A DNA stretch of 64,000 bases. Source: Candidatus Omnitrophota bacterium (GTDB lineage: Bacteria; Omnitrophota; Gorgyraeia; Gygaellales; Profunditerraquicolaceae). Both the position numbers and the translations under genes were made by a program. Where the stretch lies: assembly GCA_050012075.1 (NCBI GenBank), contig JBEKHW010000001.1, forward strand, positions 4,766 to 68,765. Reading direction: 5' to 3'. This document shows, piece after piece, positions 1-64,000 of the stretch (positions are counted from its first letter, which is position 1; each line of letters opens with the position of its first letter). The notes under the pieces are model-generated. The model had not been told where the DNA came from and did not search any database. It saw only the letters and a list, made by a program, of their open reading frames with translations.

Positions 1-246
1 GCGTAAAATTCCTCCAGCGCTTCTTCAGATTCAGAAAACTCAATTCCGGAAGGGTTTACTTTTAAGAAAGGAAAATTTTCGCTGAATTGCGCGATCATCC
101 CTTCCTTAAAACCGCGCTGCGGAAGTTGCGGCCAGAAGGGAGCGTCAGGAAAGTATTTAAAAACCAGGTTTATTGCATCCTGCGCCTCCCGGTAAGGAAG
201 GCTGCCCATCCCTGTAACCAATGCTCGTGGTATCTTATCGCTCATC
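1..246 (-). CDS. partial CDS; N-terminal ~80 aa present, gene runs off the window start; product unknown (weak methyltransferase/decarboxylase-fold resemblance)
   Basis: Reverse-strand ATG at 244-246 gives MSDKIPRALVTGMGSLPYREAQDAINLVFKYFPDAPFWPQLPQRG... with no stop before position 1. Overlaps the stop of the next gene by 12 bp. No diagnostic motif recognised. Confidence 0.3.
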
Positions 247-648
247 TTTATTGGTCCCGTTTTTTAAGGCCCTGATGATATTCTGCCGGATAAGGTTTTC
301 AAACGCTTTCTCAAAATCGTAAACCTCGTTAAAATCATCAATGGAATCCTCTTCTGTCTTGGAGAGGATTTTTTTGTCAATCATGTTAAAGACGATATTG
401 CCGAAATCGCGCGTCTGCCTTATCCCCCAGTGATGTAGAACGGTCTTCGCCATAGGGCCATATTTCTCAACCGCTAAATCGCGCAATCCCTCGACAAGTT
501 CGGCTCCTCTTATGTGCCCCTGCCGCTTTAGCCTTGACTGCGTAAAATACAGCCCCTGCATAAGGAACTCATAGGCATCTTCCTTGTAGCGGGCGTCCTT
601 GCGGCAAATTTCATCTACCAAGTTATAGAAATCTTTTTTTGCTTCCAT
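235..648 (-). CDS. hypothetical protein (137 aa)
   Basis: Uninterrupted ORF with a charged, helical composition; no motif recognised. Confidence 0.5.
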   Translation of the reverse strand: MEAKKDFYNLVDEICRKDARYKEDAYEFLMQGLYFTQSRLKRQGHIRGAELVEGLRDLAVEKYGPMAKTVLHHWGIRQTRDFGNIVFNMIDKKILSKTEEDSIDDFNEVYDFEKAFENLIRQNIIRALKNGTNKDER

Positions 649-712
649 GTGTTCGCTCTTTCTGTGTTACTATTATAGCTATCTTGCTATTTTTTTCAAG
701 CTGATTGCTTTT

Positions 713-1342
713 TTAGAATCCTGCTGCCTCATCCACTAAGATAACCTTTATCCTCTGCGGCACAACCTCTGCTTCTATGATAAGTATCTGGCAGCACATC
801 CTCTTGTATTCCGGGAAAACGCATATTTCCTTGCGGCATATACCATCCTTTACGCAGGGCGTCTTCCAGTCAAGGCGCCTGCAATTAAGCGGGGTGGCGT
901 ATTCGCGCGCCCTTTTCACCGCCTCTTCAATATTAGGAGTAATCTTATTTATGCCGCATATTACTAAGACACTAGATGCGTTTGCGATACCGGAAATGCG
1001 GTGGCCATAGGCGCTGAAGAATACGAGCTCCCCCTTTTCAGAAATGGCATTGGCGCTGGCAAGATAAAAATCAGCGTGTACACCTTCCTCTCTCATCTTC
1101 ATGCTTTCTTCAGCGGCAAGCCCTTTTGCGTATTGATTAAAGACGCGGGTTCCTCTTGCCTGCAGCTTATCAACTAAAGCCAATTGAGAAATAGTCTCTG
1201 AGCCGGAAATACCTACTGTCGCGCTAACCGGGATAAGCTCTAACACCCGGGCGCAAGCCGCTATCTTATCCGGGCAATAAAACCCGCCTATATTTCTTTT
1301 TTGCCAGATATCAAGCAATCTTTTTATTCTCTCTTCCATCAC
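713..1342 (-). CDS. LUD (lactate-utilisation LutB/LutC-like) domain protein with Cys-rich C-terminus
   Basis: YLASANAISEKGELV motif typical of the LUD/YkgG family. C-terminal CxxC-rich tail. 4-bp overlap with pncB suggests operon. Confidence 0.55.
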   Translation of the reverse strand: MMEERIKRLLDIWQKRNIGGFYCPDKIAACARVLELIPVSATVGISGSETISQLALVDKLQARGTRVFNQYAKGLAAEESMKMREEGVHADFYLASANAISEKGELVFFSAYGHRISGIANASSVLVICGINKITPNIEEAVKRAREYATPLNCRRLDWKTPCVKDGICRKEICVFPEYKRMCCQILIIEAEVVPQRIKVILVDEAAGF

Positions 1343-2688
1343 TGCCTCTTTTTCAGTTGGGCTAACAAAGAATCGCGCATGGATTTAAGCCGGGGGCTAA
1401 TGGCTATGGGATACTTAAAAACAGAATCTACGCCGCGCAATCCCGCGGGAAAACGGAGAATTTCTTTTTGTAGCCCAGCCCTTATTTTCTCTAATGAAAG
1501 AGGGCGATAGCATATTTTTCCCTTAACCACAATCTTTTTTAATATTGGGATTCCCTCTATCTTTTCATCTTCCAATCCCAGGATATCTTTTACAAATATC
1601 CCCATTTTCTTTTGCCTGTAAACCTGTTTTCTTCCCGGATATGTTGCCTTGCCTTTGCTTAATTTCATCGTCGGCAGAAAGCGCGCCTCTTCCCCGGTAA
1701 CCTCGCTTAATTTATAAATTACATCCAGGGACGGCGCGTCAATACTTGTGCCCATATTGGTGCCCACGCCAAAGCTATCCGCCTTTGAGCCCTTCTTAAT
1801 CAGGGAGCGGATTTTAAATTCATCGAGATTTCCGGTGGCAAAGATCTTTACGTATCCAAGCCCCGCCTCATCAAGGGCCCGGCGCGCGAGAACAGAAAGA
1901 TAAACTATATCGCCGCTATCCAGGCGTATACCCTGAAGGCGATATCCCTTTTCCTTTAAATATAAGCCTACTTTTACGGCGTTATCTATCCCCTTAGCGG
2001 TATTATAGGTATCCACGAGAAGTATTGACCTTTCAGGAAAAGTATCGGCATAAGCCAGAAAGCTATCTATCTCCTGCCTGAAAGACATGACGAATGAATG
2101 CGCCATCGTACCTGAAACAGGTATCGCGTATAATTTTGCCGCCAGGACATTTGAAGTGCCGCTTGTGCCGGCAATATAAGAGGCGCGGCTTGCCTTTATA
2201 GCCGCGTCCTGGCCATGGGTCCTGCGCAGGGAAAAATCATACACCTTCCGCTTGCCCGCAGCAGTTACCACGCGGGAAGCCTTACTTGCGATCATTGTCT
2301 GCAGGTTTATAGTGTTAAGGAGGAAACTCTCAACCAGTTGCGCTTCAATGATGGGGGCGGTTACGCGGATAATCGGCTCCTGCGCAAAACAAATAGTCCC
2401 CTCCGGCATCGCCCATATATCCCCTCTAAAGCGGAAATTCTTTAAATAGGATAAGAACTCTTCTGAAAATAACTTAGTGCTACGCAGGAATTTCAAATCC
2501 TCTTTGTTAAAACGTAAATCTTTAATATAATTAAGAATATCCTCCAGGCCGCAGGCGACAAGATAGTTGCGGTTATGCGGCAGTTCCCTTACAAAAAGCT
2601 CAAATGTAGCCAGGGTCTTCTCCTTGTAGAGAAAATAACTCTCCCCCATCGTCAATTCATACAGATCTAGCAATAAAGCATTATTCAT
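1339..2688 (-). CDS. pncB: nicotinate phosphoribosyltransferase
   Basis: N-terminal LLDLYELTM..YF signature of NAPRTase. 449 aa, typical length. Confidence 0.85.
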   Translation of the reverse strand: MNNALLLDLYELTMGESYFLYKEKTLATFELFVRELPHNRNYLVACGLEDILNYIKDLRFNKEDLKFLRSTKLFSEEFLSYLKNFRFRGDIWAMPEGTICFAQEPIIRVTAPIIEAQLVESFLLNTINLQTMIASKASRVVTAAGKRKVYDFSLRRTHGQDAAIKASRASYIAGTSGTSNVLAAKLYAIPVSGTMAHSFVMSFRQEIDSFLAYADTFPERSILLVDTYNTAKGIDNAVKVGLYLKEKGYRLQGIRLDSGDIVYLSVLARRALDEAGLGYVKIFATGNLDEFKIRSLIKKGSKADSFGVGTNMGTSIDAPSLDVIYKLSEVTGEEARFLPTMKLSKGKATYPGRKQVYRQKKMGIFVKDILGLEDEKIEGIPILKKIVVKGKICYRPLSLEKIRAGLQKEILRFPAGLRGVDSVFKYPIAISPRLKSMRDSLLAQLKKRQ

Positions 2689-2699
2689 ATTGTAAAGGG

Positions 2700-3176
2700 T
2701 TATTCCGAAATGAGATTCTCAAACGCTTTTTCAGAGAAATAATTCTCTTTTTCGACGATGTTGCCTTTTTTATCGATAAATATGTAGGTGGGGACACCGA
2801 AGATACCGAAAGAATCAGAGACTGTTCCGTCTTTATCAAGCAGGACCTTGAAAGTCAACCCCTTTTTTCTGACTAAATTTTCCACCCTGCGCTTGTCTTC
2901 TCCTATATTAATTGCCAAAAACTCTAAGCCTCTACCGGCAAAACCAGCGTATTTATCTTTAAGGATAACCAGTTCCCGCTGGCAGTACGGGCACCACGTA
3001 GTCCAGAAAAACAGTACAACGGGCTTATTGCCCTTATATTCGCTTAAACTGACCGTATTCTGATTTAAATCCTGTAACGTAAAATCTTGCGCCTTATTAT
3101 CCTGCGCCTGTATACAGGATATCCCTGCTAGTGAAACGAACGTTATTGTAAATATGGCCGCGAGGTATTTTTTCAT
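2700..3176 (-). CDS. TlpA/ResA-like thiol-disulfide oxidoreductase (thioredoxin fold), secreted
   Basis: WCPYCQ active-site motif. Signal peptide MKKYLAAIFTITFVSLAGISC. Start moved to ATG at 3174-3176, which has an AAGGAG RBS; the ORF track start at 3266 would overlap ccdA. Confidence 0.8.
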   Translation of the reverse strand: MKKYLAAIFTITFVSLAGISCIQAQDNKAQDFTLQDLNQNTVSLSEYKGNKPVVLFFWTTWCPYCQRELVILKDKYAGFAGRGLEFLAINIGEDKRRVENLVRKKGLTFKVLLDKDGTVSDSFGIFGVPTYIFIDKKGNIVEKENYFSEKAFENLISE

Positions 3177-3178
3177 TC

Positions 3179-3847
3179 TTATAATCTCCTTATCCCGGAA
3201 TAAATAAAATATGCCCCTGCCGCTATCATTATGGCAGCACATAACCTTTTTATATATATAAGCCATTTACCGGATTTAGGCATATTGGCCAATAATCCGC
3301 TGAAAGTGCCGGTAAGGATCAAAACCAGCCCCATACCATAGGCGAAACTGAATAAAATAAGCGCGCCGTACAGAAAATTCTTCTTCGTGGCAAGGTATGC
3401 CAGGATTGAAGCCAGCGCCGGGCTAAGGCAGGGAGAGACGATTAAGCCCGAAGCAATACCCATGATAAACGCGGAAAAATAATTTTTCTTCGTTATCTTG
3501 GGGGCTTTTATTATATTGCCTAGCGGCAGCATGAATATATCCATCATAAAAAACGCAAAAACAATGGTGAGAGCACCCAATATAATGTAAGTCAGCGGGT
3601 GCGAGCTTATCATGCCAAAAAGAGTCCCGGTTAAAACCGCGATTATACCTAATATTGAATAGGTAACCGCCATACCGGTAACATAGAATAAACTTAAACC
3701 CAACCCCTTAAGTTTCGACCCGCCGGCAGAGGCACCTATGTAGCCGACAGTAACCGGGATAAGGGGATACACGCATGGCGTAAAACTTACCGCGATACCC
3801 CAGAAGAAAGCAAGAATGAAATCTAAAGGGCTACCTGATAGATTCAT
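3179..3847 (-). CDS. ccdA: cytochrome c-type biogenesis protein CcdA (DsbD transmembrane domain)
   Basis: Polytopic membrane protein with a conserved CVYPLIP Cys motif. Adjacent to the TlpA-like partner. Confidence 0.85.
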   Translation of the reverse strand: MNLSGSPLDFILAFFWGIAVSFTPCVYPLIPVTVGYIGASAGGSKLKGLGLSLFYVTGMAVTYSILGIIAVLTGTLFGMISSHPLTYIILGALTIVFAFFMMDIFMLPLGNIIKAPKITKKNYFSAFIMGIASGLIVSPCLSPALASILAYLATKKNFLYGALILFSFAYGMGLVLILTGTFSGLLANMPKSGKWLIYIKRLCAAIMIAAGAYFIYSGIRRL

Positions 3848-4142
3848 CTATCCACCGTAAATAAGGTTTATGCCCCTCGACAATGGGCAGGCAGATTATT
3901 TCCGGGACTTCATAACTATGCATGGATTTTACTGCCTGGATTATTTTTTTTGCTTTAGAGCGCCTGGACTTTATGATAAGGAGTGATTCAGCTGCCTGTT
4001 CGATCTTGCCTTTCCACCAGAATAATGAATCTACCCTGCCTATAATATTGACGCAGGCAGCCAGTTTCTCTTTTAAGAGCCCCCTGGCTATGCGCCTAGC
4101 CTCGGCCTTGGAAGGAACAGTCACCAGTATAACTGTATACAT
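3831..4142 (-). CDS. cutA: divalent-cation tolerance protein CutA
   Basis: 103 aa. Pattern VTVPS.EEA..IAR.L..EKLAAC.NI...SLFWWKG.I is a CutA1 signature. Confidence 0.8.
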   Translation of the reverse strand: MYTVILVTVPSKAEARRIARGLLKEKLAACVNIIGRVDSLFWWKGKIEQAAESLLIIKSRRSKAKKIIQAVKSMHSYEVPEIICLPIVEGHKPYLRWIDESIR

Positions 4143-4619
4143 CTATCCTCTTAACTTTTTTGTAAGCGCTGCGACGCGGCTACCCATGCGCAGGCACTCT
4201 TTTGCTGCCCGGCTCTCAACAGAACCTACTGCGACCGGGCCGTAATGGTCTCCCTGCGGGTCACCCTGGATAATCATACCATGAATGAGCATGGCGTTCA
4301 ATATATCAAGGATCGTGGTTTCGTTTCCACCGGCGACATTGGCGCTTGAAGAAAACGCGGCCCCAATTTTGCCGTCCAGCTTTCCGTGGAATTTCACCGA
4401 ATCATCCAGGAGCTTTTTAATCTCAGCGCTCATCGAGCCGTAATAGGTAGGAGAACCTATAACAATGGCATCGTATTCCAATAATTCATCCACGCCTACG
4501 TCTCTGACATCTTTTAACGTGACGCTAGTCGCCTCTTTTTTAATCCCTTCCGCTATGCCCTCAGCCATCTTTTTTGTGGTGCCGCCCCTTGAATAATAAA
4601 TGACCAACGCTTTTACCAT
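4143..4619 (-). CDS. flavodoxin-like NAD(P)H-dependent oxidoreductase (WrbA/NADPH-FMN reductase-like)
   Basis: MVKALVIYYSRGGTTKKMAE...IGSPTYYGSM flavodoxin-fold nucleotide loop. Start chosen at the internal MVKAL. Confidence 0.7.
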   Translation of the reverse strand: MVKALVIYYSRGGTTKKMAEGIAEGIKKEATSVTLKDVRDVGVDELLEYDAIVIGSPTYYGSMSAEIKKLLDDSVKFHGKLDGKIGAAFSSSANVAGGNETTILDILNAMLIHGMIIQGDPQGDHYGPVAVGSVESRAAKECLRMGSRVAALTKKLRG

Positions 4620-4644
4620 TAGACACCCTCCTTCAATGAGCACT

Positions 4645-4949
4645 TGACTTACGAACACGCCAGTGTGAGTAAGTCAATGTGCGAATTGAACCCCACACCC
4701 AGCTTTATTTTAAAGATCCTACTAATCTTAATTTTAAAGCCGTAAGAGCTTGTGCATAGTGTTTGAGACGCCGCTCTCTGTTTCTTGCATCTGACTCGGA
4801 TTTATAGGCCTCATAATAAATTAGTTCGTGCGGTTGTATTTTAAGGTGCTCTTTTAAGCGCCGCTCTAAGTTATTGGTATAACCATAATATAGTTTGTCT
4901 GTTTCCGTGTTTTTTATAACGTATAAATAATGCATAGCTGGGTGTGGGG
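4645..4949. mobile_element. composite hairpin element copy 1 carrying a GIY-YIG gene. Layout: hairpin A (4645-4677), conserved linker TGTGCGAATTGAACC (4678-4690), 13-bp IR-L CCCCACACCCAGC (4691-4703), gene, IR-R GCTGGGTGTGGGG (4937-4949)
   Basis: Perfect 13-bp inverted repeat flanks the ORF exactly: stop 1 bp after IR-L, ATG 2 bp before IR-R. Gene-less copies with the same hairpin A plus linker are at 37863-37960 and 44577-44635. Confidence 0.45.
4705..4935 (-). CDS. GIY-YIG nuclease family protein (YhbQ/UPF0213-like, 76 aa)
   Basis: YVIKNTETDKLYYGYTNNLERRLKEH carries GIY...YYG plus the catalytic R and E. Start set at ATG 4933-4935 so the domain starts at residue 3 as in YhbQ; the ORF track starts 22 codons earlier. 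Confidence 0.7.
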   Translation of the reverse strand: MHYLYVIKNTETDKLYYGYTNNLERRLKEHLKIQPHELIYYEAYKSESDARNRERRLKHYAQALTALKLRLVGSLK

Positions 4950-4975
4950 TAAATTCAGCCACAAACTTATGTTCA

Positions 4976-5227
4976 CTACGTTCCATAAGTTTGGGCTTCA
5001 TTTACCCTTACTGACTTTATCCTCCCGAATTGGCTGCAAATATCGAATATCCCCTCCGGCTCCTCGGCAATCATGCTTATTGCAAACTCCCTGCCTTTAC
5101 CTGCCTCCTGCATAGGAGTATCATTGACCTCCAGATTCTCCCCGAATTCAGAAAGAGAGCTCTTAATAAGCTCGCCTGTTGTATTATAGGCGTGTAATAT
5201 GAATTCAATCCGGTATTTTTGCATCAC
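4976..5227 (-). CDS. hypothetical small protein (83 aa)
   Basis: ORF overlapping the pgeF stop by 4 bp (ATGA), suggesting translational coupling. No motif recognised. Confidence 0.4.
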   Translation of the reverse strand: MMQKYRIEFILHAYNTTGELIKSSLSEFGENLEVNDTPMQEAGKGREFAISMIAEEPEGIFDICSQFGRIKSVRVNEAQTYGT

Positions 5228-5934
5228 TTTAGCATTATTACAGAGATCATCCTGCCGCTTGATTTTCCTTCTTTACGGAAAGAGAAAAACTCGCGGTTCT
5301 GACAGGAGATGCAGATAGCGCAATCAGTTATATTATACTCTCTTACGCCTGCCTCTAATAATTGCGCCTTGTTTACCCCTGCGATATCCAAATAATAGCG
5401 CCCTTCCCTTTTTACCAAACCCGAAGGAAAATATCTGTTAAGCTTTTCTTCTACCTCATAACAGCAGCTCCTTATCGCCGGGCCGAAACTCGCCTTCAAT
5501 TTTTCAGGATTGGTAAAGAAATCCTTCTGCATTGCTTTTACGGCGTTCTTTACGATATACTCGCTGGTTGAGCGCCATCCGGCATGCACTAATCCTATTG
5601 CCGGGTGTTCCGGGTCATAAAGGAACACCGAAAGGCAATCCGCCGTAAAAACACTAAGCGCTATCCTCTTCTTATCGGTAATAAAGGCGTCCGTAGCATC
5701 AATGGCGGTTTCATACGACAAAGCGCCTTTTCCCCTGTCTTCCTGCTTTACGTAAACAATGCCGGAAGAATGAATCTGTTTTGCGCAGACAAGAGAAGCC
5801 TGGTCTATCTTAAGTTTATTCAGGAACCTGTTCCGGTTTTCTAATGACGAGGACGCGTCCCCGTAATTAAGGGACATATTGCCGTCGCGACGCTGGCTAA
5901 AGGCGGCAATGACTTCTTCAAAAGCATCAAACAT
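5224..5934 (-). CDS. pgeF: peptidoglycan editing factor PgeF / YfiH (DUF152 laccase-domain) family protein
   Basis: Conserved LVHAGWRS and C...H...C.C metal-site pattern of the YfiH family. Confidence 0.8.
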   Translation of the reverse strand: MFDAFEEVIAAFSQRRDGNMSLNYGDASSSLENRNRFLNKLKIDQASLVCAKQIHSSGIVYVKQEDRGKGALSYETAIDATDAFITDKKRIALSVFTADCLSVFLYDPEHPAIGLVHAGWRSTSEYIVKNAVKAMQKDFFTNPEKLKASFGPAIRSCCYEVEEKLNRYFPSGLVKREGRYYLDIAGVNKAQLLEAGVREYNITDCAICISCQNREFFSFRKEGKSSGRMISVIMLK

Positions 5935-6145
5935 CGGTTTCTATTATTTTATCCCTTGATTTGAGGCCCGCTACTATCCTGAGCTGGTATTTTTTTAACC
6001 CCAGGTGTCGAGCGAGAAGCCTGATAAGCTGCTCATTCGCTAAACCCTCCTGTGCCGGTTTAGTCAAATATGCCTTGAGAATGCCGTTTTCCTCTTTGAT
6101 TAAATTGCGGCTTGAGCGGGGAACGACCCTTACCTTAAGAAACAT
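5927..6145 (-). CDS. DUF167 (YggU) family protein
   Basis: 72 aa with LKVRVVPRSSRN...G.LKA.L...P..G.AN..L...L signature of UPF0235/YggU. Confidence 0.65.
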   Translation of the reverse strand: MFLKVRVVPRSSRNLIKEENGILKAYLTKPAQEGLANEQLIRLLARHLGLKKYQLRIVAGLKSRDKIIETDV

Positions 6146-6148
6146 GGG

Positions 6149-7081
6149 CTATTTTGATTCTATGCGTTTAGTTTCCTGGATATCGGTAAGCCGGTCTGAA
6201 AACCTGTCTAATTTTTTCTGGCTATCCGCGTATTTACTTGAGGCATTGGATATATGGGAACCCAGCGTATCAAAATCTTCTTTAAATTTATTGATATCGA
6301 TATGCAGCGCGCTTAAATTCTTCAGGATATTTTTGGCGTTCTCTTCTATTTTAAGCCCCTTTAACCCGAGGCAGATCACCTGTAAATAGGCATAGAAGGT
6401 GTTAGGCGAAACCGGGATGACTTTCTTAGCCATGGAATAAGAGAATAGGTCTTCCTTGATGATCACCTCGTAATATACGTTTTCCGCCGGCACATACATA
6501 AGGGCGAAATCATAGGTATTTTCATCGGGCAGGATATATTTGGCGGCAATCTCATCCACGCGGTTTTTTACATCCTGGATAAATTTCCTGCGGAAGCCGC
6601 TTTTGGCCTGCTCATCAGTGGCCTCGAGCATCTTCTGAAAATTCTCTAAGCTGAACTTGGCATCCACAGGCACAAGGCGTTCGCCTAAGCGGATTACCGC
6701 GTCCACCGCGTCGGAAGATTTAAAGCGGTATTGCATAGTGAAATGCCCCTGGGGTAGGACCTGGGCCAGTAAATTCTCAAGGAGTGTTTCTCCCATTGAC
6801 CCCCTGAATTTAGGGGCGCGCAGTAATTCCTGTAAACTGGAGATATCCTTGCTGATTTCAACTATCTGCTTATTGGTCTCCTCAAGTTTTCCCAGCTGCT
6901 TTTCCACGTTGCCGAATACATTTGTGGCGTTCCCCAGGTTCTGGCCGATGATTTTATTGGCCTCCTGGATAGTGCGTTCCATAGAGCCCAAGCGCTCATT
7001 GACCTGCGAGGAAATCTTAAGGACAATGGCGACGAGGAAAACACCCAATATCAGGAATATTATCGAACCAATCCAAATCAT
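6149..7081 (-). CDS. rmuC: DNA recombination protein RmuC
   Basis: N-terminal TM helix, long coiled coil, then the conserved RmuC C-terminal region (VPVDAKF...MYVPAE..Y). Confidence 0.8.
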   Translation of the reverse strand: MIWIGSIIFLILGVFLVAIVLKISSQVNERLGSMERTIQEANKIIGQNLGNATNVFGNVEKQLGKLEETNKQIVEISKDISSLQELLRAPKFRGSMGETLLENLLAQVLPQGHFTMQYRFKSSDAVDAVIRLGERLVPVDAKFSLENFQKMLEATDEQAKSGFRRKFIQDVKNRVDEIAAKYILPDENTYDFALMYVPAENVYYEVIIKEDLFSYSMAKKVIPVSPNTFYAYLQVICLGLKGLKIEENAKNILKNLSALHIDINKFKEDFDTLGSHISNASSKYADSQKKLDRFSDRLTDIQETKRIESK

Positions 7082-7142
7082 TTTTAACCCCTCAATTACT
7101 AATTACTATTTACTAAACAATTATACCACTTTACCCGTATTC

Positions 7143-7865
7143 TTAAAGCAAATACTCCTGTTTAATTCTTTTGGTGCCCCTAAAGATATTGGTCCTTACG
7201 TCGGGGCACATCTTTTCCAGTTCATTGATAATGGCTGACATTTTTGTGCGCTGTGATGCGAGGGAATTAGGGCAGGCGCATTTATGGTGCGGGAAATCCG
7301 CGGTTTTGGCGAATTTTACGATTAAACTTTCCTCTACATAAGCCAGGGGCCTGATAATTACGACCTTACCTTTAAAAAGCTCCTGTTTTGGAACCATAGA
7401 GGAAATCTCGCCGTGAAAAAATAAATTCATAAGCGTGGTTTCTATAATATCGTCCTTATGGTGTCCGAAAGCAACCTTAGTGCACCCAAAACGCTGCGCC
7501 GTCTCAAAGAGCGCCTTCCTCCTGTTCCAGGAGCACCAGAAACAGGAGATATCTTTACGCGTCTGGCCCGGCTTTAAAAGCTGCACCTTCTCAATATGAT
7601 AATCTATCCCGTGCTTCTTAAAATACTCCGATAAAATCTTCGGATGGTGACAGGGATAACCCATATCAATATGCACTGCCAAGAGGTCATATTTTATCGG
7701 CACAAACTTCCTGCGGTCATTCAATACCCGTAACAGCGTCAGGCTGTCTTTCCCGCCTGAGACAGCGACAAGGATTTTATCGCCATCAACTATCATCCCG
7801 TAATCTATGATAGCCTTGCCTACCCGCTTTGAAATATAAAACTCATGTCCCTGTATGACTGACAT
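7143..7865 (-). CDS. ttcA: tRNA 2-thiocytidine synthase TtcA-like PP-loop ATPase
   Basis: PP-loop SGGKDS. Paired CxxC clusters (CFWCSW, HKCACP) typical of the TtcA Fe-S family. Confidence 0.7.
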   Translation of the reverse strand: MSVIQGHEFYISKRVGKAIIDYGMIVDGDKILVAVSGGKDSLTLLRVLNDRRKFVPIKYDLLAVHIDMGYPCHHPKILSEYFKKHGIDYHIEKVQLLKPGQTRKDISCFWCSWNRRKALFETAQRFGCTKVAFGHHKDDIIETTLMNLFFHGEISSMVPKQELFKGKVVIIRPLAYVEESLIVKFAKTADFPHHKCACPNSLASQRTKMSAIINELEKMCPDVRTNIFRGTKRIKQEYLL

Positions 7866-8222
7866 CTAACCTTCTGACCTTCGTTTGATAAATTCATCTA
7901 ATTTGTCGAGTGATTTTGCATCGGGGTCAGAAAATCTAATCCTTATTTCATAAATAAAATCTTTGGCAAGTTCCCGGCATTCAAGAACTACTCCCGTCAT
8001 CGTTATATCAACTCCATGGGTAAAAGGCCCTCTTATGATGAATTCCATATTCGCCCCTTCCTTAAAAGGCTTTTCCACTGTAAGCAACATACCGCCCCTG
8101 CTGATATTTTTGGTGCGGGTGAGGTTATAATTTTCTGACGTACCTTTAACTTTATAGTAAACAAAATAACCTTCTGCTAATCTTTGATATTTTCTCCGCT
8201 CTGAACTTTCAAAGTCATGCAT
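7866..8222 (-). CDS. PilZ domain protein (c-di-GMP receptor-like)
   Basis: RRKYQRL...(D/N)ISRGGM matches the PilZ RxxxR...D/NxSxxG motif. Confidence 0.65.
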   Translation of the reverse strand: MHDFESSERRKYQRLAEGYFVYYKVKGTSENYNLTRTKNISRGGMLLTVEKPFKEGANMEFIIRGPFTHGVDITMTGVVLECRELAKDFIYEIRIRFSDPDAKSLDKLDEFIKRRSEG

Positions 8223-8303
8223 CCCTGTCTCCTAGCCCACAAGGGCACGCCGGCGCATCCGATAGCGCCGGGCGTTAGCCCAATAATTATACCATACTCT
8301 CTT

Positions 8304-8384
8304 AGCGGGTGGCTGCCGAGACGAAGGCCTTGCCGCGCGCAACGCAGTGAGCACGGCGAGGTGGCTCGGCAGACAGGACCCGCT
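8304..8384. repeat. structured ~81-bp repeat, short form U1 (AGCGGGTGGCTGCCGAG...CTCGGCAGACAGGACCCGCT long hairpin)
   Basis: About 90% identical to 8716-8797. Its termini match the ends of the ~200-bp elements at 14494-14690 and 46737-46931. Lies between the promoter-like hairpin and the PilZ start codon, i.e. in the 5' leader. Confidence 0.6.
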
Positions 8385-8437
8385 AACTAATTATACCGCC
8401 CGAAATAAAAAATACCAGGCACATTTTCCGCGCCTGG

Positions 8438-8683
8438 TTATCTTCTGGTTATCTGGAGATTTACTGTAATTGATATCATAAAAGAGATAAAAAGCACGAA
8501 TATATAAAAAATAAATAATTGCACTAAGAAATCTTTGGCTGTTATTTTCTTTACACCGGGTAAAAGTTTTATATAGGCATTCCCGATCAAAGTCCACACT
8601 ATTGTTCCAAATAGACAAAAAATAAACAGTATTATAGCTAATATTAAACGCTTTGATAAAAATGCCATTTGCTTAACAGGCAC
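8438..8683 (-). CDS. small membrane protein (81 aa, 2 TM)
   Basis: Hydrophobic ORF bracketed by the U1 and U2 repeats. Confidence 0.4.
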   Translation of the reverse strand: MPVKQMAFLSKRLILAIILFIFCLFGTIVWTLIGNAYIKLLPGVKKITAKDFLVQLFIFYIFVLFISFMISITVNLQITRR

Positions 8684-8715
8684 CGGAGATTACCTTATAA
8701 CTGCCTAACTCTCTT

Positions 8716-8797
8716 AGCGGGTGGCTGCGGAGCCGAGGCCCCTGCCGCGCGCAACGCCAGTGAGCACGGCGGGGTGGCGCAGCAGACAAGACCCGCG
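8716..8797. repeat. structured ~82-bp repeat, short form U2
   Basis: Near-identical copy of 8304-8384, with compensatory changes in the stem (CCGAG/CTCGG becomes CGGAG/... GCGCAG). Confidence 0.6.
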
Positions 8798-8895
8798 AAT
8801 TAATTATACCACCCAAAATAAGAAAACCCAGGCACATTTTCCGTGCCTGGGCTCCTCTCGCCCCCTGCCCTATGGGAACGTCTCCGTATTTTCTT

Positions 8896-9375
8896 TTATA
8901 GTGGATCCTGCGCCTTATTCAAAATCGAATCAATCTCCCGAGTATCATTTCGAGCCCGCTCCTCTTCCCGCGCCTGCTTATGGAGCTGCTGTAGTTGCCA
9001 TTCTCCTTGCTGCCGCACTTGCTTATGGAACTGCTGTATTTGCCATTCTTCTTCCTGCCGCGCCTGCTTTAAGTTTGCCTTTGGATTTTCTTTTTGTTTC
9101 GCTTCAGATTGTCCTTCTCTTAACGGGAGCTGTTCTTGTCGTATATGAACCTGGGGTTTAATCTGTGGCGGAAATATTACCAAAACGGCGATAATTAAGA
9201 TACCGATAATTAAACCATATATTAAATCTTTTTTAATACTGCGGCTTATAGGTAATACCAATGGCCTATGGCAATAATCGCACACTACCGCGGTATCCAA
9301 AACCATTCTTGCACAATAAGGACATTTTTTCACCGCTTGCTTCGGGTAAACAACTCTTAATGGTTTTTTATCCAT
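8896..9375 (-). CDS. zinc-ribbon/TM protein with Gln-rich imperfect repeats
   Basis: N-terminal CPYC...CDYC zinc ribbon, one TM helix, then repeated EEEWQIQQFHKQVRQQGEWQLQQLHKQ. The DNA carries ~45-bp tandem repeats at 8950-9060. Confidence 0.45.
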   Translation of the reverse strand: MDKKPLRVVYPKQAVKKCPYCARMVLDTAVVCDYCHRPLVLPISRSIKKDLIYGLIIGILIIAVLVIFPPQIKPQVHIRQEQLPLREGQSEAKQKENPKANLKQARQEEEWQIQQFHKQVRQQGEWQLQQLHKQAREEERARNDTREIDSILNKAQDPL

Positions 9376-9398
9376 AGTATTCTGTGTGCATTATGAGG

Positions 9399-9440
9399 TG
9401 CTATTTATCTAAAGGGTGGTACCCCGGGGAACGTTCCCTT
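9399..9440. repeat. short form of the intergenic module: CATAG-loop terminator remnant plus GGGAACGTTCCC palindrome
   Basis: TGCTATTTATCTAAAGGGTGGTACCCCGGGGAACGTTCCC is shared with 10140-10165, 11125-11150 and 13125-13160. Confidence 0.55.
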
Positions 9441-9457
9441 ATCCCCGTCTTATATCT

Positions 9458-9796
9458 TTAGCCTTGGCTTTGCATTTTGACTGTTATTGCTTTTATAAAT
9501 TTTATCCCTAGGCTACTAATTGTACTACCAACTATAACAATAAACAGCATAAACAAATAATATAAAAATACATTTACAATCTTTCTTAATTCTGGATCTA
9601 ATGTAATCTTTATTAGTGTAGGCTGACTAGCTGCATCAGAGGATGCTGAAAGGCTTAAACTCTGCATCTGAAATAGTTCAGGTGGGTTGGCTGTATTTGT
9701 AAAGACATTACACATAGAATAGAATGCAAACAATATGCAGATTAGTCCTATACAAAACATAACATAACCGAATATCTTTTCTGTATCTGAACTCAT
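9458..9796 (-). CDS. small membrane protein (112 aa)
   Basis: Start set at ATG 9794-9796 preceded by GGAAGGAGG. Two TM helices. Confidence 0.45.
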   Translation of the reverse strand: MSSDTEKIFGYVMFCIGLICILFAFYSMCNVFTNTANPPELFQMQSLSLSASSDAASQPTLIKITLDPELRKIVNVFLYYLFMLFIVIVGSTISSLGIKFIKAITVKMQSQG

Positions 9797-9914
9797 TTCT
9801 ACCTCCTTCCAACAAAAAAGCAACCCTGTATATCTGATAAGCGCTACCCCGCCACTGCAAATATTAGATATAATTATATCTTGGATAATCGATCAATTCA
9901 AGATAATCAGATAC

Positions 9915-10165
9915 TGCCCAAAATAAAGGATCCCAAGCCTTTTCCGCGCCTGGGATTAAAATTAAAGCAGCCACTGGCGTATTGCTTTAATTTTACGCCG
10001 AGCTCTGCGAGGCGAAATTAAAACAGCCACTCGATTTAGCCGTGCCTTTGGCGTTTACGGCTAAATCGCCCTTCGCTCTGCGAAGGGGGTTGCTTATGCC
10101 AAAATCACACCGAGCTATGCTCGGTGCTATTTACCTAAAGGGTGGCACCTTCGGGAACGTCCCTA
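9915..10165. repeat. intergenic module A (~250 bp): promoter/terminator hairpin, CGCCGAGCTCTGCGAGGCG, GGCTAAATCGCCCTTCGCTCTGCGAAGGGGG, CACCGAGCTATGCTCGGTG, GGGAACGTCCC
   Basis: Long blocks more than 90% identical to 12086-12345, and partly to 10856-11150, 13054-13185 and 38280-38400. Confidence 0.6.
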
Positions 10166-10180
10166 TATCTCAAGTCCCTA

Positions 10181-10831
10181 TTATTTTATACTGACATTAA
10201 TTTCATCAGAGCCGAATGACTGCCCTGATCCATCTCTTCCGCCGGCTGATATTTCTAGCTGGCTCGGAGAAGCATTGCCGGGTATAGTAAATACCAGCTC
10301 AAAAGGCGGCTCTGTATCAAGGGCTGATGCGTATGCTCCAGCGCCTATTAAAACCATAGTAACCCCTCTGTCGGCATCTACCTTGACATGCACTGTATCC
10401 CCGGGATGAAACACATCGCCTTCCCTAGGAGAAACTATCTTTACGGCAATTGTTTTATTCGGCTTTATCATGCTGTTTTCTACCTTACGTAACATGGATT
10501 TAACACGAGAAATTTCATCTATTCTTTTGGCCTGTCTCTGATTTCCCTCTTCGATGTATAATTGCTTTGCCTGCAGATAATTTTGTTCTGCTTTCTGATT
10601 GTCTCCCAAGTGCGCATAGACTTCTCCCAGTTGGAAATAGGCATCTGCATAGTTCGGCTGCAGTTCAATGGCCTTTTGGAGACTAAGAATGGCCTTCTCA
10701 TATTCACCGGATATACAATATTCATAACCTTCTTTGTAATATGTACCTGACTCGCTTGCAAATGCCGATAAAGCCAACAAACACAAAAACACGCTACACA
10801 CTAATACCGACCCTATTCCAATCTTCTTCAT
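10181..10831 (-). CDS. secreted TPR-repeat protein
   Basis: Signal peptide, two or three TPR units (AILSLQKAIELQPNYADAYFQLGEVY), then a beta-rich C-terminal domain. Confidence 0.55.
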   Translation of the reverse strand: MKKIGIGSVLVCSVFLCLLALSAFASESGTYYKEGYEYCISGEYEKAILSLQKAIELQPNYADAYFQLGEVYAHLGDNQKAEQNYLQAKQLYIEEGNQRQAKRIDEISRVKSMLRKVENSMIKPNKTIAVKIVSPREGDVFHPGDTVHVKVDADRGVTMVLIGAGAYASALDTEPPFELVFTIPGNASPSQLEISAGGRDGSGQSFGSDEINVSIK

Positions 10832-10854
10832 TCTTCCTCCTTATCTATATTAAG

Positions 10855-10883
10855 ATTATACCGCCCAAAATAAAAAATCCCAA
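10855..10883 (-). promoter_or_regulatory. sigma70-like promoter TTGGGA-17 nt-TATAAT, embedded in a hairpin that doubles as a terminator-like structure
   Basis: Minus strand reads CTTGGGATTTTTTATTTTGGGCGGTATAAT, followed 18 nt later by AAGGAGG and the ATG of the 10181-10831 gene. The same box recurs upstream of the genes at 8683, 9796 and 12014. Confidence 0.5.
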
Positions 10884-11150
10884 GCGTTTTCACGCCTGGG
10901 ACCGTCTTGCAACTACCTGCTTTATAAAGAGTTGATTTCGGCGTGCCCCCTGCGTTTTGATTTTGGCATACCTCTCGATTTAGCCGTGCCTTTGGCGTTT
11001 ACGGCTAAATCGCCCTTCGCTCTGCGAAGGGGGTTGTTTATACCAAAAACATCCTTCACGGTGTGAAGGATATGGCGTAAACGCCGAAATCACACCGAGC
11101 TATGCTCGGTGCTATTTATCTAAAGGGTGGTACCCTGGGGAACGTCCCCT
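10856..11150. repeat. intergenic module B (~295 bp)
   Basis: Shares the promoter hairpin, CGTCTTGCAACTA box, GGCTAAATCGCCCTTCGCTCTGCGAAGGGGG, CACCGAGCTATGCTCGGTG and GGGGAACGTCCCC blocks with modules A, C and D. Confidence 0.6.
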
Positions 11151-11162
11151 ATATTCATCCCC

Positions 11163-11561
11163 CTATCTTTTCGAAAAGTCATGTTTCATAATAAAGACTA
11201 TAATTACCCCAGTTGCGATAAACACCAATATGAGGAATAACGGAATCCTACTGAAGCTCTCAGCTATCGGATAGGGAAGCAACGGGTCGATCATTATTAT
11301 TGATAGAAGGCTATATATAATCGCCGGTATCTTGGCTTGACCCTTCAAAATAAGGATAAGCGCAAGAATTAAGCATATTATAGCGGGGATAACAATCAAT
11401 AAAGGCAGAAATCCTCCTAAAAGATTCCAGCCTCCGTGACGATTAGTCTCAACAATTGAAAAAACGATAACAAGAAATGCTAAACACTGCAATATAAAGA
11501 GAGCTGTAGCAGCAATAAATAGACCACTATATTTTTTGTGCTGATTTCCTGCCATATGCAA
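11163..11561 (-). CDS. small membrane protein (132 aa, 3-4 TM)
   Basis: Hydrophobic ORF. 25-bp spacer to the next gene contains AGGGAACGTTCCCC. Confidence 0.45.
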   Translation of the reverse strand: MHMAGNQHKKYSGLFIAATALFILQCLAFLVIVFSIVETNRHGGWNLLGGFLPLLIVIPAIICLILALILILKGQAKIPAIIYSLLSIIMIDPLLPYPIAESFSRIPLFLILVFIATGVIIVFIMKHDFSKR

Positions 11562-11585
11562 ACCTTCGATCGATGCGATCCGCTC

Positions 11586-12014
11586 CTAGGGAACGTTCCC
11601 CATTCTTCCAAATTGTTCCCTTATCTCTGAGCGGGTAAGATAGTAAATCTCCCAAATAAAATAAATGATACCTACAGATAAAACGATATATCTACCTAAG
11701 TAATATAATATTTTATCTGGATAACTTTTCAAGGTCACTACAAAGACTATCCCCAAAACCAATATTCCAAATATTGCAAAAATGATATTTTCTTTTCTTG
11801 CCTTAATCCTCAATTTAAAGGTAAAAAATCCTAATTGTATAAAATAAGCGGCAAACAGTAAATAGGGAATTATTACGAACGCTAATGCCAATAAAGAAAA
11901 AATCCAATGGGGATTCTTAATTATGGCCTGGAATACAAGACCTATTAGAAAAATACCCATAAAAAAATTGATGCCAATGATTAGGTTAATTCCCGCTGGC
12001 CTTTTATTCCCCAT
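11586..12014 (-). CDS. small membrane protein (~142 aa)
   Basis: Start moved to ATG 12012-12014 (MGNKRPAG...), which sits behind GGAGGAGGG and the conserved TTGGGA-17-TATAAT box. The longer ORF-track start would read through the promoter. Confidence 0.45.
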   Translation of the reverse strand: MGNKRPAGINLIIGINFFMGIFLIGLVFQAIIKNPHWIFSLLALAFVIIPYLLFAAYFIQLGFFTFKLRIKARKENIIFAIFGILVLGIVFVVTLKSYPDKILYYLGRYIVLSVGIIYFIWEIYYLTRSEIREQFGRMGNVP

Positions 12015-12085
12015 CCCTCCTCCTTGTCCACGTGGACAACACCCGCGCAATACCGATAAGCGCGGAGTGCTAGTCCACATTGTAA

Positions 12086-12345
12086 TTATACCGCCCATAA
12101 CAAAAAATCCCAAGCCTTTTCCGCGCCTGGGATTAAAATTAAAGCAGCCACTGGCGTATTGCTTTAATTTTACGCCGAGCTCTGCGAGGCGAAATTAAAG
12201 CAGCCTCTCGATTTAGCTGTGCCTTTGGCGTTTACGGCTAAATCGCCCTTCGCTCTGCGAAGGGGGTTGCTTATGCCGAAATCACACCGAGCTATGCTCG
12301 GTGCTATTTATCTAAAGTGTAGCATCCTCGATAACGCCCCCTATT
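12086..12345. repeat. intergenic module C (~260 bp)
   Basis: Near-identical to module A over about 230 bp. Confidence 0.6.
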
Positions 12346-12375
12346 TTCGAGGCGAAACAATAGCCGCCTCTCTTT

Positions 12376-12429
12376 GAGGTGACATTTTGGCACCTCTAGC
12401 GCCCAAACTTGAAGTCACAATTTGTGATT
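12376..12429. promoter_or_regulatory. two ~25-bp palindromes TTGARGTCACAAWTTGTGAYYTCAA just 3' of the ORF6N gene; a third, perfect copy lies inside the gene at 12726-12750
   Basis: CTTGAAGTCACAATTTGTGATTTCAAG (12403-12429), TTGAGGTGACATTTTGGCACCTC (12376-12398), and TTGAGGTCACAAATTGTGACCTCAA (12726-12750, perfect). Confidence 0.4.
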
Positions 12430-12436
12430 TCAAGTT

Positions 12437-12943
12437 TTATCTTTTGGCAAAACCAATAATTCTTTTTTCCTCAGCCTTTGGTTGCTCAAGGAGTCTTTTA
12501 ATAGCTTCAAATACTGCGGCAAACTGTTTGTCATATTTATCTTCCATCTCTTCAATCTTACGCTTAAGATCTTTATGCGTTAAAAGCATGCGCCTGAAAT
12601 ATGTGAATGCGCGCATAATCTGGATATTCACCTGTATTGCTTTTGTGCTATTCAAAACACTCGAAAGCATTGCCACGCCTTGCTCCGTAAAAACATAAGG
12701 GAGATATCTTCTTCCGCCTCTTTTTGAGGTCACAAATTGTGACCTCAAAGCAGTAAACTCTCTTGCTTTTAATTGCCACATAAAATCATCTGGAAAACGT
12801 TCAGAATTTCGTTTTACTGCCTGAACAAGCGCTTTTGTTTCTACGCCATAAAGTTCTGCTAGGTCGCTATCCAACATCACCCTTTTTCCTCTTATCTGGT
12901 ATATTCTAGCCACAATTACTTCTACAGAAACTGAATTTGCCAT
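12437..12943 (-). CDS. ORF6N domain protein (KilA-N/Rha-antirepressor-like DNA-binding)
   Basis: [45 protein letters not shown] is the canonical ORF6N N-terminal domain. C-terminal coiled coil. Confidence 0.7.
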
Positions 12944-13053
12944 TTTTGAACCTCCGGCCTTAATAGACGTAAGAAGTGGTAGAATCTAACATATACCCCG
13001 GCAAGGACAACAACGCCCGATCCTATCGGATGAATCGGCGTATTGCCCTCTGC

Positions 13054-13185
13054 AATAAAAATCCCAAGCCTTTTCCGCGCCTGGGATCGTCTTGCAACTA
13101 TCTGGTCTATAAACAGTTATTTATCTAAAGGGTGGTACCTTCGGGAACGTCCCCATATTTTGCCATATTCTGGAACGTCCCTCTA
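13054..13185. repeat. intergenic module D (~130 bp, truncated; two GGAACGTCCC boxes)
   Basis: Shares the promoter hairpin, CGTCTTGCAACTATCTG and TATTTATCTAAAGGGTGGTACCTTCGGGAACGTCCCC blocks with modules A-C. Confidence 0.55.
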
Positions 13186-13275
13186 TTTCCCTGTAATCTA
13201 TCGGGGCATCCCACCAAACATCACCATTCTCAGAAAACTATTTTGAATTAAGTATCATATCCCTGAAACTCCCAT

Positions 13276-14418
13276 TTATATTTCCTTAAAATCATGGGGT
13301 ACTTCGATATGTCTATTTATGGACCCCCACAAGGAAAAGATTGCAGGATATGCTTTTTCTACTGCGATAACATCATCTTTTCTAAATTCTGGTATATTTA
13401 TTGCTGTAAAAAAGAAATTTTTAGCAGGATCTATTTGGTCCTTCCCAATATAATGATACGGATGATTCGTAAAAAAAAGAAATGCTGGTTTAATTGAATT
13501 TTCTTTTTTCTGTTGAACTTCAATTTGGCCAATAATTTTTACAAGAGGATTAAACCAGCTTATTTTAAAATTCCTTTCTTCTTCAGGAGGCATATTCACA
13601 TCTATAAAAATTATTCGTGCAAAGTCGGCGTGTTTCTTAAGCGCATCATTTAGGAGCTGCCCAATCCTGAACTTAATTTGACCTAAATCTTGTGGTTCTC
13701 CTTTTTGCCCAAGAAAACCGGGGCGATGACGACTTTTAGCCTCAACGGAATACTTATTATTAGTTTCCTTATGAGTTGCTAAAAATTCGCAGTGGGAGCT
13801 TGTTCTATTACTCTCATCCTCAAGTTGGATATTGAAGCCGGCTTTAATAAAAGAGGCGGTAACATATAATTCGTACCTAGCCCCCTGAAATTGGTCTTTA
13901 TTTTTGAGGCGCTCAATTAAGCTTTTTTGCAATAAAGAATGGTGGCGAAGCAGATAAAGATTATACGCTAAAGAAAGGTAGGCACCAACAGTTCCTGTGC
14001 AAGTTGCCACATATAGATCTCCTTCCTTAGCTACATTTCTCTTCTGAAACTCACACAATTCCCTATACCATTGAAGAATGGGATGCATTTCAGAAATATC
14101 TTTCTTTAATTCTATTGTTCCCCATTCAGGACCGAGGCATTGTTTTATATAATCCCCAAGGAAATCGTGAACAGTTTTCCACTTTTTTGAAGAATGCAGT
14201 TGGTTACCAACAGCGACCATTTTGTAACCATGAAAATCGGTGGATATGAATGGTCGGATATCACCGTATTTTTGTTTAGCGAGATGCTGATGTTTTAACT
14301 TTTCTTCAATTTCTTTTATCACTTCTGGAGGAATGCTATTGGAATGATTAAAGCCGCAACATTTCTTATATTTCTTACCACTGCCACAAGTACAAGGATC
14401 ATTTCTTCCAACTTTCAT
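13276..14418 (-). CDS. SEC-C motif protein with uncharacterised C-terminal domain (possible PD-(D/E)xK-like core)
   Basis: N-terminal [16 protein letters not shown] is the SecA C-terminal zinc-binding motif. The rest (about 330 aa) has no recognised family. NIQLEDE...KYSVEAKSR spacing is compatible with a D...ExK nuclease core; this is inference only. Confidence 0.55.
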
Positions 14419-14493
14419 TTCCTAATCTATTCTTTTTTCTCCAATTATACCACTCCAATTCCAAAATTATACTGTGGGACATTCCCCATCTCT

Positions 14494-14690
14494 AACGGGT
14501 GGCTGCGGAGCTGAAGTCATTCGCGGGTGACGAGGCATGTTTTGAGCAGGGCGTAACGCAGGCCGAACGGGCACGGTTCACCCGCTATAAAAAAGTCAGT
14601 GAGAGTGAGGCCGAGTAGCCGAGCGTGATTTTCCACGCTGGGGAAAATCACGCGGCCCTGCGAGAAATATGCCTCGGCAGGACCCGCGAC
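14494..14690. repeat. structured ~197-bp repeat, long form L1 (inverted relative to 46737-46931)
   Basis: AACGGGTGGCTGCGGAG...CCTCGGCAGGACCCGCGACC termini. Internal perfect 11-bp stem CGTGATTTTCC/GGAAAATCACG. Reverse complement aligns over its whole length with 46737-46931. Confidence 0.65.
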
Positions 14691-14695
14691 CTAGT

Positions 14696-16525
14696 TTAAA
14701 TCCGCCCAGAAACTTCTACCATCTTGCGAATTTCTTTATTCACAGGATGCCGCAGCAACTCCTCAAGCGAAATCGGTATGCGTAGCGACCAGTTTTTGGG
14801 ATTGACTGTGCCAGGAGTATTAATGCGGAACTGATACGCATCGCCCTGAAATGTATCGGCTAAATACAGCCAGTCAACAATCGTATTGACGCAGAATATG
14901 GCACTTGAATCAAGGGTTAACTTTAAGGCAGCGCGGATAATCTCTTTATCACATTTCTCCCGCATCGTCCCCTCTAACCCAAGCAGCTTCCAGAGTTTCT
15001 CCTTCTCATGGAAACTATTCTCATACAAATCTATGAAATCAGCTAAATCCTCTTTTTTGCGGGCTAACCCCTCAACAACCTTCTCTACCGAATTAATCTC
15101 TTCCTTCCAGCGTAACCTTGCGTAACGCGAGCGTTTGCTGTCAAAGAGCTTTACTTTTGCCGCCGCTACGTCAATATTGCGGTGGTCTCTGCATCTTCTG
15201 GTAAACAGCCCTTCATCAATTGTGCCTGCCTCATTCTCCCACCAGGCAGCCCAATTCGTAGTATCGTGCGTAGATAACATGGCAACAGAAAGCCCCCGGT
15301 ATTCCTCGGGCTTTAAGAAATCATGCCGCACCTTCCATTCCTTTCTCCAGCGCTGCACATCATTACCCGGGATTCCGAACTCCTGGAGACCGTCAGTGCA
15401 GGCCTTTGGTATAACACCCAGGTCCTCTGCGCAAAGCAGCATATCGGTATTATCAAGGAAGGCACTTAATAACTTCCTGCCGCGAGCATCCCACTGCGTT
15501 TCATCCGAGGGGTCAAAAAATCCATTGAGCCCCGCGTTCTCAAGCGGCTCATTATAAGGTATGCTCCAGATGCGGAAAAGCCCGACCACATGGTCAATCC
15601 TTATAATATCGTAAAACTCCCTGGCGTATTTTAATTTCTCTTTCAGGTAACGGAAACCGTCGGAAGCGATTTTCTCCCAGTTGTAGGTGGAGCTGCCCCA
15701 GCGCTGGCCGAGGCTAGTATACATATCAGGAGGCGCGCCCGCTGCAAAATCCAGCTTGAAATATTCAGGGTGCTGCCAGACATCGGCGCTGTCGCGGGAA
15801 ACCAATATCGGTAAATCACCTTTAAATAAAATTCCCTTCCCCTTCGCGTATACTGCCGCACTCTTTAACTGCTCATGGAGAAGCCACTGCAGCCAGACGA
15901 AAAATCCTATATCTTCCTCTTTTTGACGGGAAAACTCCTTAAGGGAAGCGTCATTACGGTATCTATATTTAGCATCCCAGGCATACCAAGGCAGGCCCCC
16001 ATGATAATCCTTAAGCGCCTTATAGAGCGCGAAATCAAAAAGCCAGTATGCATTTTTCCCTTTGAATTTTTCTAATTCCTTGTCAGGACGGCGGCCATAT
16101 TGCAGATACAACTTACGTAACATGTCTATCTTGGCTTCTTTTATCCCATAATCAAAATACAATGTATCCGGAGGGAATTTATTTTTTAAGTTTTCTACTT
16201 CGCTTTTATCCACTGAAATCGGCGCAGGTAACTCGGCGAAGGAAAAATAAGCCGGCTCAAGGGCAAAAGAACTTTCCGCGTCATACGGGCAGAAAAGGGC
16301 GCCCGTCTCATTTAAAGGCAATAGCTGCAAAATAGAGTTGCCGGTTTCCGCTGCCCAGTAAATAAACAGTTTTAAATCGGAGAAATCGCCTATGCCTAGA
16401 CTTGTCTTTGAATGGAGGGAGAAAAGCGGAACAGCTACCCCTGCCCTCTTTTTTACGCCGGCTCTTCTCCATTTATCCTGGGATTTGCCGACGAGGAGAG
16501 ATTCTTTAAGGTCGGGTGTATCCAT
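14696..16525 (-). CDS. malQ: 4-alpha-glucanotransferase (amylomaltase, GH77)
   Basis: N-terminal RAGV..PLFSL.S....GIGDF motif and GH77 catalytic-region motifs. Confidence 0.85.
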   Translation of the reverse strand: MDTPDLKESLLVGKSQDKWRRAGVKKRAGVAVPLFSLHSKTSLGIGDFSDLKLFIYWAAETGNSILQLLPLNETGALFCPYDAESSFALEPAYFSFAELPAPISVDKSEVENLKNKFPPDTLYFDYGIKEAKIDMLRKLYLQYGRRPDKELEKFKGKNAYWLFDFALYKALKDYHGGLPWYAWDAKYRYRNDASLKEFSRQKEEDIGFFVWLQWLLHEQLKSAAVYAKGKGILFKGDLPILVSRDSADVWQHPEYFKLDFAAGAPPDMYTSLGQRWGSSTYNWEKIASDGFRYLKEKLKYAREFYDIIRIDHVVGLFRIWSIPYNEPLENAGLNGFFDPSDETQWDARGRKLLSAFLDNTDMLLCAEDLGVIPKACTDGLQEFGIPGNDVQRWRKEWKVRHDFLKPEEYRGLSVAMLSTHDTTNWAAWWENEAGTIDEGLFTRRCRDHRNIDVAAAKVKLFDSKRSRYARLRWKEEINSVEKVVEGLARKKEDLADFIDLYENSFHEKEKLWKLLGLEGTMREKCDKEIIRAALKLTLDSSAIFCVNTIVDWLYLADTFQGDAYQFRINTPGTVNPKNWSLRIPISLEELLRHPVNKEIRKMVEVSGRI

Positions 16526-16528
16526 ATC

Positions 16529-17350
16529 TTACCTTACCAAAGGACAGGATAATAAAATGTATGCTATTTTGCTACCCCAGAAAAGAGAAATGATTGCGCC
16601 TATGGAAAGGAAAGGGCCATATGGTATTGTATGGTCTTTTTTTACGATAAGGTTTATGATACCGATTACAGCACCCAGGAGTGGGGCTATGAAGAAAGTA
16701 AGCACTGCTCTCTGCCAGCCAAGAAAAACGCCTATCATCGCCAGCAGTTTTACATCCCCGCCGCCCATGGATTCTGTCTCTCCCTGTATGGCAGGTTTTT
16801 TAAGCATCTTAAAATAAACCAGGTCAAATAATTTACCGGTAAGGTAAATTATGCCGCCGCCGACAACAGCGCCCAGAAGTGAATTAAGCATAGGCCAGTA
16901 ATTAAAAGAAAATGGGCTAAGGGAGACGCCTTTTATTGTCACCAATATAAACCCTGTGAGCATTCCCCCTAAGCTTATCTCATCGGGGATAATGCGATGG
17001 CCTATGTCTATAAAAGTAGCCACCATTAGTGCTACCACCAACACCATATAAAGGAAGAAATCATAGCTAAGGCCAAAACGGTCATAAAGAAAAACAAACA
17101 TCAGGGCAGTCAGGAACTCTACGAGCGGATAACGCAGGGAGATTTTTCCTTTGCAGAAGCGGCATCTACCGCCTAGCATAATATAACTTAAAAAAGGTAT
17201 ATTATCGTAAGCGGGGATTCTTTTCTTACAATGCGGGCAGTGGGAGCTCGGCCAAACAACAGATTCCCCAAGCGGCATGCGGTGTATGCAGACATTCACG
17301 AAACTGCCTATAATGGAACCGAAGATAAACGCGATTAGCTTTCCTATCAT
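16529..17350 (-). CDS. pilD: type IV prepilin peptidase (A24 family)
   Basis: N-terminal CxxC...CxxC zinc-binding cytoplasmic domain plus multi-TM core. Confidence 0.8.
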   Translation of the reverse strand: MIGKLIAFIFGSIIGSFVNVCIHRMPLGESVVWPSSHCPHCKKRIPAYDNIPFLSYIMLGGRCRFCKGKISLRYPLVEFLTALMFVFLYDRFGLSYDFFLYMVLVVALMVATFIDIGHRIIPDEISLGGMLTGFILVTIKGVSLSPFSFNYWPMLNSLLGAVVGGGIIYLTGKLFDLVYFKMLKKPAIQGETESMGGGDVKLLAMIGVFLGWQRAVLTFFIAPLLGAVIGIINLIVKKDHTIPYGPFLSIGAIISLFWGSKIAYILLSCPLVR

Positions 17351-18204
17351 AGCTTTTTTACTCCTTCTTCTAAGGCGCGGCGCATTATTTCTACAGGCGC
17401 ATCTCTACCCGTAAAGTGCTTGAAGGCAAGCACACCCTGGTATAAAAGCATACCCAAACCATTCGCACACGTTAGGCCTTTTTCCTTTGCCAGCTGTAAC
17501 AATTTTGTCTCCGGTGGATTGTAAATCAGGTCATAGACGAATAAGCCGGGGTGCAGCATATCTATGCTGACTAAACAAGGGTCAGATTCTTTCATCCCTA
17601 TCGGCGTGGCATTGACGAGGATATCCTTTTGTTTAATATCCAAATCGCTTATATTATCTACTGCCTTTACTTTAGAACCGGGGAATAAATTTTTTATTAA
17701 ATCCGCGATCCCCTTTGCCCTAATGGTATCCGCATCGTATACTGCGATATCCTTGGCACCCGCGGCGGCCAGCGCATACGCTACTGCCTTGCCCGCTCCT
17801 CCAGCTCCGAGCAATGCGACACTTTTTCCCTGCGGGCTGATACCATGCTCATGCAAATCTTTTCCAAAGCCGGGTATATCGGTATTAAACCCAATCCAGG
17901 CCCCATCCTGCAATACAATGGTGTTTACCGCTTTTATCTGCTTGAGGTAAAATGATTTCTGGTCCAGTTTGACAAAATCCAGTATCTTCTCTTTATAGGG
18001 AATGGTTACGTTTAACCCGGAAATATTTTCTTTGCTAAGCCCTGCCAGGAAATTATCCAGATCTTCCGGCTTCACTTCGAAAATGCGGTATTGCGCGTCT
18101 ATTTTTAAGGCGGCTAACGCCGCATTGTGCATGAGAGGTGATAAACTGTGTTTGGCAGGATAACCTAAAACACCGAAGATTTTTGGGGAAGCGATTTTGG
18201 CCAT
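17347..18204 (-). CDS. aroE: shikimate dehydrogenase
   Basis: GYPAKHSLSPLMHN substrate motif and GAGGAGKAVAYAL Rossmann loop. 4-bp overlap with pilD. Confidence 0.8.
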   Translation of the reverse strand: MAKIASPKIFGVLGYPAKHSLSPLMHNAALAALKIDAQYRIFEVKPEDLDNFLAGLSKENISGLNVTIPYKEKILDFVKLDQKSFYLKQIKAVNTIVLQDGAWIGFNTDIPGFGKDLHEHGISPQGKSVALLGAGGAGKAVAYALAAAGAKDIAVYDADTIRAKGIADLIKNLFPGSKVKAVDNISDLDIKQKDILVNATPIGMKESDPCLVSIDMLHPGLFVYDLIYNPPETKLLQLAKEKGLTCANGLGMLLYQGVLAFKHFTGRDAPVEIMRRALEEGVKKL

Positions 18205-18216
18205 TAAAAAGAAGGG

Positions 18217-19722
18217 CTAAAAGCTTTCTATTTTATTCAGGGCATTTACATAGGCCCTGACCGATGATTCAATGATATCCGTGCTTGAGCCGCGCGCTGT
18301 GACCACCTTGCCCTTGGCTTTTAGTTTAAGACTTACTTCGCCGAGGGCGTCTTTTCCTTTGGTTACCGCTTCAATGCGGTAATCCTGCAGCTCGCACTTT
18401 GTGCCGGTGATTTTATCAATCGCCTTAAAACAGGCATCTACCGGCCCGTCTCCGGAAGATTTAGCCGACTGCAGTTTATTCTTGTATTTTAGATGTACGA
18501 CTGCTACAGGCGTAATCTTGGTACCGGAATTAATCTCGAAACTTTCCAGCTTCCAGACCGGTTTTACTACCTTGATTTCATCTTCTACTATGGAAATCAG
18601 GTCATCGTCAAAAATATTTTTCTTTTTATCGGCCAGCTCCTTAAAACGCCCGCTGACTTTCTCAAGCTGCTCGGTGTTCAGGATAAACCCGAGTTCCTTT
18701 AACCGCTCTCCTAAGGCGTGCCTACCCGAATGTTTGCCCAGAACAAGGCCTGTCCCCACAAAACCCACATCTTCCGGCTTTATGATTTCATAGGTAGAGC
18801 GCTCTTTCAGGACCCCATCCTGATGAATACCGGATTCATGACGAAAGGCATTTCCGCCTACGATTGCCTTGTTAGGAGCAACTACAAAACCCGTGAGTTT
18901 GCTGACCAGGCGCGATACTTTATATATCTGGTTGGTAGTTATATTTGTCTGTAGGCCTTTAAATATATCCTGGCGCGTCCTGATATTCATTACAATCTCT
19001 TCCATAGAGGCATTGCCGGCTCTTTCGCCGAGACCGTTAATGGTGCATTCTACCTGGCGCGCGCCGCTTCTGATTGCTTCCAGCGAATTCGCAACAGCCA
19101 TACCCAGGTCATTATGGCAGTGGGTGGAAATTACTGCCTTACCTATATTAGGGACGTTTTCCTTAATCCCGCGGATAAGGATTCCATATTCTTCCGGCTG
19201 GGTATAACCCACTGTATCGGGGATATTGATTGTGGTTGCACCCTCATTAATCACCGCTTCTATTATCCTGTACAAAAATTCCCTTTCGCTGCGGGTAGCG
19301 TCTTCTGGAGAAAATTCCACGTCGCCACAGGATTTCCTGGCATATCTTACGCTCTCAATTGCGAGGCGCATTATTTCATCCTCTGCTTTTTTGAGCTTAT
19401 ACTGCATATGGATTTTTGAAGTAGCAAGAAACACGTGTATGCGGCCGCGTTTCGCGAATTTTACACCTTCGGCTGCCGCGTCAATATCCGCTCTAATCGC
19501 GCGAGCAAGCCCGCAGATAACCGGGCCTTTAACAGCTTTGGCAATCTGTTTTACTGATTCCAAGTCTCCTGGGCTTGAAATAGGAAACCCTGCCTCAATC
19601 ACATCCACGCCCAATTCTGCCAGGGCATGGGCAATCTCCATCTTTTCAGCAGGATTGAGGCTCGCCCCCGGCGCCTGCTCCCCGTCTCTTAGTGTCGTAT
19701 CGAATATTATTATTTTATCCAT
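18217..19722 (-). CDS. leuA: 2-isopropylmalate synthase
   Basis: IFDTTLRDGEQAPG N-terminal signature, HCHNDLGMAVAN motif, and C-terminal LeuA dimerisation domain. Confidence 0.9.
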   Translation of the reverse strand: MDKIIIFDTTLRDGEQAPGASLNPAEKMEIAHALAELGVDVIEAGFPISSPGDLESVKQIAKAVKGPVICGLARAIRADIDAAAEGVKFAKRGRIHVFLATSKIHMQYKLKKAEDEIMRLAIESVRYARKSCGDVEFSPEDATRSEREFLYRIIEAVINEGATTINIPDTVGYTQPEEYGILIRGIKENVPNIGKAVISTHCHNDLGMAVANSLEAIRSGARQVECTINGLGERAGNASMEEIVMNIRTRQDIFKGLQTNITTNQIYKVSRLVSKLTGFVVAPNKAIVGGNAFRHESGIHQDGVLKERSTYEIIKPEDVGFVGTGLVLGKHSGRHALGERLKELGFILNTEQLEKVSGRFKELADKKKNIFDDDLISIVEDEIKVVKPVWKLESFEINSGTKITPVAVVHLKYKNKLQSAKSSGDGPVDACFKAIDKITGTKCELQDYRIEAVTKGKDALGEVSLKLKAKGKVVTARGSSTDIIESSVRAYVNALNKIESF

Positions 19723-19725
19723 CTT

Positions 19726-19787
19726 AGTTCATGGTTCATGGTTCATGGTTGATAGTACTATGAACTATCCACTATGAACTATGAACT
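19726..19787. repeat. heptamer hairpin R1: (GTTCATG)x3, loop, (ATGAACT)x3. Abuts the leuA ATG and is followed by TTTTTT on the + strand
   Basis: AGTTCATGGTTCATGGTTCATGG ... CTATGAACTATCCACTATGAACTATGAACT. Same family at 23265-23338, 25002-25063 and 39517-39599. Confidence 0.65.
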
Positions 19788-19826
19788 ATTTTTTCATCCA
19801 TTGTTACTTCTTCGTTGAAGGCATTA

Positions 19827-19882
19827 CTTTTCGGCAAGCCACTGGCGTTTTTGCCGAAAAGTACACCGAGCCATGCTCGGTG
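19827..19882 (-). terminator. tandem hairpins 3' of ilvC, including the CATAG-loop hairpin CACCGAGCCATGCTCGGTG
   Basis: Two GC-rich stems (CTTTTCGGCAAGCC..GGCGTTTTTGCCGAAAAG and CACCGAGCCATGCTCGGTG) immediately downstream of the ilvC stop. Confidence 0.5.
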
Positions 19883-19899
19883 CTATTACCCCTGGCCGC

Positions 19900-20895
19900 T
19901 TACGATTTTTTCATCCAGGGCATCATCTCTCGTAGCTCTCTCCCCACCTTCTCAATCAGATGATTATCCCCGTCAGCTAACAACTTATTGAAATTCGGCC
20001 TGCCTACTTCATTTTCCTTAATCCACTCGCGGGCAAACTTTCCTGATTTTATCTCCTTCAGCATTTTCTTCATTTCCTTGCGGGTCCTTTCCGTGATAAT
20101 ACGCGGGCCGCGGGAAAGGTCTCCGTAGCAGGCGGTATTAGAAACACCCCTGCGCATACCTGATATGCCTCTTTCCTGGATTAAATCAGTGATGAGTTTT
20201 AACTCATGCAGCACTTCAAAATAAGCTATCTCGGGCTGATACCTGGCTTCAATCAAAGTATCAAATCCGGCGGTAATCAATGCAGTCACCCCGCCGCAAA
20301 GCACTGCCTGCTCGCCGAAAAGGTCGGTTTCGGTCTCTTCTTCAAAAGTGGTCTCGATAACTCCGGCAGTGGTTGCCTTAATCCCCTTAGCGTAAGCGAG
20401 CGCTAACTGCTTTGCCTGGCCGCTTGCATCCTGATAAACCGCAATTAAAGAAGGCACGCCTTTTCCTTCTTCATACATACGCCTTACCAACGCGCCCGGG
20501 CCCTTTGGTGCTACCATAAACACATCCACATTCTTGGGCGGCTTTATCTGCTTAAAACGGATATTAAACCCGTGCGAAAAACAGAGGGCTTTTCCTTTTT
20601 TAAGATATGGCTTTATATTCTCCTTATAAACCTTTGCCTGGACATGGTCCTGGGTAAGAATCTGGATGATATCCGCTCCTTTTGCCGCCTCGGTAACGGT
20701 TACCGGGGTAAAACCATCCTTTTTTGCCTGTTCAAAATTCGGAGTTCCTTCCAATTCAGAAACTATAACCCGTAAGCCCGAATCCCTGAGGCATAATGAC
20801 TGGCCACGGCCCTGTATGCCGTATCCGATAATAGCGATTGTCTTATCTTTTAAATATGATAAATCCGCGTCCTTGTCGTAATAAATCTTTGCCAT
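19900..20895 (-). CDS. ilvC: ketol-acid reductoisomerase
   Basis: Rossmann GYGIQGRGQ and the KARI C-terminal knotted domain. Start at MAKIYYDKD (ATG 20893-20895) behind AAGGGGAGGAA. Confidence 0.9.
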
Positions 20896-20961
20896 TTCAT
20901 TCCTCCCCTTAAAATAAGCCATGCCACTGGCGTTGATTTTGGCGTGCCTTTGGCGTAAACG

Positions 20962-20989
20962 CCAAAATCACGCCGCGCTATGCGCGGCG
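20962..20989 (-). terminator. rho-independent terminator of ilvN (CGCCGCGCATAGCGCGGCG + UGAUUUU on the mRNA)
   Basis: Perfect 7-bp GC stem with 5-nt CAUAG loop followed by a U-rich run. Same hairpin type at 32254-32272, 48630-48648, 60761-60779 and inside modules A-C. Confidence 0.6.
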
Positions 20990-21007
20990 CTAGTCCACTG
21001 TTTTTAC

Positions 21008-21496
21008 TTACTCCGAGATAGCTAACCTTCCGCTTCTTACCATTTCCTTTACCCCGAACTGTTTCAATGCCTCTAACAACTGCTTAATCTGCACCTGGTC
21101 TCCTACTGCTTCAATAATCGCGGTATCACCTTTATGCTGAATGACCTTGCCGACGAACTTAGTAAGGGCGTGCTCAAGCTTTACCTTTTCCTTAGAGGTA
21201 TAATCTACTTTGACCAGGACAAGCTCCCGCTCCACGTGCGCCTTCTTGGTAAAATCAGTTACCGTGATGACGTCTATAAGTTTATTGAGCTGTTTCTTAA
21301 CCTGCTCAAGGACTTTCTCGTCTTCTGCCTCGACCACAATAGTCATATAGGAAATCTGCGGGTCAAGGGTCTCCGAAACCGCAAGGGAGGCAATATTGTA
21401 GCCGCGGGCGCTAAATAGCCCGGCAATGCGCGCCAGCACTCCAAACTTATTCTCTACCAAAACCGATATAGTATGTTTCATCTCTGTTGTCACCAT
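21008..21496 (-). CDS. ilvN: acetolactate synthase small (regulatory) subunit
   Basis: ACT domain HTISVLVENKFGVLARIAGLFSARGYNI plus C-terminal AHAS small-subunit domain. Confidence 0.85.
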   Translation of the reverse strand: MVTTEMKHTISVLVENKFGVLARIAGLFSARGYNIASLAVSETLDPQISYMTIVVEAEDEKVLEQVKKQLNKLIDVITVTDFTKKAHVERELVLVKVDYTSKEKVKLEHALTKFVGKVIQHKGDTAIIEAVGDQVQIKQLLEALKQFGVKEMVRSGRLAISE

Positions 21497-21563
21497 GTCA
21501 CAAAGTCACAATGTCACAGGTAGAATCTTTACTTGTGACTTGGTGACCTTGTGTCTTTGTGAC
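21497..21563. repeat. heptamer hairpin R5: (GTCACAA)x3, loop, (TTGTGAC)x3, filling the ilvB stop to ilvN start gap; the repeat runs into the ilvN start codon
   Basis: GTCACAAAGTCACAATGTCACAGG...CTTGTGACTTGGTGACCTTGTGTCTTTGTGAC. On the mRNA: TGTGACATTGTGACTTTGTGAC-ATG-GTGACA. Confidence 0.6.
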
Positions 21564-21585
21564 CCTTTCAAGATACGTTAATCAA

Positions 21586-23250
21586 TTACGCGAGGTTACT
21601 AATCATCTGGTTTATCGCTTCTCCGGCGGGAACCATCGGGAAAACATTCTCCTCCGGCTCAACGCGGAAATCGATAAACACGGTATTATCTATCTTGATC
21701 GCCTTTTCAATAGCGGGCCGCACTTCCTCTTTTTTTGTGACGTGTATGCCGACTGCGCCATAGCTATCCGCAAGCTTCACATAATCGGGGCCGGTTATGC
21801 AGACATGCGAATAGCGCCTCTTGTAAAAAAGCTCCTGCCACTGCCGCACCATCCCGAGATATCCGTTGTTAAGGATTGCTACTTTAACGTTTATTTTATT
21901 GCAAACGCAGGTGGCTAATTCCTGTATATTCATCTGTATTGAGCCGTCCCCTGCTATATCAAAAACTATTTTATCCGGGCAGCCGACTTTAGCGCCCATT
22001 GCCGCCGGAAAACCAAACCCCATTGTGCCTAATCCGCCTGATGAAATAAAGGTGCGCGGTTTAGTATATTTATACCACTGGGCAGCCCACATCTGGTTTT
22101 GCCCGACCTCTGTCGTGATAATCGCCTCACCCTTTGTGGCTTCGTCAATCTGCTCGATAACATACTGCGGCTTGATCATTTCGCCTTCTTTATAAGCCAG
22201 GGGATGTTTTTTCTTCCATTCATCCACCATCGTAAGCCAGACGGTAGTATCCGGGATTTCTTTTATCTCTCCGAGCAGTTCCCCTAAAACATTCTTGGCG
22301 TCTCCCACAATGGGTATATCAACCCTCACGTTCTTGCTGATTGAGGAAGGGTCAATATCTATATGGACGACTTTTGCGTAAGGCGCAAAGGCGTCAAGCC
22401 TGCCGGTTACGCGGTCATCAAAACGCGCGCCTATGGCAAGGATAAGGTCTGAACTCATAATCGCATGGTTAGCATAACCTGTCCCGTGCATACCAAGCAT
22501 CCCTAACGCAAGCGGGTGTGTCGCCGGAAAACCGCCTATACCCATTAGCGTCCAGGTTACCGGGGCATTTATCTTCTCTGCCAGCGCCCTTAATTCCTTG
22601 CTGCAGCCGGAAGTTATGATACCGCCACCTATGTAGAGCACCGGTTTCTTTGCCTGGGCAATTAATTTGGCTGTTTTCTTGATCTGCCCGGGATGGCCGA
22701 AAAATGTGGGCTTGTAACTGCGGATATCCACTTTTTCCGGCCAGACAAAATCCGTATCCTTTAATTGCACATCAGACGGGATATCTATAAGCACAGGTCC
22801 AGGCCTACCTGTCGAGGCAATATAAAATGCCTCGCGCACAACCCTAGCCAGCTCACTTACGTCTTTGACAAGGTAATTATGCTTGGTTATGGGACGAGTG
22901 ATTCCGGTAACATCTGCTTCCTGAAAAGCATCATTGCCGATTAAGAAACTTTTTACCTGCCCTGTAATGGCAACCATCGGTATTGAATCCATATAGGCAT
23001 TGGCTATGCCGGTAGTCAGATTCGTAGCACCAGGGCCTGAAGTAGCAAGACAAACCCCTACCTTTCCGGTTGCGCGAGCATATCCGTCGGCAGCATGGGC
23101 TGCGCCCTGTTCATGCCTCACAAGGATAAACTTTAAATCAGAATCATAAAGCTTATCGAATATGGGCAGCACCTGTCCGCCCGGATAGCCGAATATGACT
23201 TCCACGCCTTCGCGTTTTAAGGACTCTATTAATATCTGTGCGCCTGTCAT
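21586..23250 (-). CDS. ilvB: acetolactate synthase large subunit
   Basis: ThDP-binding GDG...N motif and FAD-domain motifs. 554 aa. Confidence 0.9.
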   Translation of the reverse strand: MTGAQILIESLKREGVEVIFGYPGGQVLPIFDKLYDSDLKFILVRHEQGAAHAADGYARATGKVGVCLATSGPGATNLTTGIANAYMDSIPMVAITGQVKSFLIGNDAFQEADVTGITRPITKHNYLVKDVSELARVVREAFYIASTGRPGPVLIDIPSDVQLKDTDFVWPEKVDIRSYKPTFFGHPGQIKKTAKLIAQAKKPVLYIGGGIITSGCSKELRALAEKINAPVTWTLMGIGGFPATHPLALGMLGMHGTGYANHAIMSSDLILAIGARFDDRVTGRLDAFAPYAKVVHIDIDPSSISKNVRVDIPIVGDAKNVLGELLGEIKEIPDTTVWLTMVDEWKKKHPLAYKEGEMIKPQYVIEQIDEATKGEAIITTEVGQNQMWAAQWYKYTKPRTFISSGGLGTMGFGFPAAMGAKVGCPDKIVFDIAGDGSIQMNIQELATCVCNKINVKVAILNNGYLGMVRQWQELFYKRRYSHVCITGPDYVKLADSYGAVGIHVTKKEEVRPAIEKAIKIDNTVFIDFRVEPEENVFPMVPAGEAINQMISNLA

Positions 23251-23264
23251 GTTTTTTAGTTATT

Positions 23265-23338
23265 GGTTCATGGTTCATTGTTCATGGTGTAAAGCTCTAA
23301 ACCATGAACTATCCACTATGAACTATGAACTAAGTATA
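23265..23338. repeat. heptamer hairpin R2 (GTTCATG family) between ilvD and ilvB; contains the ilvD stop codon
   Basis: GGTTCATGGTTCATTGTTCATGG...CCATGAACTATCCACTATGAACTATGAACTAAGT. The ilvD TAG stop is the CTA at 23323-23325 in the right arm. Confidence 0.65.
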
Positions 23339-24978
23339 GCTCCTTTGTCAGCTGAACTAACCAGTTTCGAATACCTGGCAAGGTATCCTGTCTTAATCTT
23401 TGGTGGCACCGGTTTCCAATTCTTAAACCTTCTCTGGATCTCGCTTGCGGATAATCTTACCTCTATTTTCCTGTTTGGGATATCGATACTGATTATATCA
23501 CCGTCGCGCAGTATTGCAATCGGCCCGCCGCTTGATGCCTCGGGAGAAATATGGCCGATGCACGGGCCCTTTGTCCCGCCTGAGAACCTGCCGTCGGTGA
23601 TTAATGCCACTGAATCCTGTAAACCCATACCCACGATTGCCGAAGTCGGGGCCAGCATTTCACGCATCCCCGGGCCCCCTGCGGGGCCTTCATAACGGAT
23701 AACTACCACATCCCCGGCCTTAACCTTTTTATTCAGTATGGCCTGCATGGCTTGCTCTTCGCGGTTAAATACGCGCGCCTTCCCAGTAAACTTCATCATC
23801 TTGGAGCTGACTGCTGCCTGTTTTACCACGGCCCCCTGCGGGGCAAGGTTACCATATAACACGGCAAGGCCGCCCTGCTTATGATATGCGCGGCTAAACG
23901 GACGGATAACTTCCTCGTCGGAAATTACAGCGTAAGAAGCGATATCATAAATTTTCTTTCCGCTTAAAGTCATGATATTATGGAGCTTGGCCTTTAACCG
24001 TTTAAGGACTGCGGGTATGCCGCCTGCGTATTCCAGGTCTTCCATGAAATACGGGCCTGCCGGTTCAAGGTTAGTGATATGCGGTGTGTTCTTGCTGATT
24101 TTATCAAAATCCTTAAGGTCAAGTTTTATTCCCGCCTCATGGGCGATACTCATAAGGTGTAGGACCGTATTACTTGAGCCGCCTAACGCCATATCCACGA
24201 CAATCGCGTTCTCAAGGGATTTCCTGGTAATAATATCCAGCGGTTTGATATTTTTCCTGGCTAACTCCACTATCCGCTCGCCGCTTGCTTCGGCAATGCG
24301 CCTTTTTCTGGCAGAGATTGCAAGGGCCGTAGCGCAGCCCGGCAAAGACATACCCATTGCCTCGGTAAGGCATGCCATGGTATTCGCGGTATATAACCCC
24401 TGGCAGGAGCCGGCACCGGGACATGCTTCCATCTCAAGGCAGACCAGTTCCTCCGGAGATATGTCTCCTTTTTTTGCGGCTGCTAATGCTTCATAAGTAT
24501 CGTGCACAAAAGCCAGTTTTCTTTTTTGATGGCGGCCGGAGAGCATCGGCCCGGCAGTAACGATAATTGCCGGGATATTCAGGCGCGCCGCACCCATAAG
24601 CATGCCGGGAGTGATTTTGTCGCAATTAGTCAAACAGATAATCCCGTCTAAGCTATGCGCGTTACAAACCGTCTCAATGGTATCGGCGACAATCTCGCGT
24701 AATCCCAGAGGATAACACATCCCCAGGTGGCCCATAGCAATCCCGTCGCAAATACCAGGAACACCGAAGAGAAACGGCACTCCACCCCCATAGCAGACCC
24801 CGCGCTCGATAAAGCGCTCAAGGTCACGCATCCCGATATGGCCCGGTATTAAATCAGTAAAGGAAGTAGCAACCCCGATAAAAGGCCGCCCTAAATCTTT
24901 CCTGCTTAAGCCCGTAGCATGCAACAGCGCCCGATGAGGAATTCTCTCGATGCCCTTCTTAATTTTGTCTGAACGCAT
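23323..24978 (-). CDS. ilvD: dihydroxy-acid dehydratase
   Basis: Start set at [19 protein letters not shown], which aligns with DHAD N-termini and has an AAGGGAG RBS; the ORF-track start 10 codons upstream lies inside repeat R3. CPGAGSC Fe-S motif is present. Confidence 0.9.
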
Positions 24979-25001
24979 ATGCTTCTCCCTTCGGTCGAAG
25001 T

Positions 25002-25063
25002 AGTTCATTGTTCATGGTTCATAGTTGTCCTACTATGAACCATCCACTATGAACTATGAACTA
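25002..25063. repeat. heptamer hairpin R3 (GTTCATG family) between the aldolase-like gene and ilvD; contains the upstream stop codon
   Basis: AGTTCATTGTTCATGGTTCATAG..CTATGAACCATCCACTATGAACTATGAACTAATC. The stop of the 25061 gene is the CTA at 25061-25063. Confidence 0.65.
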
Positions 25064-26386
25064 ATCTGCGCCTTCTCCGTCGTGCACAACTTCTTTACCT
25101 TCTTTACGTTTACGCACAATAACGCGCTTGAGAAGAATATTCTTATCAATGAGGTCACGGTTATTGATATTGCTTAGCTGCTTAAACAGGAAATCAAATT
25201 TATTTTCTATTTCGGCGGCAATCGCCTCCCGCACCTCTTTCGATAAACCCATGATTTCTTTCTTAAAAGGACCTAACGCTTTTTTGCGCGCCTTATACAA
25301 AAACTGGTCTTCGGTTTCCCCTTCTTTTTTCTCGGAAGCGGCGTTTACCTTAAGCCATTCATAGATCCTGTTTTTTAGGTCTGCAGGAAAATGCTTACTC
25401 TCATAAATCATATTCTGGAACTCTGTAGCCAGGTGCACCTCTGCGCAGTCGCATTCCGCGAATTTATGGAATGCCTCTGCGGGCAAGGTAGAAGCGCCAT
25501 GCTGTACCGCGCCTGAAAGCCCGTATTCCTTACGCGCGATCTCCGAAAGTGCCTTTAGAGTATTAAAATCCAGCTTAACCTGGGCGATGGAACCGTCAGG
25601 AAGGACGACCCCGCCGTGCGAAGTGCCTGTCTGCACGGAAATTTTACTTATGCCGATTAACCCTTTCCTTAATCTTTCTTTGTATCCGGCCATAAAAGCA
25701 CGCAGCTCTTCGGCAGTAGAATTCGCGTGGCCTACTTCACCTATTTCTCCTCCTACGGAAACCGTTACCCCGCGCGGCTCGACACGCCTGATAAACTGTG
25801 TAAGTTTTGCGCAGGCCTCATAATTATTCCTTTGTTGCTTTTTTACGTCGGGTTTGGATAAATCCACGAGCGTAGAAGAATCAATATCAATATTGTAAAA
25901 CCCGGCTGAAATCGCATCCGCAATCAAATCCTGCAATCCTTGCAGTTCTTTCTCCGGATTCTCCTGATACTTCTTGGCATTGACCTGGGTGTGGTCTGCC
26001 TGGATAAAAACAGGGCCCTGCCAATCTTCTTTTATCGCGGCTGCCAATATAACCGCAGAGTATTCAATAGGCGGCTGGGCAGTATAACCCATCTCTGATT
26101 TTGCAATCTCAAAGATAAATGCGCCGGAATTATTACGCTTGGCAACCTTAAAGAGAGCGCGCGCAAGGTCATAGGTCATACTTCTTAAATTGATTGCCGG
26201 GACTGTAAAGCCGCTGAATTCTCCCCTGCCGCGCGCCATATAAAAATCATGAATACTGGAAGGATAAATACCTTTTTTATAAGCTATCTCGCTTATCTTC
26301 TTGGCCAGCTTTTTCTTAAGCGGCATATCGTCACTCATTATCAGCTCAAAAACAATCTTCTCGATGTCCAAAGGATTCCTTCCCAT
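25061..26386 (-). CDS. class II (metal-dependent) fructose/tagatose-bisphosphate aldolase family protein, long form
   Basis: About 440 aa with IQADHT and GTSHGG boxes, which resemble the class II aldolase DH and GxxHG metal/phosphate motifs. Sits next to pfkA. Family assignment is tentative. Confidence 0.5.
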   Translation of the reverse strand: MGRNPLDIEKIVFELIMSDDMPLKKKLAKKISEIAYKKGIYPSSIHDFYMARGRGEFSGFTVPAINLRSMTYDLARALFKVAKRNNSGAFIFEIAKSEMGYTAQPPIEYSAVILAAAIKEDWQGPVFIQADHTQVNAKKYQENPEKELQGLQDLIADAISAGFYNIDIDSSTLVDLSKPDVKKQQRNNYEACAKLTQFIRRVEPRGVTVSVGGEIGEVGHANSTAEELRAFMAGYKERLRKGLIGISKISVQTGTSHGGVVLPDGSIAQVKLDFNTLKALSEIARKEYGLSGAVQHGASTLPAEAFHKFAECDCAEVHLATEFQNMIYESKHFPADLKNRIYEWLKVNAASEKKEGETEDQFLYKARKKALGPFKKEIMGLSKEVREAIAAEIENKFDFLFKQLSNINNRDLIDKNILLKRVIVRKRKEGKEVVHDGEGAD

Positions 26387-26402
26387 TTTGATTCACTCCC
26401 TC

Positions 26403-27368
26403 TTAAGTTAATATTTTAATAAGATTATACGCGGTCTCCATCCCCCATGGTTTTTTCTTGATCGTCTCTTCCAAATCTATGCATATTATTTTGCTACTAT
26501 GAAACCCTACTGCCTTGTCAGACTCTCCGTCACGCAGGCGTATTACTGCTTCATATCCTAACCGAAGCGCCATATTCCGGCTTACTGCTGTCGGCCTTCC
26601 TCCTCTTTGTATATGGCCTAATACAACTGCGCGGGTATCAAGCGAGGTAACCTCGGTAATCTGGCGGGCAATCTTTTCTGCTTTCCCCGCGCCCTCAGCC
26701 ACCACAATAATCCAGCTTGCCTTTCCGCGGATATTACCGTCTACTATCCGGTGGCACATCTCCTGGCAGTCGAATTTTTTCTCCGGTATGATTACATCCT
26801 CGCAGCCATCTGCGAGTGCTACCATTAGCGCGATAAAACCTGATTCCCTGCCCATCACTTCCACTACAAAGATTCTCTCCATGCTCGTCGCGGTATCGCG
26901 GATATTATCTATTGCCATCAATGCCGTATTTATCGCGGTATCCACGCCGATAGTGGCGTCAAAGCCGTTGACATCGTTATCTATGGAAGCGGGTATCCCG
27001 ATACAGGGAACATTGTGTTTCTTATAGAATTCGTGCGCCGCGGTGAAGCTGCCGTTACCGCCGATAACGATTATCCCGTCGATATTATTCTTCTTTATGG
27101 TTTGAGCTGCCCTCTCCATGCCTTCCGGGGTAATGAATTCCGGGCAGCGCTGTGTCTTTAAGATGGTGCCGCCTTCATTGATAATACCGGAAACCGAACG
27201 GTGCGTCAGCGGCTTTAATTCCTCGTTAATCAGCCCCCACCATCCGCGGAAGACGCCGATTACGTCGATTTTGTTAGCGATAGCGGTGCGGACTACTGCC
27301 CTGATTGCCGCGTTCATACCCGGCGCATCTCCGCCCGTAGTCAAAACCGCAATTTTTTTTATCCCCAT
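26403..27368 (-). CDS. pfkA: 6-phosphofructokinase
   Basis: MGIKKIAVLTTGGDAPGMNAAIRAVV plus GGDGS-type motifs. Start at ATG 27366-27368 behind GGAGGAAGA; the ORF-track TTG start lies in the upstream palindrome. Confidence 0.85.
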   Translation of the reverse strand: MGIKKIAVLTTGGDAPGMNAAIRAVVRTAIANKIDVIGVFRGWWGLINEELKPLTHRSVSGIINEGGTILKTQRCPEFITPEGMERAAQTIKKNNIDGIIVIGGNGSFTAAHEFYKKHNVPCIGIPASIDNDVNGFDATIGVDTAINTALMAIDNIRDTATSMERIFVVEVMGRESGFIALMVALADGCEDVIIPEKKFDCQEMCHRIVDGNIRGKASWIIVVAEGAGKAEKIARQITEVTSLDTRAVVLGHIQRGGRPTAVSRNMALRLGYEAVIRLRDGESDKAVGFHSSKIICIDLEETIKKKPWGMETAYNLIKILT

Positions 27369-27377
27369 TCTTCCTCC

Positions 27378-27450
27378 AGGGACGGTTCTCAACTCAAAGC
27401 TAGAACTGTCCCCCTTTTAGGGACACTTCTCCGATTAAATTGAGAACCGT
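27378..27450 (-). promoter_or_regulatory. nested palindrome in the pfkA 5' leader / 3' of the upstream operon: GGGACGGTTCTCAA..(44 nt with inner GAACTGTCCCC/GGGGACACTTC hairpin)..TTGAGAACCGTCCC
   Basis: 14-bp perfect inverted repeat, plus an inner 10-bp imperfect hairpin, ending 2 nt before the pfkA RBS. Confidence 0.45.
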
Positions 27451-27460
27451 CCCTAATTCG

Positions 27461-29152
27461 CTAAAGCCCTTCTATCTGTAAATCGCGAGGATGTTCAACA
27501 AGAAAAGTATAGGTTATCTCCTGCTTCTTCTGGGGCTGCAAGGCTAATTCCCAAAGCCAGACGCCTTTCCTGTCCTTCCAATCCTTTTGCGTCGGCTCAA
27601 CACTCACTTTATCTATCCTGACTTTAATCCTATCATCCTGGGAAACCGGCATTGCCTCAAATAATTTCACGTTAATCGCCTTTGACTTATAGTTTTCTAC
27701 CGTCAGTTTATATTTAAAGATAGTGCGCCTGTTAGGAGAAGGTATATTTCCGATAATGGTCTCATCAACTTTCTTTTCAATCAGCTCTCTCTTAACCTTG
27801 ACATTCTCATCCGCTCCTAAATAAAGGTCAAACTCCTCCTGGGGAGCTATATTATCTATGCTGGATATACCCACAAAGTCACCGTCTAAAAAGATATTCA
27901 CCCGTCCGGCAAGCAGCTGTAAATCCGGCGCATTCAACACCCTGCTTCCTAAATAAGCGTTAAGCAGCGCCTTTGGATATGTAGAATATTCGAAGCTCGC
28001 CTTCAGGGTCTGAGTGGAAATCGGGAATTTTTCCTCTGTCCCGTCTGATTTAACGCTCGCCTTTTGCGTAAGCTTATAGACCACGGCAATCCCTTTCTCC
28101 TGCGCATGGCTGTATACCGGCGCTTGAGGCATAACACCTTCACCGCCTACACCAGATACATCGGATTTCGTCTCTATACTATATGCTTCGTACTGGAGAA
28201 ACGCTCTTTTATTTCTCCCGAACACGCCTCTTTCTTTATCAAGCATCATAGGACGCGGCTGATAAATCTTTAGGAGCCACGATTCAACATAGGGCATCCT
28301 TCCGCCGACAGCCGGCTTTGCAGTAGAAAGGGAAATTTCCACATTCTGCCAATCCTCCCCTGTCCTCTGCCTGATTATTCCATAAGAAACAAGCTCTACC
28401 TGCGATTTCTCAAAATTGGCCCTGGCGTCATAAATCGGCTGCCACGTAGCGCCACCGACCAGGTATGATATTACTAAGTCGGTTGTTACGGTCTTCGCAG
28501 CCTCTACTTCTACTATTATAGAGCGTTGCATCTTCTGCCGCGGCCCGGATATATCGGCAAGTTCTTTTCTTAAGGCCTCAAGCTTCTTCTCCTGTTCCCT
28601 TATCTGCAATTCCGTATCCAGGGCCTGGCTGTAATTATCTTTAAGCCGCGTATCCATAAATTTTAAGGTATCATCCATATCCTTTACCGCCGGCATCTTG
28701 GTAACCAATTCCTTGGGTAGCTGCTCTTTAGAAAACATGCGTATGGAATCCAGGAATTCTTTTTCATTGGCAAGGACTTCTTTGAAATTCTGGAGCTTTT
28801 TTATTTCATCCTCTATCTTTTGTATCTGGTCCTGCAACTCTCTAACCTTTTCTGCCGGCTCTTTAGTCAAAAACTCTCTTTTAAGCCGCGCACCGAGTAT
28901 TTTTACCGAAGCCGTATTAGCGCAGGAGACCTTCAGCGAATTTTCGTCTATCTCGGGAATGATGTCTGAAAAAACAACTTCGTGCGCGCCTGCGCCTAAT
29001 TGAACGTTGGCGCTGCGGCTGACCAAGGCAGAGTCAGGATACACAGTAACTTCTTTAATAGAAGACGCGGGTGTTAATTGGTCGGCAAATGAGCTAGTAC
29101 CCGATAATACAAAAAAACCTGAAATTATAAGCGAAACCGCTCTATTCTTCAT
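27461..29152 (-). CDS. DUF4139/DUF4140 family secreted protein (mucoidy-inhibitor MuiA-like architecture)
   Basis: Signal peptide, N-terminal beta domain, long coiled coil, C-terminal beta domain. Family call is from memory of TIGR02231-like organisation; moderate confidence. Confidence 0.5.
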   Translation of the reverse strand: MKNRAVSLIISGFFVLSGTSSFADQLTPASSIKEVTVYPDSALVSRSANVQLGAGAHEVVFSDIIPEIDENSLKVSCANTASVKILGARLKREFLTKEPAEKVRELQDQIQKIEDEIKKLQNFKEVLANEKEFLDSIRMFSKEQLPKELVTKMPAVKDMDDTLKFMDTRLKDNYSQALDTELQIREQEKKLEALRKELADISGPRQKMQRSIIVEVEAAKTVTTDLVISYLVGGATWQPIYDARANFEKSQVELVSYGIIRQRTGEDWQNVEISLSTAKPAVGGRMPYVESWLLKIYQPRPMMLDKERGVFGRNKRAFLQYEAYSIETKSDVSGVGGEGVMPQAPVYSHAQEKGIAVVYKLTQKASVKSDGTEEKFPISTQTLKASFEYSTYPKALLNAYLGSRVLNAPDLQLLAGRVNIFLDGDFVGISSIDNIAPQEEFDLYLGADENVKVKRELIEKKVDETIIGNIPSPNRRTIFKYKLTVENYKSKAINVKLFEAMPVSQDDRIKVRIDKVSVEPTQKDWKDRKGVWLWELALQPQKKQEITYTFLVEHPRDLQIEGL

Positions 29153-29585
29153 GTGCCGCCCCTCCTTTATCTTTTTCCAGCTCCGCGAGGTAAGCAATCA
29201 TCCTCTGTAATTCATTCTTGATATTCCTTACCTTTAAAACTGACTTAATGCGTAGTAACAGGTCTGTCTTATCAACGGGCTTATTGATAAAATCCGTGGC
29301 GCCCGCGGTCAAACTGTTCTCCTTTTCGCTGGGGTAAGCCGTAACCATGAGTATTGGGATTTCTTTCGTCTCTTCTTCCTTCCTTAAAGCCCGGCAGACC
29401 TCTATTCCGTTAAGGCCAGGCATAAAATAATCAAGGACTATGAGGTCTGGCTTTTGCGCCTTAGCAACCTCTAACGCCTCGACACCATCCTTGGCAATAA
29501 TAACCCCGTAGCCTTCCCTGGTGAGGATATTTTCTATCGCCCTTTGTATATCAACATCATCATCGGCATACATTACTCGTTCCAT
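29142..29585 (-). CDS. single-domain response regulator (CheY-like receiver)
   Basis: DDD...D(LIVLD)...T...K receiver residues: ADDDVD, LIVLDYFMPG, MVTA, KP. Confidence 0.7.
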   Translation of the reverse strand: MERVMYADDDVDIQRAIENILTREGYGVIIAKDGVEALEVAKAQKPDLIVLDYFMPGLNGIEVCRALRKEEETKEIPILMVTAYPSEKENSLTAGATDFINKPVDKTDLLLRIKSVLKVRNIKNELQRMIAYLAELEKDKGGAAHEE

Positions 29586-29682
29586 ATAGCCTCCTTAAAT
29601 GAACAGACAACTTATGGAGCGCCACAGGCGCGACATAAGTTGTAGCGTCTCTCATTTTACTTATCTATCAGCGTCTGCGAAG

Positions 29683-30939
29683 TTACGTCCCCAACTCCCA
29701 ACTGGCTAAATATTTCTTCTGTTCAGGGGTTAAACTGTCTATCTTTATCCCTAACGATTTTAATTTAAGCGCTGCGATACCTGCGTCGATATCCTGCGGC
29801 ACGGAATATACCTGCGGTGCCAGCTTTCTGTGGTTACGGCACAAGTATTGCGCCGAAAGCGCCTGGTTCGCAAAGGACATATCCATTACCTGCGCGGGAT
29901 GGCCTTCTGCGGCTGCCAGGTTTATCAACCGGCCTTCGCCCAGAAGATAAATCTTGCGCCCATCCCTTAGAATATATTCAACCGTAAAATCGCGGATCTC
30001 CTTTTTCTTTTTGCTCAATTTTTCGAGGGCCCCGATTTCAAGCTCTACATTAAAATGCCCGGAATTACAGACTATTGCCCCGTCTTTCATTATCTGGAAA
30101 TGCTCCTTGCGGATGACATTAATATCTCCTGTCACGGTTACAAAAATATCGCCTATCCGCGCCGCATCCTTAATCGGCATCGCGCGGAAGCCATCCATTG
30201 TCGCCTCAAGCGCCCTTAAGGGATCCACTTCAACGACAATCACATTAGCGCCCATTCCTTTTGCGCGCATGGCCACACCCTTACCGCACCAGCCGTAACC
30301 GGCTACCACAAAATTACTTCCCGCGATTAATTTATTGGTCGCCCGGACTATGCCGTCTATTGTTGATTGCCCTGTGCCGTAACGGTTGTCAAAAAGATGC
30401 TTTGTCTGGGCATCATTTACCGCGATGATAGGATAACGCAGCTTCCCTTCTTCTGCCAATGCCTTAAGCCGGATTACGCCGGTAGTCGTCTCTTCTGTGC
30501 CTCCGATAATATTACGGTGCGCATAGGAGACCCTGCGGTGAATACTGCTTACCAGGTCCGCTCCGTCATCCATGGTGATATCGGGTTTTGCTGCCAGGAC
30601 CGCTTCAATATGCTTATAATAGGTCTTTGTATCCTCGCCTTTAATCGAGAAAACAGAAATCTTCAAATTCTTTGCCAAAGATGCGGCGACATCATCCTGC
30701 GTTGATAAAGGGTTTGACGCGCAAAGATAAATTTCGGCGCCACCAGCTTTCAATACCTCCATAAGAACCCCGGTTTCCGTAGTTACATGGAGGCAGGCCG
30801 CGACCTTCCTGCCTTTTAAAGGCATTTCTTTTTTAAAGCGCTGGGCAAGTAAACCCAGGACAGGCATATTGTTGCGCGCCCATTCAATTCGCAACGCTCC
30901 TTTTTTAGCTAATTTCAAATCTTTAACATCATAGTTCAT
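29683..30939 (-). CDS. ahcY: adenosylhomocysteinase
   Basis: Conserved SAHH NAD-binding GYGWCGKG motif and SAHH signature regions. Confidence 0.9.
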
Positions 30940-30952
30940 ATATGCTCCTCGG

Positions 30953-31020
30953 GGTCACAATGTCACCGAGTCACAATGTCACATAAACCTTGTGACTTTG
31001 TGGCCTTGTGACTTTGTGAC
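30953..31020. repeat. heptamer hairpin R6 (GTCACAA family) between the metK stop and ahcY RBS
   Basis: GGTCACAATGTCACCGAGTCACAATGTCACATAAACCTTGTGACTTTGTGGCCTTGTGACTTTGTGAC. Confidence 0.6.
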
Positions 31021-31023
31021 TAC

Positions 31024-32202
31024 TTACAAGCATTTGGCTTGTTTCTTTAGTGCAACTACTTTATCAGTTTTTTCCCAGGTAAACTCGGGTTCCGTTCTTC
31101 CAAAATGGCCGAAACATGCGGTCTTCCGGAATATCGGACGCAATAAATCCAATGAGCTGATTATGCCTCTCGGCGTCAGGTCAAAATTCTCGCGGATAAG
31201 CTGAACAAATTTTTCTTCGGATATTTTTCCGGTCCCATATGTCTCCACATAAATAGATAATGGGTCAGCATAGCCGATAACATAAGACAGCTGCACCATG
31301 AATTTGTCCGCTAACCCGGCGGCAACAATATTCTTTGCGATATAGCGGCACATATAAGCCGCTGAACGGTCTACTTTTGTCGGGTCTTTTCCGGAAAAAG
31401 CCCCTCCGCCGTGCGGTACAGTCCCGCCGTAAGTATCAACGATTATTTTTCTTCCGGTCATGCCGGTATCTGACTGCGGGCCGCCGATAACAAATTTTCC
31501 CGTCTGATTGACATAATATTTTGTATCTTTATCTATCCAGCCCTTTAATACGGGCTTTGCGATTACATCAATAAGTTCCTGGCGCGCCTTTGTTGTAATA
31601 TGCTTTCCTGTTTTATCCAGGATTTCATGGGTATGCTGGCAGGCGATTACCACAGAATCAATGCGCTTTGCTACGCCGTTATGGTATTCAAAAGTGACCT
31701 GCGATTTACAATCAGGCCCCAGGTATTTTAAAATATTCTCCTCACGCACTACGCTCATCCGTCTAACCAGTTTATGCGCGAATATTATGGGAAGCGGCAT
31801 AAATTCTTCTGTTTCGCGGCAGGCGTAGCCAAACATTATTCCCTGGTCTCCGGCGCCGCCCGCGTTAACGCCTTGCGCGATATCCGGAGATTGTGAATTT
31901 ATCGTATTGATAATGGCGCAGGTCTCGTAATCAAAGCCGTATTTCGGATGCGTGTAGCCGATTTCTTTGATAATCTTACGCGCGAGTTTCTGTATATCAA
32001 CATAGGCAGTAGTCGTGATCTCACCACCCACGACCAAAAGCCCCATAGTCACATAGGTCTCGCAGGCAACCCTGCTTCTTTCTTTATTGGGGTCGAGCTT
32101 TAAAACCTCATCCAAAACCCCGTCTGATATCTGGTCACAAACTTTATCCGGATGACCCATCCCCACCGACTCAGAAGTAAAAAAATGCTTACGCAAACTC
32201 AT
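31024..32202 (-). CDS. metK: S-adenosylmethionine synthetase
   Basis: GHPDK, GAGDQG and the [10 protein letters not shown]-loop signature motifs. Confidence 0.9.
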
Positions 32203-32290
32203 CCCTCACCCTCCTTAAATAAGCCATGCCTATGGCGTTTATGGCTTATTTAACTCCACGCTATGCGTGGAGCTTCATTTTAGTAATGTC

Positions 32291-33025
32291 TTAGAAATTC
32301 TCTTGTGCCAATCCGTAAAATTTATAATCTCCTATATCGTACCATTTACTGCCGAACGCGACGCCATATACGGCTTCCTTTTTCCTTAACCAGTCTATAT
32401 AAAAACCTGTGGCATCGGTCTTACCGTGGTAAGCTTCTTTATATTCTTTCATAAGGCCAAGCTTTTCTTTCGGGAAATAATACAGGCACATTGCTACGAG
32501 CGTTGACTCCGGCGCTTCCGGCTTCTCCTTGAAATCAACAATCCTTTTTTCATTATCCAGCTTGACTACTCCGTAGCGGCTGGCTTCTTTTATATCCCGG
32601 ATATCGTAAATTCCCATACTGACATTGGGAAGATGCCTAGAGGTAATATCAACGAAATCATTGAGAGAACCATCAAACAGATTATCTCCTCCCACGACCA
32701 GTAAATCTTCGCTTATGCTTTTTGCATTAACCACGAAATCTATGTCTCCGATTGCCCCGCGCCTGGTTGCGTTATCTTCGGTCAAATCATCCACCAAAGT
32801 AATTAATTTCTTTGCCGCCAGGCTACTCTTCCACTTATCAAAAAAAGGAAAAAATTTGCTGTTAGTGACCACAAAAATTTCATTTATCGCTTCTACCTTC
32901 TGGAGCCCGGATACGATATAATCGATTATCGGCCTGCCTTTTACCTCAAGAAGCGATTTCGGATATTCCTTGGTCAGGGGATAAAGGCGCGTGGCATAAC
33001 CGGCTGCTAATATCAGCGCTTTCAT
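32291..33025 (-). CDS. sugar-phosphate nucleotidyltransferase (NTP_transferase family)
   Basis: MKALILAAGYATRLYPLT..PK.LL nucleotide-binding signature. Confidence 0.7.
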   Translation of the reverse strand: MKALILAAGYATRLYPLTKEYPKSLLEVKGRPIIDYIVSGLQKVEAINEIFVVTNSKFFPFFDKWKSSLAAKKLITLVDDLTEDNATRRGAIGDIDFVVNAKSISEDLLVVGGDNLFDGSLNDFVDITSRHLPNVSMGIYDIRDIKEASRYGVVKLDNEKRIVDFKEKPEAPESTLVAMCLYYFPKEKLGLMKEYKEAYHGKTDATGFYIDWLRKKEAVYGVAFGSKWYDIGDYKFYGLAQENF

Positions 33026-33032
33026 TAAGAAA

Positions 33033-34103
33033 TCAACCTTTGGCTAACTGGTTTTTCAAATACGTGACCCTGTCTACCGGCGTAGGGTCGATACCGTAGA
33101 GTATAGCCAGATAATAAGAAACGAAATCGCCTATATAGGCCAGGGAAAGAATCCTCGCTAACAATTCTTCTCCGTGCGACCATACCTCTATTACCTTTAC
33201 CCCGTCTTTACGCAGGATGTCGGCGGTTATATCCATGCGTTTACTTGTGCGCGGGTGCATATCTTTATCCCTTAGCATTACCACCACAAAATCCTTGAAT
33301 AATTTTTTCGGCTGCTCCCACCCGACAATCTCATTGTGGTTCATCTCCGGAAAAACATGGGAAGAGGCAAGCGCCTTGGAATTCTCGGCAAGCTGTCCTC
33401 TCATACGCGTAGCGCATATGTCAAAATGAATAGACGCGGAATATATGACGGTAAATTTATTAAAAATACTGTTTGCCAGGGATTTCGCTATATTATCCTT
33501 CAGTCCTATTTCCGGCGTAAGCACCCTGTCACGCAGATCTTCCAGCACTTTTATTGCCCCTTTTATCGCAAGCCCTGTATCCTTGATTATCCCTAATTTA
33601 CCTAAGACGCAGAGAGGAATTATACTCTGGTAACCCAGCGCGCAGCGCGGGGGAATGCCCTTGGGTATCTCGATAAAGGTTACATTATCGCGTACGGCCA
33701 GTTCCTTGATCTTTCCTCCTGATGAAAGCGCGATAATCGTAGCGCCCTTTTTTCTTGCCTCCTGATACGCGCTTAATGTCTCTTCGGTATTGCCGGAATA
33801 ACTGGCTATAAATACAAGGCTTGAGGCATTAACATAAGCCGGCAGCGTATATTCGCGTAACACCGTGATAGGGAGGCTACAATCAGAATACAGGTATGAC
33901 CTGACTAAATCCGCGCCGATGGCAGAACCGCCCAAGCCGGCAAAGACAATCTTCCCAAAATCTCTTTTTGCAAATCTTATGCTTGCCCTTTCCCCTATAT
34001 CCTTGGCATAAGAGCACTGCTGGGGAAAATCAAGCAAAAGTGTAAGCATCTTAGATTTATCCAGTTTCTTTATAGCTGCTGCTGAAAGGCTGGACTTCTT
34101 CAT
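33033..34103 (-). CDS. bifunctional phosphoglucose/phosphomannose isomerase (SIS-domain, archaeal-type PGI/PMI)
   Basis: Double SIS-domain architecture, GSA(IG) and S(Y)SG.T.ET boxes. Adjacent to the NTP-transferase. Confidence 0.65.
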
Positions 34104-35830
34104 GCAATAACCTCCCTGAATTTAATCTGCGCGAACTCTTCTACTTCCTTACCGGTTGATAGTTTAAGCGCGTTGTTGGCAATGCTTCGCGCCTCCTTGA
34201 GGCTCACTGCACGGATAATATATTTTATCTGCGGGATTACCTGGGGCGGCATGCTGAATTCATCCAACCCCAAACCCAGAAGTATCAGCGCGAAACTGGG
34301 CTCTCCTGCCATTTCTCCGCACATACCCACCTTTATATTTGCCTGATGGGCAAATACTATAATGTTCCTAATCAGGCGTAATACTGCCGGATGTGCCGGC
34401 TCATAAAGATATGCCACCTTTTCATTCACGCGGTCTACGGCCAGCGCATATTGAATGAGGTCATTTGTGCCTATACTGAAGAAGTCGGCTTCCTCCGCCA
34501 GTATATCGGCGGTCATAGCCGCGGAAGGCACCTCAATCATTACTCCGGTCTGGATATCCTCGTTAAAAGGGATATTCTTGTCACGCAATTCCCCTTTTAC
34601 ATCCTCCAGGACCTGGTTTGCCTGTTTTAACTCTTCGATACCGGAAATCATGGGATACATAAGCTTAAGATTCCCATGGGCAGATGCACGCAGTATCGCC
34701 CTTAACTGAACTTTAAAAATATCCTGGCGCGCAAGGCAGAACCTGATAGCCCGCCATCCTAAAAAGGGCTCCATCTCGTGCGGTATCTCAAATTGGGAAA
34801 GGAATTTATCGCCCCCCAAGTCCAGCGTGCGGATAATCACTGAATTTGGCTGCATAGCTTCAGCCACGTATTTATAGGCCTGGTAATGCTCCTCTTCAGA
34901 AGGCATATCCTTCCTGTTCATATAGAAAAACTCCGTGCGGTACAGGCCTATTCCCTGTGCGCCATGCAATTTAACAGAAGCAACCTCATCCGGAAATTCG
35001 ATGTTGGCTGATATCTCCACAGTATGATTATCGGGAGTGATTGCAGGCAGATCCTTGGCAGTGAGGAATCTTTCTGTGATACCGAGCATCCGCTTTTCTT
35101 CTTCCTGATAATTCCGCAGCGTCTCTTCATCGGGATTAATAATGACAATGCCCATACTGCCGTCTACTATCAGGATATCTCCGGAATTGATTTTCGAAGT
35201 TACCTCTTCAACTCCCACTACCGCAGGTATCTCTAATGCCTTTGCCATAATCGCGGTGTGCGACGTCTTTCCTCCGATATCTGTGATAAAGGCGCTGACA
35301 CTCTGCTTATGCATGGCTGCGGTATCTGATGGTGAAAGGTCATGGGCAACTACAATCACCCGTTCCTTTAAATCAGCAAGTGCCGTGCGCGGCTTGCCTA
35401 AGAGGTGGCGCAGTATGCGCTTACCCACATCGTTTATATCGGCGACCCGCTCTCTCAAATATTCATCTTCTATCTTGGAAAATACCTCGATATATTTCTT
35501 CATAACTTCCGAGAATATGAAGGCGACATTCAGGCGCTCTTTTTTGAGCCGCGAAATAACTTCCTCGATTAACATGCGGTCTTCTAAGACCAAAAGATGC
35601 GCGTCAAAAATCTGCGCCTCATCCTGGCCCATCTCAGCGCCTATCTTCTTCTGCAGTTCGATTATCTCGCGGCGGGTCCTGATCAATGCTTCTTCAAAGA
35701 GCTGTATCTGCAGCGGTATGTCCTGCTCGCCGATCTCCTCCCTCGGGATAATAAATTCCTCTTTACCGACCCTGTAGGCGGGGCCGATACTTATGCCTGA
35801 AGCCGCGGCTATGCCTTTGAGCTTAATCAT
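34100..35830 (-). CDS. ptsI: phosphoenolpyruvate-protein phosphotransferase (PTS enzyme I)
   Basis: Phospho-His region [12 protein letters not shown] plus PEP-utilising C-terminal TIM-barrel motifs. Confidence 0.9.
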
Positions 35831-36096
35831 AAATCTTGTTCTCCAGAAAGAAGCTTCTCTAATTCCACGATGGCTGTTTCGGCGTCCTCTCCGTCTGCTT
35901 CTATAATAATAGTGCTGCCCTTTTCAGCGCCCAGCATCAGTATCCCCATAATGGATTTGCCGTTAACTTCTTCTTCCTCGCGCCTTATGGTTATACGCGA
36001 ATCGAATTTATTAGCTATCTGGACAAAGATAGCCGCCGGACGTGCATGCAGGCCCTGTTTATTATTTACAATTACGCTCTTTTTTATCACTGGCAT
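35827..36096 (-). CDS. ptsH: phosphocarrier protein HPr
   Basis: GLHARPAA His-15 site. 89 aa. Confidence 0.85.
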
Positions 36097-37337
36097 CAGA
36101 TCTCTTCCATAAGGCCTACGATTATTTTGGCCAATCTCACAGGGTCGTGCCGGATAACATCGTCTTCTACTATCGCGAAATTATCTTCGATAACCCTGTA
36201 ACCCATATTTTCAACTTTCTTCCGGTCATTGATAACCAGGTATGAATCCTGCGCAGAATAGCGTTTCAGGGTCCCTGCCGGTATCTCTCCTGTATTTATA
36301 ATGCAATAGTCAAATACCTTAGGATGCGCATGCGCTACCAGCGCATTTATATGGTCCGAGGCGGTATAGCCGTCTGTCTCTCCCGGCTGGGTCATGACAT
36401 TACAGACATATACCTTGATTGCGCCCGAAGAAGCAATTGCCTCTGTAATTTCCTTTATCAATAGGTTCGGGATGATACTTGTATAAAGCGAACCCGGGCC
36501 CAGGATTATAAGTTGGGCTTCCTTTATCGCCTTAAGCGCATCGGGAGTCGGCTGCGGCGCGGCCGGTTCAAGGGAAACCCTGTTAATGGACCTGCGGCTC
36601 TTGGGTATTTTGTTCTCACCTACGGTCGTAGAGCCGTCATCGTGCTTTGCCAAAAGTACTACGTTATTCAAGGTAGAAGGAATAACCTGTCCCCGCAGCG
36701 CCAATACCTTGCTTGTCTCTTTTATCGCTTTCTCGAAATCTCCGGTCAGCTGCGTCATGACGGTAATAAACAGGTTCCCGAAACTGTGACCCGATAGCTC
36801 AGAGTTCGTATCGAAACGGAACTGGAATAAATCACGCATAAGGGCCGGCGCATCAGCCAGGGCTACCAGGCAGTTGCGGATATCTCCGGGCGGAAGTATG
36901 TCAAACTCCTGGCGCAGCCTCCCCGAAGAGCCGCCGTCATCAGCAACGGTAACCACTGCGGTAATATTAGCGGTGTATTCCTTAAGGCCGCTTAATAAAA
37001 CTGAAAGCCCTGTCCCCCCTCCGACTGCCACGATCCGGGGCCCGCGGCTTAATTGTTTCTTCTTATATAGAATATCGACGAGCTCAGTACCCCGCGAAGA
37101 GGGCATAAAGACATTGATAAAAGAACGCATCATCCGCTTTATGCCTAATACGAGAATTATAATTCCGGAAAACACTATTGTCGCGTCCAAAAGCTGTAAA
37201 AGCCAATACTCGTCGGAGCGTAAATGCGCTGTGCCAAAAATAAGTAGTAGCACCCCGAAAGCGCCGAACATTATCCAGCGCTTGATGCCTATTCCCGGGT
37301 AAAGCCATTTGAATATCCGACTGATTCTTGCCAGCAT
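36096..37337 (-). CDS. yvcK: gluconeogenesis factor YvcK/CofD-like (UPF0052) with N-terminal 2-TM extension
   Basis: GPRIVAVGGGTGLS nucleotide-loop of the YvcK/CofD family. The first ~70 aa are hydrophobic. Confidence 0.75.
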   Translation of the reverse strand: MLARISRIFKWLYPGIGIKRWIMFGAFGVLLLIFGTAHLRSDEYWLLQLLDATIVFSGIIILVLGIKRMMRSFINVFMPSSRGTELVDILYKKKQLSRGPRIVAVGGGTGLSVLLSGLKEYTANITAVVTVADDGGSSGRLRQEFDILPPGDIRNCLVALADAPALMRDLFQFRFDTNSELSGHSFGNLFITVMTQLTGDFEKAIKETSKVLALRGQVIPSTLNNVVLLAKHDDGSTTVGENKIPKSRRSINRVSLEPAAPQPTPDALKAIKEAQLIILGPGSLYTSIIPNLLIKEITEAIASSGAIKVYVCNVMTQPGETDGYTASDHINALVAHAHPKVFDYCIINTGEIPAGTLKRYSAQDSYLVINDRKKVENMGYRVIEDNFAIVEDDVIRHDPVRLAKIIVGLMEEI

Positions 37338-37367
37338 TAAATCAACCCTTCCTTAAAATATTTGATT

Positions 37368-37838
37368 TTAAGGTTTCTTTTCGTCTTCTTGAGCAATAAT
37401 CTTCAACACCGACTTATCATCGGTAGAGCTGCGCAGGGTGTCGCGGAAATATTTATCTTTGAGCAGGCGCGAAATACGGGCAAGCGCCTTAAGATGAGGC
37501 CCCGCGGAATCCTGCGGTGCCACTAACAGAAAAAATATATAAGCCGGTTCTCCGTCTAGTGAATCAAAATCCACGCCTTTCTTGGAAAGGCCAAAAGCCG
37601 CTATCAGGCTGTCTACGCATTCGGACTTTGCGTGAGGTATAGCAATACCCTGGCCTATGGCGGTTGAACCCAACGCCTCCCTGGCCATAAGAGCATCAAT
37701 TAGTTTGGCGCGGTAGCGTTTTTCGATATCGCCTGCGTCAACAAGAGCATCTACCAGCTCTCTAATTACCTCCTCTTTCTTAGTCGCTTTTATATCCATT
37801 ACGATTGCTTTTTTCGAAAGAAAATCCATAACTAGCAT
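37368..37838 (-). CDS. ptsN: PTS EIIA (PtsN/fructose-type) regulatory protein
   Basis: GIAIPHAK active-site His motif. 156 aa. Confidence 0.75.
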   Translation of the reverse strand: MLVMDFLSKKAIVMDIKATKKEEVIRELVDALVDAGDIEKRYRAKLIDALMAREALGSTAIGQGIAIPHAKSECVDSLIAAFGLSKKGVDFDSLDGEPAYIFFLLVAPQDSAGPHLKALARISRLLKDKYFRDTLRSSTDDKSVLKIIAQEDEKKP

Positions 37839-37862
37839 AATACGCTCCTTTTAATGAGCACT

Positions 37863-37960
37863 AAACTTACGATCCGCCGTAGGCGGAGAGTAAGTTTATG
37901 TGCGAATTAATCCCACACCCAGCCAGTAAGCTTACATAGCTATAGTTTTCTGGGTGTGGG
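37863..37960. repeat. composite hairpin element copy 2 (gene-less). Hairpin A AAACTTACG..CGTAAGTTT-like, linker TGTGCGAATTAATCC, then CCCACACCCAG-27 nt-CTGGGTGTGGG hairpin
   Basis: Collinear with 4645-4703 plus 4937-4949 but with a 27-nt loop in place of the GIY-YIG gene. Confidence 0.55.
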
Positions 37961-38182
37961 ATACCCGATTACGATTTAAAAAGAACAGTCCCCTGCCTTC
38001 AATTTTTGTTTGCCCATACAACTTACGTTCGCTTCGTTCCGTAAGTATCTTGTACCTCGCTTAAACACTTGTACTTTTCTTTGAAAAGTACTACGTAAGC
38101 TCGGTATAAATTCGCAGACGGCCTTCGGCCTACGGCTTACGTTCGCTCAGCCTGTTCGCTCCGTAAGCCGTCTGCTCATTTA

Positions 38183-38255
38183 AGCGGGAGACGGGATTCG
38201 AACCCGCGACATTAACCTTGGCAAGGTTACGCTCTACCAACTGAGCCACTCCCGC
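38183..38255 (-). tRNA. tRNA-Gly (anticodon GCC)
   Basis: Hand-folded cloverleaf: acceptor GCGGGAG, D-arm GCTCAGTTGGTAGAGC, anticodon loop TTGCCAA, T-arm GCGGGTTCGAATCCCGT. No encoded CCA. Confidence 0.8.
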
Positions 38256-38516
38256 GTTAAAATTAAAGCTCCCTTGATTTCGGCGTGCCTCTGGCGATTA
38301 CGCCGAAATCACACTTTGCTCTGCAAAGTGCTTGGCGCAATTGTTAATTTTACGCCGAGCCCTGCGAGGCGCATACATTAACTATCCTAAGCCCTGCGCG
38401 ACCAAAATAAATTCTGGAAATTCTTTCCCCACACCACTTTAAGTTTTTAGCAGCGTTCAATTAAGAAACATATTATATCCGCCTGCGGCGGATAGCTGTT
38501 AAAAACTTGTCGTTCA

Positions 38517-38939
38517 TTACTGCTTATCGGAAGTTTCTCTAGGGGGAGTTATTATTTTCTTTATTAAATTGTCCCTGCTTCCGGAAAGAGCTATTGAAAT
38601 GCACAATAACATAAAAATCACAGAGAATAATGCCAGGATAAGATAAGTAAACACGAATAGCGAAACGGAAACCACTGTTTGCAGTTTTTTAAATAACCTA
38701 AGCGACTCTATCTTCAACTGCGCCTCTAAGGGGGTTACAGTTTTAATATTTGATAGGGCAGTGCCTGTCAGGGCAAGTTTATTCTGAATAACGACGGAGT
38801 TGCTTTCGCTTTTTTTAATAAAAATAGAGCTTAAAGAGATGAACAGTGCGCACAAAACCAATATTGCCAGTATCCTACGCTTACGTAAACTCCCCTGCTT
38901 AATAAGCTGTAATGTTTTTTCTTCTTTACTTGTCAGCAT
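38517..38939 (-). CDS. hypothetical membrane protein
   Basis: ORF with 2-3 TM helices. ORF-track N-terminus trimmed because it overlaps tRNA-Leu. Confidence 0.35.
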   Translation of the reverse strand: MLTSKEEKTLQLIKQGSLRKRRILAILVLCALFISLSSIFIKKSESNSVVIQNKLALTGTALSNIKTVTPLEAQLKIESLRLFKKLQTVVSVSLFVFTYLILALFSVIFMLLCISIALSGSRDNLIKKIITPPRETSDKQ

Positions 38940-38953
38940 GGCTAATTTAGATA

Positions 38954-39034
38954 TGGGCGGAAGAGGAGTTGAACCTCCACGGGTTGCCCCACAAGGTCCT
39001 AAGCCTTGCGCGTCTGCCATTCCGCCATCCGCCC
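38954..39034 (-). tRNA. tRNA-Leu (anticodon TAG), 81 nt with long variable arm
   Basis: Acceptor GGGCGGA/TCCGCCC, anticodon stem-loop CAAGG-CTTAGGA-CCTTG, 13-nt variable arm, T-arm GGAGGTTCAACTCCTCT. Confidence 0.8.
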
Positions 39035-39203
39035 GTAATTGGGCTTGTATTTGTCCGGGAAAGAACTTAATGCACTCCGCTCGCTAAACCGCTTGTCGCT
39101 TTGTTGAACGCTTAATTCACCCGCTATTTCCTATCGGTGAATTACACCGCGAAGCGGTGCTGCTTGAGTGCACTAAAATTTTCCCTTGTCGTGAAAATTT
39201 TAG

Positions 39204-39227
39204 TGAGCCTCCCGCGACTCTAACGCG
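39204..39227. repeat. 24-nt direct duplicate of the tRNA-Lys 3' end (TGAGCCTCCCGCGACTCTAACGCG), 153 bp from the intact gene
   Basis: 24/25 identity with tRNA-Lys 39380-39404, same orientation. Confidence 0.6.
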
Positions 39228-39379
39228 TCGCTCCTCGCTAAAGCTTCGTCGCTCCCCAAAGGGGCTCTGCCCCTATGGCGCTCACTCACTCCGTTCGTTC
39301 GCTGTTACCCCGAAAGCGTGGGGAAAATATCTTTTCCCCACACCCCTTTTGCGTTCTCGTCGCGGGGACAGAAATTTAT

Positions 39380-39452
39380 TGAGCCTCCCGCGACTCGAAC
39401 GCGGCACAGCCACCTTAAAAGGGTGGTGCTCTACCAGATGAGCTAGAGGCCC
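39380..39452 (-). tRNA. tRNA-Lys (anticodon TTT)
   Basis: Acceptor GGGCCTC, D-arm GCTCATCTGGTAGAGC, anticodon stem-loop CCACC-CTTTTAA-GGTGG, T-arm CCGCGTTCGAGTCGCGG. Confidence 0.8.
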
Positions 39453-39516
39453 TAATTTTTCGATTCCGGACTCTATCCTGCGGCTATTGATTCAACAGGA
39501 TTAGAGGCCCAGATTT

Positions 39517-39599
39517 AGTTCATTGTTCATGGTTCATGGTTCATGGTTCATGGTTCATGGTTGTCCTGCTATGAACCATCCACTATGAACTATGAACTA
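39517..39599. repeat. heptamer hairpin R4 (GTTCATG family, six left-arm units) overlapping the frr stop codon
   Basis: AGTTCATTGTTCATGG(TTCATGG)x4..loop..CTATGAACCATCCACTATGAACTATGAACTAA. The frr TAG is the CTA at 39597-39599. Confidence 0.65.
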
Positions 39600-40157
39600 A
39601 AATTCAAGTATTTCTTTTTCTTTATTCTTTAAGAGCTCGTCAATCTTTGCGATATACTTATCGACAAGCTTTTGCAATTCATCTATCCCGCGAAACTTAT
39701 CGTCTTCTGAAATTGCCTTGTCTTTCTCAAGTTTCTCTAATGTTTCTTTGGAATCGCGCCGGATGGTGCGTAAAGACACCCTTCCTTCTTCCGTCATATT
39801 GTGCACCACTTTTGCCAACTCCTGGCGCCTCTCTTTTGAAAGCTGCGGGAATGACAATCGCACAACCTTGCCATCATTGGAAGGTGTAATGCCAAGATTA
39901 GATTTAAGGATAGCCTTCTCAATCTCGGGAACAGCCGAAACATCCCATGGTTGAATCATCAACAAGTGGGCATCCTGGGTAGAAATAGAGGCCAACTGTT
40001 TTAACAGGGTCGGGGCCCCATAATAATCAATATGCAGTCCTTCAACCAGATGAGGGCTTGCCCTTCCTGTGCGTATCTCGGAAAATTCACGGGTAACCGA
40101 ATCAAATGCCTTTTTCATTTTCTCTTCGGAGCTATGTAAGATTTCCTTAACTGTCAT
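39597..40157 (-). CDS. frr: ribosome recycling factor
   Basis: 186 aa. Conserved RTGRA and PQLSKERR regions. Confidence 0.9.
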   Translation of the reverse strand: MTVKEILHSSEEKMKKAFDSVTREFSEIRTGRASPHLVEGLHIDYYGAPTLLKQLASISTQDAHLLMIQPWDVSAVPEIEKAILKSNLGITPSNDGKVVRLSFPQLSKERRQELAKVVHNMTEEGRVSLRTIRRDSKETLEKLEKDKAISEDDKFRGIDELQKLVDKYIAKIDELLKNKEKEILEF

Positions 40158-40168
40158 GGCTCGTCCTC

Positions 40169-40894
40169 CTATCGGCTGACTATTGTGCCTATTTTCTCTC
40201 CCAGCACAACCCGCCTGATATTGCCTTCTTTATTAAGATTAAAAACTACGATGGGAAGATTATTATCCATGCAGAGGCTTATGGCAGTAGCATCCATAAC
40301 CTTAAGCCCTTTCTTCAGGACATCCATGTACTTCAGACGGCTGAATTTCTTTGCGTTCTTTACCCTGAGGGGATCCGCGGAATAAACACCATCCACCTTT
40401 GTCGCTTTTAAGATAGCATCGGCGCTGATTTCCATTGCGCGTAGCGCCGCCGCGGTATCAGTAGTAAAATAGGGGTTACCGGTCCCGGCGACGAATATTG
40501 CGACGCGGCCTTTCTCCAGGTGCCTTATCGCGCGTCTGCGTATATAGGGCTCGGCTATCCGTTCCATTTCGATAGCAGTCATCACGCGCGTGGGAACACC
40601 GGTTTTTTCAAGTGTGTCCTGTAAGGCCAGGCCATTAATCACTGTTGCCAGCATACCCATGTAATCGGCAACGCTCCTGTCCATATCCAGGCCGCGCGAT
40701 GCGGTGTTTTCCTGGCCGCGGAAGATATTTCCTCCTCCGAGCACCACAGCCACATCGACACCCAGCTCTTTTATTTCTTTTATTTGTCGCGAAATAGAAA
40801 AGAGTACCGCTTCATCGATACCGTGGGCTTTCTTCCCCTGAAGTGCTTCTCCGCTTAACTTCAGGACTATCCTTTTGTAGAGTGCCTGTTTCAT
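40169..40894 (-). CDS. pyrH: UMP kinase
   Basis: [12 protein letters not shown] and GGGNIFRG nucleotide motifs. Start at Met-13 of the ORF-track product. Confidence 0.9.
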
Positions 40895-40904
40895 TATTGT
40901 TCGA

Positions 40905-41429
40905 TTACTCACCGATTCTATAACGGACAAACCTGCGTATTACAATATTCTCGCCGAGTTTGGCAACTATACTGCCTAAATAATCATTTATGCTTATTGT
41001 GGGATCTTTTATAAACGGCTGCTCAAGCAGGCAATGGTTTTTATAAAAATCGTCTTTGCTTTTTTCATGCTCTACTACTTCCGCGGGGACTTCTTCCCGT
41101 TTTATGTAGAGCGGGCTTGAGGCCGTAACCTGCATGGCCACATCTTTAGTGAACCTGCAGAACTCCTCATTACGCGCTACGAAGTCAGATTCGCAATCAA
41201 CTTCAACCAGGACCCCTATTTTATTGCCCATATGCACATAGGCCTCGACCCTGCCTTCTTTAGCGGCTCTTCCCTGCTTCTTCGCGGCTATCTCAAGGCC
41301 CTGTTTACGCAACAGCTGTGCCGCTTTCTTTAAATCTCCGCCTGTCTCTTCAAGCGCTTTTTTACAATGCGCAACTGAAGCCAGGGTCATCTCTCTTAAT
41401 TCTTTTATCAATTCAACCTTTACTGCCAT
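40905..41429 (-). CDS. tsf: elongation factor Ts (short form)
   Basis: UBA-like N-terminus IKELREMT..S...CKKAL plus the EF-Ts core motif. Confidence 0.85.
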
Positions 41430-41436
41430 TTTAAGC

Positions 41437-42330
41437 TTACCCCTTCCTTTTTATTCTTGTCTTCTCTTCTGCAATTTTCTTTAAGCGGCTCTTATGAATG
41501 GCTTTTGCTTCTTCTGTCCCTCCCTCAGGCGCGACTATTTCTTCTATCTCTTTTATCTTCGCCTCTTCTTCGGGAAGAACCACTGCCGCTATTTCTTCCT
41601 TTTTGCCTTCCTCAATCTTTACCCCTTCCTGAGAAAGGTAAGAGAGGAACCGCTTCCTGCCCTCTATTATCGCATCAGCCATGAGGGAAGTTATAAGCCG
41701 TATGGATTTGGCCGCGTCGTCATTTCCCGGAATCGGATACGCTACCAGTTCAGGATTGGCATTCGTATCGATAAGGGCTATGATAGGTATGGATAGCCTG
41801 TTTGCTTCGCGCACCGCTGTCTCTTCTTTCGAAGTATCTACTATGAACGCCGCCTTTGGCATCCGCTCCATCTTGACGATACCGGAAAAGTTCTTCCTTA
41901 ACTTACCCATTTCCTTTTCAAGGCGCGCTACCTCTTTTTTGGTAAGCTTTTCGAAAGTTCCATCCTCGCGCATAGTTTCTATTTCTTTAAGGCGGTTTAT
42001 ACTTTTCTTAATAGTGGTGTAATTGGTAAGCATTCCTCCTGGCCAGCGCTCTGTGACATAAAACATCCCGCAGCGATTCGCCTCCTGGAACACTACTTCC
42101 TGCGCCTGCTTTTTGGTGCCGACGAAAAGTACACCTTCGCCCTTTGCAGAGATATCCAGCAGGAAGTCGCGCGCGCGGTTAATGCATTCCTCTGTTTTCT
42201 CAAGGTCTATGATGTAAATCCCGCTTCTTTCGCCAAAGATAAATTTCTTCATCTTGGGATTCCAGCGTTTTTTCTGGTGCCCAAAATGGACCCCAGCTTC
42301 CAGCAACTGTTTAATTAATTCTGATGGCAC
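41437..42330 (-). CDS. rpsB: 30S ribosomal protein S2 with Lys/Glu-rich C-terminal extension
   Basis: [17 protein letters not shown] signature. rpsB-tsf-pyrH-frr order conserved. Confidence 0.9.
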
Positions 42331-42593
42331 GTTCTTTTCCCCTTTCTTTCACCCTTCGTTACACTTCATTCGCTTGAGGGTGTTCCTCTGAACCAACAAA
42401 GTGAACTGAAGGAGCATAGCCGTTCTTTGCGCCAAAAAGTTCGCATACGCACCTGCGGCTTCCTAGCAGAACTAAGCTATTTGTTCATTGGAATTCCGGC
42501 TGTATTTCGTTTCGCGTCAGACGGAAACCGTGATTTTAGGTTATACCGAAGTGAAAAGATAGTATACCAAAAATCTTCGTAATTTCAATAAAA
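42331..42593 (-). promoter_or_regulatory. rpsB 5' leader / promoter region (263-bp non-coding)
   Basis: Long non-coding stretch upstream of rpsB. Many bacteria carry an autoregulatory S2-binding leader here; no structure verified. Confidence 0.3.
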
Positions 42594-44387
42594 TTATTGC
42601 AATTCCTGAAGCTCGTAGAGCTTTTTGTACAACCCGCCATTTACCACTAAATCGCTATGCGTACCTTCCTCGGCAATTCTCCCTTTTTCCAGGACAATGA
42701 TACGATGGGCATTCCTGACAGTGGAAAGACGGTGGGCAATTACGAGGACTGTCCTGCCTTGCATCAGGGTCTCAAGTGCTTCCTGGACAATGCGTTCGGA
42801 TTCGGTATCCAATTGCGAGGTTGCTTCATCCAGGATTAAAATCGGCGGATTCTTCAATAACGCCCTCGCAATGGCAATTCTTTGCCTTTCGCCTCCGGAA
42901 AGCTTCATCCCCCTGTCGCCGATAACAGTATCGTAGCCAAGCGGAAGATGCCTGACGAATTCATGCGCGTGCGCGTTAACAGCTGCCGCCTCTATATCCT
43001 CCTGCGACGCATCCGGCCTGCCATAGGCGATATTACCTCTTATGGTATCATTAAAAAGGATCGTTTCCTGGGTAACTATTCCTATCTGACTGCGGAGCGA
43101 ATCAAATGTCACTTCCTTTATGTCTGTCCCGTCTATAAGGACCCTTCCCTTTTTCGGGTCATAAAATCTGGGAATAAGGTCTAATAGCGTGCTTTTACCG
43201 ACGCCGCTTGGGCCCACGACAGCCGATATCGTGCCTTTTTTTACTTCCAGGTCTATGCCTTTTAACACCTGATTATCCCCATGGCTAAACCAGATATCTT
43301 CAAAGACAATACTTTCCCTAAACGGCGGCAATTCCCGAGCATCACTCTTCTCTGCCACGGTGGTTACTGTGTCAAGAACTTCATAAATACGCTCGCTGGC
43401 AGCTGATGCCTGCTGCATTATTGAATTTACCTGGCTTAATTTCTTAAAGGGCTTTATAAGGGATAAAAGGGTCGCCATGAATAAGGTAAAGGCGCCGAAA
43501 GAAAGCTGTCCCCCGATAACCTGGCGTCCACTGTAATAAACGATAAAAAGCGCCATAGCCACGCCTGTTAACTCGGTAGCGCTGCCTAAAATAAGCATGC
43601 GCTTTACGGATTTCATTGCGATACGGTAATATTCATGGTTTTCTCTTGCAAACCTTGCCTTTTCCCTTTCTTCCGCAGAGAACGCCCTGACAATCCGGAC
43701 ACCTGTAAAGGTCTCAACAAGCAGAGAATTGATATCTGCCATCTTTTCCTGCGCTCTCTTGCTTAATTTACGTAAAACCTTACCCACAATCACCATAGGG
43801 ACAGCGACGATTGGCAAGACTACAATGGCAATCAATGCCAAGTGCCAGTTAATAAGGAATATCAGGAATGAATATGCGACTACTTCAAAAGACTGGTAGA
43901 TAAGGTCGGTGAGCCCATAGGAAACTGCGTTTTCAATCAGCTTGACATCATTGGTAATGCGCGATATAAGCTCGCCGCTTCTTTTTTGCGTGAAATACTC
44001 CAGGGATAACGACTGCATCTTAGCGTAAACCTTGTCGCGCACATCCCTGATTACCTTCTGCCCCACGTCAGACATGATATAGGACTGCATATATTCAAAA
44101 ACAGCCCTGATTATAAGGGCAACAGGCATAACAATCAGTATAAGATACAGGACCTTTAGGGAAGATAGCGAGTTCAGGAAATTTAACGCATCTTGTACGA
44201 ATGCAGGGAGTTTCCCGCTTGTGAATACTATCGGCTTATTGGTAAATATCCTGTCTATAACCGGCACTATGGCGCTTAGGCGGAATACGTCAAAAAAGGT
44301 AACAACAGCCATAAAAATGCCTGAAAGGAATAACTTTCCGTAATAGGCCCTTGCAAAACTGAATAATTTACGATAATCCTTTTTCAT
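42594..44387 (-). CDS. ABC transporter permease/ATP-binding protein (MsbA-like lipid exporter)
   Basis: Six-TM domain plus Walker A GPSGVGKST, LSGGERQR signature and Walker B ILILDEATS. Confidence 0.8.
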   Translation of the reverse strand: MKKDYRKLFSFARAYYGKLFLSGIFMAVVTFFDVFRLSAIVPVIDRIFTNKPIVFTSGKLPAFVQDALNFLNSLSSLKVLYLILIVMPVALIIRAVFEYMQSYIMSDVGQKVIRDVRDKVYAKMQSLSLEYFTQKRSGELISRITNDVKLIENAVSYGLTDLIYQSFEVVAYSFLIFLINWHLALIAIVVLPIVAVPMVIVGKVLRKLSKRAQEKMADINSLLVETFTGVRIVRAFSAEEREKARFARENHEYYRIAMKSVKRMLILGSATELTGVAMALFIVYYSGRQVIGGQLSFGAFTLFMATLLSLIKPFKKLSQVNSIMQQASAASERIYEVLDTVTTVAEKSDARELPPFRESIVFEDIWFSHGDNQVLKGIDLEVKKGTISAVVGPSGVGKSTLLDLIPRFYDPKKGRVLIDGTDIKEVTFDSLRSQIGIVTQETILFNDTIRGNIAYGRPDASQEDIEAAAVNAHAHEFVRHLPLGYDTVIGDRGMKLSGGERQRIAIARALLKNPPILILDEATSQLDTESERIVQEALETLMQGRTVLVIAHRLSTVRNAHRIIVLEKGRIAEEGTHSDLVVNGGLYKKLYELQELQ

Positions 44388-44576
44388 AAAATAACTCTTT
44401 TCCTGGCTTTAATTGGATTTTTTAATATAACACAATAATTGCCTTTTGTCGAGCCTCCTTGTAACTTTTTTTACGGTTATATTGAACAATTTTGACAATT
44501 GGAGAGGCTGGCAAAAATAGGCAATATTTTAGTTGCAACAGGCCGGGCAATTTGCTATCATCTTTTTACGAGCACA

Positions 44577-44635
44577 TAAGTTACGGAGCAGGATGCGACG
44601 TAACTTATTTGTGCGAGTTAATCCGCCGAAGGCGG
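44577..44635. repeat. composite hairpin element copy 3 (partial). Hairpin TAAGTTACG-13 nt-CGTAACTTA, linker TTTGTGCGAGTTAATCC, small hairpin GCCGAAGGCGG
   Basis: Same hairpin-A plus TGTGCGARTTRAWCC arrangement as copies at 4645-4690 and 37863-37912. Lies 48 bp upstream of the gfo ATG. Confidence 0.5.
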
Positions 44636-44683
44636 ACAAAACAGGCAGAAAGTTGCGTTTCTGAAATTTTGCTTTCATCTGAT

Positions 44684-45610
44684 ATGCAAAAGGTAAAGGT
44701 TGGTGTAATAGGGGTGGGCTATCTTGGCAGTATCCATGCCCGCATTTACCGGGAACTGACCGAGTGCGAGCTTGTCGGGGTCTGCGATATTGACAATGAT
44801 AAACGGGAAGAAATCTCTCAAAAACTGGGTGTACCCGGCTACTCAAACTATGCTGATTTATTCGGGAAAGTAGATGCGGTAAGTATCGCTACTCCCACAA
44901 AAAGCCATTGCCCTATTGCCTCTAGTTTCCTGCGCCAAAAAATCCATCTCCTGGTAGAAAAACCGTTTACCACCAGCCTCAAAGAGGCGGATTCGCTCAT
45001 AAGGTTAGCCCGGAAGAACCGGCTTATACTGCAGGTAGGCCACATAGAAAGGTTCAATTCCGCCTTTAGCGCCACCCGCGATATTATAAAAAAACCCAGG
45101 TTTATCGAATGCCACCGGTTAAGCCCCTTCCCCAACCGCTCACTCGATGTAGGTGCGGTCCTTGATATCATGATCCACGATATCGATATAGTGCTTGGCC
45201 TCGTAGATTCAAAGATCAAAAGGATTGAGGCAGTGGGAGTAAATGTATTGACGGCCTTTGAAGATATAGCCAATGCCCGCATTACCTTTAAGAACGGCTG
45301 CGTGGCCAATCTTACCGCAAGCAGGGTATCGGATGAAACAATGCGTAAAATCCGCATATTCCAGGAGGATACTTATATCTCCCTGGATTATAAAGAAGCG
45401 GCGGCCGTCGCATACCGTAAAGACGCAAACCGGATCATCAAAGAAGACCTGCCCATAGAAAAAGAACAGCCTCTGCAAAAAGAGCTTAGCTCCTTCATCC
45501 ACTGCGTAGCCGCGCATGAACAACCTTTGGTTTCAGGGCCGGTAGCTCGAGAAGCCCTTGCGGTGGCATTAGAGATCCAAAAACAAATATGGCGCAAAAA
45601 AATATCCTGA
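44684..45610 (+). CDS. Gfo/Idh/MocA family NAD(P)-dependent oxidoreductase (candidate UDP-GlcNAc 3-dehydrogenase GnnA-like)
   Basis: N-terminal Rossmann VGVIGVGYLGSIHARIY and the EKP motif. 22-bp overlap with lpxB. Start set at ATG 44684, since the upstream in-frame part has no RBS and lies in the promoter region. Confidence 0.65.
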   Translation: MQKVKVGVIGVGYLGSIHARIYRELTECELVGVCDIDNDKREEISQKLGVPGYSNYADLFGKVDAVSIATPTKSHCPIASSFLRQKIHLLVEKPFTTSLKEADSLIRLARKNRLILQVGHIERFNSAFSATRDIIKKPRFIECHRLSPFPNRSLDVGAVLDIMIHDIDIVLGLVDSKIKRIEAVGVNVLTAFEDIANARITFKNGCVANLTASRVSDETMRKIRIFQEDTYISLDYKEAAAVAYRKDANRIIKEDLPIEKEQPLQKELSSFIHCVAAHEQPLVSGPVAREALAVALEIQKQIWRKKIS

Positions 45611-46731
45611 TTATCTGCGGTGAAGCATCGGGAGAAATACATGCCGCGGGGTTAGCTGGCGCACTCAAAAAGATAGACCCTGAGATCTCCATCTCCGGCG
45701 TGGGTGGAGAGCTTCTAAGGAGTTCGGGCGCTCAAGTGTTCTATGATATAAAGGAATTGGGCGTAATGGGATTAGTCGACGTATTAAAGAAACTGCCTAA
45801 GTTCTTTGCGCTAAAGGAGCTGATCCTAAAAAAAGTCAACTCCGAAAAACCCTCCGCAATAATATTTGTGGATTTCTCGGGGTTTAATCTGCGGCTTGCC
45901 AAAGATATAAATAATAAAATACCCACTATCTATTACGTAAGCCCGCAGGTATGGGCCTCTAGGATAGGCCGCATTAAAACAATAAAAAAATACATCGGTA
46001 AACTGATTGTCCTGTTTAGCTTCGAGGAGGAATTCTACAGGAAACACCTGATACACGCTGATTGCGTAGGCCATCCCCTCCTTGACATTGTAAGCCCGAC
46101 TATGACAAAGGAGGAGTTTTTAGGGACTATGGGGCTTCTAAAAGATAAAACCACTATCGCCCTTTTACCAGGCTCACGCATACAGGAGATAGAAAAAATC
46201 CTGCCGGTAATGTTGGGGGCTGCGCGCATAATCTCCGGGGAGCGCCCGGCGCAGTTTGTGGTAGCCAAATCCCCTCTTGTGCAAATAGATATCTATAACA
46301 AACTGATGAACAGAACCAAAGGGTTGAATATAAAGATTGCGGAGGCAAAAACCTATGATTGCCTTAATATCGCGGATTTTGCCCTCGTTACCTCAGGTAC
46401 CGCCACCCTTGAAACAGCGATTATGCGCAAACCTTTCCTGGTAATTTATAAGATGAATATCCTGAATTATCTATTGTACCGGCCGCAGGTAAAAATCCCG
46501 TATATCGCCATGGTGAATATAGTGGCGGGTAATAAAATCATCCCGGAATTCGTGCAGTTTAAGGCAACAGCCTCCCGCATCGCAAGAGCAACCCTGCATT
46601 TCTTGGATAACCCTTCAGAATTAGAGGATATGAAATCACGGCTCTCCAAAGTTAACTCCCTATTAGGCAAACCCGGCGCAAGCTCCCGCGCCGCTCGAAT
46701 CATCGTCGATTTCCTCAATAATACCAAATAA
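45589..46731 (+). CDS. lpxB: lipid-A-disaccharide synthase
   Basis: N-terminal ILIICGEASGEIHAAGL and central/C-terminal LpxB GT-B motifs. 380 aa. Confidence 0.85.
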   Translation: MAQKNILIICGEASGEIHAAGLAGALKKIDPEISISGVGGELLRSSGAQVFYDIKELGVMGLVDVLKKLPKFFALKELILKKVNSEKPSAIIFVDFSGFNLRLAKDINNKIPTIYYVSPQVWASRIGRIKTIKKYIGKLIVLFSFEEEFYRKHLIHADCVGHPLLDIVSPTMTKEEFLGTMGLLKDKTTIALLPGSRIQEIEKILPVMLGAARIISGERPAQFVVAKSPLVQIDIYNKLMNRTKGLNIKIAEAKTYDCLNIADFALVTSGTATLETAIMRKPFLVIYKMNILNYLLYRPQVKIPYIAMVNIVAGNKIIPEFVQFKATASRIARATLHFLDNPSELEDMKSRLSKVNSLLGKPGASSRAARIIVDFLNNTK

Positions 46732-46736
46732 TAGTT

Positions 46737-46931
46737 TCGCGGGTCCTGCCGAGGCGCGTTCTCGCAGGAACGCACGATTTTCCCCAGCGTGGAAAATCGC
46801 GCTCGGCTCCTCGGCCTCGCTCGTCCAATACAAGATTGTTTCGGGGACACCTTGCCCGCTCGGCCTGCGGACGTCCTGCTCAAATCGCGCCTCGTCACCC
46901 GCGAATGATTTCGGCTTAGCAGCCACCCGCT
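46737..46931. repeat. structured ~195-bp repeat, long form L2 (reverse-complement copy of 14494-14690)
   Basis: Starts 5 bp after the lpxB stop. Termini TCGCGGGTCCTGCCGAGG...GCAGCCACCCGCT. Confidence 0.65.
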
Positions 46932-47208
46932 AATCGAGACACCAGTTAAATTAATAAAATTTATTAAGGGACTATGAGCGCGCGTTGGGAAATTTTGCGG
47001 GTTTGCGGAGCGTGCATTAGAAATTTTTTGGCACAGCGTTTACTTGTAGTGTACAAGGAATTACGGCGAGCGGTGTGCGATTGTTATTCTCGTAAGACGA
47101 CACAAGAGCGAGCCGTAAGCCGCAGTACATGGCAAAAAATTTCAGCACGCGGAGCAAAACCGCAAAATCAAAGAATTTCGTGCGCGAAAATCCAAGAAAA
47201 GAATTACT

Positions 47209-48315
47209 TCATGGTTTTTCCGGAACGAATAGCTCTGCCATAGCAATCCGTTCGTCTATGGGCGGGTGGTCGAAAAAGTAGAATTTAATTAGGGGGTTAG
47301 GATTCCTGTCAGCGAGGTTTTGTTTGGCGAGCTTATCCATCATAGAAATAAAGGCGTCTTTTGAACCGGTAACCTCTAGCGCCATTTTATCGGCGTTTCT
47401 TTCCAGGGCGCGGCTTACGTAATTCTCAAAGGGCTGCATAATCATCCCAAACAAGACAAAATAGATAAGCAGTAACGGTAAAGCAGCTATTTCTGATAAA
47501 GAAGAAAAACCGAATATCCCCAGGATATAAGCGCTGGTTTTAAATATGAAATAAAAGACAAGTATTGTCGCCGCGGAATTTATGAATATTAACTTAAGAA
47601 GGTGCCTTAAGCGGTAATGCGCGAATTCATGGGCAAGTATTACCTCTATTTCGTCATAGCTATACTTATCCTTTAGGGTATCAGCTAAAATCACACGCCT
47701 GGTGCTACCCGTGCCCACGAACGCGGCGTTTGCCTTGAGTGTCTTCTTACTGAAATCTATCTCAAATACATCCAGGATCTTGACTTTCATCTTTGCGGCT
47801 AGGGCGATAACCCGCTCTCTCAGCGTATCGTCGGTAAGTTTTTTATACTTGAAGAACAGGGGTATTATCACTACCGGCAGGAGCTTGGCCAGGATGAGGC
47901 TGAAAAATATCCAGAACAGGGAAATAATCACCCACCAATAATTACCAAAAGTTTTTAAGATATAATAAAAGGCGTAAATAAGAATAAGGCCTATGATATA
48001 AGAGATTATCCCGGACTTAAGCTGGTCGGAAAGCCAATCCCGCAAATTCTGATTTGATAGGGAGAATTTATGCTCCAGTATGTAGGAGTGGTAAAAGCTT
48101 AAAGGGAAACTGAGGATATAATAAACAACTGAAGCGATAAGGACATACAGGAAAGTAATTATATAGGCATTGGCGTTAAATTTAAATAACCCAAGCGCCA
48201 GATTTCTTGAGAAACCTGATAGCAGGAATATAAAAATAATGAGCAGGAGATACGCCGTCTCCAGGATATCCAACGTATACTTAAGGGAGGAATATTTCTT
48301 GGCCGGGTCCCTCAT
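47209..48315 (-). CDS. M48 family zinc metallopeptidase (HtpX/Ste24-like) with N-terminal multi-TM domain
   Basis: HEFAHY zinc motif (HExxH), downstream E, and the hydrophobic N-terminal half. Confidence 0.75.
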   Translation of the reverse strand: MRDPAKKYSSLKYTLDILETAYLLLIIFIFLLSGFSRNLALGLFKFNANAYIITFLYVLIASVVYYILSFPLSFYHSYILEHKFSLSNQNLRDWLSDQLKSGIISYIIGLILIYAFYYILKTFGNYWWVIISLFWIFFSLILAKLLPVVIIPLFFKYKKLTDDTLRERVIALAAKMKVKILDVFEIDFSKKTLKANAAFVGTGSTRRVILADTLKDKYSYDEIEVILAHEFAHYRLRHLLKLIFINSAATILVFYFIFKTSAYILGIFGFSSLSEIAALPLLLIYFVLFGMIMQPFENYVSRALERNADKMALEVTGSKDAFISMMDKLAKQNLADRNPNPLIKFYFFDHPPIDERIAMAELFVPEKP

Positions 48316-48334
48316 GCCTTATTCTCTTTACGGA

Positions 48335-48571
48335 TCAGGTTTTAGCCGGTTTGATATTAATGAAGGTGCGGAATTTACCGTGATTGGTTTTCTTGTGGCT
48401 AAAATAAACTTCGCCGTTACATAAAGCAAAAAGGGTGCCCTGCCCCTTAACATTTATGCCTGCCTTATACACGGCTACGCCCCTTACCAGGATTTGACCT
48501 GTTTTAACGGGCTGCCCATTTGAAACCTTAAGCATTTTGTCTTTCTTCGGTGTTGAGAATCCGCCTGTCAT
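48335..48571 (-). CDS. rpmA: 50S ribosomal protein L27 (divergent N-terminus)
   Basis: Core aligns with L27: G.PV..G.ILVRG...YKAG.NV...GTLFA..NG.V.F........KF. The N-terminus deviates from the canonical AHKKGGGST motif. Confidence 0.55.
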   Translation of the reverse strand: MTGGFSTPKKDKMLKVSNGQPVKTGQILVRGVAVYKAGINVKGQGTLFALCNGEVYFSHKKTNHGKFRTFINIKPAKT

Positions 48572-48648
48572 ATTAACCTCCGCTTAGCTAGTTAAATAAA
48601 CAATACCCCTGGTGCCTATTGTTTATTTACGCCGCGCTATGCGCGGCG

Positions 48649-50043
48649 TTAGTTAATTATTACTTCTTCGTCTTTATAAGGTAAGTACGCCTCGATATTC
48701 TTTTCCTTAAGCGCATCCCGAAGCGCCTCTGACTGGTCCTGGTCTCCGTGGACGAGGAACACTTTTTTTAGAGGGAGGCAGGCAGAAATGAAATTTATCA
48801 GGTCATTTTTATCGGCATGCCCAGAGAATGAGTTTATTACCTCTACTTCTGCGTTTAATTCATACTCCACTCCGAATATGCGCACAAAAGGAAACTTTTC
48901 CACGATCCTTTTACCGAGGGTATCCTGCGCCATATATCCTACCACGAGGATCGTGTTGCGGGAATCCTCAATATTATTCTGCAGGTGATGCAAGATCCTG
49001 CCGGATTCGCACATGCCGCTTCCGGCGATGATAATCATCGGCCGCTTGTCATTATTCAGTGCCTTTGACTCTTCTTTGTCGCGTATGTACCTTAAATTCA
49101 GGAAATTAAACGGGCTATCGCCGCTGTTAATTGCCTGCGATATCTTCTTCTTCATATAGCCTGAGTGATGCTCAAAGGCATCTGTAATAGCGGTGGCCAA
49201 GGGGCTATCCACATATACAGGGACTACGGGAATGGCTTTTTCCTTAATCAGCTCGCTTAAGAAATAAACCACCTCCTGCGTCCTCTCCAAGGTAAACGAT
49301 GGAATAAGTATTTTGCCTTTGCGCGCGACCGTGCGATTGATCACCTCTTTTAACTTGGTTTTTGCTTCTTCTATAGGCGCGTGCAGCCTTCCTCCATAAG
49401 TACTTTCAATAATCAGGTAATCCAGGCCTTTTAACTTTGCCGGGTCATTGAGTAAAGGCAACCCCTTCCTGCCAAGGTCCACCGCATAACCGATTCTTGA
49501 CATACCGCTGTCCTCCTTTATATCCAACACGATAATTGCGGAACCCAGGATATGTCCGGCGTCATACAGAGTAACCCAGGTATCCTTGGTCAGACATAGT
49601 TTCTGCCCATAGGATATAGGACGGATCTTTTTTGCGGCCTTACTTGCTTCTTGACTGGTATAAAGGGGTTTTCTTAATCCAAGCCCCAGCCTCTTATTAA
49701 TTTTATTTACATACTTTATATCTTCTTCCTGTATCTTTCCGGAATCTTCAAGCATAATCCTGCATAAATCCTTGGTAGCAGACGTAGCATAAATCCTGCA
49801 GCGAATGCCTTGTTTCACCAGGCTCGGCAAATTCCCGCAGTGGTCGATGTGCGCGTGGGAGAGGATAACGGCGCTAAGCAGGCGCGGGTTATAGTGAAAA
49901 GTGGTATTCACCTGATAAAACTCGTCGCGTCTGCCCTGGAATAACCCAACATCAAGCAGGATATTGGAACGGGCAGTACTTATCAAGTGGCTGGAGCCGG
50001 TAACCGTGCGTACGCCGCCCAGGAATTTTAATTTTATCGCCAT
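48649..50043 (-). CDS. beta-CASP family MBL-fold ribonuclease (RNase J/CPSF-like)
   Basis: HAHIDHCGNLP metallo-beta-lactamase motif 2, followed by beta-CASP motifs and a C-terminal RNA-specificity domain. Confidence 0.7.
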   Translation of the reverse strand: MAIKLKFLGGVRTVTGSSHLISTARSNILLDVGLFQGRRDEFYQVNTTFHYNPRLLSAVILSHAHIDHCGNLPSLVKQGIRCRIYATSATKDLCRIMLEDSGKIQEEDIKYVNKINKRLGLGLRKPLYTSQEASKAAKKIRPISYGQKLCLTKDTWVTLYDAGHILGSAIIVLDIKEDSGMSRIGYAVDLGRKGLPLLNDPAKLKGLDYLIIESTYGGRLHAPIEEAKTKLKEVINRTVARKGKILIPSFTLERTQEVVYFLSELIKEKAIPVVPVYVDSPLATAITDAFEHHSGYMKKKISQAINSGDSPFNFLNLRYIRDKEESKALNNDKRPMIIIAGSGMCESGRILHHLQNNIEDSRNTILVVGYMAQDTLGKRIVEKFPFVRIFGVEYELNAEVEVINSFSGHADKNDLINFISACLPLKKVFLVHGDQDQSEALRDALKEKNIEAYLPYKDEEVIIN

Positions 50044-50048
50044 AGAAG

Positions 50049-50738
50049 TTAATCTTTCTTTCTTAATTTAAGCAACACCAGGATTACCAATAATACATAC
50101 ACCAGGCTAAAAAGCAAGAGTATTTTGTTAGTGGCGAAATATTCAACCACTGCCCCCGGATTCCTGATAATTTTGGTGCCCACACCATAAAGGATATATT
50201 CTATCCAGAACATCTTTATGGGAGAGCCTATCACTACCGCTATCAGGTATTTTCTAAAACGGATCCTGGTAAGCCCGGCGGCCAGGTCCATAAAACGGTA
50301 AGGAATGAGTGGCGCTACCCTGAAGATAAAAAGCCAGAAAAAGCTGATATCGCCTATCTTGCGGTCAAGGGTCTTATATTTCCCCGTAACCTGTTTTGAA
50401 ACATACGCCCTTCCCAGATAGCGCGCCAGATAAAAAAGGATAAAGGCGTTGATTATTTCAGCTATACAAATAAAGAGGGTGGCTAAAACCGGCTTAAAGA
50501 TTACTGCAGCTAAAAGCCAAAGCACATCCTTGGAGAAGAATATAAAAAACGTGATGACAACATAAAAGAAAATATATGAAATCCCGCTGTACCACAGGGG
50601 AAATTCAAGAAGAAATCTCTGAAGGCTCGCAGTATCCGGACGCCAGTTCCTTCCCATATACCAGGTTAAAAACACAAAGAGCAGAAAAGTAACAAACCCC
50701 AGTTCGTGCCGCTGTTTTCTAGTAAGGGATAATTTCAT
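50049..50738 (-). CDS. TVP38/TMEM64 (DedA-like) family membrane protein
   Basis: Polytopic membrane protein with the conserved RxxPxxP.. / G.T.I pattern of the family. Confidence 0.55.
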   Translation of the reverse strand: MKLSLTRKQRHELGFVTFLLFVFLTWYMGRNWRPDTASLQRFLLEFPLWYSGISYIFFYVVITFFIFFSKDVLWLLAAVIFKPVLATLFICIAEIINAFILFYLARYLGRAYVSKQVTGKYKTLDRKIGDISFFWLFIFRVAPLIPYRFMDLAAGLTRIRFRKYLIAVVIGSPIKMFWIEYILYGVGTKIIRNPGAVVEYFATNKILLLFSLVYVLLVILVLLKLRKKD

Positions 50739-50769
50739 TCTTCCGGAGAATCATAAGGCAGGCGTGCTT

Positions 50770-52440
<1,671 letters not shown>

Positions 52441-52563
52441 TCACCTCTTCTTTGAAGTTAGCTGTAGTATAGCATATTTTGCGTTGAAGTCAATATTTAA
52501 AGAAAAATCCCGGCTGGATAAACATAGCCGGGATCTTTTCAAACGGATACAGCTAAACGCTTC

Positions 52564-55500
52564 TTATCGGGAATCCATGACTACGAGAAACGCCTTTAAT
52601 TCAGGGCGCGTCTCTACTACGCCATCCTCCTGCATTCTCAATAAATCACTTAAGGCGCCCGCTGCCTCTTCTATCTGGGCGTCATCATTGCCCTTTACAT
52701 AACAGGCTGTTATATATTCCATAACCCTCTGTTCGGAAGGGATAATGCCCGCATTAAGCATCTTTCTGATCTGAACGGCTTCGTTTTCAATATCCACGCG
52801 CTTAAGGGTATCAAGCGCTGGCATCTTGAAATTTGCTTTTAAATCCGCCAGTTTCGCCTGGGTCGCCAGGTTAATGTAACGAAAATCAATACCGCCGGGC
52901 CTGTTATCACTCTGCAATGTTGCCGGAGATGCTGCCCTTGCCACTGTAATATCCTTATCCGTGGCAATCCTCATCCATTCCTTAGTTATCTTCAGGCAGT
53001 CGGCATAAGCGGTCTTCTTTAACTCATTCAGTTGAGGTCTAGCCATATTCTTTGTTTCAAAAAACAGGTGCGAATAGAAACGCAGCTGTGGCCCGGTTCC
53101 CGACGGACGGTCGGTTATATAGCTGGTCTTATCCTGGTTAAAATAGAATCTTATACCTGCATCAGGATAGCCGCGATAATCCAAATCCTTATCATATTTA
53201 CCGGAGATAAAGGGAGTTTGTTCATCTACGTCGTATAGCTTATAACCTACGACCTGTGGATTGCCTCCACTTCTTATTGTCTCTCTTACAGCCGGCTGTA
53301 AATCTTTCTGCAAGAAACTTACTGCCGCTATCTTTGCCGCTGTCCCCGGGACTGAAACCTCATATTCAATGGGGAAATTAGTAGTTGCCGCAAATCCCAC
53401 CTTAAGATTGATCTCATCAAGAAAATCATTCAGGGTCCTTCCTTGAGCACGGAGAGCACTGGCAATCTCTGCCACCCTGACGCCTGCCAGGAATCCGTCT
53501 TTATCGCGGATATGGTTACCCGTTGTATAAGTGCCGCTCTCTTCGGGCCCGGCAACCACGTCTCTACCCTTCTCCTCTAATTTGACTATTTCGGAAGCTA
53601 CCTGGTCAACTCCTACCGGCTTGACAACTACTTCTACCCCAAATAACTCTGCTATCTTCTGTATCTGTAAAGTAGTAACATGGGTACTAACCAAGATATG
53701 CTTTTTAGGGTCGAGTTTTCCCTGGGCCTTTAACCAGTTAAGGTCATAGTAGATAATAAGCGCGTTCCATTCATTGGGAGGGATAACCCGGAAACCGCCA
53801 AAGCCATATCTTGCTTGCTCATCCTTGTTAAGCTTGACCACGACGCCCATTGTCTCGGCAACAGCATCATCTTCAGGTATCTCTTCGGCGCTTACCCTGA
53901 CCACCAGACCAAACCTGTCTGCGTCAGGGTCGCTTGCAGTAAAGAAATCCTTTTTAAGCAGCTCTTCCCTGCTGTGGTTACTAAGATATGCGGTTATGGC
54001 CTTCTTCCAGGATATAACTAAGGCCGGGTCAGGCGGCTCCATATCGGCAAATTCGGGGAATGTGCCGTCTAACTCAGCCATCTTGTCTATTATTTCGACG
54101 TTAAAGCCCTTTGCCCGCAACGCGCGCGGCATTGCCTTTATGCCTGCGCCGTGGAAAGAACAATAGAGGATATTTATATCCTTGGCATACTTCTTGATTA
54201 CATCCTCATTCTTAATGTGTTTTAATATTGCCTCTGCATGTATAGTATGGGTATCTACCAGGCTGTGGTTGCCATAATCAATATCCGGAAGTTTTTCTTT
54301 TCCACCCATAAATACTAATTGCTCAGACGGAGTTTCATAAGGCACCTTATCCAATAGATCATCTACTTCCTTAAGCTTAGCGCTCCTGAATTCTTTCATT
54401 ACCGCTGTGCGCATTGCCTCATCCGCTCCCAGCTGCATACCGTCTGCGCCGATTAATTTTACGCCGTTATCCAGCTTGACATTATGGCTGGCAGAGACAA
54501 ATATACCGATAGCTGCTTTGCCTCCTGATAACTTCTGGAGGGAAGCGGAGAACTCCGGAAGGGGCATGGTTTCATCGGAAACATACACCTGCACCCCAAA
54601 TGCCAACCCTATATTCTTGATTATCTCGGCAAATTCCTTTCCGGCTATCCTGCTGTCGTAAGCAGTGAACAATTTCAGGTCTTTCCTATTTAAAGAGGGG
54701 TTCTCACTTTCCAGCCATTTCAATATTCCCAACGTAAACTTACGTAGGACCTCATCATTAAAGGTATTGGGCCCTTTCAGTAAAGGCACTTTTAAACCTC
54801 TGCCCTGTTTAGCCGCCTCTGCTACTTTCTTGAAATCTGCACCAAAGGCAAATCTCCCGCGTACCCCAGCCGTGCCATAAGGTATATTGTCAAAAAACGC
54901 CTGCGCAATCTCTGCCCAGCGGCCGTCTTTTATAGCTTCCTCTATACCTTTATATGTACTTTCGGTTACATAGGGGTCGGTGTACCATTCGGCAAGGTTT
55001 GGGATGACATTTTTCATCCCCTTTTCATAGTCCTTCGCCGGTATCTTCCGGTTGGCGAATTGCGTATAAAAGTAATCTTCTATGGCTACAGCTGAAGGCC
55101 TGATGATCTTTTCCAGATTTCCTATCCTGGTTAACTCATCCGGTGACTTACCTCTATAAGTAGCAAGTAAGTTATTTACCAACTGGTTGGGGTCTACGCG
55201 GTTCAATTCCCCGGTAGTCGGAGAGCTGGCATAGTGGGGGCCTGCTGCGGTTTCAAAGAGAACTTTCGCGCGGTTAAAAATACGGGCGGCAGTCATCATG
55301 CCGTCAGGCGTTGAAATATCAGGCAGCATCAATATCGCTACATCCTTATGGAAGCTTTTCTTATAAGAATTGCCTTTATAATCTATGGCGTCAGTCGTCA
55401 CTCCGCCGCTTAGGGACTTGAACTCTGCCTGCACAAATCCCCGGCGTACTTCGTCGGTATACATCCCATCAAGATAATCATTGGCAAGGCCGTAGGTGCT

Positions 55501-58500
55501 GATTTTTTTCTGCGTTTTAACTACCCGCTCATAAGGCATTACTACATCAACCAAGAGTGTTGAGACGACATCCTTTCCGTCGTGGCGATGCTGGAAATTG
55601 GCATGCTGGTCGCGTGTGCCTATGCCGTAATCTATATCCTGCAAAAATTCACCAAGGATATCTGCTTCTGGGCTCGCAGTGTAAAAGACCGAACTTAAGA
55701 CTTTATCCCTGTCCTTGGCAATCAGCTTAAGCGCAGCTATCTCTTCTGCCGCCTTCTCAATCTGGAAATCCGACATATTTTTCCCGAAACCGCTTATCTT
55801 CTGGTATAGGGTGTATATCTGTTTATCCACATCTTCAATGCGCCTCTGAAGCTGTAATCTTTCGCCTGCTCTCTTCAGTTCTACCGATAGATCCGCGATC
55901 TTGTCTTTAAGGCCTTTTATCTTTTTCAATGTATCCAAGAACTCCACTTCACTTACCTCTACGGTTCCGCCCTTGGCTAATTCAGCTTCGGCAAGTTTTT
56001 GCCGTGCCCAGGCAATTTCTAAGCGCGCCTTACCCAATAGCTTAACCTTTGAATCCTTATCCAAGCTTTTGCTTCCGGTCTCATCGGCTATATTTATTTC
56101 ATCATAGTCAATATATTTTTCTTGTCGAATACGCTCTTCAGCTTTCTGGTATCTGGCTTTGATCGCCTCATCCGACTTATCCAGCGCATTCAAAATAGTG
56201 ACTAGGACTCCCTTAGCCAGTTCAACCATCGGCTGGTTCTGCGGGTCCCTTAGCCACCAGAAATTCGGCTTACCGTCTAGAACAGGTTTGTTCATTAAAG
56301 AAGCGCCTACTTTTGGTATGGTTAGCTCAAGATTATTCTCTTTAGCCATATCCGCTAAGCTAAGAAGCCCGTAACGCACGGTAAACTCCTGGAACCAGAG
56401 GGCAAACTTGGCATTGGCAAGAGGGGATATTTCTTCCTTGAAATAACGGATTACAGGCACGCCTTCCGGTACTGCCATCGGCGCCATTCCTGCCTGGTCT
56501 ACTACAACTACCAACGGCTCTGTGCCAGTCTGTAACTTTATCTGCTCTACTTTTCTTTTAAGCTCTTCTTCACCTATGCTGGTCACAACCCATATCCCCT
56601 GTCCGTCTTTACCATTGCTCTCGGGGAACAACTGCTCTTTTTGCAATGCCTCTGAACGGGCATTGGAGCCGCGCACCGCAACTATCATAAATGAAGGGTC
56701 AAGGTAATACGCCAGTGTCGCTGCGCGTAAGGCGCTGTTTTTCTTAGGGTCGTTCCCGGCTTTACCAAGGTATTTTTTCGCCTGTTCCTGCAAAGCATCG
56801 CGGTCTACAGCTACGCCCTGGAAGACCTGGGTAATATCACCGGTCTCGCAGTTCTCGGTAAACCTGCCTCCGGTAAATTCCGAGAAATCAACTGCCGCGA
56901 TATCAGCGATATTCAATTCTTTCATGCCAAGGACAAATGCGTAGAGCCGGCTTGCCGCGGCATTCCTGGAGGTGCTGAAGATTATCCTGTCAAAAACTGC
57001 AGAGATGACGGACTGCTCTTGCGCATTAAACAGCTTGTTGAACTCCGCCTTGGACATGCCTTTAAAAAGCTGGTCCTTTTGTTTCCCCTTGTTAAAGTCC
57101 TTGAGAAATTTGTTCCATTTATTGACCATGGCTATGGCGCCCTCATTGTCCATGCCTTTTTCTATTGCCATAAGCCGCAGGAATTCATTTATTGCTTCCT
57201 GATATAAACTGAGGGGTTCATCAGTCCCGCCTGATTTAGAGCTTACATGCAGGACTATCTGGGTTATCTTGTAACCCTGACGAAGGAGGTCTTGGAATAA
57301 TTCGCTTACGCTTCTACCAAGCCTGTCCAGGACAATAACATTGGCGTCGCTATCTGTCCCCCAATACTCTACCTCTACGCTATTAGACATCCCCTGTCCG
57401 CCGATACCGAAATGGATCATCAGCCTGGCACCATCTGCTTTCTTTTGCTTAGTCCAAGTCACTATAAACTGATGATTATCTACCCGCAATGCGCCACTGG
57501 CGTCTTTATAACCAAAGCGGGAATTCAACTGGCCGGTCGGTTCCGGATACATTGCTTCTTCTCCGCTTGCTTCATAATCAGCTGCCAATTGTAGGCGGCC
57601 GTTAACAACAGAAGCAAGGTCTTCAAAATTAAACCATTCCCGAGGCCCTTCAAAAGATATTGCGGCATCCGAAAAACGCTGGAATTGCGTTGCAGGAGAA
57701 GAGGCTTTTTCATATTTAGCGTGGACTTTTGTTGCGATCTGGTTAATAGCCACTACAAGCTCACCGCTTCTGTTCTCAGGATGAGCTTTCGTCTCTTCCA
57801 GCTGTTTAATAAATAACGGATTCTGGGCTCTTAGCGCGTTAACAATTTCTCTTCTTTCCTGCACGACACGAAGTAATTCTTTATCTAATTCCGCATCACG
57901 GTTAGAAGACAACAAATTTACATCCAGATATATCTGCGCTCTACCCAAACTATAGTGGGTTCTCTGGCCCTTGATGAATATTAAAGTAAAATCCCGCCAA
58001 AATATCTGGTCATCAAGCTTCGTTATCCTGGAAATGGCTGCTTTTACAGTCTCAAGCTGTTCCTCATTAAGCCGTATCTTTTGTTGTTCAACCGATACCG
58101 TAGCTGTAAAGCCAAGTGGTTCCCCTTCAAAAACAATAGAATCTTGAACAACTCCCCAGTTGTGTTCTTTTGGCACCCCAATACGCCTGGTAAAAGGAAG
58201 ACTTACTCTAGCAGCGGCAAATTCGCCTCTTTGAATGGCCAGGCTTATCTCCTTATTATAATCCTCATTTAGCAATACCCAGTCCGTTGCTTCTGCCGGG
58301 GAAGAAGCTCTTACATATCTATCATGGACTTCTGTTGCAACTTCGTTAATAGCTTTTCTAAGCTGGGAGCTTCTTCTTTCAGGATGGGCTTTTGTGTTTT
58401 CCAGCTCTCCGATAAATGCCGGATTCAGGGCTTTTAGCTTGGCGCGGATTACTTCTCTTTGCGCCACTGCATTATTTATTTGCCTATTTAACTCTATTTC

Positions 58501-60720
58501 GCGGCCGGGATTTAATAAATTCAAATCCAGGTATATCTGAGGCCTACCTATACTGAAATGGGTCGTCTGATCTTCGATAAATATTATGGTAATATCCTGC
58601 CACTCTAATTTATCATTAAGGCCGCGTGTTTTATAAACGGCTGTATCTAACGCCTTAAGCTGTTTCTCGTTAAGCCGTATCTTCTGTTGGTCAGCAGAGA
58701 CTGTAGCTGCAAAACCAAGGGGTTCCCCTTCAAAAATAACAGACCATTGGAGCGGATGTAAAGCCCCATCCGGAACAATTGCCCCTTCAGATATACGTAT
58801 CATTTTAACAGCGGCAAATTCGCCTTTTTGGATAAGGGGACGCATCGTCCGGGTATAGTCATCATTTATCGCTTCCCAGGTAACCGCTGCCGGAGAAGAG
58901 CCTACATACAAATTATCCTGTTTAACGTTAACGCCTGTTGCGACCACGTTAATAGCATTTATCAGCTCAAGGCTTCTTCTTTCAGGATTAAGCTTAGTTC
59001 TTTTCAATTCTTCGATAAATTGCGGATTCATGGCCCTTACCATTGCAAGGACTTCTTTTCTTGCTTCCATCCCGCGAAGCAATTCCTTTATTAATTCCGA
59101 TTTACGGGAAAAAGCCGGGGCATTATCCAATAAGCTCGCATCCAGGTATATTTGGTCTCTGCCTATGCTGTAATGGGTTTTTTGGCCCTTGATAAATATT
59201 AAGGTAATGTTCTCCCGATCCAATTCCGCGGCAAAGTCGCTTCCGATCGCAAAAATGGCTTCAACTAAAACCTCAAGCTGATTACTATTAAGTTGTATGT
59301 TTTGTTCTTTGATAGCCACCGTAGTTGAAATGCCAAAGGGTTCTCCTTTTGTGAAAACAAGGGGGCATTGTAAAGGTCTCAGGGCCTCGTGTATTAGGCT
59401 ACCTGAAAGAGGGCTTAGCTTAACAGCGGCAAATTCCCTATTTTCTATCGCCTTACGTATCGCTTGATTAACTTCATAATTGACCAACTTCCAATCAACG
59501 TCTGTAGCCGAAGAAGAACCTTTCTTTTTTTCTTTATTATCAGCGGCTACTTCGGGCTTAAGATTCTTGTCAGGGCCGACAAGATAAGTTACTGCTTTTC
59601 CATCCGGACCGACACTAGCTTTTAGGACTTTACCGGTTAAAGCCCCTGTTCCACCTATTCCTGTGGTGATAAATATAGTGCTAAAATTAGCTCCTCCGCT
59701 AAAATAGCTGCGGATTACCTTGCCGCCGGCAGTATTGACCGGTTCCTGCAGGTTGTATTCTCCTTCTTGAAATGACTTCTTGTAGGCGTCAAAATATGTC
59801 TTTGGCGACCAGTTTTGCGCCGACGCCAGGCCCGTAAGGTCTTTTTTGTCTATCCTGGTTGCGTAGGTGCCTTTACCATTACTGAATTTACCCTTAAAGT
59901 ATTGCGCCAATATCAGGGAATAATAAACCTGGCGTAATTTAGCGTAGCGCAAAGAAGTATTCACTTCCTTGGTAAGCTGCGGGATTATGAGTTCCCGTAT
60001 AAGCTGTGAGGAATATTCATTGAGCGCTTTTTCGCGGCTGTCCTTGAAACTATATGCGTTTGAACCCTTAATATAATCCTGCTCCAACATTACTTTCAAC
60101 GTGGCCTTGTAGACATAGGCCTGTGTATCGGAATAATTAAGGATGACCTCTCCGGGAACGATCCAGGGACGTGTAAGCGTGGGGATAGTGACTATGGTAG
60201 AGGCGCCGTAAATCTCGTCTGCCTTCTTATAAAGCTTCTCCCAGTAGGCCTTACCTGTAGGATTAGCAGGAGAAGTAAATGCCGCCGTATCTTTCTTAAG
60301 CTGCAGGTCTGCTTCCAGCATGACCCTGCCCAGTTCAGTCAAAGCCAGGTCCTTGTCAATTATCTTGTTCTCTGAATCCGGTTTTAAGTTTACCCAGAAA
60401 GCGGCATTAGGCAGGCTTATGCCTGTCAGGAAATATTTAAAGGCATCTTTACTTTCGTTATTTATATCGATAACAGCCTTATTCTTCGTATAGCCCTTCT
60501 CAATAAGCAGGCGGAAGGTGCTTGCGGCGTCATCGTAGGCAAAATATCTTAAATGCGGCAGGCGGGTTACATCAGCAAGCTGTGGGCTAAAGGGCTTATT
60601 TAATAGGTAAGAAAGATCAAGCTGGCCAGCCAGTTGCGCAAAACCTGTCTGCTGCAATAAAAGGCAACAGGTTGCTATTGTTGAGATTATTTTTGTAAAT
60701 CTTTGTTTTGCCGTTTTCAT
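52564..60720 (-). CDS. giant secreted multidomain protein (~2718 aa): signal peptide, N-domain, 3 tandem ~195-aa repeats, glucose-6-phosphate-isomerase-like domain, coiled coil, phosphoglucomutase-like domain, C-terminal extension
   Basis: Single stop-free frame. Start set at ATG 60718-60720 behind AGGGAGAAGAGA, giving MKTAKQRFTKIISTIATCCLLLQQTGFAQ (Sec signal-like). PGI boxes: FGIGGQG, VSSKSGGTDEP, GGRFTENCETG, DPQNQPMVELAK. PGM boxes: GTAGVRG, AIGIFVSASHN, GPEESGTY, RPSGTGPQLRFY. Confidence 0.7.
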   Translation of the reverse strand: MKTAKQRFTKIISTIATCCLLLQQTGFAQLAGQLDLSYLLNKPFSPQLADVTRLPHLRYFAYDDAASTFRLLIEKGYTKNKAVIDINNESKDAFKYFLTGISLPNAAFWVNLKPDSENKIIDKDLALTELGRVMLEADLQLKKDTAAFTSPANPTGKAYWEKLYKKADEIYGASTIVTIPTLTRPWIVPGEVILNYSDTQAYVYKATLKVMLEQDYIKGSNAYSFKDSREKALNEYSSQLIRELIIPQLTKEVNTSLRYAKLRQVYYSLILAQYFKGKFSNGKGTYATRIDKKDLTGLASAQNWSPKTYFDAYKKSFQEGEYNLQEPVNTAGGKVIRSYFSGGANFSTIFITTGIGGTGALTGKVLKASVGPDGKAVTYLVGPDKNLKPEVAADNKEKKKGSSSATDVDWKLVNYEVNQAIRKAIENREFAAVKLSPLSGSLIHEALRPLQCPLVFTKGEPFGISTTVAIKEQNIQLNSNQLEVLVEAIFAIGSDFAAELDRENITLIFIKGQKTHYSIGRDQIYLDASLLDNAPAFSRKSELIKELLRGMEARKEVLAMVRAMNPQFIEELKRTKLNPERRSLELINAINVVATGVNVKQDNLYVGSSPAAVTWEAINDDYTRTMRPLIQKGEFAAVKMIRISEGAIVPDGALHPLQWSVIFEGEPLGFAATVSADQQKIRLNEKQLKALDTAVYKTRGLNDKLEWQDITIIFIEDQTTHFSIGRPQIYLDLNLLNPGREIELNRQINNAVAQREVIRAKLKALNPAFIGELENTKAHPERRSSQLRKAINEVATEVHDRYVRASSPAEATDWVLLNEDYNKEISLAIQRGEFAAARVSLPFTRRIGVPKEHNWGVVQDSIVFEGEPLGFTATVSVEQQKIRLNEEQLETVKAAISRITKLDDQIFWRDFTLIFIKGQRTHYSLGRAQIYLDVNLLSSNRDAELDKELLRVVQERREIVNALRAQNPLFIKQLEETKAHPENRSGELVVAINQIATKVHAKYEKASSPATQFQRFSDAAISFEGPREWFNFEDLASVVNGRLQLAADYEASGEEAMYPEPTGQLNSRFGYKDASGALRVDNHQFIVTWTKQKKADGARLMIHFGIGGQGMSNSVEVEYWGTDSDANVIVLDRLGRSVSELFQDLLRQGYKITQIVLHVSSKSGGTDEPLSLYQEAINEFLRLMAIEKGMDNEGAIAMVNKWNKFLKDFNKGKQKDQLFKGMSKAEFNKLFNAQEQSVISAVFDRIIFSTSRNAAASRLYAFVLGMKELNIADIAAVDFSEFTGGRFTENCETGDITQVFQGVAVDRDALQEQAKKYLGKAGNDPKKNSALRAATLAYYLDPSFMIVAVRGSNARSEALQKEQLFPESNGKDGQGIWVVTSIGEEELKRKVEQIKLQTGTEPLVVVVDQAGMAPMAVPEGVPVIRYFKEEISPLANAKFALWFQEFTVRYGLLSLADMAKENNLELTIPKVGASLMNKPVLDGKPNFWWLRDPQNQPMVELAKGVLVTILNALDKSDEAIKARYQKAEERIRQEKYIDYDEINIADETGSKSLDKDSKVKLLGKARLEIAWARQKLAEAELAKGGTVEVSEVEFLDTLKKIKGLKDKIADLSVELKRAGERLQLQRRIEDVDKQIYTLYQKISGFGKNMSDFQIEKAAEEIAALKLIAKDRDKVLSSVFYTASPEADILGEFLQDIDYGIGTRDQHANFQHRHDGKDVVSTLLVDVVMPYERVVKTQKKISTYGLANDYLDGMYTDEVRRGFVQAEFKSLSGGVTTDAIDYKGNSYKKSFHKDVAILMLPDISTPDGMMTAARIFNRAKVLFETAAGPHYASSPTTGELNRVDPNQLVNNLLATYRGKSPDELTRIGNLEKIIRPSAVAIEDYFYTQFANRKIPAKDYEKGMKNVIPNLAEWYTDPYVTESTYKGIEEAIKDGRWAEIAQAFFDNIPYGTAGVRGRFAFGADFKKVAEAAKQGRGLKVPLLKGPNTFNDEVLRKFTLGILKWLESENPSLNRKDLKLFTAYDSRIAGKEFAEIIKNIGLAFGVQVYVSDETMPLPEFSASLQKLSGGKAAIGIFVSASHNVKLDNGVKLIGADGMQLGADEAMRTAVMKEFRSAKLKEVDDLLDKVPYETPSEQLVFMGGKEKLPDIDYGNHSLVDTHTIHAEAILKHIKNEDVIKKYAKDINILYCSFHGAGIKAMPRALRAKGFNVEIIDKMAELDGTFPEFADMEPPDPALVISWKKAITAYLSNHSREELLKKDFFTASDPDADRFGLVVRVSAEEIPEDDAVAETMGVVVKLNKDEQARYGFGGFRVIPPNEWNALIIYYDLNWLKAQGKLDPKKHILVSTHVTTLQIQKIAELFGVEVVVKPVGVDQVASEIVKLEEKGRDVVAGPEESGTYTTGNHIRDKDGFLAGVRVAEIASALRAQGRTLNDFLDEINLKVGFAATTNFPIEYEVSVPGTAAKIAAVSFLQKDLQPAVRETIRSGGNPQVVGYKLYDVDEQTPFISGKYDKDLDYRGYPDAGIRFYFNQDKTSYITDRPSGTGPQLRFYSHLFFETKNMARPQLNELKKTAYADCLKITKEWMRIATDKDITVARAASPATLQSDNRPGGIDFRYINLATQAKLADLKANFKMPALDTLKRVDIENEAVQIRKMLNAGIIPSEQRVMEYITACYVKGNDDAQIEEAAGALSDLLRMQEDGVVETRPELKAFLVVMDSR
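57700..59500. repeat. intragenic tandem repeats (3 units of about 590 bp, roughly 65-70% nt identity) inside the giant ORF
   Basis: Protein repeats EFAAVK..GEPLGF..TV...QKIRLNE.QL......I....L....W.D.TLIFI..Q.THYS.GR.QIYLD..LL in three copies. Diverged nucleotide copies visible around 57.9, 58.5 and 59.1 kb. Boundaries approximate. Confidence 0.55.
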
Positions 60721-60760
60721 TCTCTTCTCCCTAAATAAATGATGCTTATAGTTTTGTTTA

Positions 60761-60779
60761 CTCCGCGCTATGTGCGGAG
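60761..60779 (-). terminator. CATAG-loop hairpin CTCCGCACATAGCGCGGAG between the HD-GYP operon and the giant gene
   Basis: 7-bp GC stem with CAUAG loop, 40 nt upstream of the giant-gene RBS. Same hairpin type as the ilvN terminator at 20962-20989. Confidence 0.45.
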
Positions 60780-60981
60780 CTTCTATACCCCATATAAACA
60801 AAAATCCGGATTAACCCTTTAATGTTAATCCGGTTATGGCTACTTCAGGAAGTAACCCGTGGCGTATTCTAGCGTCCTCCACACCAGAATCACCGGAATA
60901 CTAAATACTTTTTAAAATTACGCTATAAAGTATATACTATACAATAATTTTGTCAAGGCAAAATCTTAAAAAAAATGCCTT

Positions 60982-62283
60982 TTATACCAGGGAGCTTTCT
61001 ATCTTAATCTTCCCTTTTTCTGCCTTTAAATCAACTATCTCTTCCTCCCCTTGCTGTCCACTGGACACTCCAACCTTAGGCAGAAATATCTCCTCGCTGT
61101 TAATCTCTCTTACCACCCCTGTCCTGCCGTCAGACAACTGCACCCTGGTGCCTACCGGCCAGACGCCTATCAGCTTAAAGAACCTATCCAGTAAAACAGG
61201 GTCAAAAGAAACCCCTCTCTCCTTCGTCATTATTTCATAAATAGTTTCCGGGGGGTAGCTGCGCTTATAGCCCCTCCTCTGGGCAAGGGCGTCATAGACG
61301 TCGCATATGGAGACGATTAAAGAAGCCTTATGCTGTTTGTATGGAAAAGACAATTTAGGATAGCCACTCATGTTATATTTCAGGTGGTGCTCAAAACTCA
61401 CTATTATAGGCAACATCCCCAGTTTATCGGCATATTTAAGCAATATCTCAGCGCCAAGTGCCGCGTGGTTTTTAATCTTGTCGAACTCTTCAGTGCTCAG
61501 GCGCGATTCTTTACGTATTAATCCGCGCGAAATATAGATTTTGCCGACGTCATGAAAAAGGCCGGCCATCCCCATTTCAAGCACGCCTTCTTTTTCAAGC
61601 CCCAGTTTTGAAGAAAAATACATTGCCAGTATCGAAACATTGAGTATATGCGAAAATGTCCTGGTGTCGAACTTCCTTAAAGTCGCGAAATCCAGGAGCT
61701 CCTGATATTGCCCGATAAGCTTCTCCATGACTTCTTTAAGGGTATAGCGCAGGGTAAGATGGTCTAGATCCACTTCGTTAAGTATCGCCTCAACGGAGTT
61801 ATTTACCTTGTTGAGCGAATGCTCATAGAGATTTAGGCGGTCCATTGCCTCCTGGACTTTATCCATCTCCACGGATAATTTTATCTTACCCACCAATATG
61901 TTTTTTACGCCCATCCCGGAAAGATTCTCCTGTATCTGGTCACCGGTCTCTTCTCTGGATGCCAGGAGGGAAGATATGAATTTCGCTAATTCATCCTCCC
62001 GTAAGCCGCGCAGGAAATGAATCCTCTCAATCCCTTTAGCCTTCAGGAATAGTATTGCGGGCATAGCCAGCTCGCTCAGGTTGAAAAATATCTCCTTTTC
62101 AACGGCCAGTTCCTTACCGACTATACCGATGACTAATTCCTGCTCTTCTCCCAGGATATCCGTAACGCTCGCATAAAGTTTTCCAATGGATTTCTTTACC
62201 TGTGGATGGTCAGGATTATACAGCCTTGCCATCTGCAGGGCGGAAAGCAGGTCCCTTATACAGCTTTCAATTCTTTCTTTCAT
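60982..62283 (-). CDS. HD-GYP domain protein (putative c-di-GMP phosphodiesterase) with N-terminal sensory domain
   Basis: H..HDVGK metal motif, HHLKYNMSGYPK GYP motif, and downstream conserved D/E residues. Confidence 0.75.
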   Translation of the reverse strand: MKERIESCIRDLLSALQMARLYNPDHPQVKKSIGKLYASVTDILGEEQELVIGIVGKELAVEKEIFFNLSELAMPAILFLKAKGIERIHFLRGLREDELAKFISSLLASREETGDQIQENLSGMGVKNILVGKIKLSVEMDKVQEAMDRLNLYEHSLNKVNNSVEAILNEVDLDHLTLRYTLKEVMEKLIGQYQELLDFATLRKFDTRTFSHILNVSILAMYFSSKLGLEKEGVLEMGMAGLFHDVGKIYISRGLIRKESRLSTEEFDKIKNHAALGAEILLKYADKLGMLPIIVSFEHHLKYNMSGYPKLSFPYKQHKASLIVSICDVYDALAQRRGYKRSYPPETIYEIMTKERGVSFDPVLLDRFFKLIGVWPVGTRVQLSDGRTGVVREINSEEIFLPKVGVSSGQQGEEEIVDLKAEKGKIKIESSLV

Positions 62284-63899
62284 CCAATTTTCTCCAGTGC
62301 CTGGCTTGCCCTTTTACGCAACTGCCTGTTCCATGCAAACGGCCTTTTGCTCAAAATAAGGAGCCAATCCTTTGCCTCTTGTAATTTTACTTCTTCTACA
62401 ATCGCGATATGCTGCACTAGCGTCTTATTGTTGATTCCAAAAGGGCTAGGTATTGCAAAAAGGATGGCCAACAGTTTCTTTATGTATCCAGCGTCTGTAC
62501 TACAGACCTGGATCGCTTCTTTTTCCAGCAATATTTCCCCTTTCTTAAAAATAGCCAGAAGTATACTGAAATCGCAAAGGTTCAGGCGCCGATAAGTCTT
62601 CAACACCTCTATTCTCGCTATATTGTTCGAGGAATGGAATATGGTCTTGAGGATCTCTTTTGAGAAAGATTCATTTATTTTATCCAGGCTCATCATAAGC
62701 TTAGCTAGGAATTCAATATCCGTATGTCTCGCTACCATTGCGCTTAAGAATTCCCGAAGATTATCCGGGAAAAACCTGAAGAACAACTCCAATATAAAGG
62801 GGTTCACCTTTTCCTCAGTAAATATCTTCTCCAGATAAACCATGGGATTGAATAAAGACACCTTCAGGTTATCAGAGAAAAATCCTATTTCACTTCCTTC
62901 ATTGAGGCTGCCCTCCATAATCCCTGTCTCTACAAAATCTGTTATCTGCCTGCTGAGATTATCAAAAAGATGGGCCGATTTCGGATCTTCCTTTACCTTT
63001 GTCTCTAAGCACTGCCAGACTAACTTAACGAACGGCAGATTTTTTTCTTCTATTATCTTCTTAAGCTCGCTAGAGAGATTTTTGAGGATCGGCTCCAGCT
63101 TCTGTTGGTCTGTTTCCATGGCCGCCAGGTTCAAAAGCACATGGCGATAATTATCTTCCAGGCTAGGAGTTTCAAATGAAAAAATCTCCTCTTCGGCCAT
63201 ATCTTTTGTAAGCGATGAAAGCGCATGGCGATAAAATTCGGAAACCGCGATGGTCTCGTCTGAAGAAAAAATCTCTTTGATTTTCTTGCGCAGCTTAGAG
63301 TCGGTCTTAAGCGCCTCGGAATTACGTATCTTGTCTGCGAGAGAAATGCTGATATTCTTATTCCTTTTCTCCTCGACAAGCCGCGAAAATACCGCGAGGC
63401 TAAGATAATCGAATTTTTCGTTATTCAGAAGCTGCTCCTCCAGGACCTCCACAAAATCTTCGTCAGCAAGGTCTTCGAAAAATGACTTTATTTTCTCCGC
63501 CTTTTGCGTATCCGTGATGCTTATATCCTGAATAGCCCATTTGAGCAATTCTTTATTGCAATTAAGGTAGCGCTCTTTCTCCTTGTCCTTAAGATAGAAG
63601 ATAAAATCATGAATACTCTCTCTTAATTCATCATCGGCCAGCAGGTCACTAACCCTGATCTTCTTTATAATATCGCAGAAATTATCTGCGAATTCATTGA
63701 TCTTTTCGGTGTCTTCTTTGGCTATCGCAGATTGAAGAAAGGGGACCCAGATATCAGCGACCTCTTCCCCTTCACCAGTCAGAAGAGAAGAATAATCCAG
63801 TTCCTCTACAATAAGGTGCGGGTATTTTGCGGGGTCAAGGATATTCTGCACCCCGCCCTTAGCTATTACTTCCTTTTTGGGCATTGAGATCGTGCTCAA
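62280..63899 (-). CDS. hypothetical alpha-helical (HEAT/ARM-like) protein, 4-bp overlap with the HD-GYP gene
   Basis: 539-aa all-helical, acidic ORF. ORF-track start is TTG at 63897-63899; the first ATG is 5 codons in (63882-63884). In-frame stop at 63951-63953. Confidence 0.5.
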   Translation of the reverse strand: MSTISMPKKEVIAKGGVQNILDPAKYPHLIVEELDYSSLLTGEGEEVADIWVPFLQSAIAKEDTEKINEFADNFCDIIKKIRVSDLLADDELRESIHDFIFYLKDKEKERYLNCNKELLKWAIQDISITDTQKAEKIKSFFEDLADEDFVEVLEEQLLNNEKFDYLSLAVFSRLVEEKRNKNISISLADKIRNSEALKTDSKLRKKIKEIFSSDETIAVSEFYRHALSSLTKDMAEEEIFSFETPSLEDNYRHVLLNLAAMETDQQKLEPILKNLSSELKKIIEEKNLPFVKLVWQCLETKVKEDPKSAHLFDNLSRQITDFVETGIMEGSLNEGSEIGFFSDNLKVSLFNPMVYLEKIFTEEKVNPFILELFFRFFPDNLREFLSAMVARHTDIEFLAKLMMSLDKINESFSKEILKTIFHSSNNIARIEVLKTYRRLNLCDFSILLAIFKKGEILLEKEAIQVCSTDAGYIKKLLAILFAIPSPFGINNKTLVQHIAIVEEVKLQEAKDWLLILSKRPFAWNRQLRKRASQALEKIG

Positions 63900-64000
63900 G
63901 AAATCTACCAGTTCATCTACGGTAAGCCCGTTCTTGAACTCGATATTTTTTATCTTACGGATATGTAAAGTTAAGGCGATTTCAGTATAAAGCGATAAGT

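Follow-up and report, generated by a model that had tools for sequence, protein, structure and literature searches.

An apparently mobile, hairpin-ended element of Omnitrophota with a gene for a minimal Ssn-type GIY-YIG nuclease

The window, i.e., the whole stretch of 64,000 nt (64 kb) of Candidatus Omnitrophota DNA that was analysed, contains one copy of a gene for a small GIY-YIG nuclease and about six hairpin modules. The gene lies between an 83-aa gene and a flavodoxin gene, at the centre of an element with the order left-end module, IR-B arm, GIY-YIG ORF, IR-B arm, right-end module. The parts of this element are as follows, with bit scores from R1, the covariance model of the module described below:

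4632..5005, minus strand: whole gene-bearing element, ~374 bp, delimited by covariance-model matches and the empty-site alignment
4632..4689, minus strand: right-end (3') module (R1 62.2 bits, E = 6e-14; fold; consensus pairs)
4690..4704: IR-B arm ACCCCACACCCAGCT, abutting the stop codon (4705–4707)
4705..4935, minus strand: GIY-YIG ORF, 76 aa, Ssn-like minimal form (Pfam PF01541, E = 1.9e-11)
4936..4950: IR-B arm AGCTGGGTGTGGGGT, abutting the ATG (4933–4935)
4950..5005, plus strand: left-end (5') module (R1 69.7 bits), found as an inverted hairpin A in the repeat search

IR-B is a perfect 15-bp inverted repeat (4690–4704/4936–4950) that directly touches the stop codon and the ATG of the ORF, and there is no Shine-Dalgarno (SD) sequence between the IR-B arm and the nuclease ATG. 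The initial annotation had described this repeat as 13 bp long, with gaps of 1 nt to the stop codon and 2 nt to the ATG. The repeat itself was confirmed, as was the gap on the stop side when counted from 13-bp arms, but the gap on the ATG side is also 1 nt. The right-end module is made up of TTCAAT-TC-GCAC as the linker, a stem of 9 bp that carries a tip stem, and GTGC-TC-ATTGAA; the SD GGAGG comes directly after it, and then the ATG of flavodoxin (4619). In the repeat search, the linker and hairpin A were found again, as an inverted copy, in the flank on the far side of the gene (4937–4969 and beyond). This is the left-end module, which had been missed when the unit was first described as hairpin A plus hairpin B, although both of those hairpins are real. 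Its loop reads GGAACGTAGTGAAC on the gene-sense strand, and host coding sequence makes up the outer 8 nt of the module (AAATGAAG). Since the left and right modules are consistently of different types across loci, the gene-bearing unit is best described as an oriented ~374-bp element with distinct left and right ends.

The linker, TGTGCGARTTRAWCC, occurs exactly at 4678, 37899 and 44610 only, i.e., three times compared to 0.65 expected in the window, and the CCCACACCCAG arms have exact matches at 4692(+)/4938(−) and 37912(+)/37950(−). All three hairpin-A/linker copies fold as two adjacent hairpins, with z-scores of −3 to −9 relative to shuffled controls. Besides the two that flank the gene, the window contains five more modules, all intergenic; these and the associated hairpins are:

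37850..37910, minus strand: gene-less right-end-type module (copy 2; R1 54.4 bits)
37912..37960: gene-less hairpin B of copy 2, with 13-bp arms CCCACACCCAGCC and GGCTGGGTGTGGG and a 23-nt loop
38021..38046, plus strand: partial hairpin of the left-end type, with only the stem and loop (R1 25.4 bits over model positions 17–42)
38107..38183, plus strand: complete right-end-type module in the opposite orientation (R1 39.9 bits)
44564..44621, minus strand: solo right-end-type module (copy 3; R1 62.4 bits)
44625..44637, minus strand: short hairpin B' CCGCCGAAGGCGG of copy 3, identified from the fold; the copy 3 unit spans 44564..44637
29595..29657, minus strand: weak, interrupted right-end-type module (R1 19.9 bits, E = 0.023)

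The copy 2 module is followed by the SD and ATG of ptsN (EIIA-2, 37838). In its hairpin B, the RNA fold has a G-U as the outermost pair of each arm; if the loop is counted from the exact 11-nt arm cores, it measures 27 nt, in agreement with the initial annotation. The fold has a ΔG of −55 to −57 kcal/mol (z about −9). The loop of the hairpin at 38021–38046 agrees with the left-end consensus, and this hairpin is probably the decayed left end of copy 2. The module at 38107–38183 has an extra small hairpin insert, resembles the 3' modules of L002 and L003, and abuts the 3' end of a tRNA-Gly (38183–38255, minus strand); it is more likely to be a separate solo copy. We also considered 37850–38183 as a single inverted pair, and rejected this because 38107–38183 is of the right-end type and the true left remnant is at 38021–38046. 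Short hairpins in this stretch and at 47040–47140 had previously been suggested as possible decayed copies; R1 places those at 38021–38046 and 38107–38183 in the family (25 and 40 bits), but not those at 47040–47140, for which there was no R1 match at E < 10. Copy 3 is intergenic, between divergent genes, and is 177 nt upstream from the gene of an ABC transporter. A second hairpin had been noted correctly in copies 1 and 2; the small hairpin B' shows that copy 3 has one as well. The weak module at 29595–29657 is followed by TTCATTTAAGGAGG and then an ATG. The genome from which the window is taken is also rich in other hairpin repeats.

With only three copies in the window and other hairpin repeats plentiful, chance similarity or an assembly artefact had to be considered. 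However, covariance-model E-values were 1e-11 to 1e-16 and the same architecture was found in dozens of independent assemblies, and we regard this explanation as excluded. The three hairpin-A/linker copies are real and non-random, as had been proposed, and so is the inverted repeat that touches both ends of the ORF.

To define the module, we aligned the sequences on either side (5' and 3') of the gene from 21 homologous loci in Omnitrophota, and a covariance model, R1, was run on the 64-kb window. The consensus is ~57 nt long and reads TTTAAT-TC-GCRC-A, a 9–10-bp stem (..ACTTAYG) with the loop TTCRCTTCGTTC, and GYGC-TC-ATTAAA. RNAalifold identified 19 pairs in hairpin A, 16 of which have compensatory changes on both sides. 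The two ends can be told apart by their sequences, CAAATTCRGNC...TTCATTTGA for the left type and TTAATTCGCRC...GCTCATTAAA for the right type. The basal pairs of hairpin A also covary (columns 1/69, 2/68 and 4/66). This basal stem pairs the internal linker (GAATTTRA/TTYAAT) with the outermost 5–6 nt of the module, which would explain why the linker is conserved. The pairing is GTAAAT/ATTTAC in the window, L086 and L155, ATAAAT/ATTTAT in L168, and TCAAAT/ATTTGA as the consensus in other elements. At the flavodoxin site, the outer left bases are host codons, and these are matched by the linker. IR-B has compensatory double changes at five loci (L012, L014, L017, where there are two, L019 and L020).

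In another explanation, the modules would be host cis-regulatory structures in 5' leaders, conserved for a role as mRNA stabilisers or in translation control, with the nuclease gene as an occasional passenger. In its favour, the modules fold strongly as RNA, IR-B arms with a single mismatch have a G-T there when read on the sense strand, and the right-end modules are nearly always followed immediately by GGAGG and an ATG, in gene orientation. Against this, G-U versus A-C mismatches showed no strand bias in hairpin A, an Rfam scan of the whole window found three tRNAs only and no known RNA family at the hairpins, and one module abuts the 3' end of a tRNA on the opposite strand. The modules are also found in front of unrelated genes, while the same flavodoxin leader lacks them in about 70 of 80 relatives (see below), and the symmetric, inverted left/right arrangement around the nuclease gene recurs across phyla. 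We consider this explanation improbable as an account of the whole system, although a role as an RNA leader would also agree with the constant position 5' of the SD and the orientation with the gene.

The 76-aa protein matched only GIY-YIG and MUG113 in Pfam, and the GIY-YIG match covers residues 1–59. Residues Y17, G18, R26, H30 and E54 are invariant, and the catalytic Y is also conserved. The AlphaFold2 model consists of one compact domain (pLDDT 94.3), for which the best structure matches in the PDB were 1zg2, 1ywl and, in third place, 1ln0, with a Foldseek TM-score of 0.55 (1zg2/UPF0213). There was no Ssn structure among the PDB matches, the best being UPF0213 proteins and I-TevI. A sequence search of the PDB yielded UPF0213 and Slx1 N-terminal matches only, and NCBIfam gave only a sub-threshold match, to a group I intron endonuclease. 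The protein had first been called "YhbQ-like", which was imprecise, since the sequence similarity to UPF0213 is confined to the N-terminal half (1zg2 profile, E = 1e-4, positions 2–34 only), whereas similarity to Ssn-type proteins extends over the full length (residues 3–72).

The enzymes of the Ssn family (cd10448) have a single GIY-YIG domain and a length of ~94 aa. Their target is a hairpin repeat, called NTS or, more generally, SRM, which they bind in ssDNA, cutting upstream of the repeat, and they are inactive on dsDNA or RNA (Chenal et al., Nat Commun 2025; PMC11893778). The genes are flanked on both sides by NTS/SRM repeats, of which there are hundreds of intergenic copies (PMC11893778). 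The initial annotation knew of no described family of this kind, but one exists, namely the Ssn GIY-YIG nucleases with their dispersed hairpin repeats (PMC11893778). In that work, a member had to match N. meningitidis SsnA by BLASTP with E < 1e-10 and a coverage of 75% or more, and to have cd10448 as its top CDD match; Ssn proteins are <150 aa, and the SRM motif is HGTCWYN(0-2)YYVSBRHN(0-5)WNVSBRGN(0-2)RNCYNB (PMC11893778).

The SRM pattern had no matches in the 64-kb window (0.17 expected), while the same script found four matches flanking each of two plasmid-borne genes identified by tblastn, on Shinella pShin-01 and Azospirillum AZO_p3, the latter copy located between sufB and sufC. Our comparison with Ssn used these SRM-flanked proteins as proxies for N. 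meningitidis SsnA. By BLASTP, the window protein was 39% identical to the Shinella protein (E = 7e-12, residues 3–60) and 33% identical to the Azospirillum protein (E = 8e-11, residues 3–72), and hhalign against 20 canonical Ssn proteins gave a probability of 98.5% (E = 1.7e-15, 64 columns). By these alignments, the 76-aa protein is homologous to SRM-flanked Ssn proteins. However, the Omnitrophota and Patescibacteria proteins lack a 9-residue segment that contains the invariant G-F of canonical Ssn, and the W-R-WK C-terminus of the latter is replaced by a long helix. Because these two segments are missing, the substrate could differ from that of canonical Ssn.

A scan with one genome per species yielded 147 relatives, of which 80 were taken for loci and 78 could be scored. 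Of these 78, from Omnitrophota, Patescibacteria and others, 64 have an inverted repeat with a score of 12 or more no further than 60 nt from the ends of the gene, compared to 0 of 234 shuffles. At the level of sequence, these counts show that the gene-plus-inverted-repeat architecture is common to most homologues across phyla. The IR-B arms read ACCCCACACCCAG in Omnitrophota, and are of the ACCGAGCACATAAnTT, ACCCAGCACTTATTT or CCCCACAC type in Patescibacteria and other phyla. The ACCGAGCACATAAnTT-type arm resembles the hairpin-A stem of copy 3 in the window, and in Patescibacteria the palindrome around the gene (GAGCACATAAGTTAT) is similar to the hairpin-A stem itself. Three genomes contain two gene copies each, with 81–95% nucleotide identity and unrelated flanks.

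The synteny around the flavodoxin gene is conserved (RmuC-DUF167-Cu_oxidase_4-80aa-flavodoxin-CutA1-DsbD). In the closest relative, L084, in which flavodoxin is 95% identical, there is no insert at the orthologous junction. There, the 80-aa gene and the flavodoxin gene overlap, with ..GGTAAATGAAG running directly into AAGGGAGTATATAATG, and the junction reads ..GGTAAATGAAG/AAGGGAG..ATG. Relative to L084, the inserted segment in the window is ~4636–4997 (~360 bp), and the junction is ambiguous within TGAAG. L085, L087 and L088 are likewise empty, as are about 70 of 80 further metagenomic loci, many of which read AAATGAAGGAGG..ATG. L086 has a gene-less left-module/hairpin-B/right-module unit at the same junction, in which the right module is almost identical to that of the window while the left modules differ. 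Gene-less units with differing hairpin-B arms were found at this junction in L110, L155 and L168, and a solo left module in L099. At another site, between groES and groEL, a gene-less unit of 214 bp is present in L007 but not in the orthologous L009. These alignments show the whole unit, by the arrangement of its sequences, to be present or absent at orthologous sites as an insertion. They bear out the proposal of a hairpin module that carries a nuclease cargo: the copies align beyond chance, and relatives vary at the same locus (empty, gene-less or filled), which argues against a fixed arrangement.

Gene-less doublets were found in L007 (3606–3819), L004 (64–282) and L020 (4143–4412), and also in L086, L110 and L155. 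In the L020 unit, the 80-nt interior aligns with the 3'-terminal 73 nt of the GIY-YIG ORF from the same genome, with a score of 101 compared to a shuffle maximum of 31. From this match, the L020 copy is recognisable as an internal-deletion derivative that shares its termini with the gene-bearing element. The interiors of window copy 2, L007 and L086 were no more similar to the ORF than shuffles. Thus, MITE-like derivatives, as proposed in the initial annotation, were supported in L020, but not for the gene-less copies of the window, in which no remnant of the ORF was detected.

The exact position of the gene in the loop of hairpin B suggested another explanation, in which only the cassette of IR-B and ORF is mobile, as a free-standing homing endonuclease gene that homes into the loops of pre-existing hairpin-B sites between resident hairpin-A repeats by cleavage and recombinational repair, while hairpin A is a host repeat. 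In L086 and L110, the site is occupied by gene-less A'-B-A units in which the loop is short, the near identity of the right but not the left modules of the window and L086 suggests partial conversion of a resident element, and the hairpin-A-like palindrome around the Patescibacteria gene (GAGCACATAAGTTAT) indicates that the cargo can occupy different hairpins. However, the closest relative lacks the whole unit, not the gene alone, and the L020 gene-less copy is a deletion derivative rather than a virgin site. Furthermore, the hairpin-B arms of gene-less copies are not conserved (L155 and L168), which would make them poor homing targets, and the protein lacks the DNA-binding domain typical of known GIY-YIG homing enzymes. 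We consider cassette homing unlikely as an account of the whole system.

We found no consistent target-site duplication: AAG, TGAAG, AAATGAAG and GGAGG each failed across elements. TGAAG is present on both sides of the insert in the window, as is AAATGAAG in L004, while most other elements are flanked by TGAAG on one and by TAAAG on the opposite side. The left flank AAATGARG is conserved among elements, and at the flavodoxin site the SD that follows the right module is host sequence. L007 and L009 share a gene-bearing copy at the same site upstream of groES, so that copies can be stably inherited and turnover may be slow. The system may be domesticated rather than selfish.

Taken together, we consider it probable that the locus is a genetic element with an orientation and hairpin ends, at the core of which is a minimal GIY-YIG nuclease of the Ssn type, paralleling RAYT/REPIN and NTS-ssnA-NTS. 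By homology to Ssn, the protein would bind the hairpin-A module as ssDNA in a strand-specific manner and cut beside it. The inverted ends would present the same hairpin on opposite strands, after which host repair, replication or recombination would copy or move the unit, and the ~75-bp ends could provide the homology for copying the gene into gene-less copies. GIY-YIG enzymes hydrolyse DNA and are not known to join strands. For this reason we do not propose a complete transposition chemistry, and since such a hydrolase cannot itself rejoin DNA, the host machinery would be needed for spread.

The complementarity between linker and flank may reflect a guide-like choice of target, or selection and compensatory evolution after insertion that preserve the stem; both are suggested by the observation that the outer bases at the flavodoxin site are host sequence that pairs with the linker. 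Insertion (or retention) would be favoured beside AAATGARG, immediately 5' of an SD and in gene orientation, and right-end modules may persist as solo copies because of their position in the 5' leader of the downstream gene. As the ORF has no SD and starts at the foot of IR-B, low or coupled translation is suggested, and IR-B may keep the ORF poorly translated. A bolder interpretation, which we find possible but doubtful, is that the element represents a previously unrecognised class of prokaryotic transposable elements, widespread in Omnitrophota and Patescibacteria, with a 76-residue GIY-YIG ssDNA nuclease as its sole protein that recognises the hairpin ends on opposite strands, a choice of targets (AAATGARG beside an SD) by pairing of the flank with the linker as a "guide", as in IS200/IS605 elements but with a completely different enzyme, and MITE-like or solo-end derivatives that serve as host 5' leaders.

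Ssn nucleases were described only in 2025. The comparative evidence presented here, consisting of a precise empty site, gene-less copies at that site, a deletion derivative and intragenomic paralogues, when taken together indicates that the minimal Ssn-type unit inserts and decays like a transposon. It extends the Ssn-type family to uncultivated phyla with small genomes and defines a new cognate repeat by a covariance model with 19 supported pairs, and the pairing between flank and linker in target choice is a testable hypothesis. If the proposed activity is correct, an ssDNA nuclease of only 76 aa that is specific for sequence and structure, and whose hairpin target is defined, would also be interesting in practice as a tool.

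The kind of system is thus already known, as Ssn with its hairpin repeats, while the minimal protein, the repeat and IR-B are new, and the unit is apparently mobile. In a literature search that combined GIY-YIG with REP, MITE, Patescibacteria or Omnitrophota, the Ssn paper was the one relevant result, and none of the papers covered describes this variant. Omnitrophota and Patescibacteria are uncultivated lineages, known mostly from metagenome-assembled genomes, and were presumably thinly covered by the reference/representative genome set of the Ssn survey. Like Ssn, the window protein is a single-domain GIY-YIG enzyme of <100 aa, and its gene lies between inverted hairpin repeats that are also found without the gene. 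It differs in its length (76 aa compared to ~94–97 aa), with the 9-residue segment and W-R-WK C-terminus missing, and in its repeat, which has another sequence and is about twice as long; the window element also has the extra IR-B touching the start and stop codons, and differentiated ends. Chenal et al. noted an IS-like, RAYT/REP-like architecture and proposed domestication, with mobility only hypothesised (PMC11893778), whereas empty-site and deletion-derivative evidence for mobility is given here for the Omnitrophota element.

In RAYT/REPIN systems, too, a usually low-copy nuclease gene lies between inverted hairpins, with gene-less doublets and solo hairpins dispersed in the genome, and some copies are inherited vertically, as in L007 and L009. 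The enzyme here is instead a GIY-YIG hydrolase and not an HUH-Y1 transposase (Pfam found no HUH domain), and strand transfer is not expected. IS200/IS605 elements encode a Y1 HUH TnpA, lack terminal inverted repeats, and insert 3' of a fixed 4–5-nt target without duplication. The window element shares with them (e.g., IS608) a subterminal hairpin at each end, which would likewise be recognised as ssDNA, as well as differentiated ends, the lack of a clear target duplication and a conserved short sequence at the left flank, the last two being compatible with this family but not decisive; the covariation of linker and flank suggests a further likeness, to their "guide" pairing between flank and internal sequence. 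It differs from them in that its ends are inverted repeats of each other and its enzyme is of another class, with no HUH domain. The UPF0213/YhbQ proteins (cd10456, with BH0048 and EF2693; 1zg2 and 1ywl) are the best matches among solved structures and are similar in size, but their sequence similarity is limited to the N-terminal half of the window protein. Finally, the GIY-YIG homing endonucleases (I-TevI and Seg) share the GIY-YIG catalytic fold (1ln0) and presence or absence at orthologous sites, whereas the window protein has no separate DNA-binding domain or linker and is encoded in a chromosomal operon rather than in an intron or phage, within an element that has terminal hairpin modules and gene-less derivatives.

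The ends of the GIY-YIG element, a unit of about 374 bp that carries a 76-aa Ssn-like nuclease gene, are built of hairpin-A modules (≈57 nt) and an inner inverted repeat at the gene ends, and these parts were found in altered combinations in loci fetched from other genomes. The gene-less element at L004 64-282 has outer hairpin-A modules of the Omnitrophota type around an inner repeat, CTCAGCACTAATTT / AAATTAGTGCTGGG, of the Patescibacteria type. This suggests that the two repeat types exchange modules. A unit located upstream of a flavodoxin gene (L165 ≈1121-1191) has retained the outer frame TTAATTCG...CTCATTAAGGAGG, with a CCCCCACACCAATTAG palindrome standing in place of the hairpin-A stem-loop.

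A repeat search of the window also revealed two further hairpin families and a set of long palindromes:

Repeats in the window, from the repeat search
10027-10107, 10971-11051, 12204-12284, 20935-20984, 38270-38350: second paired-hairpin family
9989-10131, 11086-11116, 12166-12308, 19857-19887, 20964-20994, 48623-48653: third hairpin family
19705-19790, 23247-23338, 25001-25064, 39506-39601: heptamer-run palindromes

The second paired-hairpin family is unrelated to the GIY-YIG element and consists of GATTTAGCCGTGCC..GGCTAAATC followed by GCCCTTCGCTCTGCGAAGGGG, repeated in intergenic positions; one copy lies immediately past tRNA-Gly, adjoining the copy-2 region (the gene-less module and its neighbours). 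The third family, ACACCGAGCTATGCTCGGTG / ACGCCGCGCTATGCGCGGCG, occurs at least eight times. Runs of the heptamers TTCATGG / CTATGAA make up long palindromes at four sites, one of which adjoins tRNA-Lys.

Larger repeats were detected by the same search. An inverted repeat (14493-14666 / 46759-46932; ≈170-440 bp, 82-89% complementary) has its arms 32 kb apart. Three tandem units of ≈603 bp at 57729-59361, with 66-81% identity, probably represent one gene triplicated in tandem. The block at 8300-13200 contains intergenic cassettes in repeated copies, together with a 253-nt repeat whose copies at 9911 and 12088 are 93% identical, at spacings of ≈0.9-2.2 kb; paralogous genes that share their leaders may be arrayed here in tandem.

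Two loci from other genomes bear on insertion. In a bacterial MAG (L039 ≈2900-3330), the GIY-YIG element lies directly 5' of a tRNA gene, and both of its flanks carry GGTGAGGGGCCAGTAGC, a sequence that takes in the 5' end of the tRNA; this is a possible junction for working out the insertion mechanism. On the Azospirillum lipoferum 4B plasmid AZO_p3 (L082 876-1384), a canonical Ssn gene interrupts a suf operon between sufB and sufC. It has two SRMs, the hairpin repeats that flank these nucleases (PMC11893778), on either side. Its position hints that canonical Ssn units, too, insert inside operons.

Follow-up and report, generated by a model that had tools for sequence, protein, structure and literature searches.

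The window, that is, the whole 64-kb stretch of DNA that was analysed, includes four copies of a family of hairpin elements, two short (S1 and S2) and two long (L1 and L2). The genes around them code for a PilZ protein, a PP-loop ATPase, an 81-aa product, a SEC-C protein, a 4-alpha-glucanotransferase, LpxB and an M48 peptidase; the 81-aa ORF had no match in Pfam. The features are as follows.

8303-8384, plus strand: S1, an S-type hairpin element (93.8 bits with the covariance model CM R1, E 3e-20; included in alignment A2).
8385-8438, minus strand: flank module beside S1 (terminator at 8438-8414, then GGGCGGTATAAT, with TATAAT at 8395-8390).
8715-8797, plus strand: S2, an S-type hairpin element of the GGAG/CGCA subtype (89.9 bits with CM R1).
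8798-8855, minus strand: flank module beside S2 (terminator at 8855-8823, TATAAT at 8808-8803).
14494-14521, plus strand: orphan S 5′ half upstream of L1, 78.6% identical to the 5′ half of S1.
14522-14688, plus strand: L1, an L-type long element (fold −94.3 kcal/mol, z −5.0; alignments A4 and A5).
46738-46903, minus strand: L2, an L-type long element (fold −98.9 kcal/mol, z −4.6).
46904-46931, minus strand: orphan S 5′ half upstream of L2 and fused to it.

The initial annotation described S1 and S2 as two ~80-nt copies, about 90% identical, each folding into a long hairpin and differing in part by compensatory changes. The copies and their folds are real, with energies of −51.1 kcal/mol for S1 (z −5.7) and −45.6 kcal/mol for S2 (z −2.3), the z values being relative to shuffled controls, and the stem of S1 reaches 8302-8386 (UUAG...CUAA). 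The identity had to be corrected: global alignments gave 86.6% for the hairpin and 87.4% for a 142-nt unit (8296-8437 versus 8708-8850), which the repeat search splits at one indel into 8296-8345/8708-8757 (90%) and 8345-8437/8758-8850 (87%). By these coordinates the repeat extends past the hairpin and takes in an intrinsic terminator and a TATAAT box, both on the minus strand. The only compensatory difference between S1 and S2 is a U-A to C-G change in P3; the remaining ones make S2 a distinct subtype, present in other genomes (L130, L141 and L208). In the window, the pattern CGGGTGGCTGCNGAG was found only in S1, S2 and the two ~197-nt elements that hold L1 and L2 (three exact matches and one with one mismatch). 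Matches resembling the 3′ part of the handle, the basal module described below, at 20080 and 35672 were rejected as chance and sit in apparent coding sequence. The flank module beside S1, terminator plus GGGCGGTATAAT box, lies outside the conserved S family. Its terminator (8438-8414) belongs to the 81-aa gene on the minus strand, and the same module occurs without a hairpin at 9897, 10844, 12074 and 13054.

Searches of Rfam 15 with the window, the four copies and 24 related loci, at the gathering score and at E<=10, returned nothing relevant, and the four copies in particular matched no family even at E<=10. Literature searches by topic and by sequence string returned no description of the elements. 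Likenesses to SRP RNA, the T-box, the k-turn, group II domain V and 16S mimics failed on register or sequence and had no Rfam support. A metagenome scan with the apical core of the hairpin returned at least 119 loci, and among the matches listed there are 62 complete S hairpins, 52 of them distinct. CM R1 scores lie between 50 and 101 bits. In A2, the alignment of the 52 distinct S sequences, 97.8% of the cells are paired and nine pairs, in 78 cells, show double changes. In 500 shuffles these values were never matched, and slid controls were 30-44% paired, so that the compensatory changes go beyond chance.

The architecture of the element could be read from these alignments. A handle is common to S and L, GGGUGRC ... 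GR′CAGGACCC, in which R and R′ covary. It consists of a P1 stem (GGGU/ACCC), a 3-nt AGG bulge and a G-R-C/G-R′-C helix with a covarying purine-purine pair (A..G in 32 cases, G..A in 14, other in 3). In S, the base is P1 GCGGGU/ACCCGC with outer pairs that covary (TTAG/CTAA, TTTG/CAAA, CAG/CTG, CCGAG/CGAGG), and the handle reads 5′-G R C / 5′-G R′ C AGG. Above it lie P2, P2b, an asymmetric loop (ACGRRG/UGG) and P3 with its conserved U·G pair, and the apex is made of a C·A mismatch, GC/GC, a GCA/GA tandem-GA loop, a 2-bp stem and, mostly, a GNRA loop. The invariance of the apex in A2 is partly imposed by the scan pattern, since the alignment was ascertained via the apex. Copies retrieved by the covariance model alone keep the C·A mismatch and GCA/GA, and their neighbouring pairs covary: AC/GU becomes GU/AC in L155b, L105b has CC/GG and GC/GC with the loop UCGA, and L203 has GC/GC with a 29-nt hairpin insert that replaces the tetraloop. 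In L223 a hairpin is inserted in the AGG bulge, and this bulge and the tetraloop are the only sites that tolerate insertions. The same three sequence blocks are kept across two phyla at 39-66% GC, and the S and L copies are GC-rich islands (~70% GC) in genomes of ~42% GC. A separate ~130-nt element, absent from Rfam and found in contigs of 30-36% GC, shares the apical core only.

The L family was aligned from nine sequences of ~170 nt, with 41 predicted pairs of which 16 show compensatory changes. A tandem-GA helix, UUUYGAGC/GCGAGAAA, is conserved among its members, most of which also carry the handle of S. L1 is made of these two parts and a multi-hairpin interior, and is 94.6% identical to positions 10008-10175 of contig L141. 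S (~80 nt) and L (~170 nt) are two related families, both supported by covariation. The interiors that the handle carries are interchangeable, and include the S apical motif, the L multi-hairpin domain, a tiny hairpin, a complete S inside an L scaffold and an interior of the L112 type.

The ~197-nt elements of the window, at 14494-14690 (plus) and 46737-46931 (minus), are 81% identical and, as had been noticed, are inverted relative to each other and share an extra internal hairpin, GATTTTCC/GGAAAATC. One of them had also been placed directly after the lpxB stop; this is L2, which begins 5 nt past that stop in the convergent spacer between lpxB and the M48-peptidase gene. The same terminal sequences had been proposed to bound the short and the long elements. 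The relation is real, but it consists of a shared handle module and a fused orphan S half. In both copies the 3′ end of the long element (GCCUCGGCAGGACCCGCG) pairs with an internal CGCGGGUGACGAGGC and not with the 5′ terminus, and the conserved long element begins at 14522 or 46903 with its own basal stem. The orphan segment at 14494-14521 corresponds to the handle 5′ strand, the P2 5′ strand and GAAG. Because the L homologues found elsewhere (L141, L200, L106, L111, L133, L108 and L203) begin internally, without the first 28-30 nt, and because this segment resembles S1, the long copies of the window were read as an orphan S 5′ half joined to a complete L. A similar orphan S half lies ahead of a complete element in L138. 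This chimera was duplicated whole inside the genome of the window.

The alignments also indicated which strand is under selection. On the GCGGGUG strand, A2 has 52 G·U cells versus five A·C cells, the latter being the would-be wobble pairs of the opposite strand, and a U·G is conserved at one position in 32 of the 52 S sequences. In the four window copies the sense strand folds better than the antisense by 2-18 kcal/mol (S1, −51.1 versus −46.8; S2, −45.6 versus −43.8; L1, −94.3 versus −80.0; L2, −98.9 versus −80.9 kcal/mol). The excess of G·U, the conserved U·G and the folding energies together indicate that the GCGGGUG strand is the one selected, as RNA or as ssDNA. Wobble pairs and energies of this kind would be consistent with elements that act as RNA, and with a folded DNA strand alike. 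For S1, S2 and L1 the selected strand is the plus strand, and their flanking genes are all on the minus strand. This bears on the proposal, made in the initial annotation, that S1 and S2 lie between a promoter and the start codon of the PilZ and 81-aa genes and were co-opted as their 5′ leaders. The positions are as described, but a promoter scan calls none there, and the leaders could hold an antisense copy only, because the GCGGGUG strand lies opposite. The co-option was given up on this ground.

Copies of the family occupy varied genomic contexts. The most frequent is the cysS-tmk junction, where S was found in about nine contigs (L101, L132, L137, L140, L155b, L168, L185, L202 and L223); the stem often opens with the cysS stop TAG, and the tmk ATG follows ~12 nt downstream. 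Others are argH-lysA (three or four contigs, among them L035, L070 and L190), aroK-dprA (L130), a site ~100 nt past a 5S rRNA gene (L108) and another ~40 nt after a tRNA (L187). The neighbours are functionally unrelated (tmk, lysA, dprA, PP-loop ATPase, PHP, miaB-like, polX-like, 5S rRNA, tRNA, PilZ, malQ and lpxB). With respect to the flanking genes, 16 copies are co-oriented, about ten are antisense between tandem genes, four lie in convergent and five in divergent spacers, so that the earlier remark that orientation is not fixed holds for the whole family. The antisense share in tandem contexts is ~40%, S1, S2 and L1 included. By median distance the 3′ end of a gene is nearer than a 5′ end, and many copies sit in tight operon junctions, 1-20 nt before the next start codon. 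In L213, S lies in sense upstream of a PP-loop gene, whereas S1 in the window is antisense upstream of PilZ and the homologous gene. A conserved -10/-35 promoter at a fixed distance upstream of the copies, as for an independent sRNA, was not found.

Mixed orientation and closeness to gene 3′ ends rule out the logic of a riboswitch or leader. Sense placement upstream of a gene does not hold for S1, S2 and L1, which are antisense to their neighbours, nor do the neighbours form a coherent set. A lysine riboswitch, considered from the lysA genes in L035 and L070, was dropped given the cysS-tmk, aroK-dprA and antisense contexts. S1 and S2 are not leaders or riboswitches of the adjoining genes. The choice of a structured repeat family over a classical riboswitch, made in the initial annotation, agrees with the Rfam result, the mixed orientation and the unrelated neighbours.

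A scan of 185,579 species genomes, one genome per species, used an exact 5′ pattern that was too strict and missed the commoner GGGTGAC subtype; it gave 83 matches, of which only two were real (L035 and L070), both in Candidatus Omnitrophota MAGs. In these two, a single exact match per genome was found, and the element fills the argH-lysA spacer in sense. No extra copies were present in ~140 kb of unselected flanks, and copy number per genome appears to be low. The Tmk homologues at the cysS-tmk junction are named Candidatus Omnitrophota by NCBI. L105 carries an S doublet in a contig of 66% GC, and the nearest named hits of its dihydroorotase, at ~70% identity, are from Thermoanaerobaculia (Acidobacteriota). 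On these assignments, taken from source protein names and best hits, the family would span Omnitrophota and at least one Acidobacteriota-like lineage. Among 2.9 M viral contigs the core pattern had no match, and a pattern of the 5′ end had 15 chance matches, none with the 3′ end.

Comparison of sites showed that the elements are exchanged. What occupies the cysS-tmk site differs between related genomes: S, another S subtype, a mini-L, a remnant or an insertion. In an unselected view obtained via Tmk homologues, L223 has a complete S, L224 and L225 have a 68-nt mini-L made of the handle, the tandem-GA helix and a tiny hairpin, L220 and L221 have a 23-nt spacer that resembles both ends of a deleted element (a remnant of ~20 nt), and L222 has a 3.9-kb insertion. 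Head-to-head S/L or S/S′ doublets, 15-60 nt apart, occur at six loci (L105, L106, L111, L133, L200 and L203). Complete S elements are nested in an L-type scaffold in L127, L200, L158 and L137, and L202, L175, L108 and L112 have partial scaffolds. Orphan and nested copies are common, and the orphan halves break off at the same point. Exchange, nesting and truncation are the behaviour of a recombining repeat family.

The initial annotation had favoured a MITE or SINE-like repeat. Against it are the complementary flanks, the lack of a linked transposase at the loci, and sites that hold different members, a remnant or an insertion. No target-site duplication was seen at the copies; since the flanks are complementary and not direct repeats, and extend the stem, there is no duplication of the MITE type. 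The termini pair and yet covary between copies, and ~900 kb of loci showed no parent IS. Omnitrophota commonly carry RAYT-like Y1 transposases, and the role of these enzymes in mobilising S and L was considered and rejected: four Omnitrophota Y1_Tnp genes (L223 and L226-L228) are flanked by another hairpin, GGGACGGTTCT...AGAACCGTCCC, instead. A copy of this hairpin lies in the window itself, at 27378-27454. Around three of these genes (L226-L228) no S or L is present within 4 kb, and CM R1 finds no S. A tblastn search with an IS200 TnpA query gave no match.

These results showed that a new modular hairpin family exists, that its fold is selected on the GCGGGUG strand and that it is independent of the function and orientation of the genes nearby. 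S1 and S2 represent two subtypes of one conserved, interspersed, low-copy family of ~80-nt hairpins. As to what the elements do, we tentatively favour, at a little short of an even chance, that they are folded in transcripts that read through them and serve as punctuation at gene ends and operon junctions, read by a putative conserved factor. The elements would act as folded single strands, very stable and sequence-specific hairpins at gene ends and intercistronic junctions, where they may form a barrier to 3′-exonucleases, protect 3′ ends or be processing sites. The conserved unpaired nucleotides, the handle and the tandem-GA motifs would be what the factor reads, and recombination through the handle that they have in common could duplicate copies or swap them from one site to another. 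The PilZ and 81-aa genes of the window would bear at most an antisense copy. The antisense copies, ~40% in tandem contexts, would however require antisense or read-through transcription, and invariant loops and bulges would be superfluous in a hairpin with a stabilising role only. The polymorphism at cysS-tmk, the orphan halves and the nesting suit a selfish recombining DNA repeat equally.

A selfish ssDNA hairpin repeat of the REP/REPIN/BIME kind is a serious rival to punctuation, and a real possibility even if on balance we hold it to be improbable. A putative HUH or tyrosine enzyme would recognise the handle, and effects on RNA would be incidental. Random orientation, the head-to-head doublets at six loci, the nested copies and orphan halves cut at the same point, presence, absence and replacement at cysS-tmk, the chimeric S half plus L duplicated in the window and the GC-rich islands (~70%) in ~42% GC genomes are all consistent with it. 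G·T wobble pairs and bulges are used by ssDNA enzymes too, as is established for IS608 TnpA, RAYT and IntI/attC. However, the RAYT-like Y1 genes are flanked by the GGGACGGTTCT hairpin instead, target-site duplications were not seen at the copies, the apparent copy number is low, three blocks are invariant across two phyla at 39-66% GC, and the 2.9 M viral contigs contain no copy.

A broader proposal is that S and L are a new class of functional RNA, in which the handle and the tandem-GA motif are the site for a phylum-spanning RNA-processing or RNA-binding machinery, or a new self-cleaving ribozyme fold; we regard this as rather improbable. Elements of this class would serve as punctuation in the polycistronic transcripts of Omnitrophota and of some Acidobacteriota, with interiors that can be exchanged and even nested. 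The more specific form of this idea, a new self-cleaving ribozyme, a protein-binding small RNA or a processing signal, seems to us unlikely. In the model, the asymmetric middle loop would bend the hairpin and let the handle loop dock on the apical tandem-GA/C·A, in the hinged style of the hairpin ribozyme. It would account for invariant unpaired nucleotides in two separate loops with covarying helices of near-constant length between them, for the confinement of insertions to the tetraloop and the AGG bulge, and for a GNRA-like loop next to tandem G·A motifs. Multiple copies, varied contexts and clustering are reportedly typical of known bacterial self-cleaving ribozymes as well (Weinberg et al. 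2015). Yet the argument is one of structure, the handle is found with very different interiors (L, mini-L and L112 type), which argues against one docked active site, and many copies, being antisense to co-directional genes on either side, would not be transcribed.

The remaining readings fare far worse. Hairpins in the 5′ leaders of the PilZ and 81-aa mRNAs on the minus strand, there for 5′-end stabilisation or translational control, are very improbable. It is true that a minus-strand TATAAT lies 4-6 nt upstream of each copy (8395-8390 and 8808-8803) and that folding of the antisense strand remains strong (−46.8 and −43.8 kcal/mol). Nevertheless, the opposite strand is the conserved one, the promoter scan is silent at the proposed promoters, a transcript from those boxes would begin within the stem, and between S1 and the PilZ ATG there is a further TATAAT (minus strand, 8291-8286). 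Moreover, the family is associated neither with PilZ nor with any gene class, and at the homologous PP-loop gene of L213 the element has the opposite orientation. A classical IS-derived MITE, with terminal inverted repeats and target-site duplication, is largely refuted already and retains a very slim chance: it would fit the inverted termini, the existence of a short form beside a long one and the presence of several copies in 64 kb, but the outer flanks covary as base pairs and are not direct repeats, variable termini around invariant internal loops are the reverse of a MITE, and neither the ~900 kb of loci nor the viral contigs showed a parent IS or a match. Intrinsic, possibly bidirectional, terminators are equally hard to credit, despite very stable hairpins near gene 3′ ends and after rRNA and tRNA genes, because the 3′ flanks have no U-run in either orientation and their A/T runs merely extend the stem; canonical terminators (8438-8414 and 8855-8823), the only ones that the scan calls there, adjoin S1 and S2, many copies sit in operon junctions 1-20 nt before the next start codon, and a terminator has no need of conserved loops.

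Omnitrophota are an uncultured and poorly understood phylum. With more than 50 distinct copies, invariant non-canonical features, a cross-phylum distribution and no Rfam entry, the family is a candidate for RNA-motif curation and for wet-lab tests. If it is a signal for RNA processing or stability, it would reveal how the long operons of Omnitrophota are punctuated; if it is a selfish ssDNA repeat, it would point to a mobilising enzyme that has so far escaped recognition and is not the RAYT found alongside it in these genomes. Independently of this choice, GC-rich S and L hairpins should not be annotated as a riboswitch or leader of the adjoining gene.

Several known systems resemble the family in part. 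REP, BIME and REPIN sequences, which are RAYT-associated and found in Proteobacteria, are also GC-rich imperfect palindromes in intergenic or intercistronic positions near 3′ ends, in both orientations, with head-to-head (inverted) pairs, mosaics and, in some cases, conservation at orthologous sites. Their transcripts form stable hairpins able to stabilise the upstream mRNA, a likeness that for S and L may hold by analogy. However, REP are 20-40 nt long, whereas S and L have 80-200 nt with bulges, tandem G·A and invariant loops, lack the REP 5′ GTAG, appear to be low in copy number, against hundreds per genome for REP, and span two phyla; the RAYT genes of Omnitrophota flank the GGGACGGTTCT repeat and not S or L. 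Integron attC sites share with S and L a folded single strand, conserved basal boxes, extrahelical bases that mark the strand and a terminal structure of variable length. They differ in that the attC core RYYYAAC ... GTTRRRY is absent from S and L, whose ends are TTAGCGGG ... CCCGCTAA without AAC/GTT polarity, and in that the apical part of the S type is highly conserved. Instead of a cassette array with intI, S and L lie between housekeeping genes in long operons, and no integrase is among the called genes of the loci.

Correia (NEMIS), ERIC, RUP/BOX and MIRU elements are 100-200-nt structured intergenic repeats co-transcribed with the flanking genes, as S and L may be by analogy; BOX is modular, MIRU lie in operon junctions by stop and start codons, and Correia elements are processed by RNase III. 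All are genus-specific and high-copy, and Correia and RUP have TIRs and TA duplications, in contrast to S and L, which show a cross-phylum distribution, strong compensatory change and no duplication. Orphan ncRNA motifs and self-cleaving ribozymes (Weinberg 2010, 2015, 2017; PMC2864571, PMC5737381) resemble S and L in the covarying fold, the invariant loop nucleotides, the many metagenomic representatives and the variable contexts. Unlike those motifs, S and L have random orientation, are nested, truncated and exchanged as repeats, and match nothing in Rfam 15. The intercistronic RNase III hairpins of phage T7 all lie on the transcribed strand and do not need a conserved apical motif, unlike S and L. 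They are nevertheless hairpins with internal loops that punctuate a polycistronic transcript, and in this they resemble what S and L, known from their sequences, would be.

Small minus-strand genes encoding proteins of 81-216 aa, several of them membrane-like, follow one another in a run between positions 8300 and 13200 of the window. They are parted by mosaic spacers, which are made of a repeated terminator plus GGGCGGTATAAT module together with several other families of GC-rich hairpins (D2, D5, D6, D8 and D10 in the repeat search), and further copies of the spacer repeats were found outside this run. The stretch from S1, the copy of the ~80-nt hairpin element (S family) near the PilZ gene, to the start codon of that gene contains an additional GC-rich hairpin, GGGCACGCCGGCGC...GCGCCGGGCGUUAGCCC, of which a 30-nt part shares 90% identity with two database contigs, L127 (541-570) and L140 (1068-1096).

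Other types of repeats were also observed in the window. At four sites the heptamer GTTCATG is repeated in an array, after which comes the inverted complement of the array (CTATGAAC); one of these sites lies ~70 nt from a tRNA gene. A unit of ~603 bp is present in about three tandem copies with 66-81% identity (families D3, D7 and D9), and is probably either a coding domain that recurs or a gene that has been triplicated. In a comparison with L001, the ENA contig with the lpxB gene of the window (k141_450593), that contig was found to stop at a point equivalent to window coordinate ~40503, so the window (1-40502 in this comparison) must derive from a different and longer assembly of the same organism.

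Repeats in the window
8228-8270: GC-rich hairpin separating S1 from the start of the PilZ gene
8379, 8792, 9897, 10844, 12074, 13054: terminator plus GGGCGGTATAAT module
19857, 20935, 38270, 48623: more copies of the spacer repeats
19708-19789, 23247-23333, 25001-25064, 39506-39600: GTTCATG arrays
57729-59361: ~603-bp tandem unit

A multi-hairpin element of ~130 nt, with no match in Rfam, was found in metagenome contigs of 30-36% GC (L102, L113, L149, L162, L167, L174, L179, L183, L184 and L215, and two copies each in L120 and L169), at times with two copies per kb. The only feature in common with the S family is the apical core CCG-CGCGCAAC-GNRA-GUGAGCA-CGG, which hints at a common recognition module.

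The cysS-tmk junction, which in other contigs holds an S element or one of its ~170-nt sister family, is occupied in one Omnitrophota genome by a 3.9-kb insertion (L222, 6109-10000). Within this insertion lie a fragment of an IS110-type transposase (Transposase_20) and one gene each of the DUF1016/YhcG, holin-like and patatin types. The junction may be a hot spot for integration.

In four contigs from Omnitrophota, the genes for RAYT-like Y1 transposases are bordered by a second repeat that forms a hairpin, (A)GGGACGGTTCT...AGAACCGTCCC(T). This repeat is also present in the window and in ~10 further loci.

Positions of the second hairpin repeat
Window, 27378-27454
L223, 20079-20135
L226, ~3885-3940
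L227 and L228, around 3900-3930 and 4680-4710

This hairpin and the Y1 transposase probably constitute the true REP/RAYT system of Omnitrophota.

Follow-up and report, generated by a model that had tools for sequence, protein, structure and literature searches.

The malQ-ttcA interval and its genes

The window analyzed here is a 64-kb stretch of contig JBEKHW010000001.1 from a Candidatus Omnitrophota MAG (GCA_050012075.1). Between malQ and ttcA (7866-14695) lie nine AT-rich genes that are unrelated to one another, all on the minus strand. In transcription order, the first (13276-14418) encodes a 380-aa protein with a Pfam SEC-C motif and the second (12437-12943) an ORF6N/Rha-like protein (Pfam ORF6N, 3e-36) that belongs to the phage-defence candidate family PDC-S05 (PADLOC, 2e-59) and also matches the PHROGs anti-repressor. 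Two four-TM proteins follow, TM142 (gene 3, 142 aa, 11586-12014), which has five distant relatives only, and TM130 (gene 4, 130 aa, 11163-11555), separated by a gap of just 30 nt. Gene 5 (10181-10831) encodes an orphan exported TPR/Ig-like protein of 216 aa (Pfam TPR), gene 6 (9458-9796) a two-TM protein of 112 aa, and gene 7 (8896-9375) a single-TM protein of 159 aa with a zinc ribbon, a weak Pfam match, and a Gln-rich 45-nt repeat. Gene 8 (TM81, 8438-8683), missed by the public gene caller, encodes a two-TM protein of 81 aa, or a shorter one from an internal ATG. Hydropathy places two to four TM segments in each of four small proteins. The ninth gene (7866-8222, GC 0.38) encodes a PilZ-domain protein (Pfam) and is the last variable gene ahead of the conserved ttcA-rmuC block.

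A preliminary description of this DNA had recognized eight minus-strand ORFs, which are present and carry the annotations it gave them (Pfam SEC-C, ORF6N, TPR and weak zinc ribbon; hydropathy). Its count of eight falls short by one, because the PilZ gene is also AT-rich and is preceded by a spacer module. Pairwise comparison revealed no significant similarity among the ORFs, as had been claimed, and the genes are mostly orphan, rare or defence-type. Their GC content (0.29-0.43) lies below that of neighboring genes (0.461 ± 0.023), whereas that of the spacers (0.44-0.60) is normal or high for the host.

Two independent contig assemblies differ by one base in 21,830 and the Logan unitigs match at 100% identity, so the array is not an assembly artefact. 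The preliminary description had proposed looking for alternative structures, but no structural variation was found among three assemblies of the population; no recombination event was observed, and variant junctions are absent from these three identical assemblies. Nor did the 64-kb window yield the integrase or invertase that had been thought worth seeking nearby, or a transposase, and the array contains no phage structural or integration genes. The genome measures at least 204 kb, of which 64 kb (plus about 2 kb) was inspected, so "array-specific" and "no recombinase" are valid for this portion alone.

A composite spacer module and the repeats nested within it

The spacers measure 30-422 nt, a wider range than the 100-310 bp first reported. 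Alignment A2 defines an array-specific backbone of about 115 nt that leads from B1, the 12-bp palindrome GGGRACGTTCCC, through B2 and a linker to B7, a terminator-like hairpin that overlaps a TTGGGA-17-TATAAT promoter. Its bare form lies at 13040-13189, with tandem B1 copies (13171-13180 and 13143-13154), B2 (13118-13139), the linker and the B7 hairpin (13056-13085). The spacer at 10855-11150 contains the full backbone (B1 11138-11149, B2 11113-11134, linker, B7 10876-10903 and TATAAT 10855-10862) with a hairpin cluster of ~190 nt inserted between B2 and the linker. At 12085-12342, degenerate B1 and B2 are followed by a REP/BIME hairpin cluster (B3-B6) and by B7 with TTGGGA-17-TATAAT. The module at 9911-10164 has B1, B2, the hairpin cluster and a B7 whose -10 box is mutated to TATCTG, with a separate TTGAAT-17-TATAAT close by at 9873-9901. 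The spacer at 9402-9438 consists of B1 and B2 only, is broken 5 nt into the B3 hairpin and is without a promoter module. Two further spacers combine a B7 hairpin and TATAAT with a shortened copy of a structured element, B8: one at 8699-8885 (B1 8874-8885, B7 8803-8855, short B8 8699-8803) and one at 8284-8438 (B7 8390-8438, short B8 8287-8390), in which the direct repeat GGTATAATTA flanks the short B8 (8388-8397 and 8284-8293). Upstream of the SEC-C gene, at 14444-14494, we find a B1-like GGGGAATGTCCC (14479-14490), a promoter-like TAGAGA-17-TATAAT and GGTATAAT. All of these spacers read on the minus strand.

The blocks named in the preliminary description are real and occur far above chance, with five copies of B2 against 0.01 expected and four of B7 against 0 for a redesigned five-of-six pattern (three against 0 for the exact 30-mer); B1 has six array copies, where 1.9 are expected over the whole 64 kb. 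They do not form a complete kit in every spacer, as it had held: B1 marks 8 of 9 junctions, the B7 hairpin 6, B2 5 and the CACCGAGC hairpin 3, plus one 5-nt stub. Likewise, its promoter-bearing hairpin before each start is found as a B7 hairpin at those six junctions, with TTGGGA-17-TATAAT intact at only two. B1 mostly lies 13-22 nt past the stop codon; in the TM142/TM130 junction it is the sole block (11589-11600) and overlaps the stop codon of TM142.

Free energies of the B7 hairpins range from -15.6 to -25.8 kcal/mol. A U-rich tract follows each hairpin, and the stems keep their pairing despite varying between copies. In the module, a stable stem-loop precedes a T-run and GGGCGGTATAAT, and its descending arm contains the -35 box (TTGGGA). 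Promoter-like sites in the region overall are not above expectation (17 versus 17.1 in shuffles). An attC-like fold from end to end is not seen in the backbone, which is also without terminal inverted repeats, since its two ends do not pair; inspection of the flanks revealed no consistent target-site duplication, and inspection of the backbone no RYYYAAC/GTTRRRY boxes. Over 253 nt, two modules (9911-10163 and 12088-12340) share 93% identity and have sharp edges, in keeping with the >90% identity first noted, and a B7+B8 unit is present twice, 412 nt apart, around TM81. The duplication affects spacers only, never the flanking ORFs.

B1, B2 and B7 occur in the 64 kb only within the array, and neither 269 kb of related DNA nor any of the collections scanned has a copy. 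None of 2.9 million viral contigs contains the spacer kit, and no close strain bearing it was found in the collections searched. The possibility raised earlier that the blocks are a genome-wide consensus applies to the REP/BIME-like hairpins and to GGTATAAT, which also occurs upstream of rmuC and in a relative (L007), but not to B1, B2 or the B7 hairpin. The hairpins number 11 against 0.45 expected and form a dispersed intergenic repeat family near ilvC, ilvN, metK, tRNA genes and a beta-CASP gene, with members nested in three array modules. Copies lie 3' of ilvC (19864-19882), between ilvN and ilvC (a B5-like and B3-like pair, 20935-20994), at the beta-CASP gene 3' end (48629-48649) and at 32254-32272 and 39258-39276. 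The preliminary description missed these five recurrences (19.86, 20.97, 32.25, 39.26 and 48.63 kb) but rightly reported a module fragment by the tRNA cluster, a B6-/B4-/B5-like mosaic (38270-38371) that adjoins tRNA-Gly in an order unlike that of the array. GTTCATG heptad palindromes are also present in the MAG.

The hairpin blocks B3-B6 resemble REP/BIME/REPIN sequences (PMC2817692, PMC3333891, PMC3116915): they are 19-35-nt extragenic palindromes dispersed by many unrelated genes, chiefly at the 3' ends of these, and combined into mosaics whose order varies, with fixed orientation and conserved flanks. They differ in that their stems vary, with compensatory changes round a conserved GC-WNW-GC apex and no homogeneous consensus, and no RAYT gene was seen in the window. 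This class accounts for only part of the kit.

The B8 elements, also missed in the preliminary description (14497-14694, 8699-8803 and 8287-8390), form another family. The long copy, a structured element of ~170-190 nt on the minus strand (14497-14694; covariance model R1, 172.9 bits), lies directly 3' of the malQ stop at the upstream edge of the variable interval, and a second copy occupies 46732-46920 on the plus strand. The ~170-nt element is conserved across Omnitrophota with strong covariation; one relative (L003) has a syntenic copy after MalQ, and another (L013) has one 12 nt past a same-strand 610-aa ORF that is MalQ-sized but not annotated. The two miniature copies lie just after the -10 box of their modules.

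A variable locus and its closest known counterparts

Comparison across relatives, which the preliminary description had proposed, identifies the malQ-ttcA interval as a hotspot of variation, where relatives carry other genes. In L003 (MalQ 65% identical), synteny is kept on both flanks while Ymh, FRG and one unknown gene take the place of the array; in L007, the 190-nt element precedes RES, SEC-C and a Y1 transposase. The SEC-C protein family is patchily distributed across phyla, and at the DNA level the array's SEC-C gene is 79-87% identical to five other contigs. This homology, recorded for L007-L010, L037 and L038, is confined to 13274-14424, the ORF ± 6 nt, in four different neighborhoods. 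The cassette exchange first proposed is supported by the variable hotspot, the ORF-limited homology, the GC contrast between ORFs and spacers and the orphan TPR and rare TM142 proteins, but not by any recombinase, attC fold or structural variation.

The array resembles an integron less than it does the cassettes that are shuffled in T4-type phages. Promoter-early stem-loops (PeSLs) are mobile regulatory cassettes of these phages, in which gene shuffling without a dedicated recombinase has been shown (Arbiol et al. 2010, PMC2839356; Comeau et al. 2014, PMC4122927); the exchange needs none because it proceeds by homologous recombination between the motifs. As in the array, a composite sigma70-like promoter and terminator stem-loop fills the gap from stop to next start, the stem overlaps the -35 box in one PeSL subclass as it does in B7, and the repeated motifs are concentrated in a hyperplastic region ahead of small ORFans, with unrelated genes flanked. 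Unlike PeSLs, the array is chromosomal and lies between housekeeping genes, its longer module includes a B1 palindrome and B2 with no PeSL counterpart, and host repeats are nested within it; recombination and mini-circles, which are features of PeSLs, are conjectural for the array. To our knowledge, PeSLs are known from phages, not bacterial chromosomes.

[quoted passage not shown] They belong to a different phylum and are defined by an adjacent XerD-family recombinase, of which the array has none within 64 kb, and no array protein is homologous to a known immunity gene. Sedentary chromosomal integrons and CALINs, the latter being attC clusters without integrase, share with the array co-oriented small orphan cassettes, AT-rich coding parts and highly similar ~100-nt repeats starting just past the stop codon; CALINs also share the missing adjacent integrase. 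The array differs from both in having no attC architecture (R''/L''/L'/R' boxes, single imperfect hairpin) and no IntI found, and in that each cassette has promoter-like and terminator-like signals.

Origin of the array

We tentatively favor a PeSL-like composite terminator/promoter module that provides both insulated expression for each acquired gene and homology for recombinational gain, loss and shuffling. The malQ-ttcA interval would then be a hyperplastic accessory-gene islet whose genes have between them copies of a composite regulatory module of ~115 nt that spread locally. To judge from their sequence, the modules may have both terminator and promoter activity: the stem-loop would stop transcription arriving from the upstream gene and the overlapping promoter would re-initiate it, giving each acquired gene its own insulated expression. 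The 40-250-nt repeated modules could serve as homology for RecA-type recombination, so that genes might be added, deleted and shuffled without a dedicated recombinase, as for PeSL motifs, by unequal crossover, by gene conversion or through circles, each with one module, that are excised and re-integrated. Duplication of spacers only is the arrangement expected after circle integration by homologous recombination. The REP/BIME-like hairpins and miniature B8 elements would be secondary passengers copied along with the modules. Syntenic flanks around an interval that varies between relatives support this PeSL-like reading, as does the low GC of the ORFs against the normal or high GC of the spacers. 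Further support comes from the restriction of B1, B2 and B7 to the array, the conserved pairing of the B7 stems, SEC-C homology that ends with the ORF in four contexts, the orphan, rare or defence-type cassettes and the lack of a recombinase in the 64 kb. It leaves B1 unexplained, though B1 alone marks nearly every junction.

B1 is central to a second and unlikely reading, a site-specific cassette array, integron/CALIN-like or rAID-like, in which GGGRACGTTCCC or B1+B2 would be the site at every cassette junction and the recombinase would be encoded elsewhere in the genome. The near-universal position of B1 past the stop codon and its solitary presence in the TM142/TM130 junction fit such a role, the tandem B1 copies 28 nt apart (13143-13180) could be an empty-site scar, and the homology of SEC-C ends with its ORF; in being co-oriented, small, orphan and AT-rich, the cassettes recall those of sedentary chromosomal integrons and rAID-1 (bioRxiv 10.1101/471110). 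Yet known tyrosine- or serine-recombinase sites are longer than B1, a 12-bp palindrome with no spacer, the SEC-C breakpoints (13274 and 14424) miss B1 (13143-13180 and 14479-14490), and the cassettes bear their own promoters. No recombinase lies within 64 kb, the backbone forms no attC-like hairpin and by inspection has no RYYYAAC/GTTRRRY boxes, and variant junctions were not seen in three assemblies.

We consider it improbable that the backbone is a non-autonomous mobile element or "mobile promoter" (Correia-/MITE-like), inserted repeatedly between pre-existing genes with an outward promoter and terminator. Homologous sequence ahead of non-homologous genes matches the way in which putative mobile promoters are defined (Matus-Garcia et al. 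2012, PMC3488235), and the array shares with them and with Correia elements (PMC3024310) the conservation, within one genome, of 50-100-nt stretches that bear a promoter; the genome hosts other small dispersed repeats (the hairpins, the B8 family and the GTTCATG palindromes), and the 253-nt copies have sharp edges. Those elements are dispersed through genomes, whereas here the copies all lie within the 6.8-kb array and the remaining ~57 kb (~5.5 kb intergenic) has none. Terminal inverted repeats and TA duplications are further features of Correia elements, whereas the ends of the backbone do not pair and no consistent target-site duplication was apparent by inspection. The occurrence of separate blocks (B1 alone, B1+B2, B7 alone) favors recombination or deletion over transposition.

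Transfer of the whole 6.8-kb block in one event from a single donor (a degraded phage or island), static since, with the repeats as the donor's regulatory grammar, seems more doubtful still. The uniformly low ORF GC, the anti-repressor-like ORF6N protein, the identity of three assemblies and the absence of the kit from relatives would be consistent with it. Against this, the spacers hold host-type hairpins and B8 derivatives at a GC equal to or above the host's, and are therefore native or long resident; the kit is missing from the viral contigs, phage structural and integration genes are lacking, and the locus is variable in three other lineages. Finally, tandem duplication of one gene with its spacer followed by extreme coding divergence would account for spacers that are direct repeats in a single orientation, but it is effectively refuted by ORFs of unrelated families and folds (SEC-C, ORF6N, TPR, zinc ribbon, PilZ, two-TM and four-TM) with no pairwise similarity, of which SEC-C and ORF6N belong to wide families elsewhere.

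The malQ–ttcA interval and its genes

The array occupies the interval between malQ and ttcA (7866-14695, minus strand), and lies between two chromosomal housekeeping operons, ilv-leuA-aroE-malQ and ttcA-rmuC. Across the 64 kb, the DNA outside the array carries housekeeping genes, with few exceptions on the minus strand, namely the ilv/leuA/aroE/pilD/malQ block, ttcA, rmuC, metK, ahcY, pfk, fba, ptsI, rpsB, tsf, pyrH, frr, lpxB, pyrG and three tRNAs. The window comes from a contig of 203,740 nt, and a further ~2 kb of that contig was reached past the window's right end. We also observed a giant ORF of 2,745 aa (52564-60801, minus strand) that contains three diverged tandem repeats of ~603 nt (57729-59448) with 66-89% identity.

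The array ORFs proved to be as the preliminary description had them, and the view that they are unrelated to one another held as well, with no significant pairwise similarity and no hidden paralogy. In addition, the PilZ gene (7866-8222) is part of the same AT-rich set, which brings the count from the malQ stop to the ttcA start to nine: SEC-C, ORF6N, the membrane-protein genes TM142 and TM130, TPR, a 112-aa two-TM protein, zinc-ribbon, TM81 and PilZ. These cassettes are co-oriented, and the GC content of the array ORFs is 0.29-0.43, compared with 0.461 ± 0.023 for neighboring genes and 0.44-0.60 for the spacers. The two modules described as nearly identical (9911-10163 and 12088-12340) share 93% identity over 253 nt. 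Other details required correction, as the spacers measure 30-422 nt rather than 100-310 nt, and not a single block is found in all of them. Overall, most of what was first described is correct, and the repeats far exceed chance expectation. An independent ENA assembly differs from the window by 1 base in 21,830 at this locus, and Logan unitigs from SRR7028477 match it at 100% identity and terminate within repeats, at window positions 14596 and 9959 and in a copy of hairpin block B3 ~2 kb past the window. This agreement, with unitigs breaking exactly within repeats, rules out an assembly artefact. No alternative junctions are visible in the three identical assemblies, which derive from a single population.

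Comparison with loci fetched from other contigs reveals that the content of the interval varies. The nearest other MalQ is only 73% identical to that of the window (14696-16525). In L003, a relative with a MalQ 65% identical, the order ilv...pilD-malQ and ttcA-rmuC-... is kept on both sides of the interval, which holds Ymh, FRG and one unknown gene after the same structured element (B8, below) that follows malQ in the window. A second related contig, L007, starts inside a copy of this element and continues with a GGCGGTATAAT promoter, RES, SEC-C (87% DNA identity) and a Y1 transposase. Relatives of the SEC-C gene, with 79-87% DNA identity, have RES, LTD, HNH or an unknown 441-aa gene as neighbors, and in every case the homology to the window spans just 13274-14424, the ORF plus or minus 6 nt. 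In these respects, as in its GC contrast and its orphan genes, the locus resembles a hyperplastic accessory or defence islet. The notion of cassettes is thus borne out in part as a phenomenon, in the sense of a variable locus with ORF-sized units of homology, but not as an integron, shufflon or pilS-type mechanism.

The individual genes are orphan or rare. ORF6N has a full-length match to the phage-defence candidate family PDC-S05 (2e-59), TM142 has five distant homologues among 1.84 billion representatives, and no real homologue of the TPR protein turned up among 5.8 billion clusters; look-ups of the TPR protein and of NAPRTase gave nothing on record. A PDB sequence search with SEC-C returned a match limited to the 20-residue SEC-C motif. 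Members of the SEC-C family (~380 aa) are always the downstream gene of a pair in L007, L008, L009/L010 and L037, with a different upstream partner each time. Such pairs often lie among methyltransferase and LexA/S24 genes, which suggests a two-gene defence or toxin–antitoxin-like module; the SEC-C gene of the window stands alone. Inside the ORF6N gene, we observe a 27-nt perfect palindrome, TTTGAGGTCACAAATTGTGACCTCAAA (12723-12749), and a related 33-nt hairpin, AAACTTGAAGTCACAATTTGTGATTTCAAGTTT, right after its stop (12405-12437); the two may form a cassette-specific operator or terminator pair.

Three layers of spacer sequence

Aligning the spacers on the transcribed strand (alignment A2) separated them into three layers, namely a backbone, the hairpin blocks B3-B6 and the structured element B8. 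The backbone is a module of ~115 nt that consists, in order, of AATATA, the palindrome B1 (GGGRACGTTCCC), B2 (GGTACCACCCTTTAGATAAATA), a linker (...CAGRTAGTTGCAAGACGR) and B7, the last being a stem-loop, CCCAGGCGCGGAAAAGGCTTGGG, followed by a T-run and then GGGCGGTATAAT. With spacers named by their position in kb, S13k (13040-13189) is the bare backbone, and S11k is the backbone with an insert of ~190 nt placed between B2 and the linker. The insert is also present in S12k and S10k, where the linker is lost. The remaining spacers are reduced, with B1 and B2 alone in S9.4k, broken 5 nt into the following block, B1 and B7 in S8.8k, B7 alone in S8.3k and, at the 30-nt TM142/TM130 junction, B1 alone, overlapping the stop codon. 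The B7 stems are stable, ranging from −15.6 to −25.8 kcal/mol, and are followed by U-rich tracts, and their sequences vary among copies with the pairing kept. The 3′ arm of the B7 stem contains the −35 box TTGGGA, 17 nt from TATAAT. Most cassettes are preceded by their own promoter-like TATAAT and terminator-like hairpin.

Within the window, B1, B2 and the B7 stem-loop are confined to the array. There are six copies of B1 in the array against ~1.9 expected for all 64 kb, five of B2 against 0.01 and, for B7, four against 0 with a redesigned pattern; the exact 30-mer of B7 occurs three times, with 0 expected. The six B7 copies all fall inside 6.8 kb. No copy of B1 with at most one mismatch occurs in 269 kb of other fetched loci, which rules it out as a lineage-wide regulator site. 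The spacers have no significant match in the fetched related loci except for the 190-nt element. B2 has no match in GTDB representative genomes or the JGI metagenome collection, neither of which contains the window's own contig, and B7 gives a single chance match, to unrelated high-GC DNA, in the same metagenome collection. A phage origin of the kit was rejected, as B2, B7 and B1 with its flank have no match in viral contigs. Rfam gives nothing in the array at the gathering threshold or at E ≤ 5. The resemblance of B2 to an inverted −10 region extends to 'TACCRCCC' only.

The hairpin layer behaves differently. With a model of an 8-bp stem enclosing GC-WNW-GC, we counted 11 copies where 0.45 were expected. 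Each is intergenic, and five lie outside the array (ilvN/ilvC, metK/NTP-transferase, tRNA-Gly, tRNA-Leu/tRNA-Lys and M48/beta-CASP). Further copies are located 3′ of ilvC (19864) and beside a glutamate-synthase gene past the right end of the window. All copies have the same asymmetry in their flanks, with TGATTT after the hairpin on the transcribed strand, and they form mosaics of variable order, with the array arranged as B3-B4-B5-B6, the site at 38.3 kb as B6-B4-B5 and that at 20.9 kb as B3-B5. Blocks B3-B6 are REP/BIME-like in their behavior, sharing with those repeats both the dispersal of short, imperfect extragenic palindromes over many loci and the clustering of palindromic units in changing order. 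The criteria for REP/BIME elements also include an associated RAYT (Y1 transposase) gene and >100 copies per genome; the window contains no Y1 transposase. The U-rich tails suggest that these hairpins are terminators or 3′ stabilizers.

The −10 region is likewise widespread. GGTATAAT also occurs upstream of rmuC (7120-7127), and 'GGCGGTATAAT' and 'CAGGTATAATTA' lie upstream of genes in L007; the −10 part is therefore a lineage promoter consensus. Part of the kit is thus an ordinary dispersed repeat and promoter consensus. The possibility, raised in the preliminary description, that the spacer blocks are a genome-wide consensus accordingly applies to the hairpins and the −10 part, but not, within the sequence surveyed, to B1, B2 and the B7 stem-loop. 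For genome scans this calls for caution, in that an apparent 'cassette kit' can be largely ordinary dispersed terminator hairpins and lineage promoter consensus. Three plus-strand mini-ORFs (10042-10194, 10932-11066 and 12219-12377) have 'PLAFTAKSPFALRRGL' in common solely through crossing the hairpin cluster, which is repeated. It is almost certain that these are not genes, although they could be mis-annotated as a small protein family. A third dispersed family of intergenic repeats, not in the array, has GTTCATG heptads in tandem and, after them, the inverted complement (CTATGAAC...), and is found between leuA and ilvC (19728-19789), ilvB and ilvD (23272-23333), and ilvD and fba (25003-25064), as well as beside tRNA-Lys/frr (39525-39600).

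A proposed PeSL-like module and alternative origins

The anatomy and distribution of the module, the variability of the hotspot and the restriction of homology to ORFs are direct observations. For the core that is specific to the array, the reading we favor, at somewhat less than even odds, is a PeSL-like terminator/promoter module resident in a bacterial chromosome, for which we infer promoter and terminator activity as well as recombination. PeSLs, the promoter-early stem-loops of T4-type phages, combine promoter and terminator in a stem-loop and occupy the gap from stop to start in hyperplastic regions, before ORFans, and their recombination has been shown experimentally to generate indels and mini-circles (PMC2839356, PMC4122927). 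The array appears to match them in combining a sigma70-like promoter with a stable stem-loop or terminator between one stop and the next start. It also matches in that copies of the module cluster in a hyperplastic region, ahead of ORFans, the region being variable in L003 and L007 and the cassettes orphan or rare. PeSLs are resident in T4-type phage genomes, whereas the array has chromosomal flanks and a kit absent from viral contigs.

The duplicated material is the spacer only, as the ORFs beside the 93%-identical modules are unrelated, and a unit of B7 and B8 is repeated 412 nt apart, on both sides of TM81. Spacer-only duplication is the outcome expected of circle integration or gene conversion and therefore favors the PeSL-like module, in keeping with the PeSL experiments. 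A circle with one module would integrate by homologous recombination at another module; alternatively, gene conversion may spread the insert among modules already sharing B1/B2 and B7. The stem-loop would halt transcription from upstream, the overlapping promoter would restart it and the repeats would provide homology for the gain, loss and shuffling of genes. If the module works in this way, the PeSL principle extends beyond T4-type phages to the chromosome of an uncultured phylum. One repeated terminator/promoter unit would then both insulate acquired genes and give the homology for shuffling them, integron-like gene arrays would be reachable without a recombinase, and GC-normal repeated spacers between AT-rich orphan ORFs would be a signature for accessory or defence hotspots in MAGs.

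An integron-like, CALIN-like or rAID-like site-specific array keeps some weight, given that B1 lies at almost every junction, near the stop codon, and occurs once as a tandem pair of 28 nt. Integrons have an IntI-type tyrosine recombinase and attI adjoining the array, which a CALIN does not need. Pfam scans of window ORFs of at least 100 aa, together with the public gene list, identified no integrase, recombinase, invertase or transposase in the 64 kb; a recombinase or integrase near the array, which the preliminary description had thought worth seeking, was thus not found. The attC sites of integrons are imperfect inverted repeats of 57-141 nt with R″ (RYYYAAC) and R′ (GTTRRRY) boxes that form one hairpin with extrahelical bases. 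No attC-like fold was found here, as single-stranded folding of either strand of the bare backbone yields small, separate hairpins whose outer ends do not pair with each other (z about −1.8) and the full spacer folds as a chain of independent hairpins. In addition, inspection revealed no R″/R′ boxes, and the B1 site is just 12 bp. Integron cassettes are co-oriented and mostly promoterless; those of the array are co-oriented, but most have promoter-like and terminator-like signals, and the SEC-C breakpoints do not fall at B1.

The rAID-1 arrays of Bacteroidales (recombinase-associated immunity-gene arrays) are defined by an adjacent XerD-family recombinase (bioRxiv 10.1101/471110). Skewed GC and repetitive intergenic sequences across an array of small genes are common to both, but the conserved adjacent XerD-family tyrosine recombinase has no counterpart in the 64 kb around our array, and no matches to interbacterial-toxin immunity genes appear here in Pfam, PADLOC or PHROGs. 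B1 lies at almost every junction but nowhere else, and we regard it as rather improbable that it serves as core site for an undescribed Omnitrophota gene-capture system without an adjacent recombinase, that is, an integron analogue whose cassettes have their own terminator and promoter and which uses an unlinked or novel recombinase.

Against an origin of the backbone as a mobile promoter (PMC3488235) or MITE, the window has no copies outside the array, and target-site duplications are not consistent. A MITE bounded by terminal inverted repeats was rejected, as the ends do not pair on folding. A single static acquisition of the array is rather improbable, as it fits poorly with spacers whose repeats are of host type and whose GC is at the host level. 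The unrelated protein families rule out tandem duplication with later divergence.

The structured element B8

The long form of B8 (~190 nt; 14497-14694, minus strand) lies directly after malQ, and a second copy follows lpxB (46732-46920, plus strand). Two relatives of ~95 nt (8287-8390 and 8699-8803, minus strand) are located just downstream of TATAAT, the −10 box, in S8.3k and S8.8k. Since a covariance model aligns only both outer-stem arms of these short forms, with a shorter and unrelated interior, they are miniature derivatives. The alignment of both arms, with the interior replaced, also rules out an island integrated at the 3′ end of an RNA gene, in which the short forms would be displaced 3′ fragments. 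The ~190-nt element bounds the hotspot, and its miniature derivatives sit in two modules. The miniature copy at 8.3 kb is flanked by an exact 10-bp direct repeat, GGTATAATTA, which may have arisen as a target-site duplication or may just be another promoter −10 box; the former is only suggestive because the same 10-mer is the −10 motif of the array, and chance or low complexity accounts for 14 such 10-mer repeats in the window.

Scanning with the ~170-190-nt element's core identified 26 loci in ~14 Omnitrophota MAGs, with up to five copies per genome; some MAGs that carry it are labelled 'Planctomycetales'. Every copy lies between genes and may point either way with respect to its neighbors; copies are nearly identical within one genome, with compensatory changes between genomes. 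The copy in L003 (11904-12093) is syntenic, after malQ, and that in another fetched locus, L013, lies 12 nt after a MalQ-sized ORF. We tested covariation in a 27-sequence alignment under a five-helix structure, with slid controls and 500 shuffles. Pairing is retained in 87.5% of cells (30-47% in slid controls), 24 of the 37 pairs are changed on both sides (9-13 in slid controls) and the covariation score is 0.39 (≤0.15 in slid controls), values reached in none of the 500 shuffles. No Rfam family corresponds to the element, which is a candidate multi-copy non-coding RNA or structured mobile DNA element and, as a well-supported family outside Rfam, merits its own study. In L003, GGGACGT, half of B1, occurs three times in the ~160 nt after the malQ stop (11788-11960), with two copies ahead of the structured element and one within it.

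Follow-up and report, generated by a model that had tools for sequence, protein, structure and literature searches.

A capped modular protein of Candidatus Omnitrophota with glucose-6-phosphate isomerase-like and phosphohexomutase-like modules: a representative of a very large protein family

The Omnitrophota are nanobacteria of wide distribution, for the most part not in culture, whose way of life is thought to be predatory or parasitic. Giant proteins described from this phylum contain sugar-phosphate enzyme domains for which an extracellular location was predicted, and the authors caution that such predictions may be wrong for these domains (West-Roberts et al., 2023, bioRxiv 10.1101/2023.11.21.568195); it has also been proposed that the giants are cleaved post-translationally. 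In a class named the "multi-enzyme metabolic cluster," 94% of proteins carry transmembrane (TM) helices or a signal peptide (Nielsen and Lui, 2026, bioRxiv 10.64898/2026.06.07.730766). The domains found in these two groups of giants, the Archaeovorins of West-Roberts et al. (2023) and the multi-enzyme clusters, include PGM/PMM, GPI, TIM, FBA, PPDK, NUDIX, methyltransferase, HATPase and HEAT domains.

Here we describe an Omnitrophota gene, located in a window of 64,000 nucleotides (the whole stretch of DNA analyzed), whose product likewise combines an N-terminal sequence of signal-peptide type with a string of otherwise cytoplasmic enzyme domains, and which poses the same puzzle as the published giants, namely how such enzymes could act extracellularly. 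The explanation that we favor is that the gene belongs to a capped modular protein family of very large size that is restricted to the Omnitrophota, that its product would be exported and carry a working pair of sugar-phosphate enzymes, and that its expression would be controlled through a family-specific leader RNA; the probability of this whole explanation, taken jointly, is put at roughly 0.55.

Architecture of the giant protein

The gene lies within an uninterrupted ORF on the minus strand (52564..60801), in which an ATG at 60720 opens a complete CDS of 2,718 aa plus stop codon (52564..60720); all features of the gene given below, from promoter to C-terminus, are on this strand. The single unbroken reading frame noted in a preliminary description of the locus is intact, and its product is identical to a database record (P0001) annotated as "hypothetical protein" on a 203,740-bp contig of a Candidatus Omnitrophota metagenome-assembled genome (MAG). 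By heuristic inspection, the N-terminus displays the tripartite layout of a Sec signal peptide: a positive n-region with four K/R (MKTAKQRFTK), a hydrophobic core of 12 residues (IISTIATCCLLL; 7-15 being expected of an h-region) and QQTGFA followed by Q29, the residues at -3 and -1 being small. Consistent with the earlier proposal, a Sec-type signal peptide is thus predicted at aa 1-28 (60637..60720). No second TM-like segment is found in the protein, in which no internal hydrophobic stretch reaches KD 1.4.

Directly downstream lies a conserved N-terminal cap domain (N-cap; aa 29-343; 59692..60636), recognizable by the hallmarks FWVNLRPD, LEADLQLKKD, IPTLTRPWIVP, YKATLKVMLEQD, LRQVYYSL and IRSYFSGG. 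The N-cap had no match in Pfam or NCBIfam, whether the full-length protein or its separate segments were scanned, and its AF2 model, of moderate confidence (pLDDT 71), has no fold match in the PDB. Three tandem domains of unknown function, each of about 200 aa, follow at aa 404-608 (58897..59511), 609-806 (58303..58896) and 807-1007 (57700..58302). They are 41-44% identical to one another in protein and 62-66% in DNA, with a longest common word of 17 nt, and are too divergent to represent an assembly collapse. As first described, they belong to no recognizable family: Pfam and NCBIfam scans were empty, as was a search of the PDB and Pfam with the repeat-family profile. A SprT-like identity, suggested by a weak match (E=0.025) of one member, was not accepted.

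The repeats are followed by a long-form glucose-6-phosphate isomerase (PGI)-like module (aa 1008-1831; 55228..57699). Neither the Pfam PGI model nor NCBIfam matched this part, whether the whole protein or the isolated segment was scanned, and a direct phmmer search of the module against the PDB found nothing. A family profile comprising the module and eight homologs (alignment A1, nine members) retrieved PDB PGIs (3ifs at E=1.1e-19 and 1b0z at 1e-17; also 3ff1, 1zzg and 2q8n), and precomputed PF00342 matches are available for four stand-alone homologs. The PGI boxes recognized earlier are all in place, with GIGGQ at 1105, SKSGGT at 1161, GGRF at 1284 (Arg1286) and QNQPMVELAK (Lys1503), and the motifs PESNGK (Glu1367) and GTRDQHANFQ (His1706) are present as well. 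A1 shows no variation at the catalytic Glu of PESNGK, Lys of VExxK, His of QHxxFQ or Arg of GGRF, nor in the phosphate-binding SKSGxT; in this alignment, columns E360, K496, H699, R279 and S153-T159 correspond to aa 1367, 1503, 1706, 1286 and 1160-1166; we take their catalytic roles to be those of the rabbit and Bacillus PGI residues, as placed by the alignments with PDB PGIs. The Gln of GIGGQ, once read as a sign of modules repurposed for sugar-phosphate binding, is invariant throughout, including in stand-alone enzymes of ~755 aa. These alignments place the module in a conserved family of "long PGI" proteins.

The coiled coil of ~120 aa originally listed as a separate part is retained as a putative coiled-coil-like helix and loses its separate status: it interrupts the PGI module (aa ~1506-1660; 55741..56205), lying between the Lys and His motifs, the latter following it. 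This insertion contains no Pro and 39% charged residues and occupies the same position in all nine family members, stand-alone enzymes included. The stand-alone homologs have no signal peptide, and the PGI module is accordingly a cytoplasmic enzyme by origin. The edges of the module coincide with linkers bearing the tripeptide SSP and with the ends of BLAST matches to the homologs P0003 and P0121.

The next module (aa 1832-2596; 52933..55227) is an alpha-D-phosphohexomutase (PGM) of the PgcA/PGM2-like type, in which the three Pfam domains PGM_PMM_I/II/III exceed their gathering thresholds over aa 1985-2436 (PF02878, 66.7 bits, cut-off 22.5; PF02880, 47, cut-off 20.7; PF02879, 35.7, cut-off 29.3). 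Its domain IV did not match the Pfam model, and NCBIfam equivalogs, searched for substrate specificity, scored far below cut-off. All four superfamily boxes previously identified are in place (GTAGVRG at 1949, SASHN at 2076 with Ser2078, GPEESG at 2391 and RPSGTG at 2538), and the four catalytic loops, phosphoserine (SASHN), metal (DPDADR), sugar (GPEESG) and phosphate (RPSGTG), are intact. The Ser loop aligns to ISASHN of GlmM 9g69, and the module is 68% identical to its counterpart in P0002. Because both enzymes retain every catalytic residue, the PGI and PGM modules most likely interconvert glucose-1-P (G1P), glucose-6-P (G6P) and fructose-6-P (F6P), the connection envisaged when the two superfamilies were first recognized in one polypeptide. 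Independent combinations of PGM and long PGI occur in P0124 and P0126, and support the view that the two enzymes are functionally coupled.

What had appeared to be a mere 150-aa tail contains a conserved C-terminal cap (C-cap; aa 2606-2718; 52567..52905) that begins GGIDFR, in keeping with the GGID[FL] start seen in the family. AF2 models it as a bundle of five to six helices (pLDDT 81), with generic helical-repeat matches only in the PDB; no match was found in Pfam or among NCBIfam models, those for sorting domains included.

A capped family across the Omnitrophota

Far from being unique, as the N-terminal ~400 aa were initially held to be, the N-cap matches at least 7,354 protein cluster representatives at E<=1e-3 (5,047 with the threshold set at E<=1e-30), and its place is N-terminal in every case. 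Labelled records are all from Omnitrophota except for a few MAGs that are likely mislabelled or mis-binned. There are 429 confirmed family loci in species-representative genomes, with several paralogs per genome; the best 80 of these loci all derive from Omnitrophota or unclassified MAGs, again several per MAG. The architecture, thought at first to stand alone, is thus that of thousands of similarly built Omnitrophota proteins, for whose caps, linkers or leader RNA no prior description was found in the literature accessible to our search.

Members share a homologous Sec-type signal peptide and a ~315-aa N-cap, variable cargo separated by [A/S]-S-S-P-[V/I/L/A] linkers, and a ~115-aa C-cap starting with GGIDF. 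Among 230 sampled N-cap proteins, 201 have the same signal-peptide layout (median 25 aa with three K/R, the hydrophobic core being followed by GFA|Q), with a core that measures exactly 12 residues in 183 of them; 208 of the 230 have no internal TM-like segment, and the C-cap occupies the extreme C-terminus in 195. A search of a set of 5.8 billion proteins with the C-cap profile returned short contig-end fragments only. The 119 best homologs of the giant protein, in all of which the N-cap is 49-60% identical, have only the two caps in common. Their cargo, usually one complete enzyme per cassette, comprises across the family transaldolase, PGK, GAPDH, TIM, FBA, enolase, iPGM, PPDK, hexokinase and transketolase, as well as adenylate and guanylate kinases, HD and M48 domains, and others; in ~12 of the 230 sampled members, TAT-type signal segments are found inside the cargo. 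Cargo in the order found here, three repeats, PGI and PGM, occurs in no other homolog retrieved.

In the giant protein, SSP linkers at 608, 806, 1007 and 1832, together with the variants SSS at 402 and ASP at 2597, coincide exactly with the module borders. The tripeptide is enriched 6.25-fold in the family and occurs at 1.5 per 1000 aa, whereas 44 other window ORFs have 0.13; of the ends of cargo BLAST matches, 21% lie within 15 aa of an SSP, compared with 4.3% at random. The strict motif has a median of one per family protein, in a sample that includes fragments. Since the SSP codons vary among linkers, selection would act on the peptide rather than on the DNA, and a DNA-level recombination signal at these sites was rejected.

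Conserved neighbors at the 80 loci reflect housekeeping synteny only (rsmI-like, gyrase and glmS genes), tandem pairs of family genes are rare (3-4 of the 80), and no conserved secretion, protease or partner gene was found near the family at these loci.

Promoter, leader RNA and neighboring genes

An HD-GYP-type gene (60982..62283; HD_5/HD matches and the motif HHLKYNMSGYP) does adjoin the giant gene, which had been placed directly downstream of an HD-GYP operon. The 261-nt gap between the HD-GYP stop (60982) and the giant gene contains a putative sigma-70-like promoter, TTGACA-16 nt-TATACT (60929..60956), which agrees with the consensus at 11 of 12 positions and scores best in this region, as well as a leader of ~200 nt with a terminator. 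Elsewhere in the window, separate PGI/PMI and NTP-transferase genes are present ~20 kb away, as was pointed out before (33033..34103 and 32291..33025), and PFK, FBA-II and PTS enzyme I are also encoded.

The structured part of the leader (60794..60899) is the sole match in the window to a family covariance model (61.4 bits, E=2.9e-10). It consists of a hairpin with a GGAG loop (60889..60867), an invariant GCCACG (60863..60858) and, as detected by terminator scan, an intrinsic terminator whose hairpin (60833..60806) precedes a U-run. RNAalifold on a MAFFT alignment showed the terminator only; the upper hairpin was obtained by per-sequence folding and the covariance model. Compensatory changes occur at all 17 pairs among 36 copies, and about 40% of sampled family genes, the giant gene included, carry this leader, which is specific to the family. 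Searches of 4,227 Rfam covariance models gave sub-threshold, chance-level matches only in the window leader and nothing at the leader positions of the related loci L006, L012, L016 and L068. The terminal position of the terminator suggests attenuation control of the giant gene. A candidate antiterminator helix (5' AUCCGG with the 5' arm of the terminator) was paired in 67.1% of cases as against 64.3% in shuffles.

Possible site of action and comparison with known systems

Most likely, the giant gene would be transcribed from its own promoter through the terminator-ended leader, and its product would be translocated by the Sec machinery, its signal peptide being cleaved, to act outside the cytoplasm, whether in the periplasm, on the surface of the cell or at its contact with a host, with the caps serving in retention or assembly of the exported protein. 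The presence of separate, normal-sized genes for cytosolic glycolytic enzymes counts for such an extracytoplasmic role of the capped copies, and the ~12 members with TAT-type segments appear to carry natively exported cargo, which also supports export. ATP, NAD and phosphorylated sugars are not expected outside the cytoplasm. Against export, therefore, stand the needs of PGK, GAPDH, hexokinase, the adenylate and guanylate kinases and PPDK for one or other of these compounds, the phosphorylated intermediates that PGI and PGM would use as substrates, and the lack of a signal peptide in stand-alone homologs of the PGI module. The favored explanation is further weakened in that neither cap has a recognizable fold or partner, that the N-cap model is of moderate confidence and that the 80 loci yielded no conserved secretion or processing neighbor.

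Two alternatives bear on the gene itself. Although the source genome is metagenome-assembled and the exact order of cargo is peculiar to this protein among the homologs retrieved, it is extremely improbable that assembly created the ORF by chimera formation or repeat collapse: all junctions fall at family-typical SSP linkers, that between N-cap and repeats is collinear with P0004 across 811 aa, intact PGI and PGM cassettes are present in P0003, P0121 and P0002, the repeats have diverged at the DNA level as described above, and base composition is even along the whole gene. Very unlikely, if less remote, is the initial suggestion that the protein is a degenerate, sugar-phosphate-binding surface or exopolysaccharide component under c-di-GMP control by an HD-GYP operon. 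Adjacency to the HD-GYP-type gene, its retention in one other genome (locus L015) and the failure of the Pfam PGI model to match directly would fit such a role, but the neighbor is absent from the other 79 of 80 related loci, no GEMM-type c-di-GMP riboswitch was detected in the window leader at E<=10, promoter and leader belong to the giant gene, and both enzymes keep their catalytic residues, GIGGQ being the ordinary form of the family.

A more serious rival, though still an unlikely one, is that the N-terminal helix is uncleaved or does not drive export, and that the caps dock numerous paralogs with enzyme cargo on a shared scaffold inside the cell or on the inner membrane face, so that enzymes of glycolysis and sugar-phosphate metabolism would be clustered within an ultra-small cell. 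The overwhelmingly cytoplasmic character of the cargo, with its demand for ATP, NAD or phosphosugars, accords with this, as do the absence of signal peptides from stand-alone PGI homologs, the modelled C-cap, which resembles a generic helical bundle of protein-interaction type, and the published caution over extracellular predictions (West-Roberts et al., 2023). A 12-residue core is, however, too short for a stable membrane anchor; the three K/R before it and the signal-peptidase-type site GFA|Q after it are those of a signal peptide, the positive-inside rule would place the bulk of the protein outside, the window has normal-sized cytosolic PGI/PMI, PFK and FBA genes, and some cassettes bring TAT-type export signals of their own. 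Compatible with either location, and a little more doubtful, is a polyprotein cut at the [A/S]SSP[V/I/L/A] motifs, after synthesis or export, into cap, repeats, PGI, PGM and cap. The peptide-level selection on SSP, its exact placement at borders, its ~10-fold excess over other proteins of the same genome stretch and the resemblance of cassettes to complete genes that were captured, in some cases together with a signal peptide, all suggest processing, which has already been proposed for Omnitrophota giants. Pro at P1' disfavors many proteases. This residue thus counts against cleavage, as do the lack of a protease domain in the giant protein and of a conserved protease neighbor, the single strict SSP of the median family member, and the fact that linkers which are flexible or glycosylated just as typically contain Ser/Pro-rich motifs. 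The favored explanation, of an exported capped protein, may also be extended to a tentative and rather improbable picture in which a phylum-wide system delivers complete enzymes of glycolysis, the pentose-phosphate pathway and nucleotide phosphorylation to the extracytoplasmic space or to a host or prey cell. The specialized signal peptide with N-cap, and the C-cap, would then act as tags, the SSP linkers possibly as processing sites and the leader in riboswitch-like fashion, the giant protein being the G1P/G6P/F6P module of a sugar-phosphate pathway that is externalized or directed at a host.

Among known systems, cargo of the type IX secretion system (T9SS) combines an N-terminal Sec signal with a conserved C-terminal domain, a beta-sandwich of ~80 aa, across unrelated proteins. 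The capped family similarly has a Sec-type signal and a C-terminal domain common to many otherwise unrelated proteins of one lineage, whereas its C-cap is all-helical in the model and has no NCBIfam sorting-domain match, and no T9SS context was seen. Cellulosomal enzymes possess a signal peptide, swappable catalytic modules, linkers and a C-terminal dockerin that mediates assembly on a scaffold. By analogy, the capped proteins have a predicted secretory signal, swappable modules, Ser/Pro-type linkers and a small conserved terminal module across paralogs; they differ in having no dockerin (PF00404) match, a helical C-cap without specific PDB match, an additional conserved N-cap, and cargo of intracellular-type metabolism rather than glycoside hydrolases, and no partner resembling a cohesin was found. 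Bifunctional sugar-phosphate enzymes (transaldolase-PGI, PMI/PGI, P0124 and P0126) likewise fuse PGI to a neighboring pathway enzyme, and the long PGI of P0124 and P0126 is of the same family as that of the giant protein, including the coiled-coil insertion and the E-K-H motif order. These enzymes are, in contrast, ~750-1,400 aa long and have no signal peptide, caps or repeats, and the mutase of P0124 and P0126 precedes the isomerase and represents another PGM subfamily (that of the TGSHNP type, which has PF00408).

The closest likeness is to the Omnitrophota giants themselves, which are 10,000-147,000 aa long, mostly with many TM helices and in many cases with SecA-like or C39/S8 peptidase domains. 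Compared by description, the 2,718-aa protein has no internal TM helix and none of these domains, and both giant-protein papers, as searched, leave N-cap, C-cap, SSP linkers and leader RNA unmentioned. Archaeovorins (West-Roberts et al., 2023) are characterized by a length of 30,000 aa or more, numerous TM helices, and SecA-like and C39/S8 peptidase domains; the cargo repertoires overlap, and the resemblance is one of kind, not of membership. The puzzling glycolytic-type domains of 10,000-150,000-aa giants are nevertheless now seen in thousands of tractable proteins of 0.6-7 kAA, which can be searched for by signal peptide plus N-cap, C-cap, SSP linkers and, often, leader RNA. Databases gain from this analysis two protein domains and a structured RNA that had no annotation, and the family layout explains why annotation names capped proteins after whichever cargo they carry. 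Were the enzymes of capped proteins to act outside the cytoplasm or within a host, they would represent a new mode of metabolic parasitism.

An intact giant gene with conserved ends

The gene at 52564..60720 on the minus strand is intact and encodes a Sec-signal-bearing, capped protein built of cassettes. Its reading frame is open without a break from 60801 to 52564, and initiation at the ATG at 60720, which is preceded by GGGAGAAGAGA, yields a protein of 2,718 aa. A database entry annotated as a hypothetical protein, from a 203,740-bp contig of a Candidatus Omnitrophota MAG, is identical to it, and the window itself has the content of an ordinary bacterial chromosome (ribosomal protein S2, LpxB, CTP synthase, three tRNAs) with even composition. 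The six parts distinguished in the preliminary description were all recovered, save that the coiled coil is not a part of its own but an insertion inside the phosphoglucose isomerase (PGI) module. Assembly collapse of the three repeats (aa 404-608, 609-806 and 807-1007; 57700..59511, minus strand) is of no concern, since they share 62-66% identity at the DNA level, with a longest common word of 17 nt, and 41-44% at the protein level.

The protein begins MKTAKQRFTK-IISTIATCCLLL-QQTGFA (minus strand), followed by Q after the predicted cleavage, and a hydrophobicity scan detected no segment of membrane-helix grade beyond this N-terminus. The signal peptide is homologous across related proteins, with a median presequence of 25 aa carrying 3 K/R and zero acidic residues; of 201 members, 183 have a hydrophobic core of precisely 12 residues, too short for a stable anchor, and it is followed by F-(E/Q)-Q-x-G-F-A and, past the predicted cleavage point, Q-(V/I)-A. 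Judged from sequence, this is a Sec/SPase-I layout. No internal TM-like segment was found in 208 of 230 family members.

Searches with the whole protein returned hundreds of Omnitrophota proteins of 1,500-4,500 aa, each aligned to just 12-13% of the query, with 50-60% identity. The regions common to all 119 mapped homologs are aa 1-~360 and aa ~2600-2718, with almost nothing shared between them, and these ends contain the two domains designated here N-cap (aa 29-343) and C-cap (aa 2606-2718). When the first 400 residues were used as a query in an exhaustive HMMER search of 1.84 billion cluster representatives, 7,354 proteins were matched at E<=1e-3 and 5,047 at E<=1e-30, these counts being of 50%-identity clusters with fragments included; the match was N-terminal in every match listed, in proteins of 410 to 7,391 aa. 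In genomes sampled at one per species, 429 N-cap loci were confirmed. Going by the taxon labels on their records, the best 80 all come from Omnitrophota or from MAGs that are unclassified or evidently mislabelled, and a single MAG contains as many as five; no second member was found within the window. The C-cap closes 195 of 230 N-cap proteins at a median of 9 residues from the C-terminus, those lacking it look like contig-end fragments, and the smallest complete member (609 aa) consists of cap, linker and cap.

Conservation is much stronger in the N-cap than in the C-cap (median identity 56% vs 35%), and about 80 N-cap positions are invariant. The AF2 model of the N-cap, of moderate confidence (pLDDT 71, pTM 0.67), shows two long beta-hairpins in an alpha/beta domain and has no meaningful neighbour in the PDB, while that of the C-cap is a bundle of 5-6 helices (pLDDT above 90 across the final 90 residues) for which generic helical repeats were the only resemblance in the PDB. 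Neither Pfam nor NCBIfam holds a model for the caps or for the linkers described below.

Linkers and enzymatic cargo

Between the caps lie modules separated by a Ser-Ser-Pro (SSP) motif. Outside the N-cap, no tripeptide in the family is more over-represented than SSP (6.25-fold), which occurs within the consensus [A/S]-S-S-P-[V/I/L/A]. Its density in the family reaches 1.5 per 1000 aa, compared with 0.13 per 1000 for the window's 44 other ORFs. Its codons vary freely across the family, indicating that selection acts on the peptide. Every module border of the giant protein is marked by the motif, and 21% of cargo-to-cargo BLAST matches end within 15 aa of an SSP, five-fold the 4.3% of random positions; in two homologs the match ends exactly at linkers (P0003, query 1006-1838; P0002, query 1832-2599). 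Because matches stop at SSP borders, the cargo is best described as cassettes shuffled between paralogs.

According to precomputed Pfam annotations, the cargo of the homologs is drawn from across central metabolism and housekeeping functions. Sugar-related modules include transaldolase, PGI, phosphoglucomutase (PGM), transketolase and FGGY kinases, as well as hexokinase, ROK, FBPase and cellobiose phosphorylase; glycolytic ones include FBA, TIM, GAPDH, PGK, iPGM, enolase and PPDK; and others include guanylate and adenylate kinases, MidA methyltransferase, NUDIX, HD, M48, HATPase, HEAT, GGDEF and more. Internal signal segments of the TAT type (SRRxFLK) lie within the cargo of about a dozen members, in many cases immediately following the N-cap, as in P0015 (aa 825), P0016 (2754), P0100 (446), P0116 (389), P0131 (414), P0178 (410), P0237 (395) and others, and the cargo of P0144 includes a TAT-type segment with a lipobox-like end (TRRGFII...LAVTAGC). 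Such segments suggest that whole exported genes were captured as cargo together with the signals they already had.

The three repeats of the giant protein belong to a family of ~200-aa units, also present in P0004, P0006, P0007, P0009, P0014, P0080, P0117, P0142, P0216 and P0234, which matched nothing in the PDB or Pfam. In this family H...GRxQIxLD is invariant, and most other members carry a downstream H-E-x-x-E-(R/M) that suggests a putative metal site; all three repeats of the giant protein keep the former and have lost the His-Glu pair.

The PGI-like part gave no match to Pfam and none in a single-sequence PDB search, a result explained by a homolog search that places it in a distinct long-PGI family. 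Members of this family occur as stand-alone proteins of ~755 aa without a signal peptide (P0122, P0125, P0127, P0128), all four carrying precomputed PF00342; the stand-alone forms come from MAGs labelled Chlamydiae and from others, and outside Omnitrophota the family is found in MAGs labelled in their records Chlamydiae and Aureabacteria. Nine aligned sequences share invariant GIGGQ, SSKSGxTDE, GGRF, QLFPESNGK, DxQNQPxVExxK and GxGTxxQH..Q...DG, and their profile matches solved PGIs (3ifs, E=1.1e-19; 1b0z, 1e-17) across the boxes GIGGS, SKSGTT, GGRFS and ESEGK. The coiled-coil-like helical stretch lies between the Lys and His motifs at the same position in all nine, and is thus an insertion within the enzyme. 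Gln in the GIGGS box had earlier been taken as a sign of possible repurposing, a reading that finds no support here: Gln is the norm of the long-PGI family, which also retains all of the catalytic residues (Glu, Lys, His and Arg).

Downstream, Pfam PGM_PMM domains I, II and III all score above gathering thresholds (aa 1985-2436). The four loops are intact (phosphoserine SASHN, metal DPDADR, sugar GPEESG, phosphate RPSGTG), and the serine loop can be aligned to that of solved GlmM 9g69. The long N-terminal extension and the DPDADR/EES/RPSGTxP loop forms are like those of PgcA/PGM2-type phosphoglucomutases; the substrate is not settled, as scores against NCBIfam equivalogs fall far under the cut-offs. 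To judge from these motifs, both enzyme modules appear capable of catalysis. In P0124 and P0126 (~1,413 aa) long PGI is fused behind a different, PMM/PGM-type mutase, and this independent second fusion argues that coupling of G1P, G6P and F6P is probably functional.

A shared leader RNA and the gene neighbourhood

The giant gene is separated by 261 nt from the end, at 60982, of an HD-GYP-type gene. Within this gap lie a promoter match that is the best in the region (TTGACA-16-TATACT) and, about 85 nt 5' of the ATG, a terminator-like hairpin with a U-run. When the 300 nt 5' of 78 related genes were compared, a common element emerged, composed of a 10-13-bp hairpin with a U-GGAG-R loop and a stem sequence that differs per copy (RNAfold: 28 of 30 copies), a single-stranded UGCCACG (GCCACG invariant), and an intrinsic terminator. 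Searched against 902 kb, a covariance model derived from 18 copies gave 36 matches at E<=1, including a single one in the window (60794..60899, minus strand) and others at L005:625-719, L027:5890-5982, L010:5846-5945 and 32 further loci; the 27 at E<1e-5 all lie on the coding strand directly 5' of an N-cap gene. Compensatory changes were observed at 17 of 17 pairs, and 85.9% of cells pair vs 67.1% in shuffles (0/500) and at most 58% with slid partners; the model-guided alignment is biased toward the model, and the slid controls and independent per-sequence folds agree with it. Of 29 matches to a crude regular expression in 1.8 Mb, 28 lie 5' of family genes and the remaining one falls at a gene start. 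Several paralogs of one MAG carry the element (e.g., L012, L017, L021), which matches no family, and has no model, in Rfam 15.

A variant form, with GCCACG inside the terminator arm, occurs at L012, L013, L017, L030, L037, L049 and other loci. Separately, a leader-less subset of family genes (L043, L053, L059, L073, L066, L035, L026, L070, L072, L020, L058, L077) bears a perfect palindrome of 12 bp, GAAAGCGCTTTC, which lies some 100-170 nt 5' of the gene start and some 20 nt 5' of a TTGAAA -35 box. Its shape is like that of LacI/CcpA-type operators, and it could mark a transcription-factor regulon.

The genes upstream in the window (60982..63899) encode a 539-aa protein without a Pfam match and the HD-GYP-type protein, a pair found upstream of a family gene at one other of 80 related loci (L015:2442-5713, syntenic). 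The family gene of L015 also has the leader RNA and resembles the giant protein within the N-cap alone. The two loci, conserved in other respects, may thus carry different cargo, although the L015 contig ends about 1.2 kb past the cap. Around the 80 loci no recurrent secretion or protease partner was found, neighbours being housekeeping genes. At one orthologous family locus (L045:3-3191 and 12 other loci) a gyrase-like ORF recurs, adjoining glmS and an rsmI-like methyltransferase and appearing to contain an intein/homing-endonuclease-like insert.

Elsewhere in the window, a run of normal-sized sugar-metabolism genes (23323..37337, minus strand) supplies conventional cytosolic counterparts: dihydroxy-acid/6-phosphogluconate dehydratase, class II FBA-like protein, PFK, a DUF4139/DUF4140 protein, SAH hydrolase, SAM synthetase, NTP-transferase, PGI/PMI (bact-PGI_C), PTS enzyme I and a CofD/YvcK-like protein. 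Given normal-sized PGI/PMI, PFK and class II FBA, the enzymes of the giant protein are additional copies.

Location and relation to known giant proteins

We propose that the capped protein would be exported, that its PGI/PGM pair would interconvert G1P, G6P and F6P, that the caps may mediate retention or assembly, and that the leader RNA may attenuate transcription. The domain and family assignments are much firmer than this export-and-assembly reading, to which, taken as a whole, we assign a probability only slightly better than even (about 0.55). The main difficulty is biochemical, in that outside the cytoplasm one does not expect to find phosphosugars or, in the case of paralogs, ATP and NAD. 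For this reason two alternatives stay alive, namely a tethered metabolon within the cytoplasm and delivery of the protein into a host. A polyprotein in which the SSP motifs serve as processing sites is compatible with either location.

Among Omnitrophota, Archaeovorins of at least 30,000 aa have been described in which TIM, GPI, FBPase, PGM/PMM, FBA and PPDK domains are predicted to be extracellular, a localisation that the authors themselves flagged as doubtful (West-Roberts et al., 2023, bioRxiv 10.1101/2023.11.21.568195). Similarly, "multi-enzyme metabolic clusters" have been reported among proteins of at least 10,000 aa, 94% of which have a signal peptide or TM helices (Nielsen and Lui, 2026, bioRxiv 10.64898/2026.06.07.730766). 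No description of the caps, SSP linkers or leader RNA was found in either paper or in other searchable literature; hence, while the single giant protein is ordinary within its capped family, the defining features of that family appear to be undescribed. Unlike the Omnitrophota giants, the 2,718-aa protein has no TM helices and no SecA-like or C39 domains, and it presents the same phenomenon in a molecule one-tenth the size.
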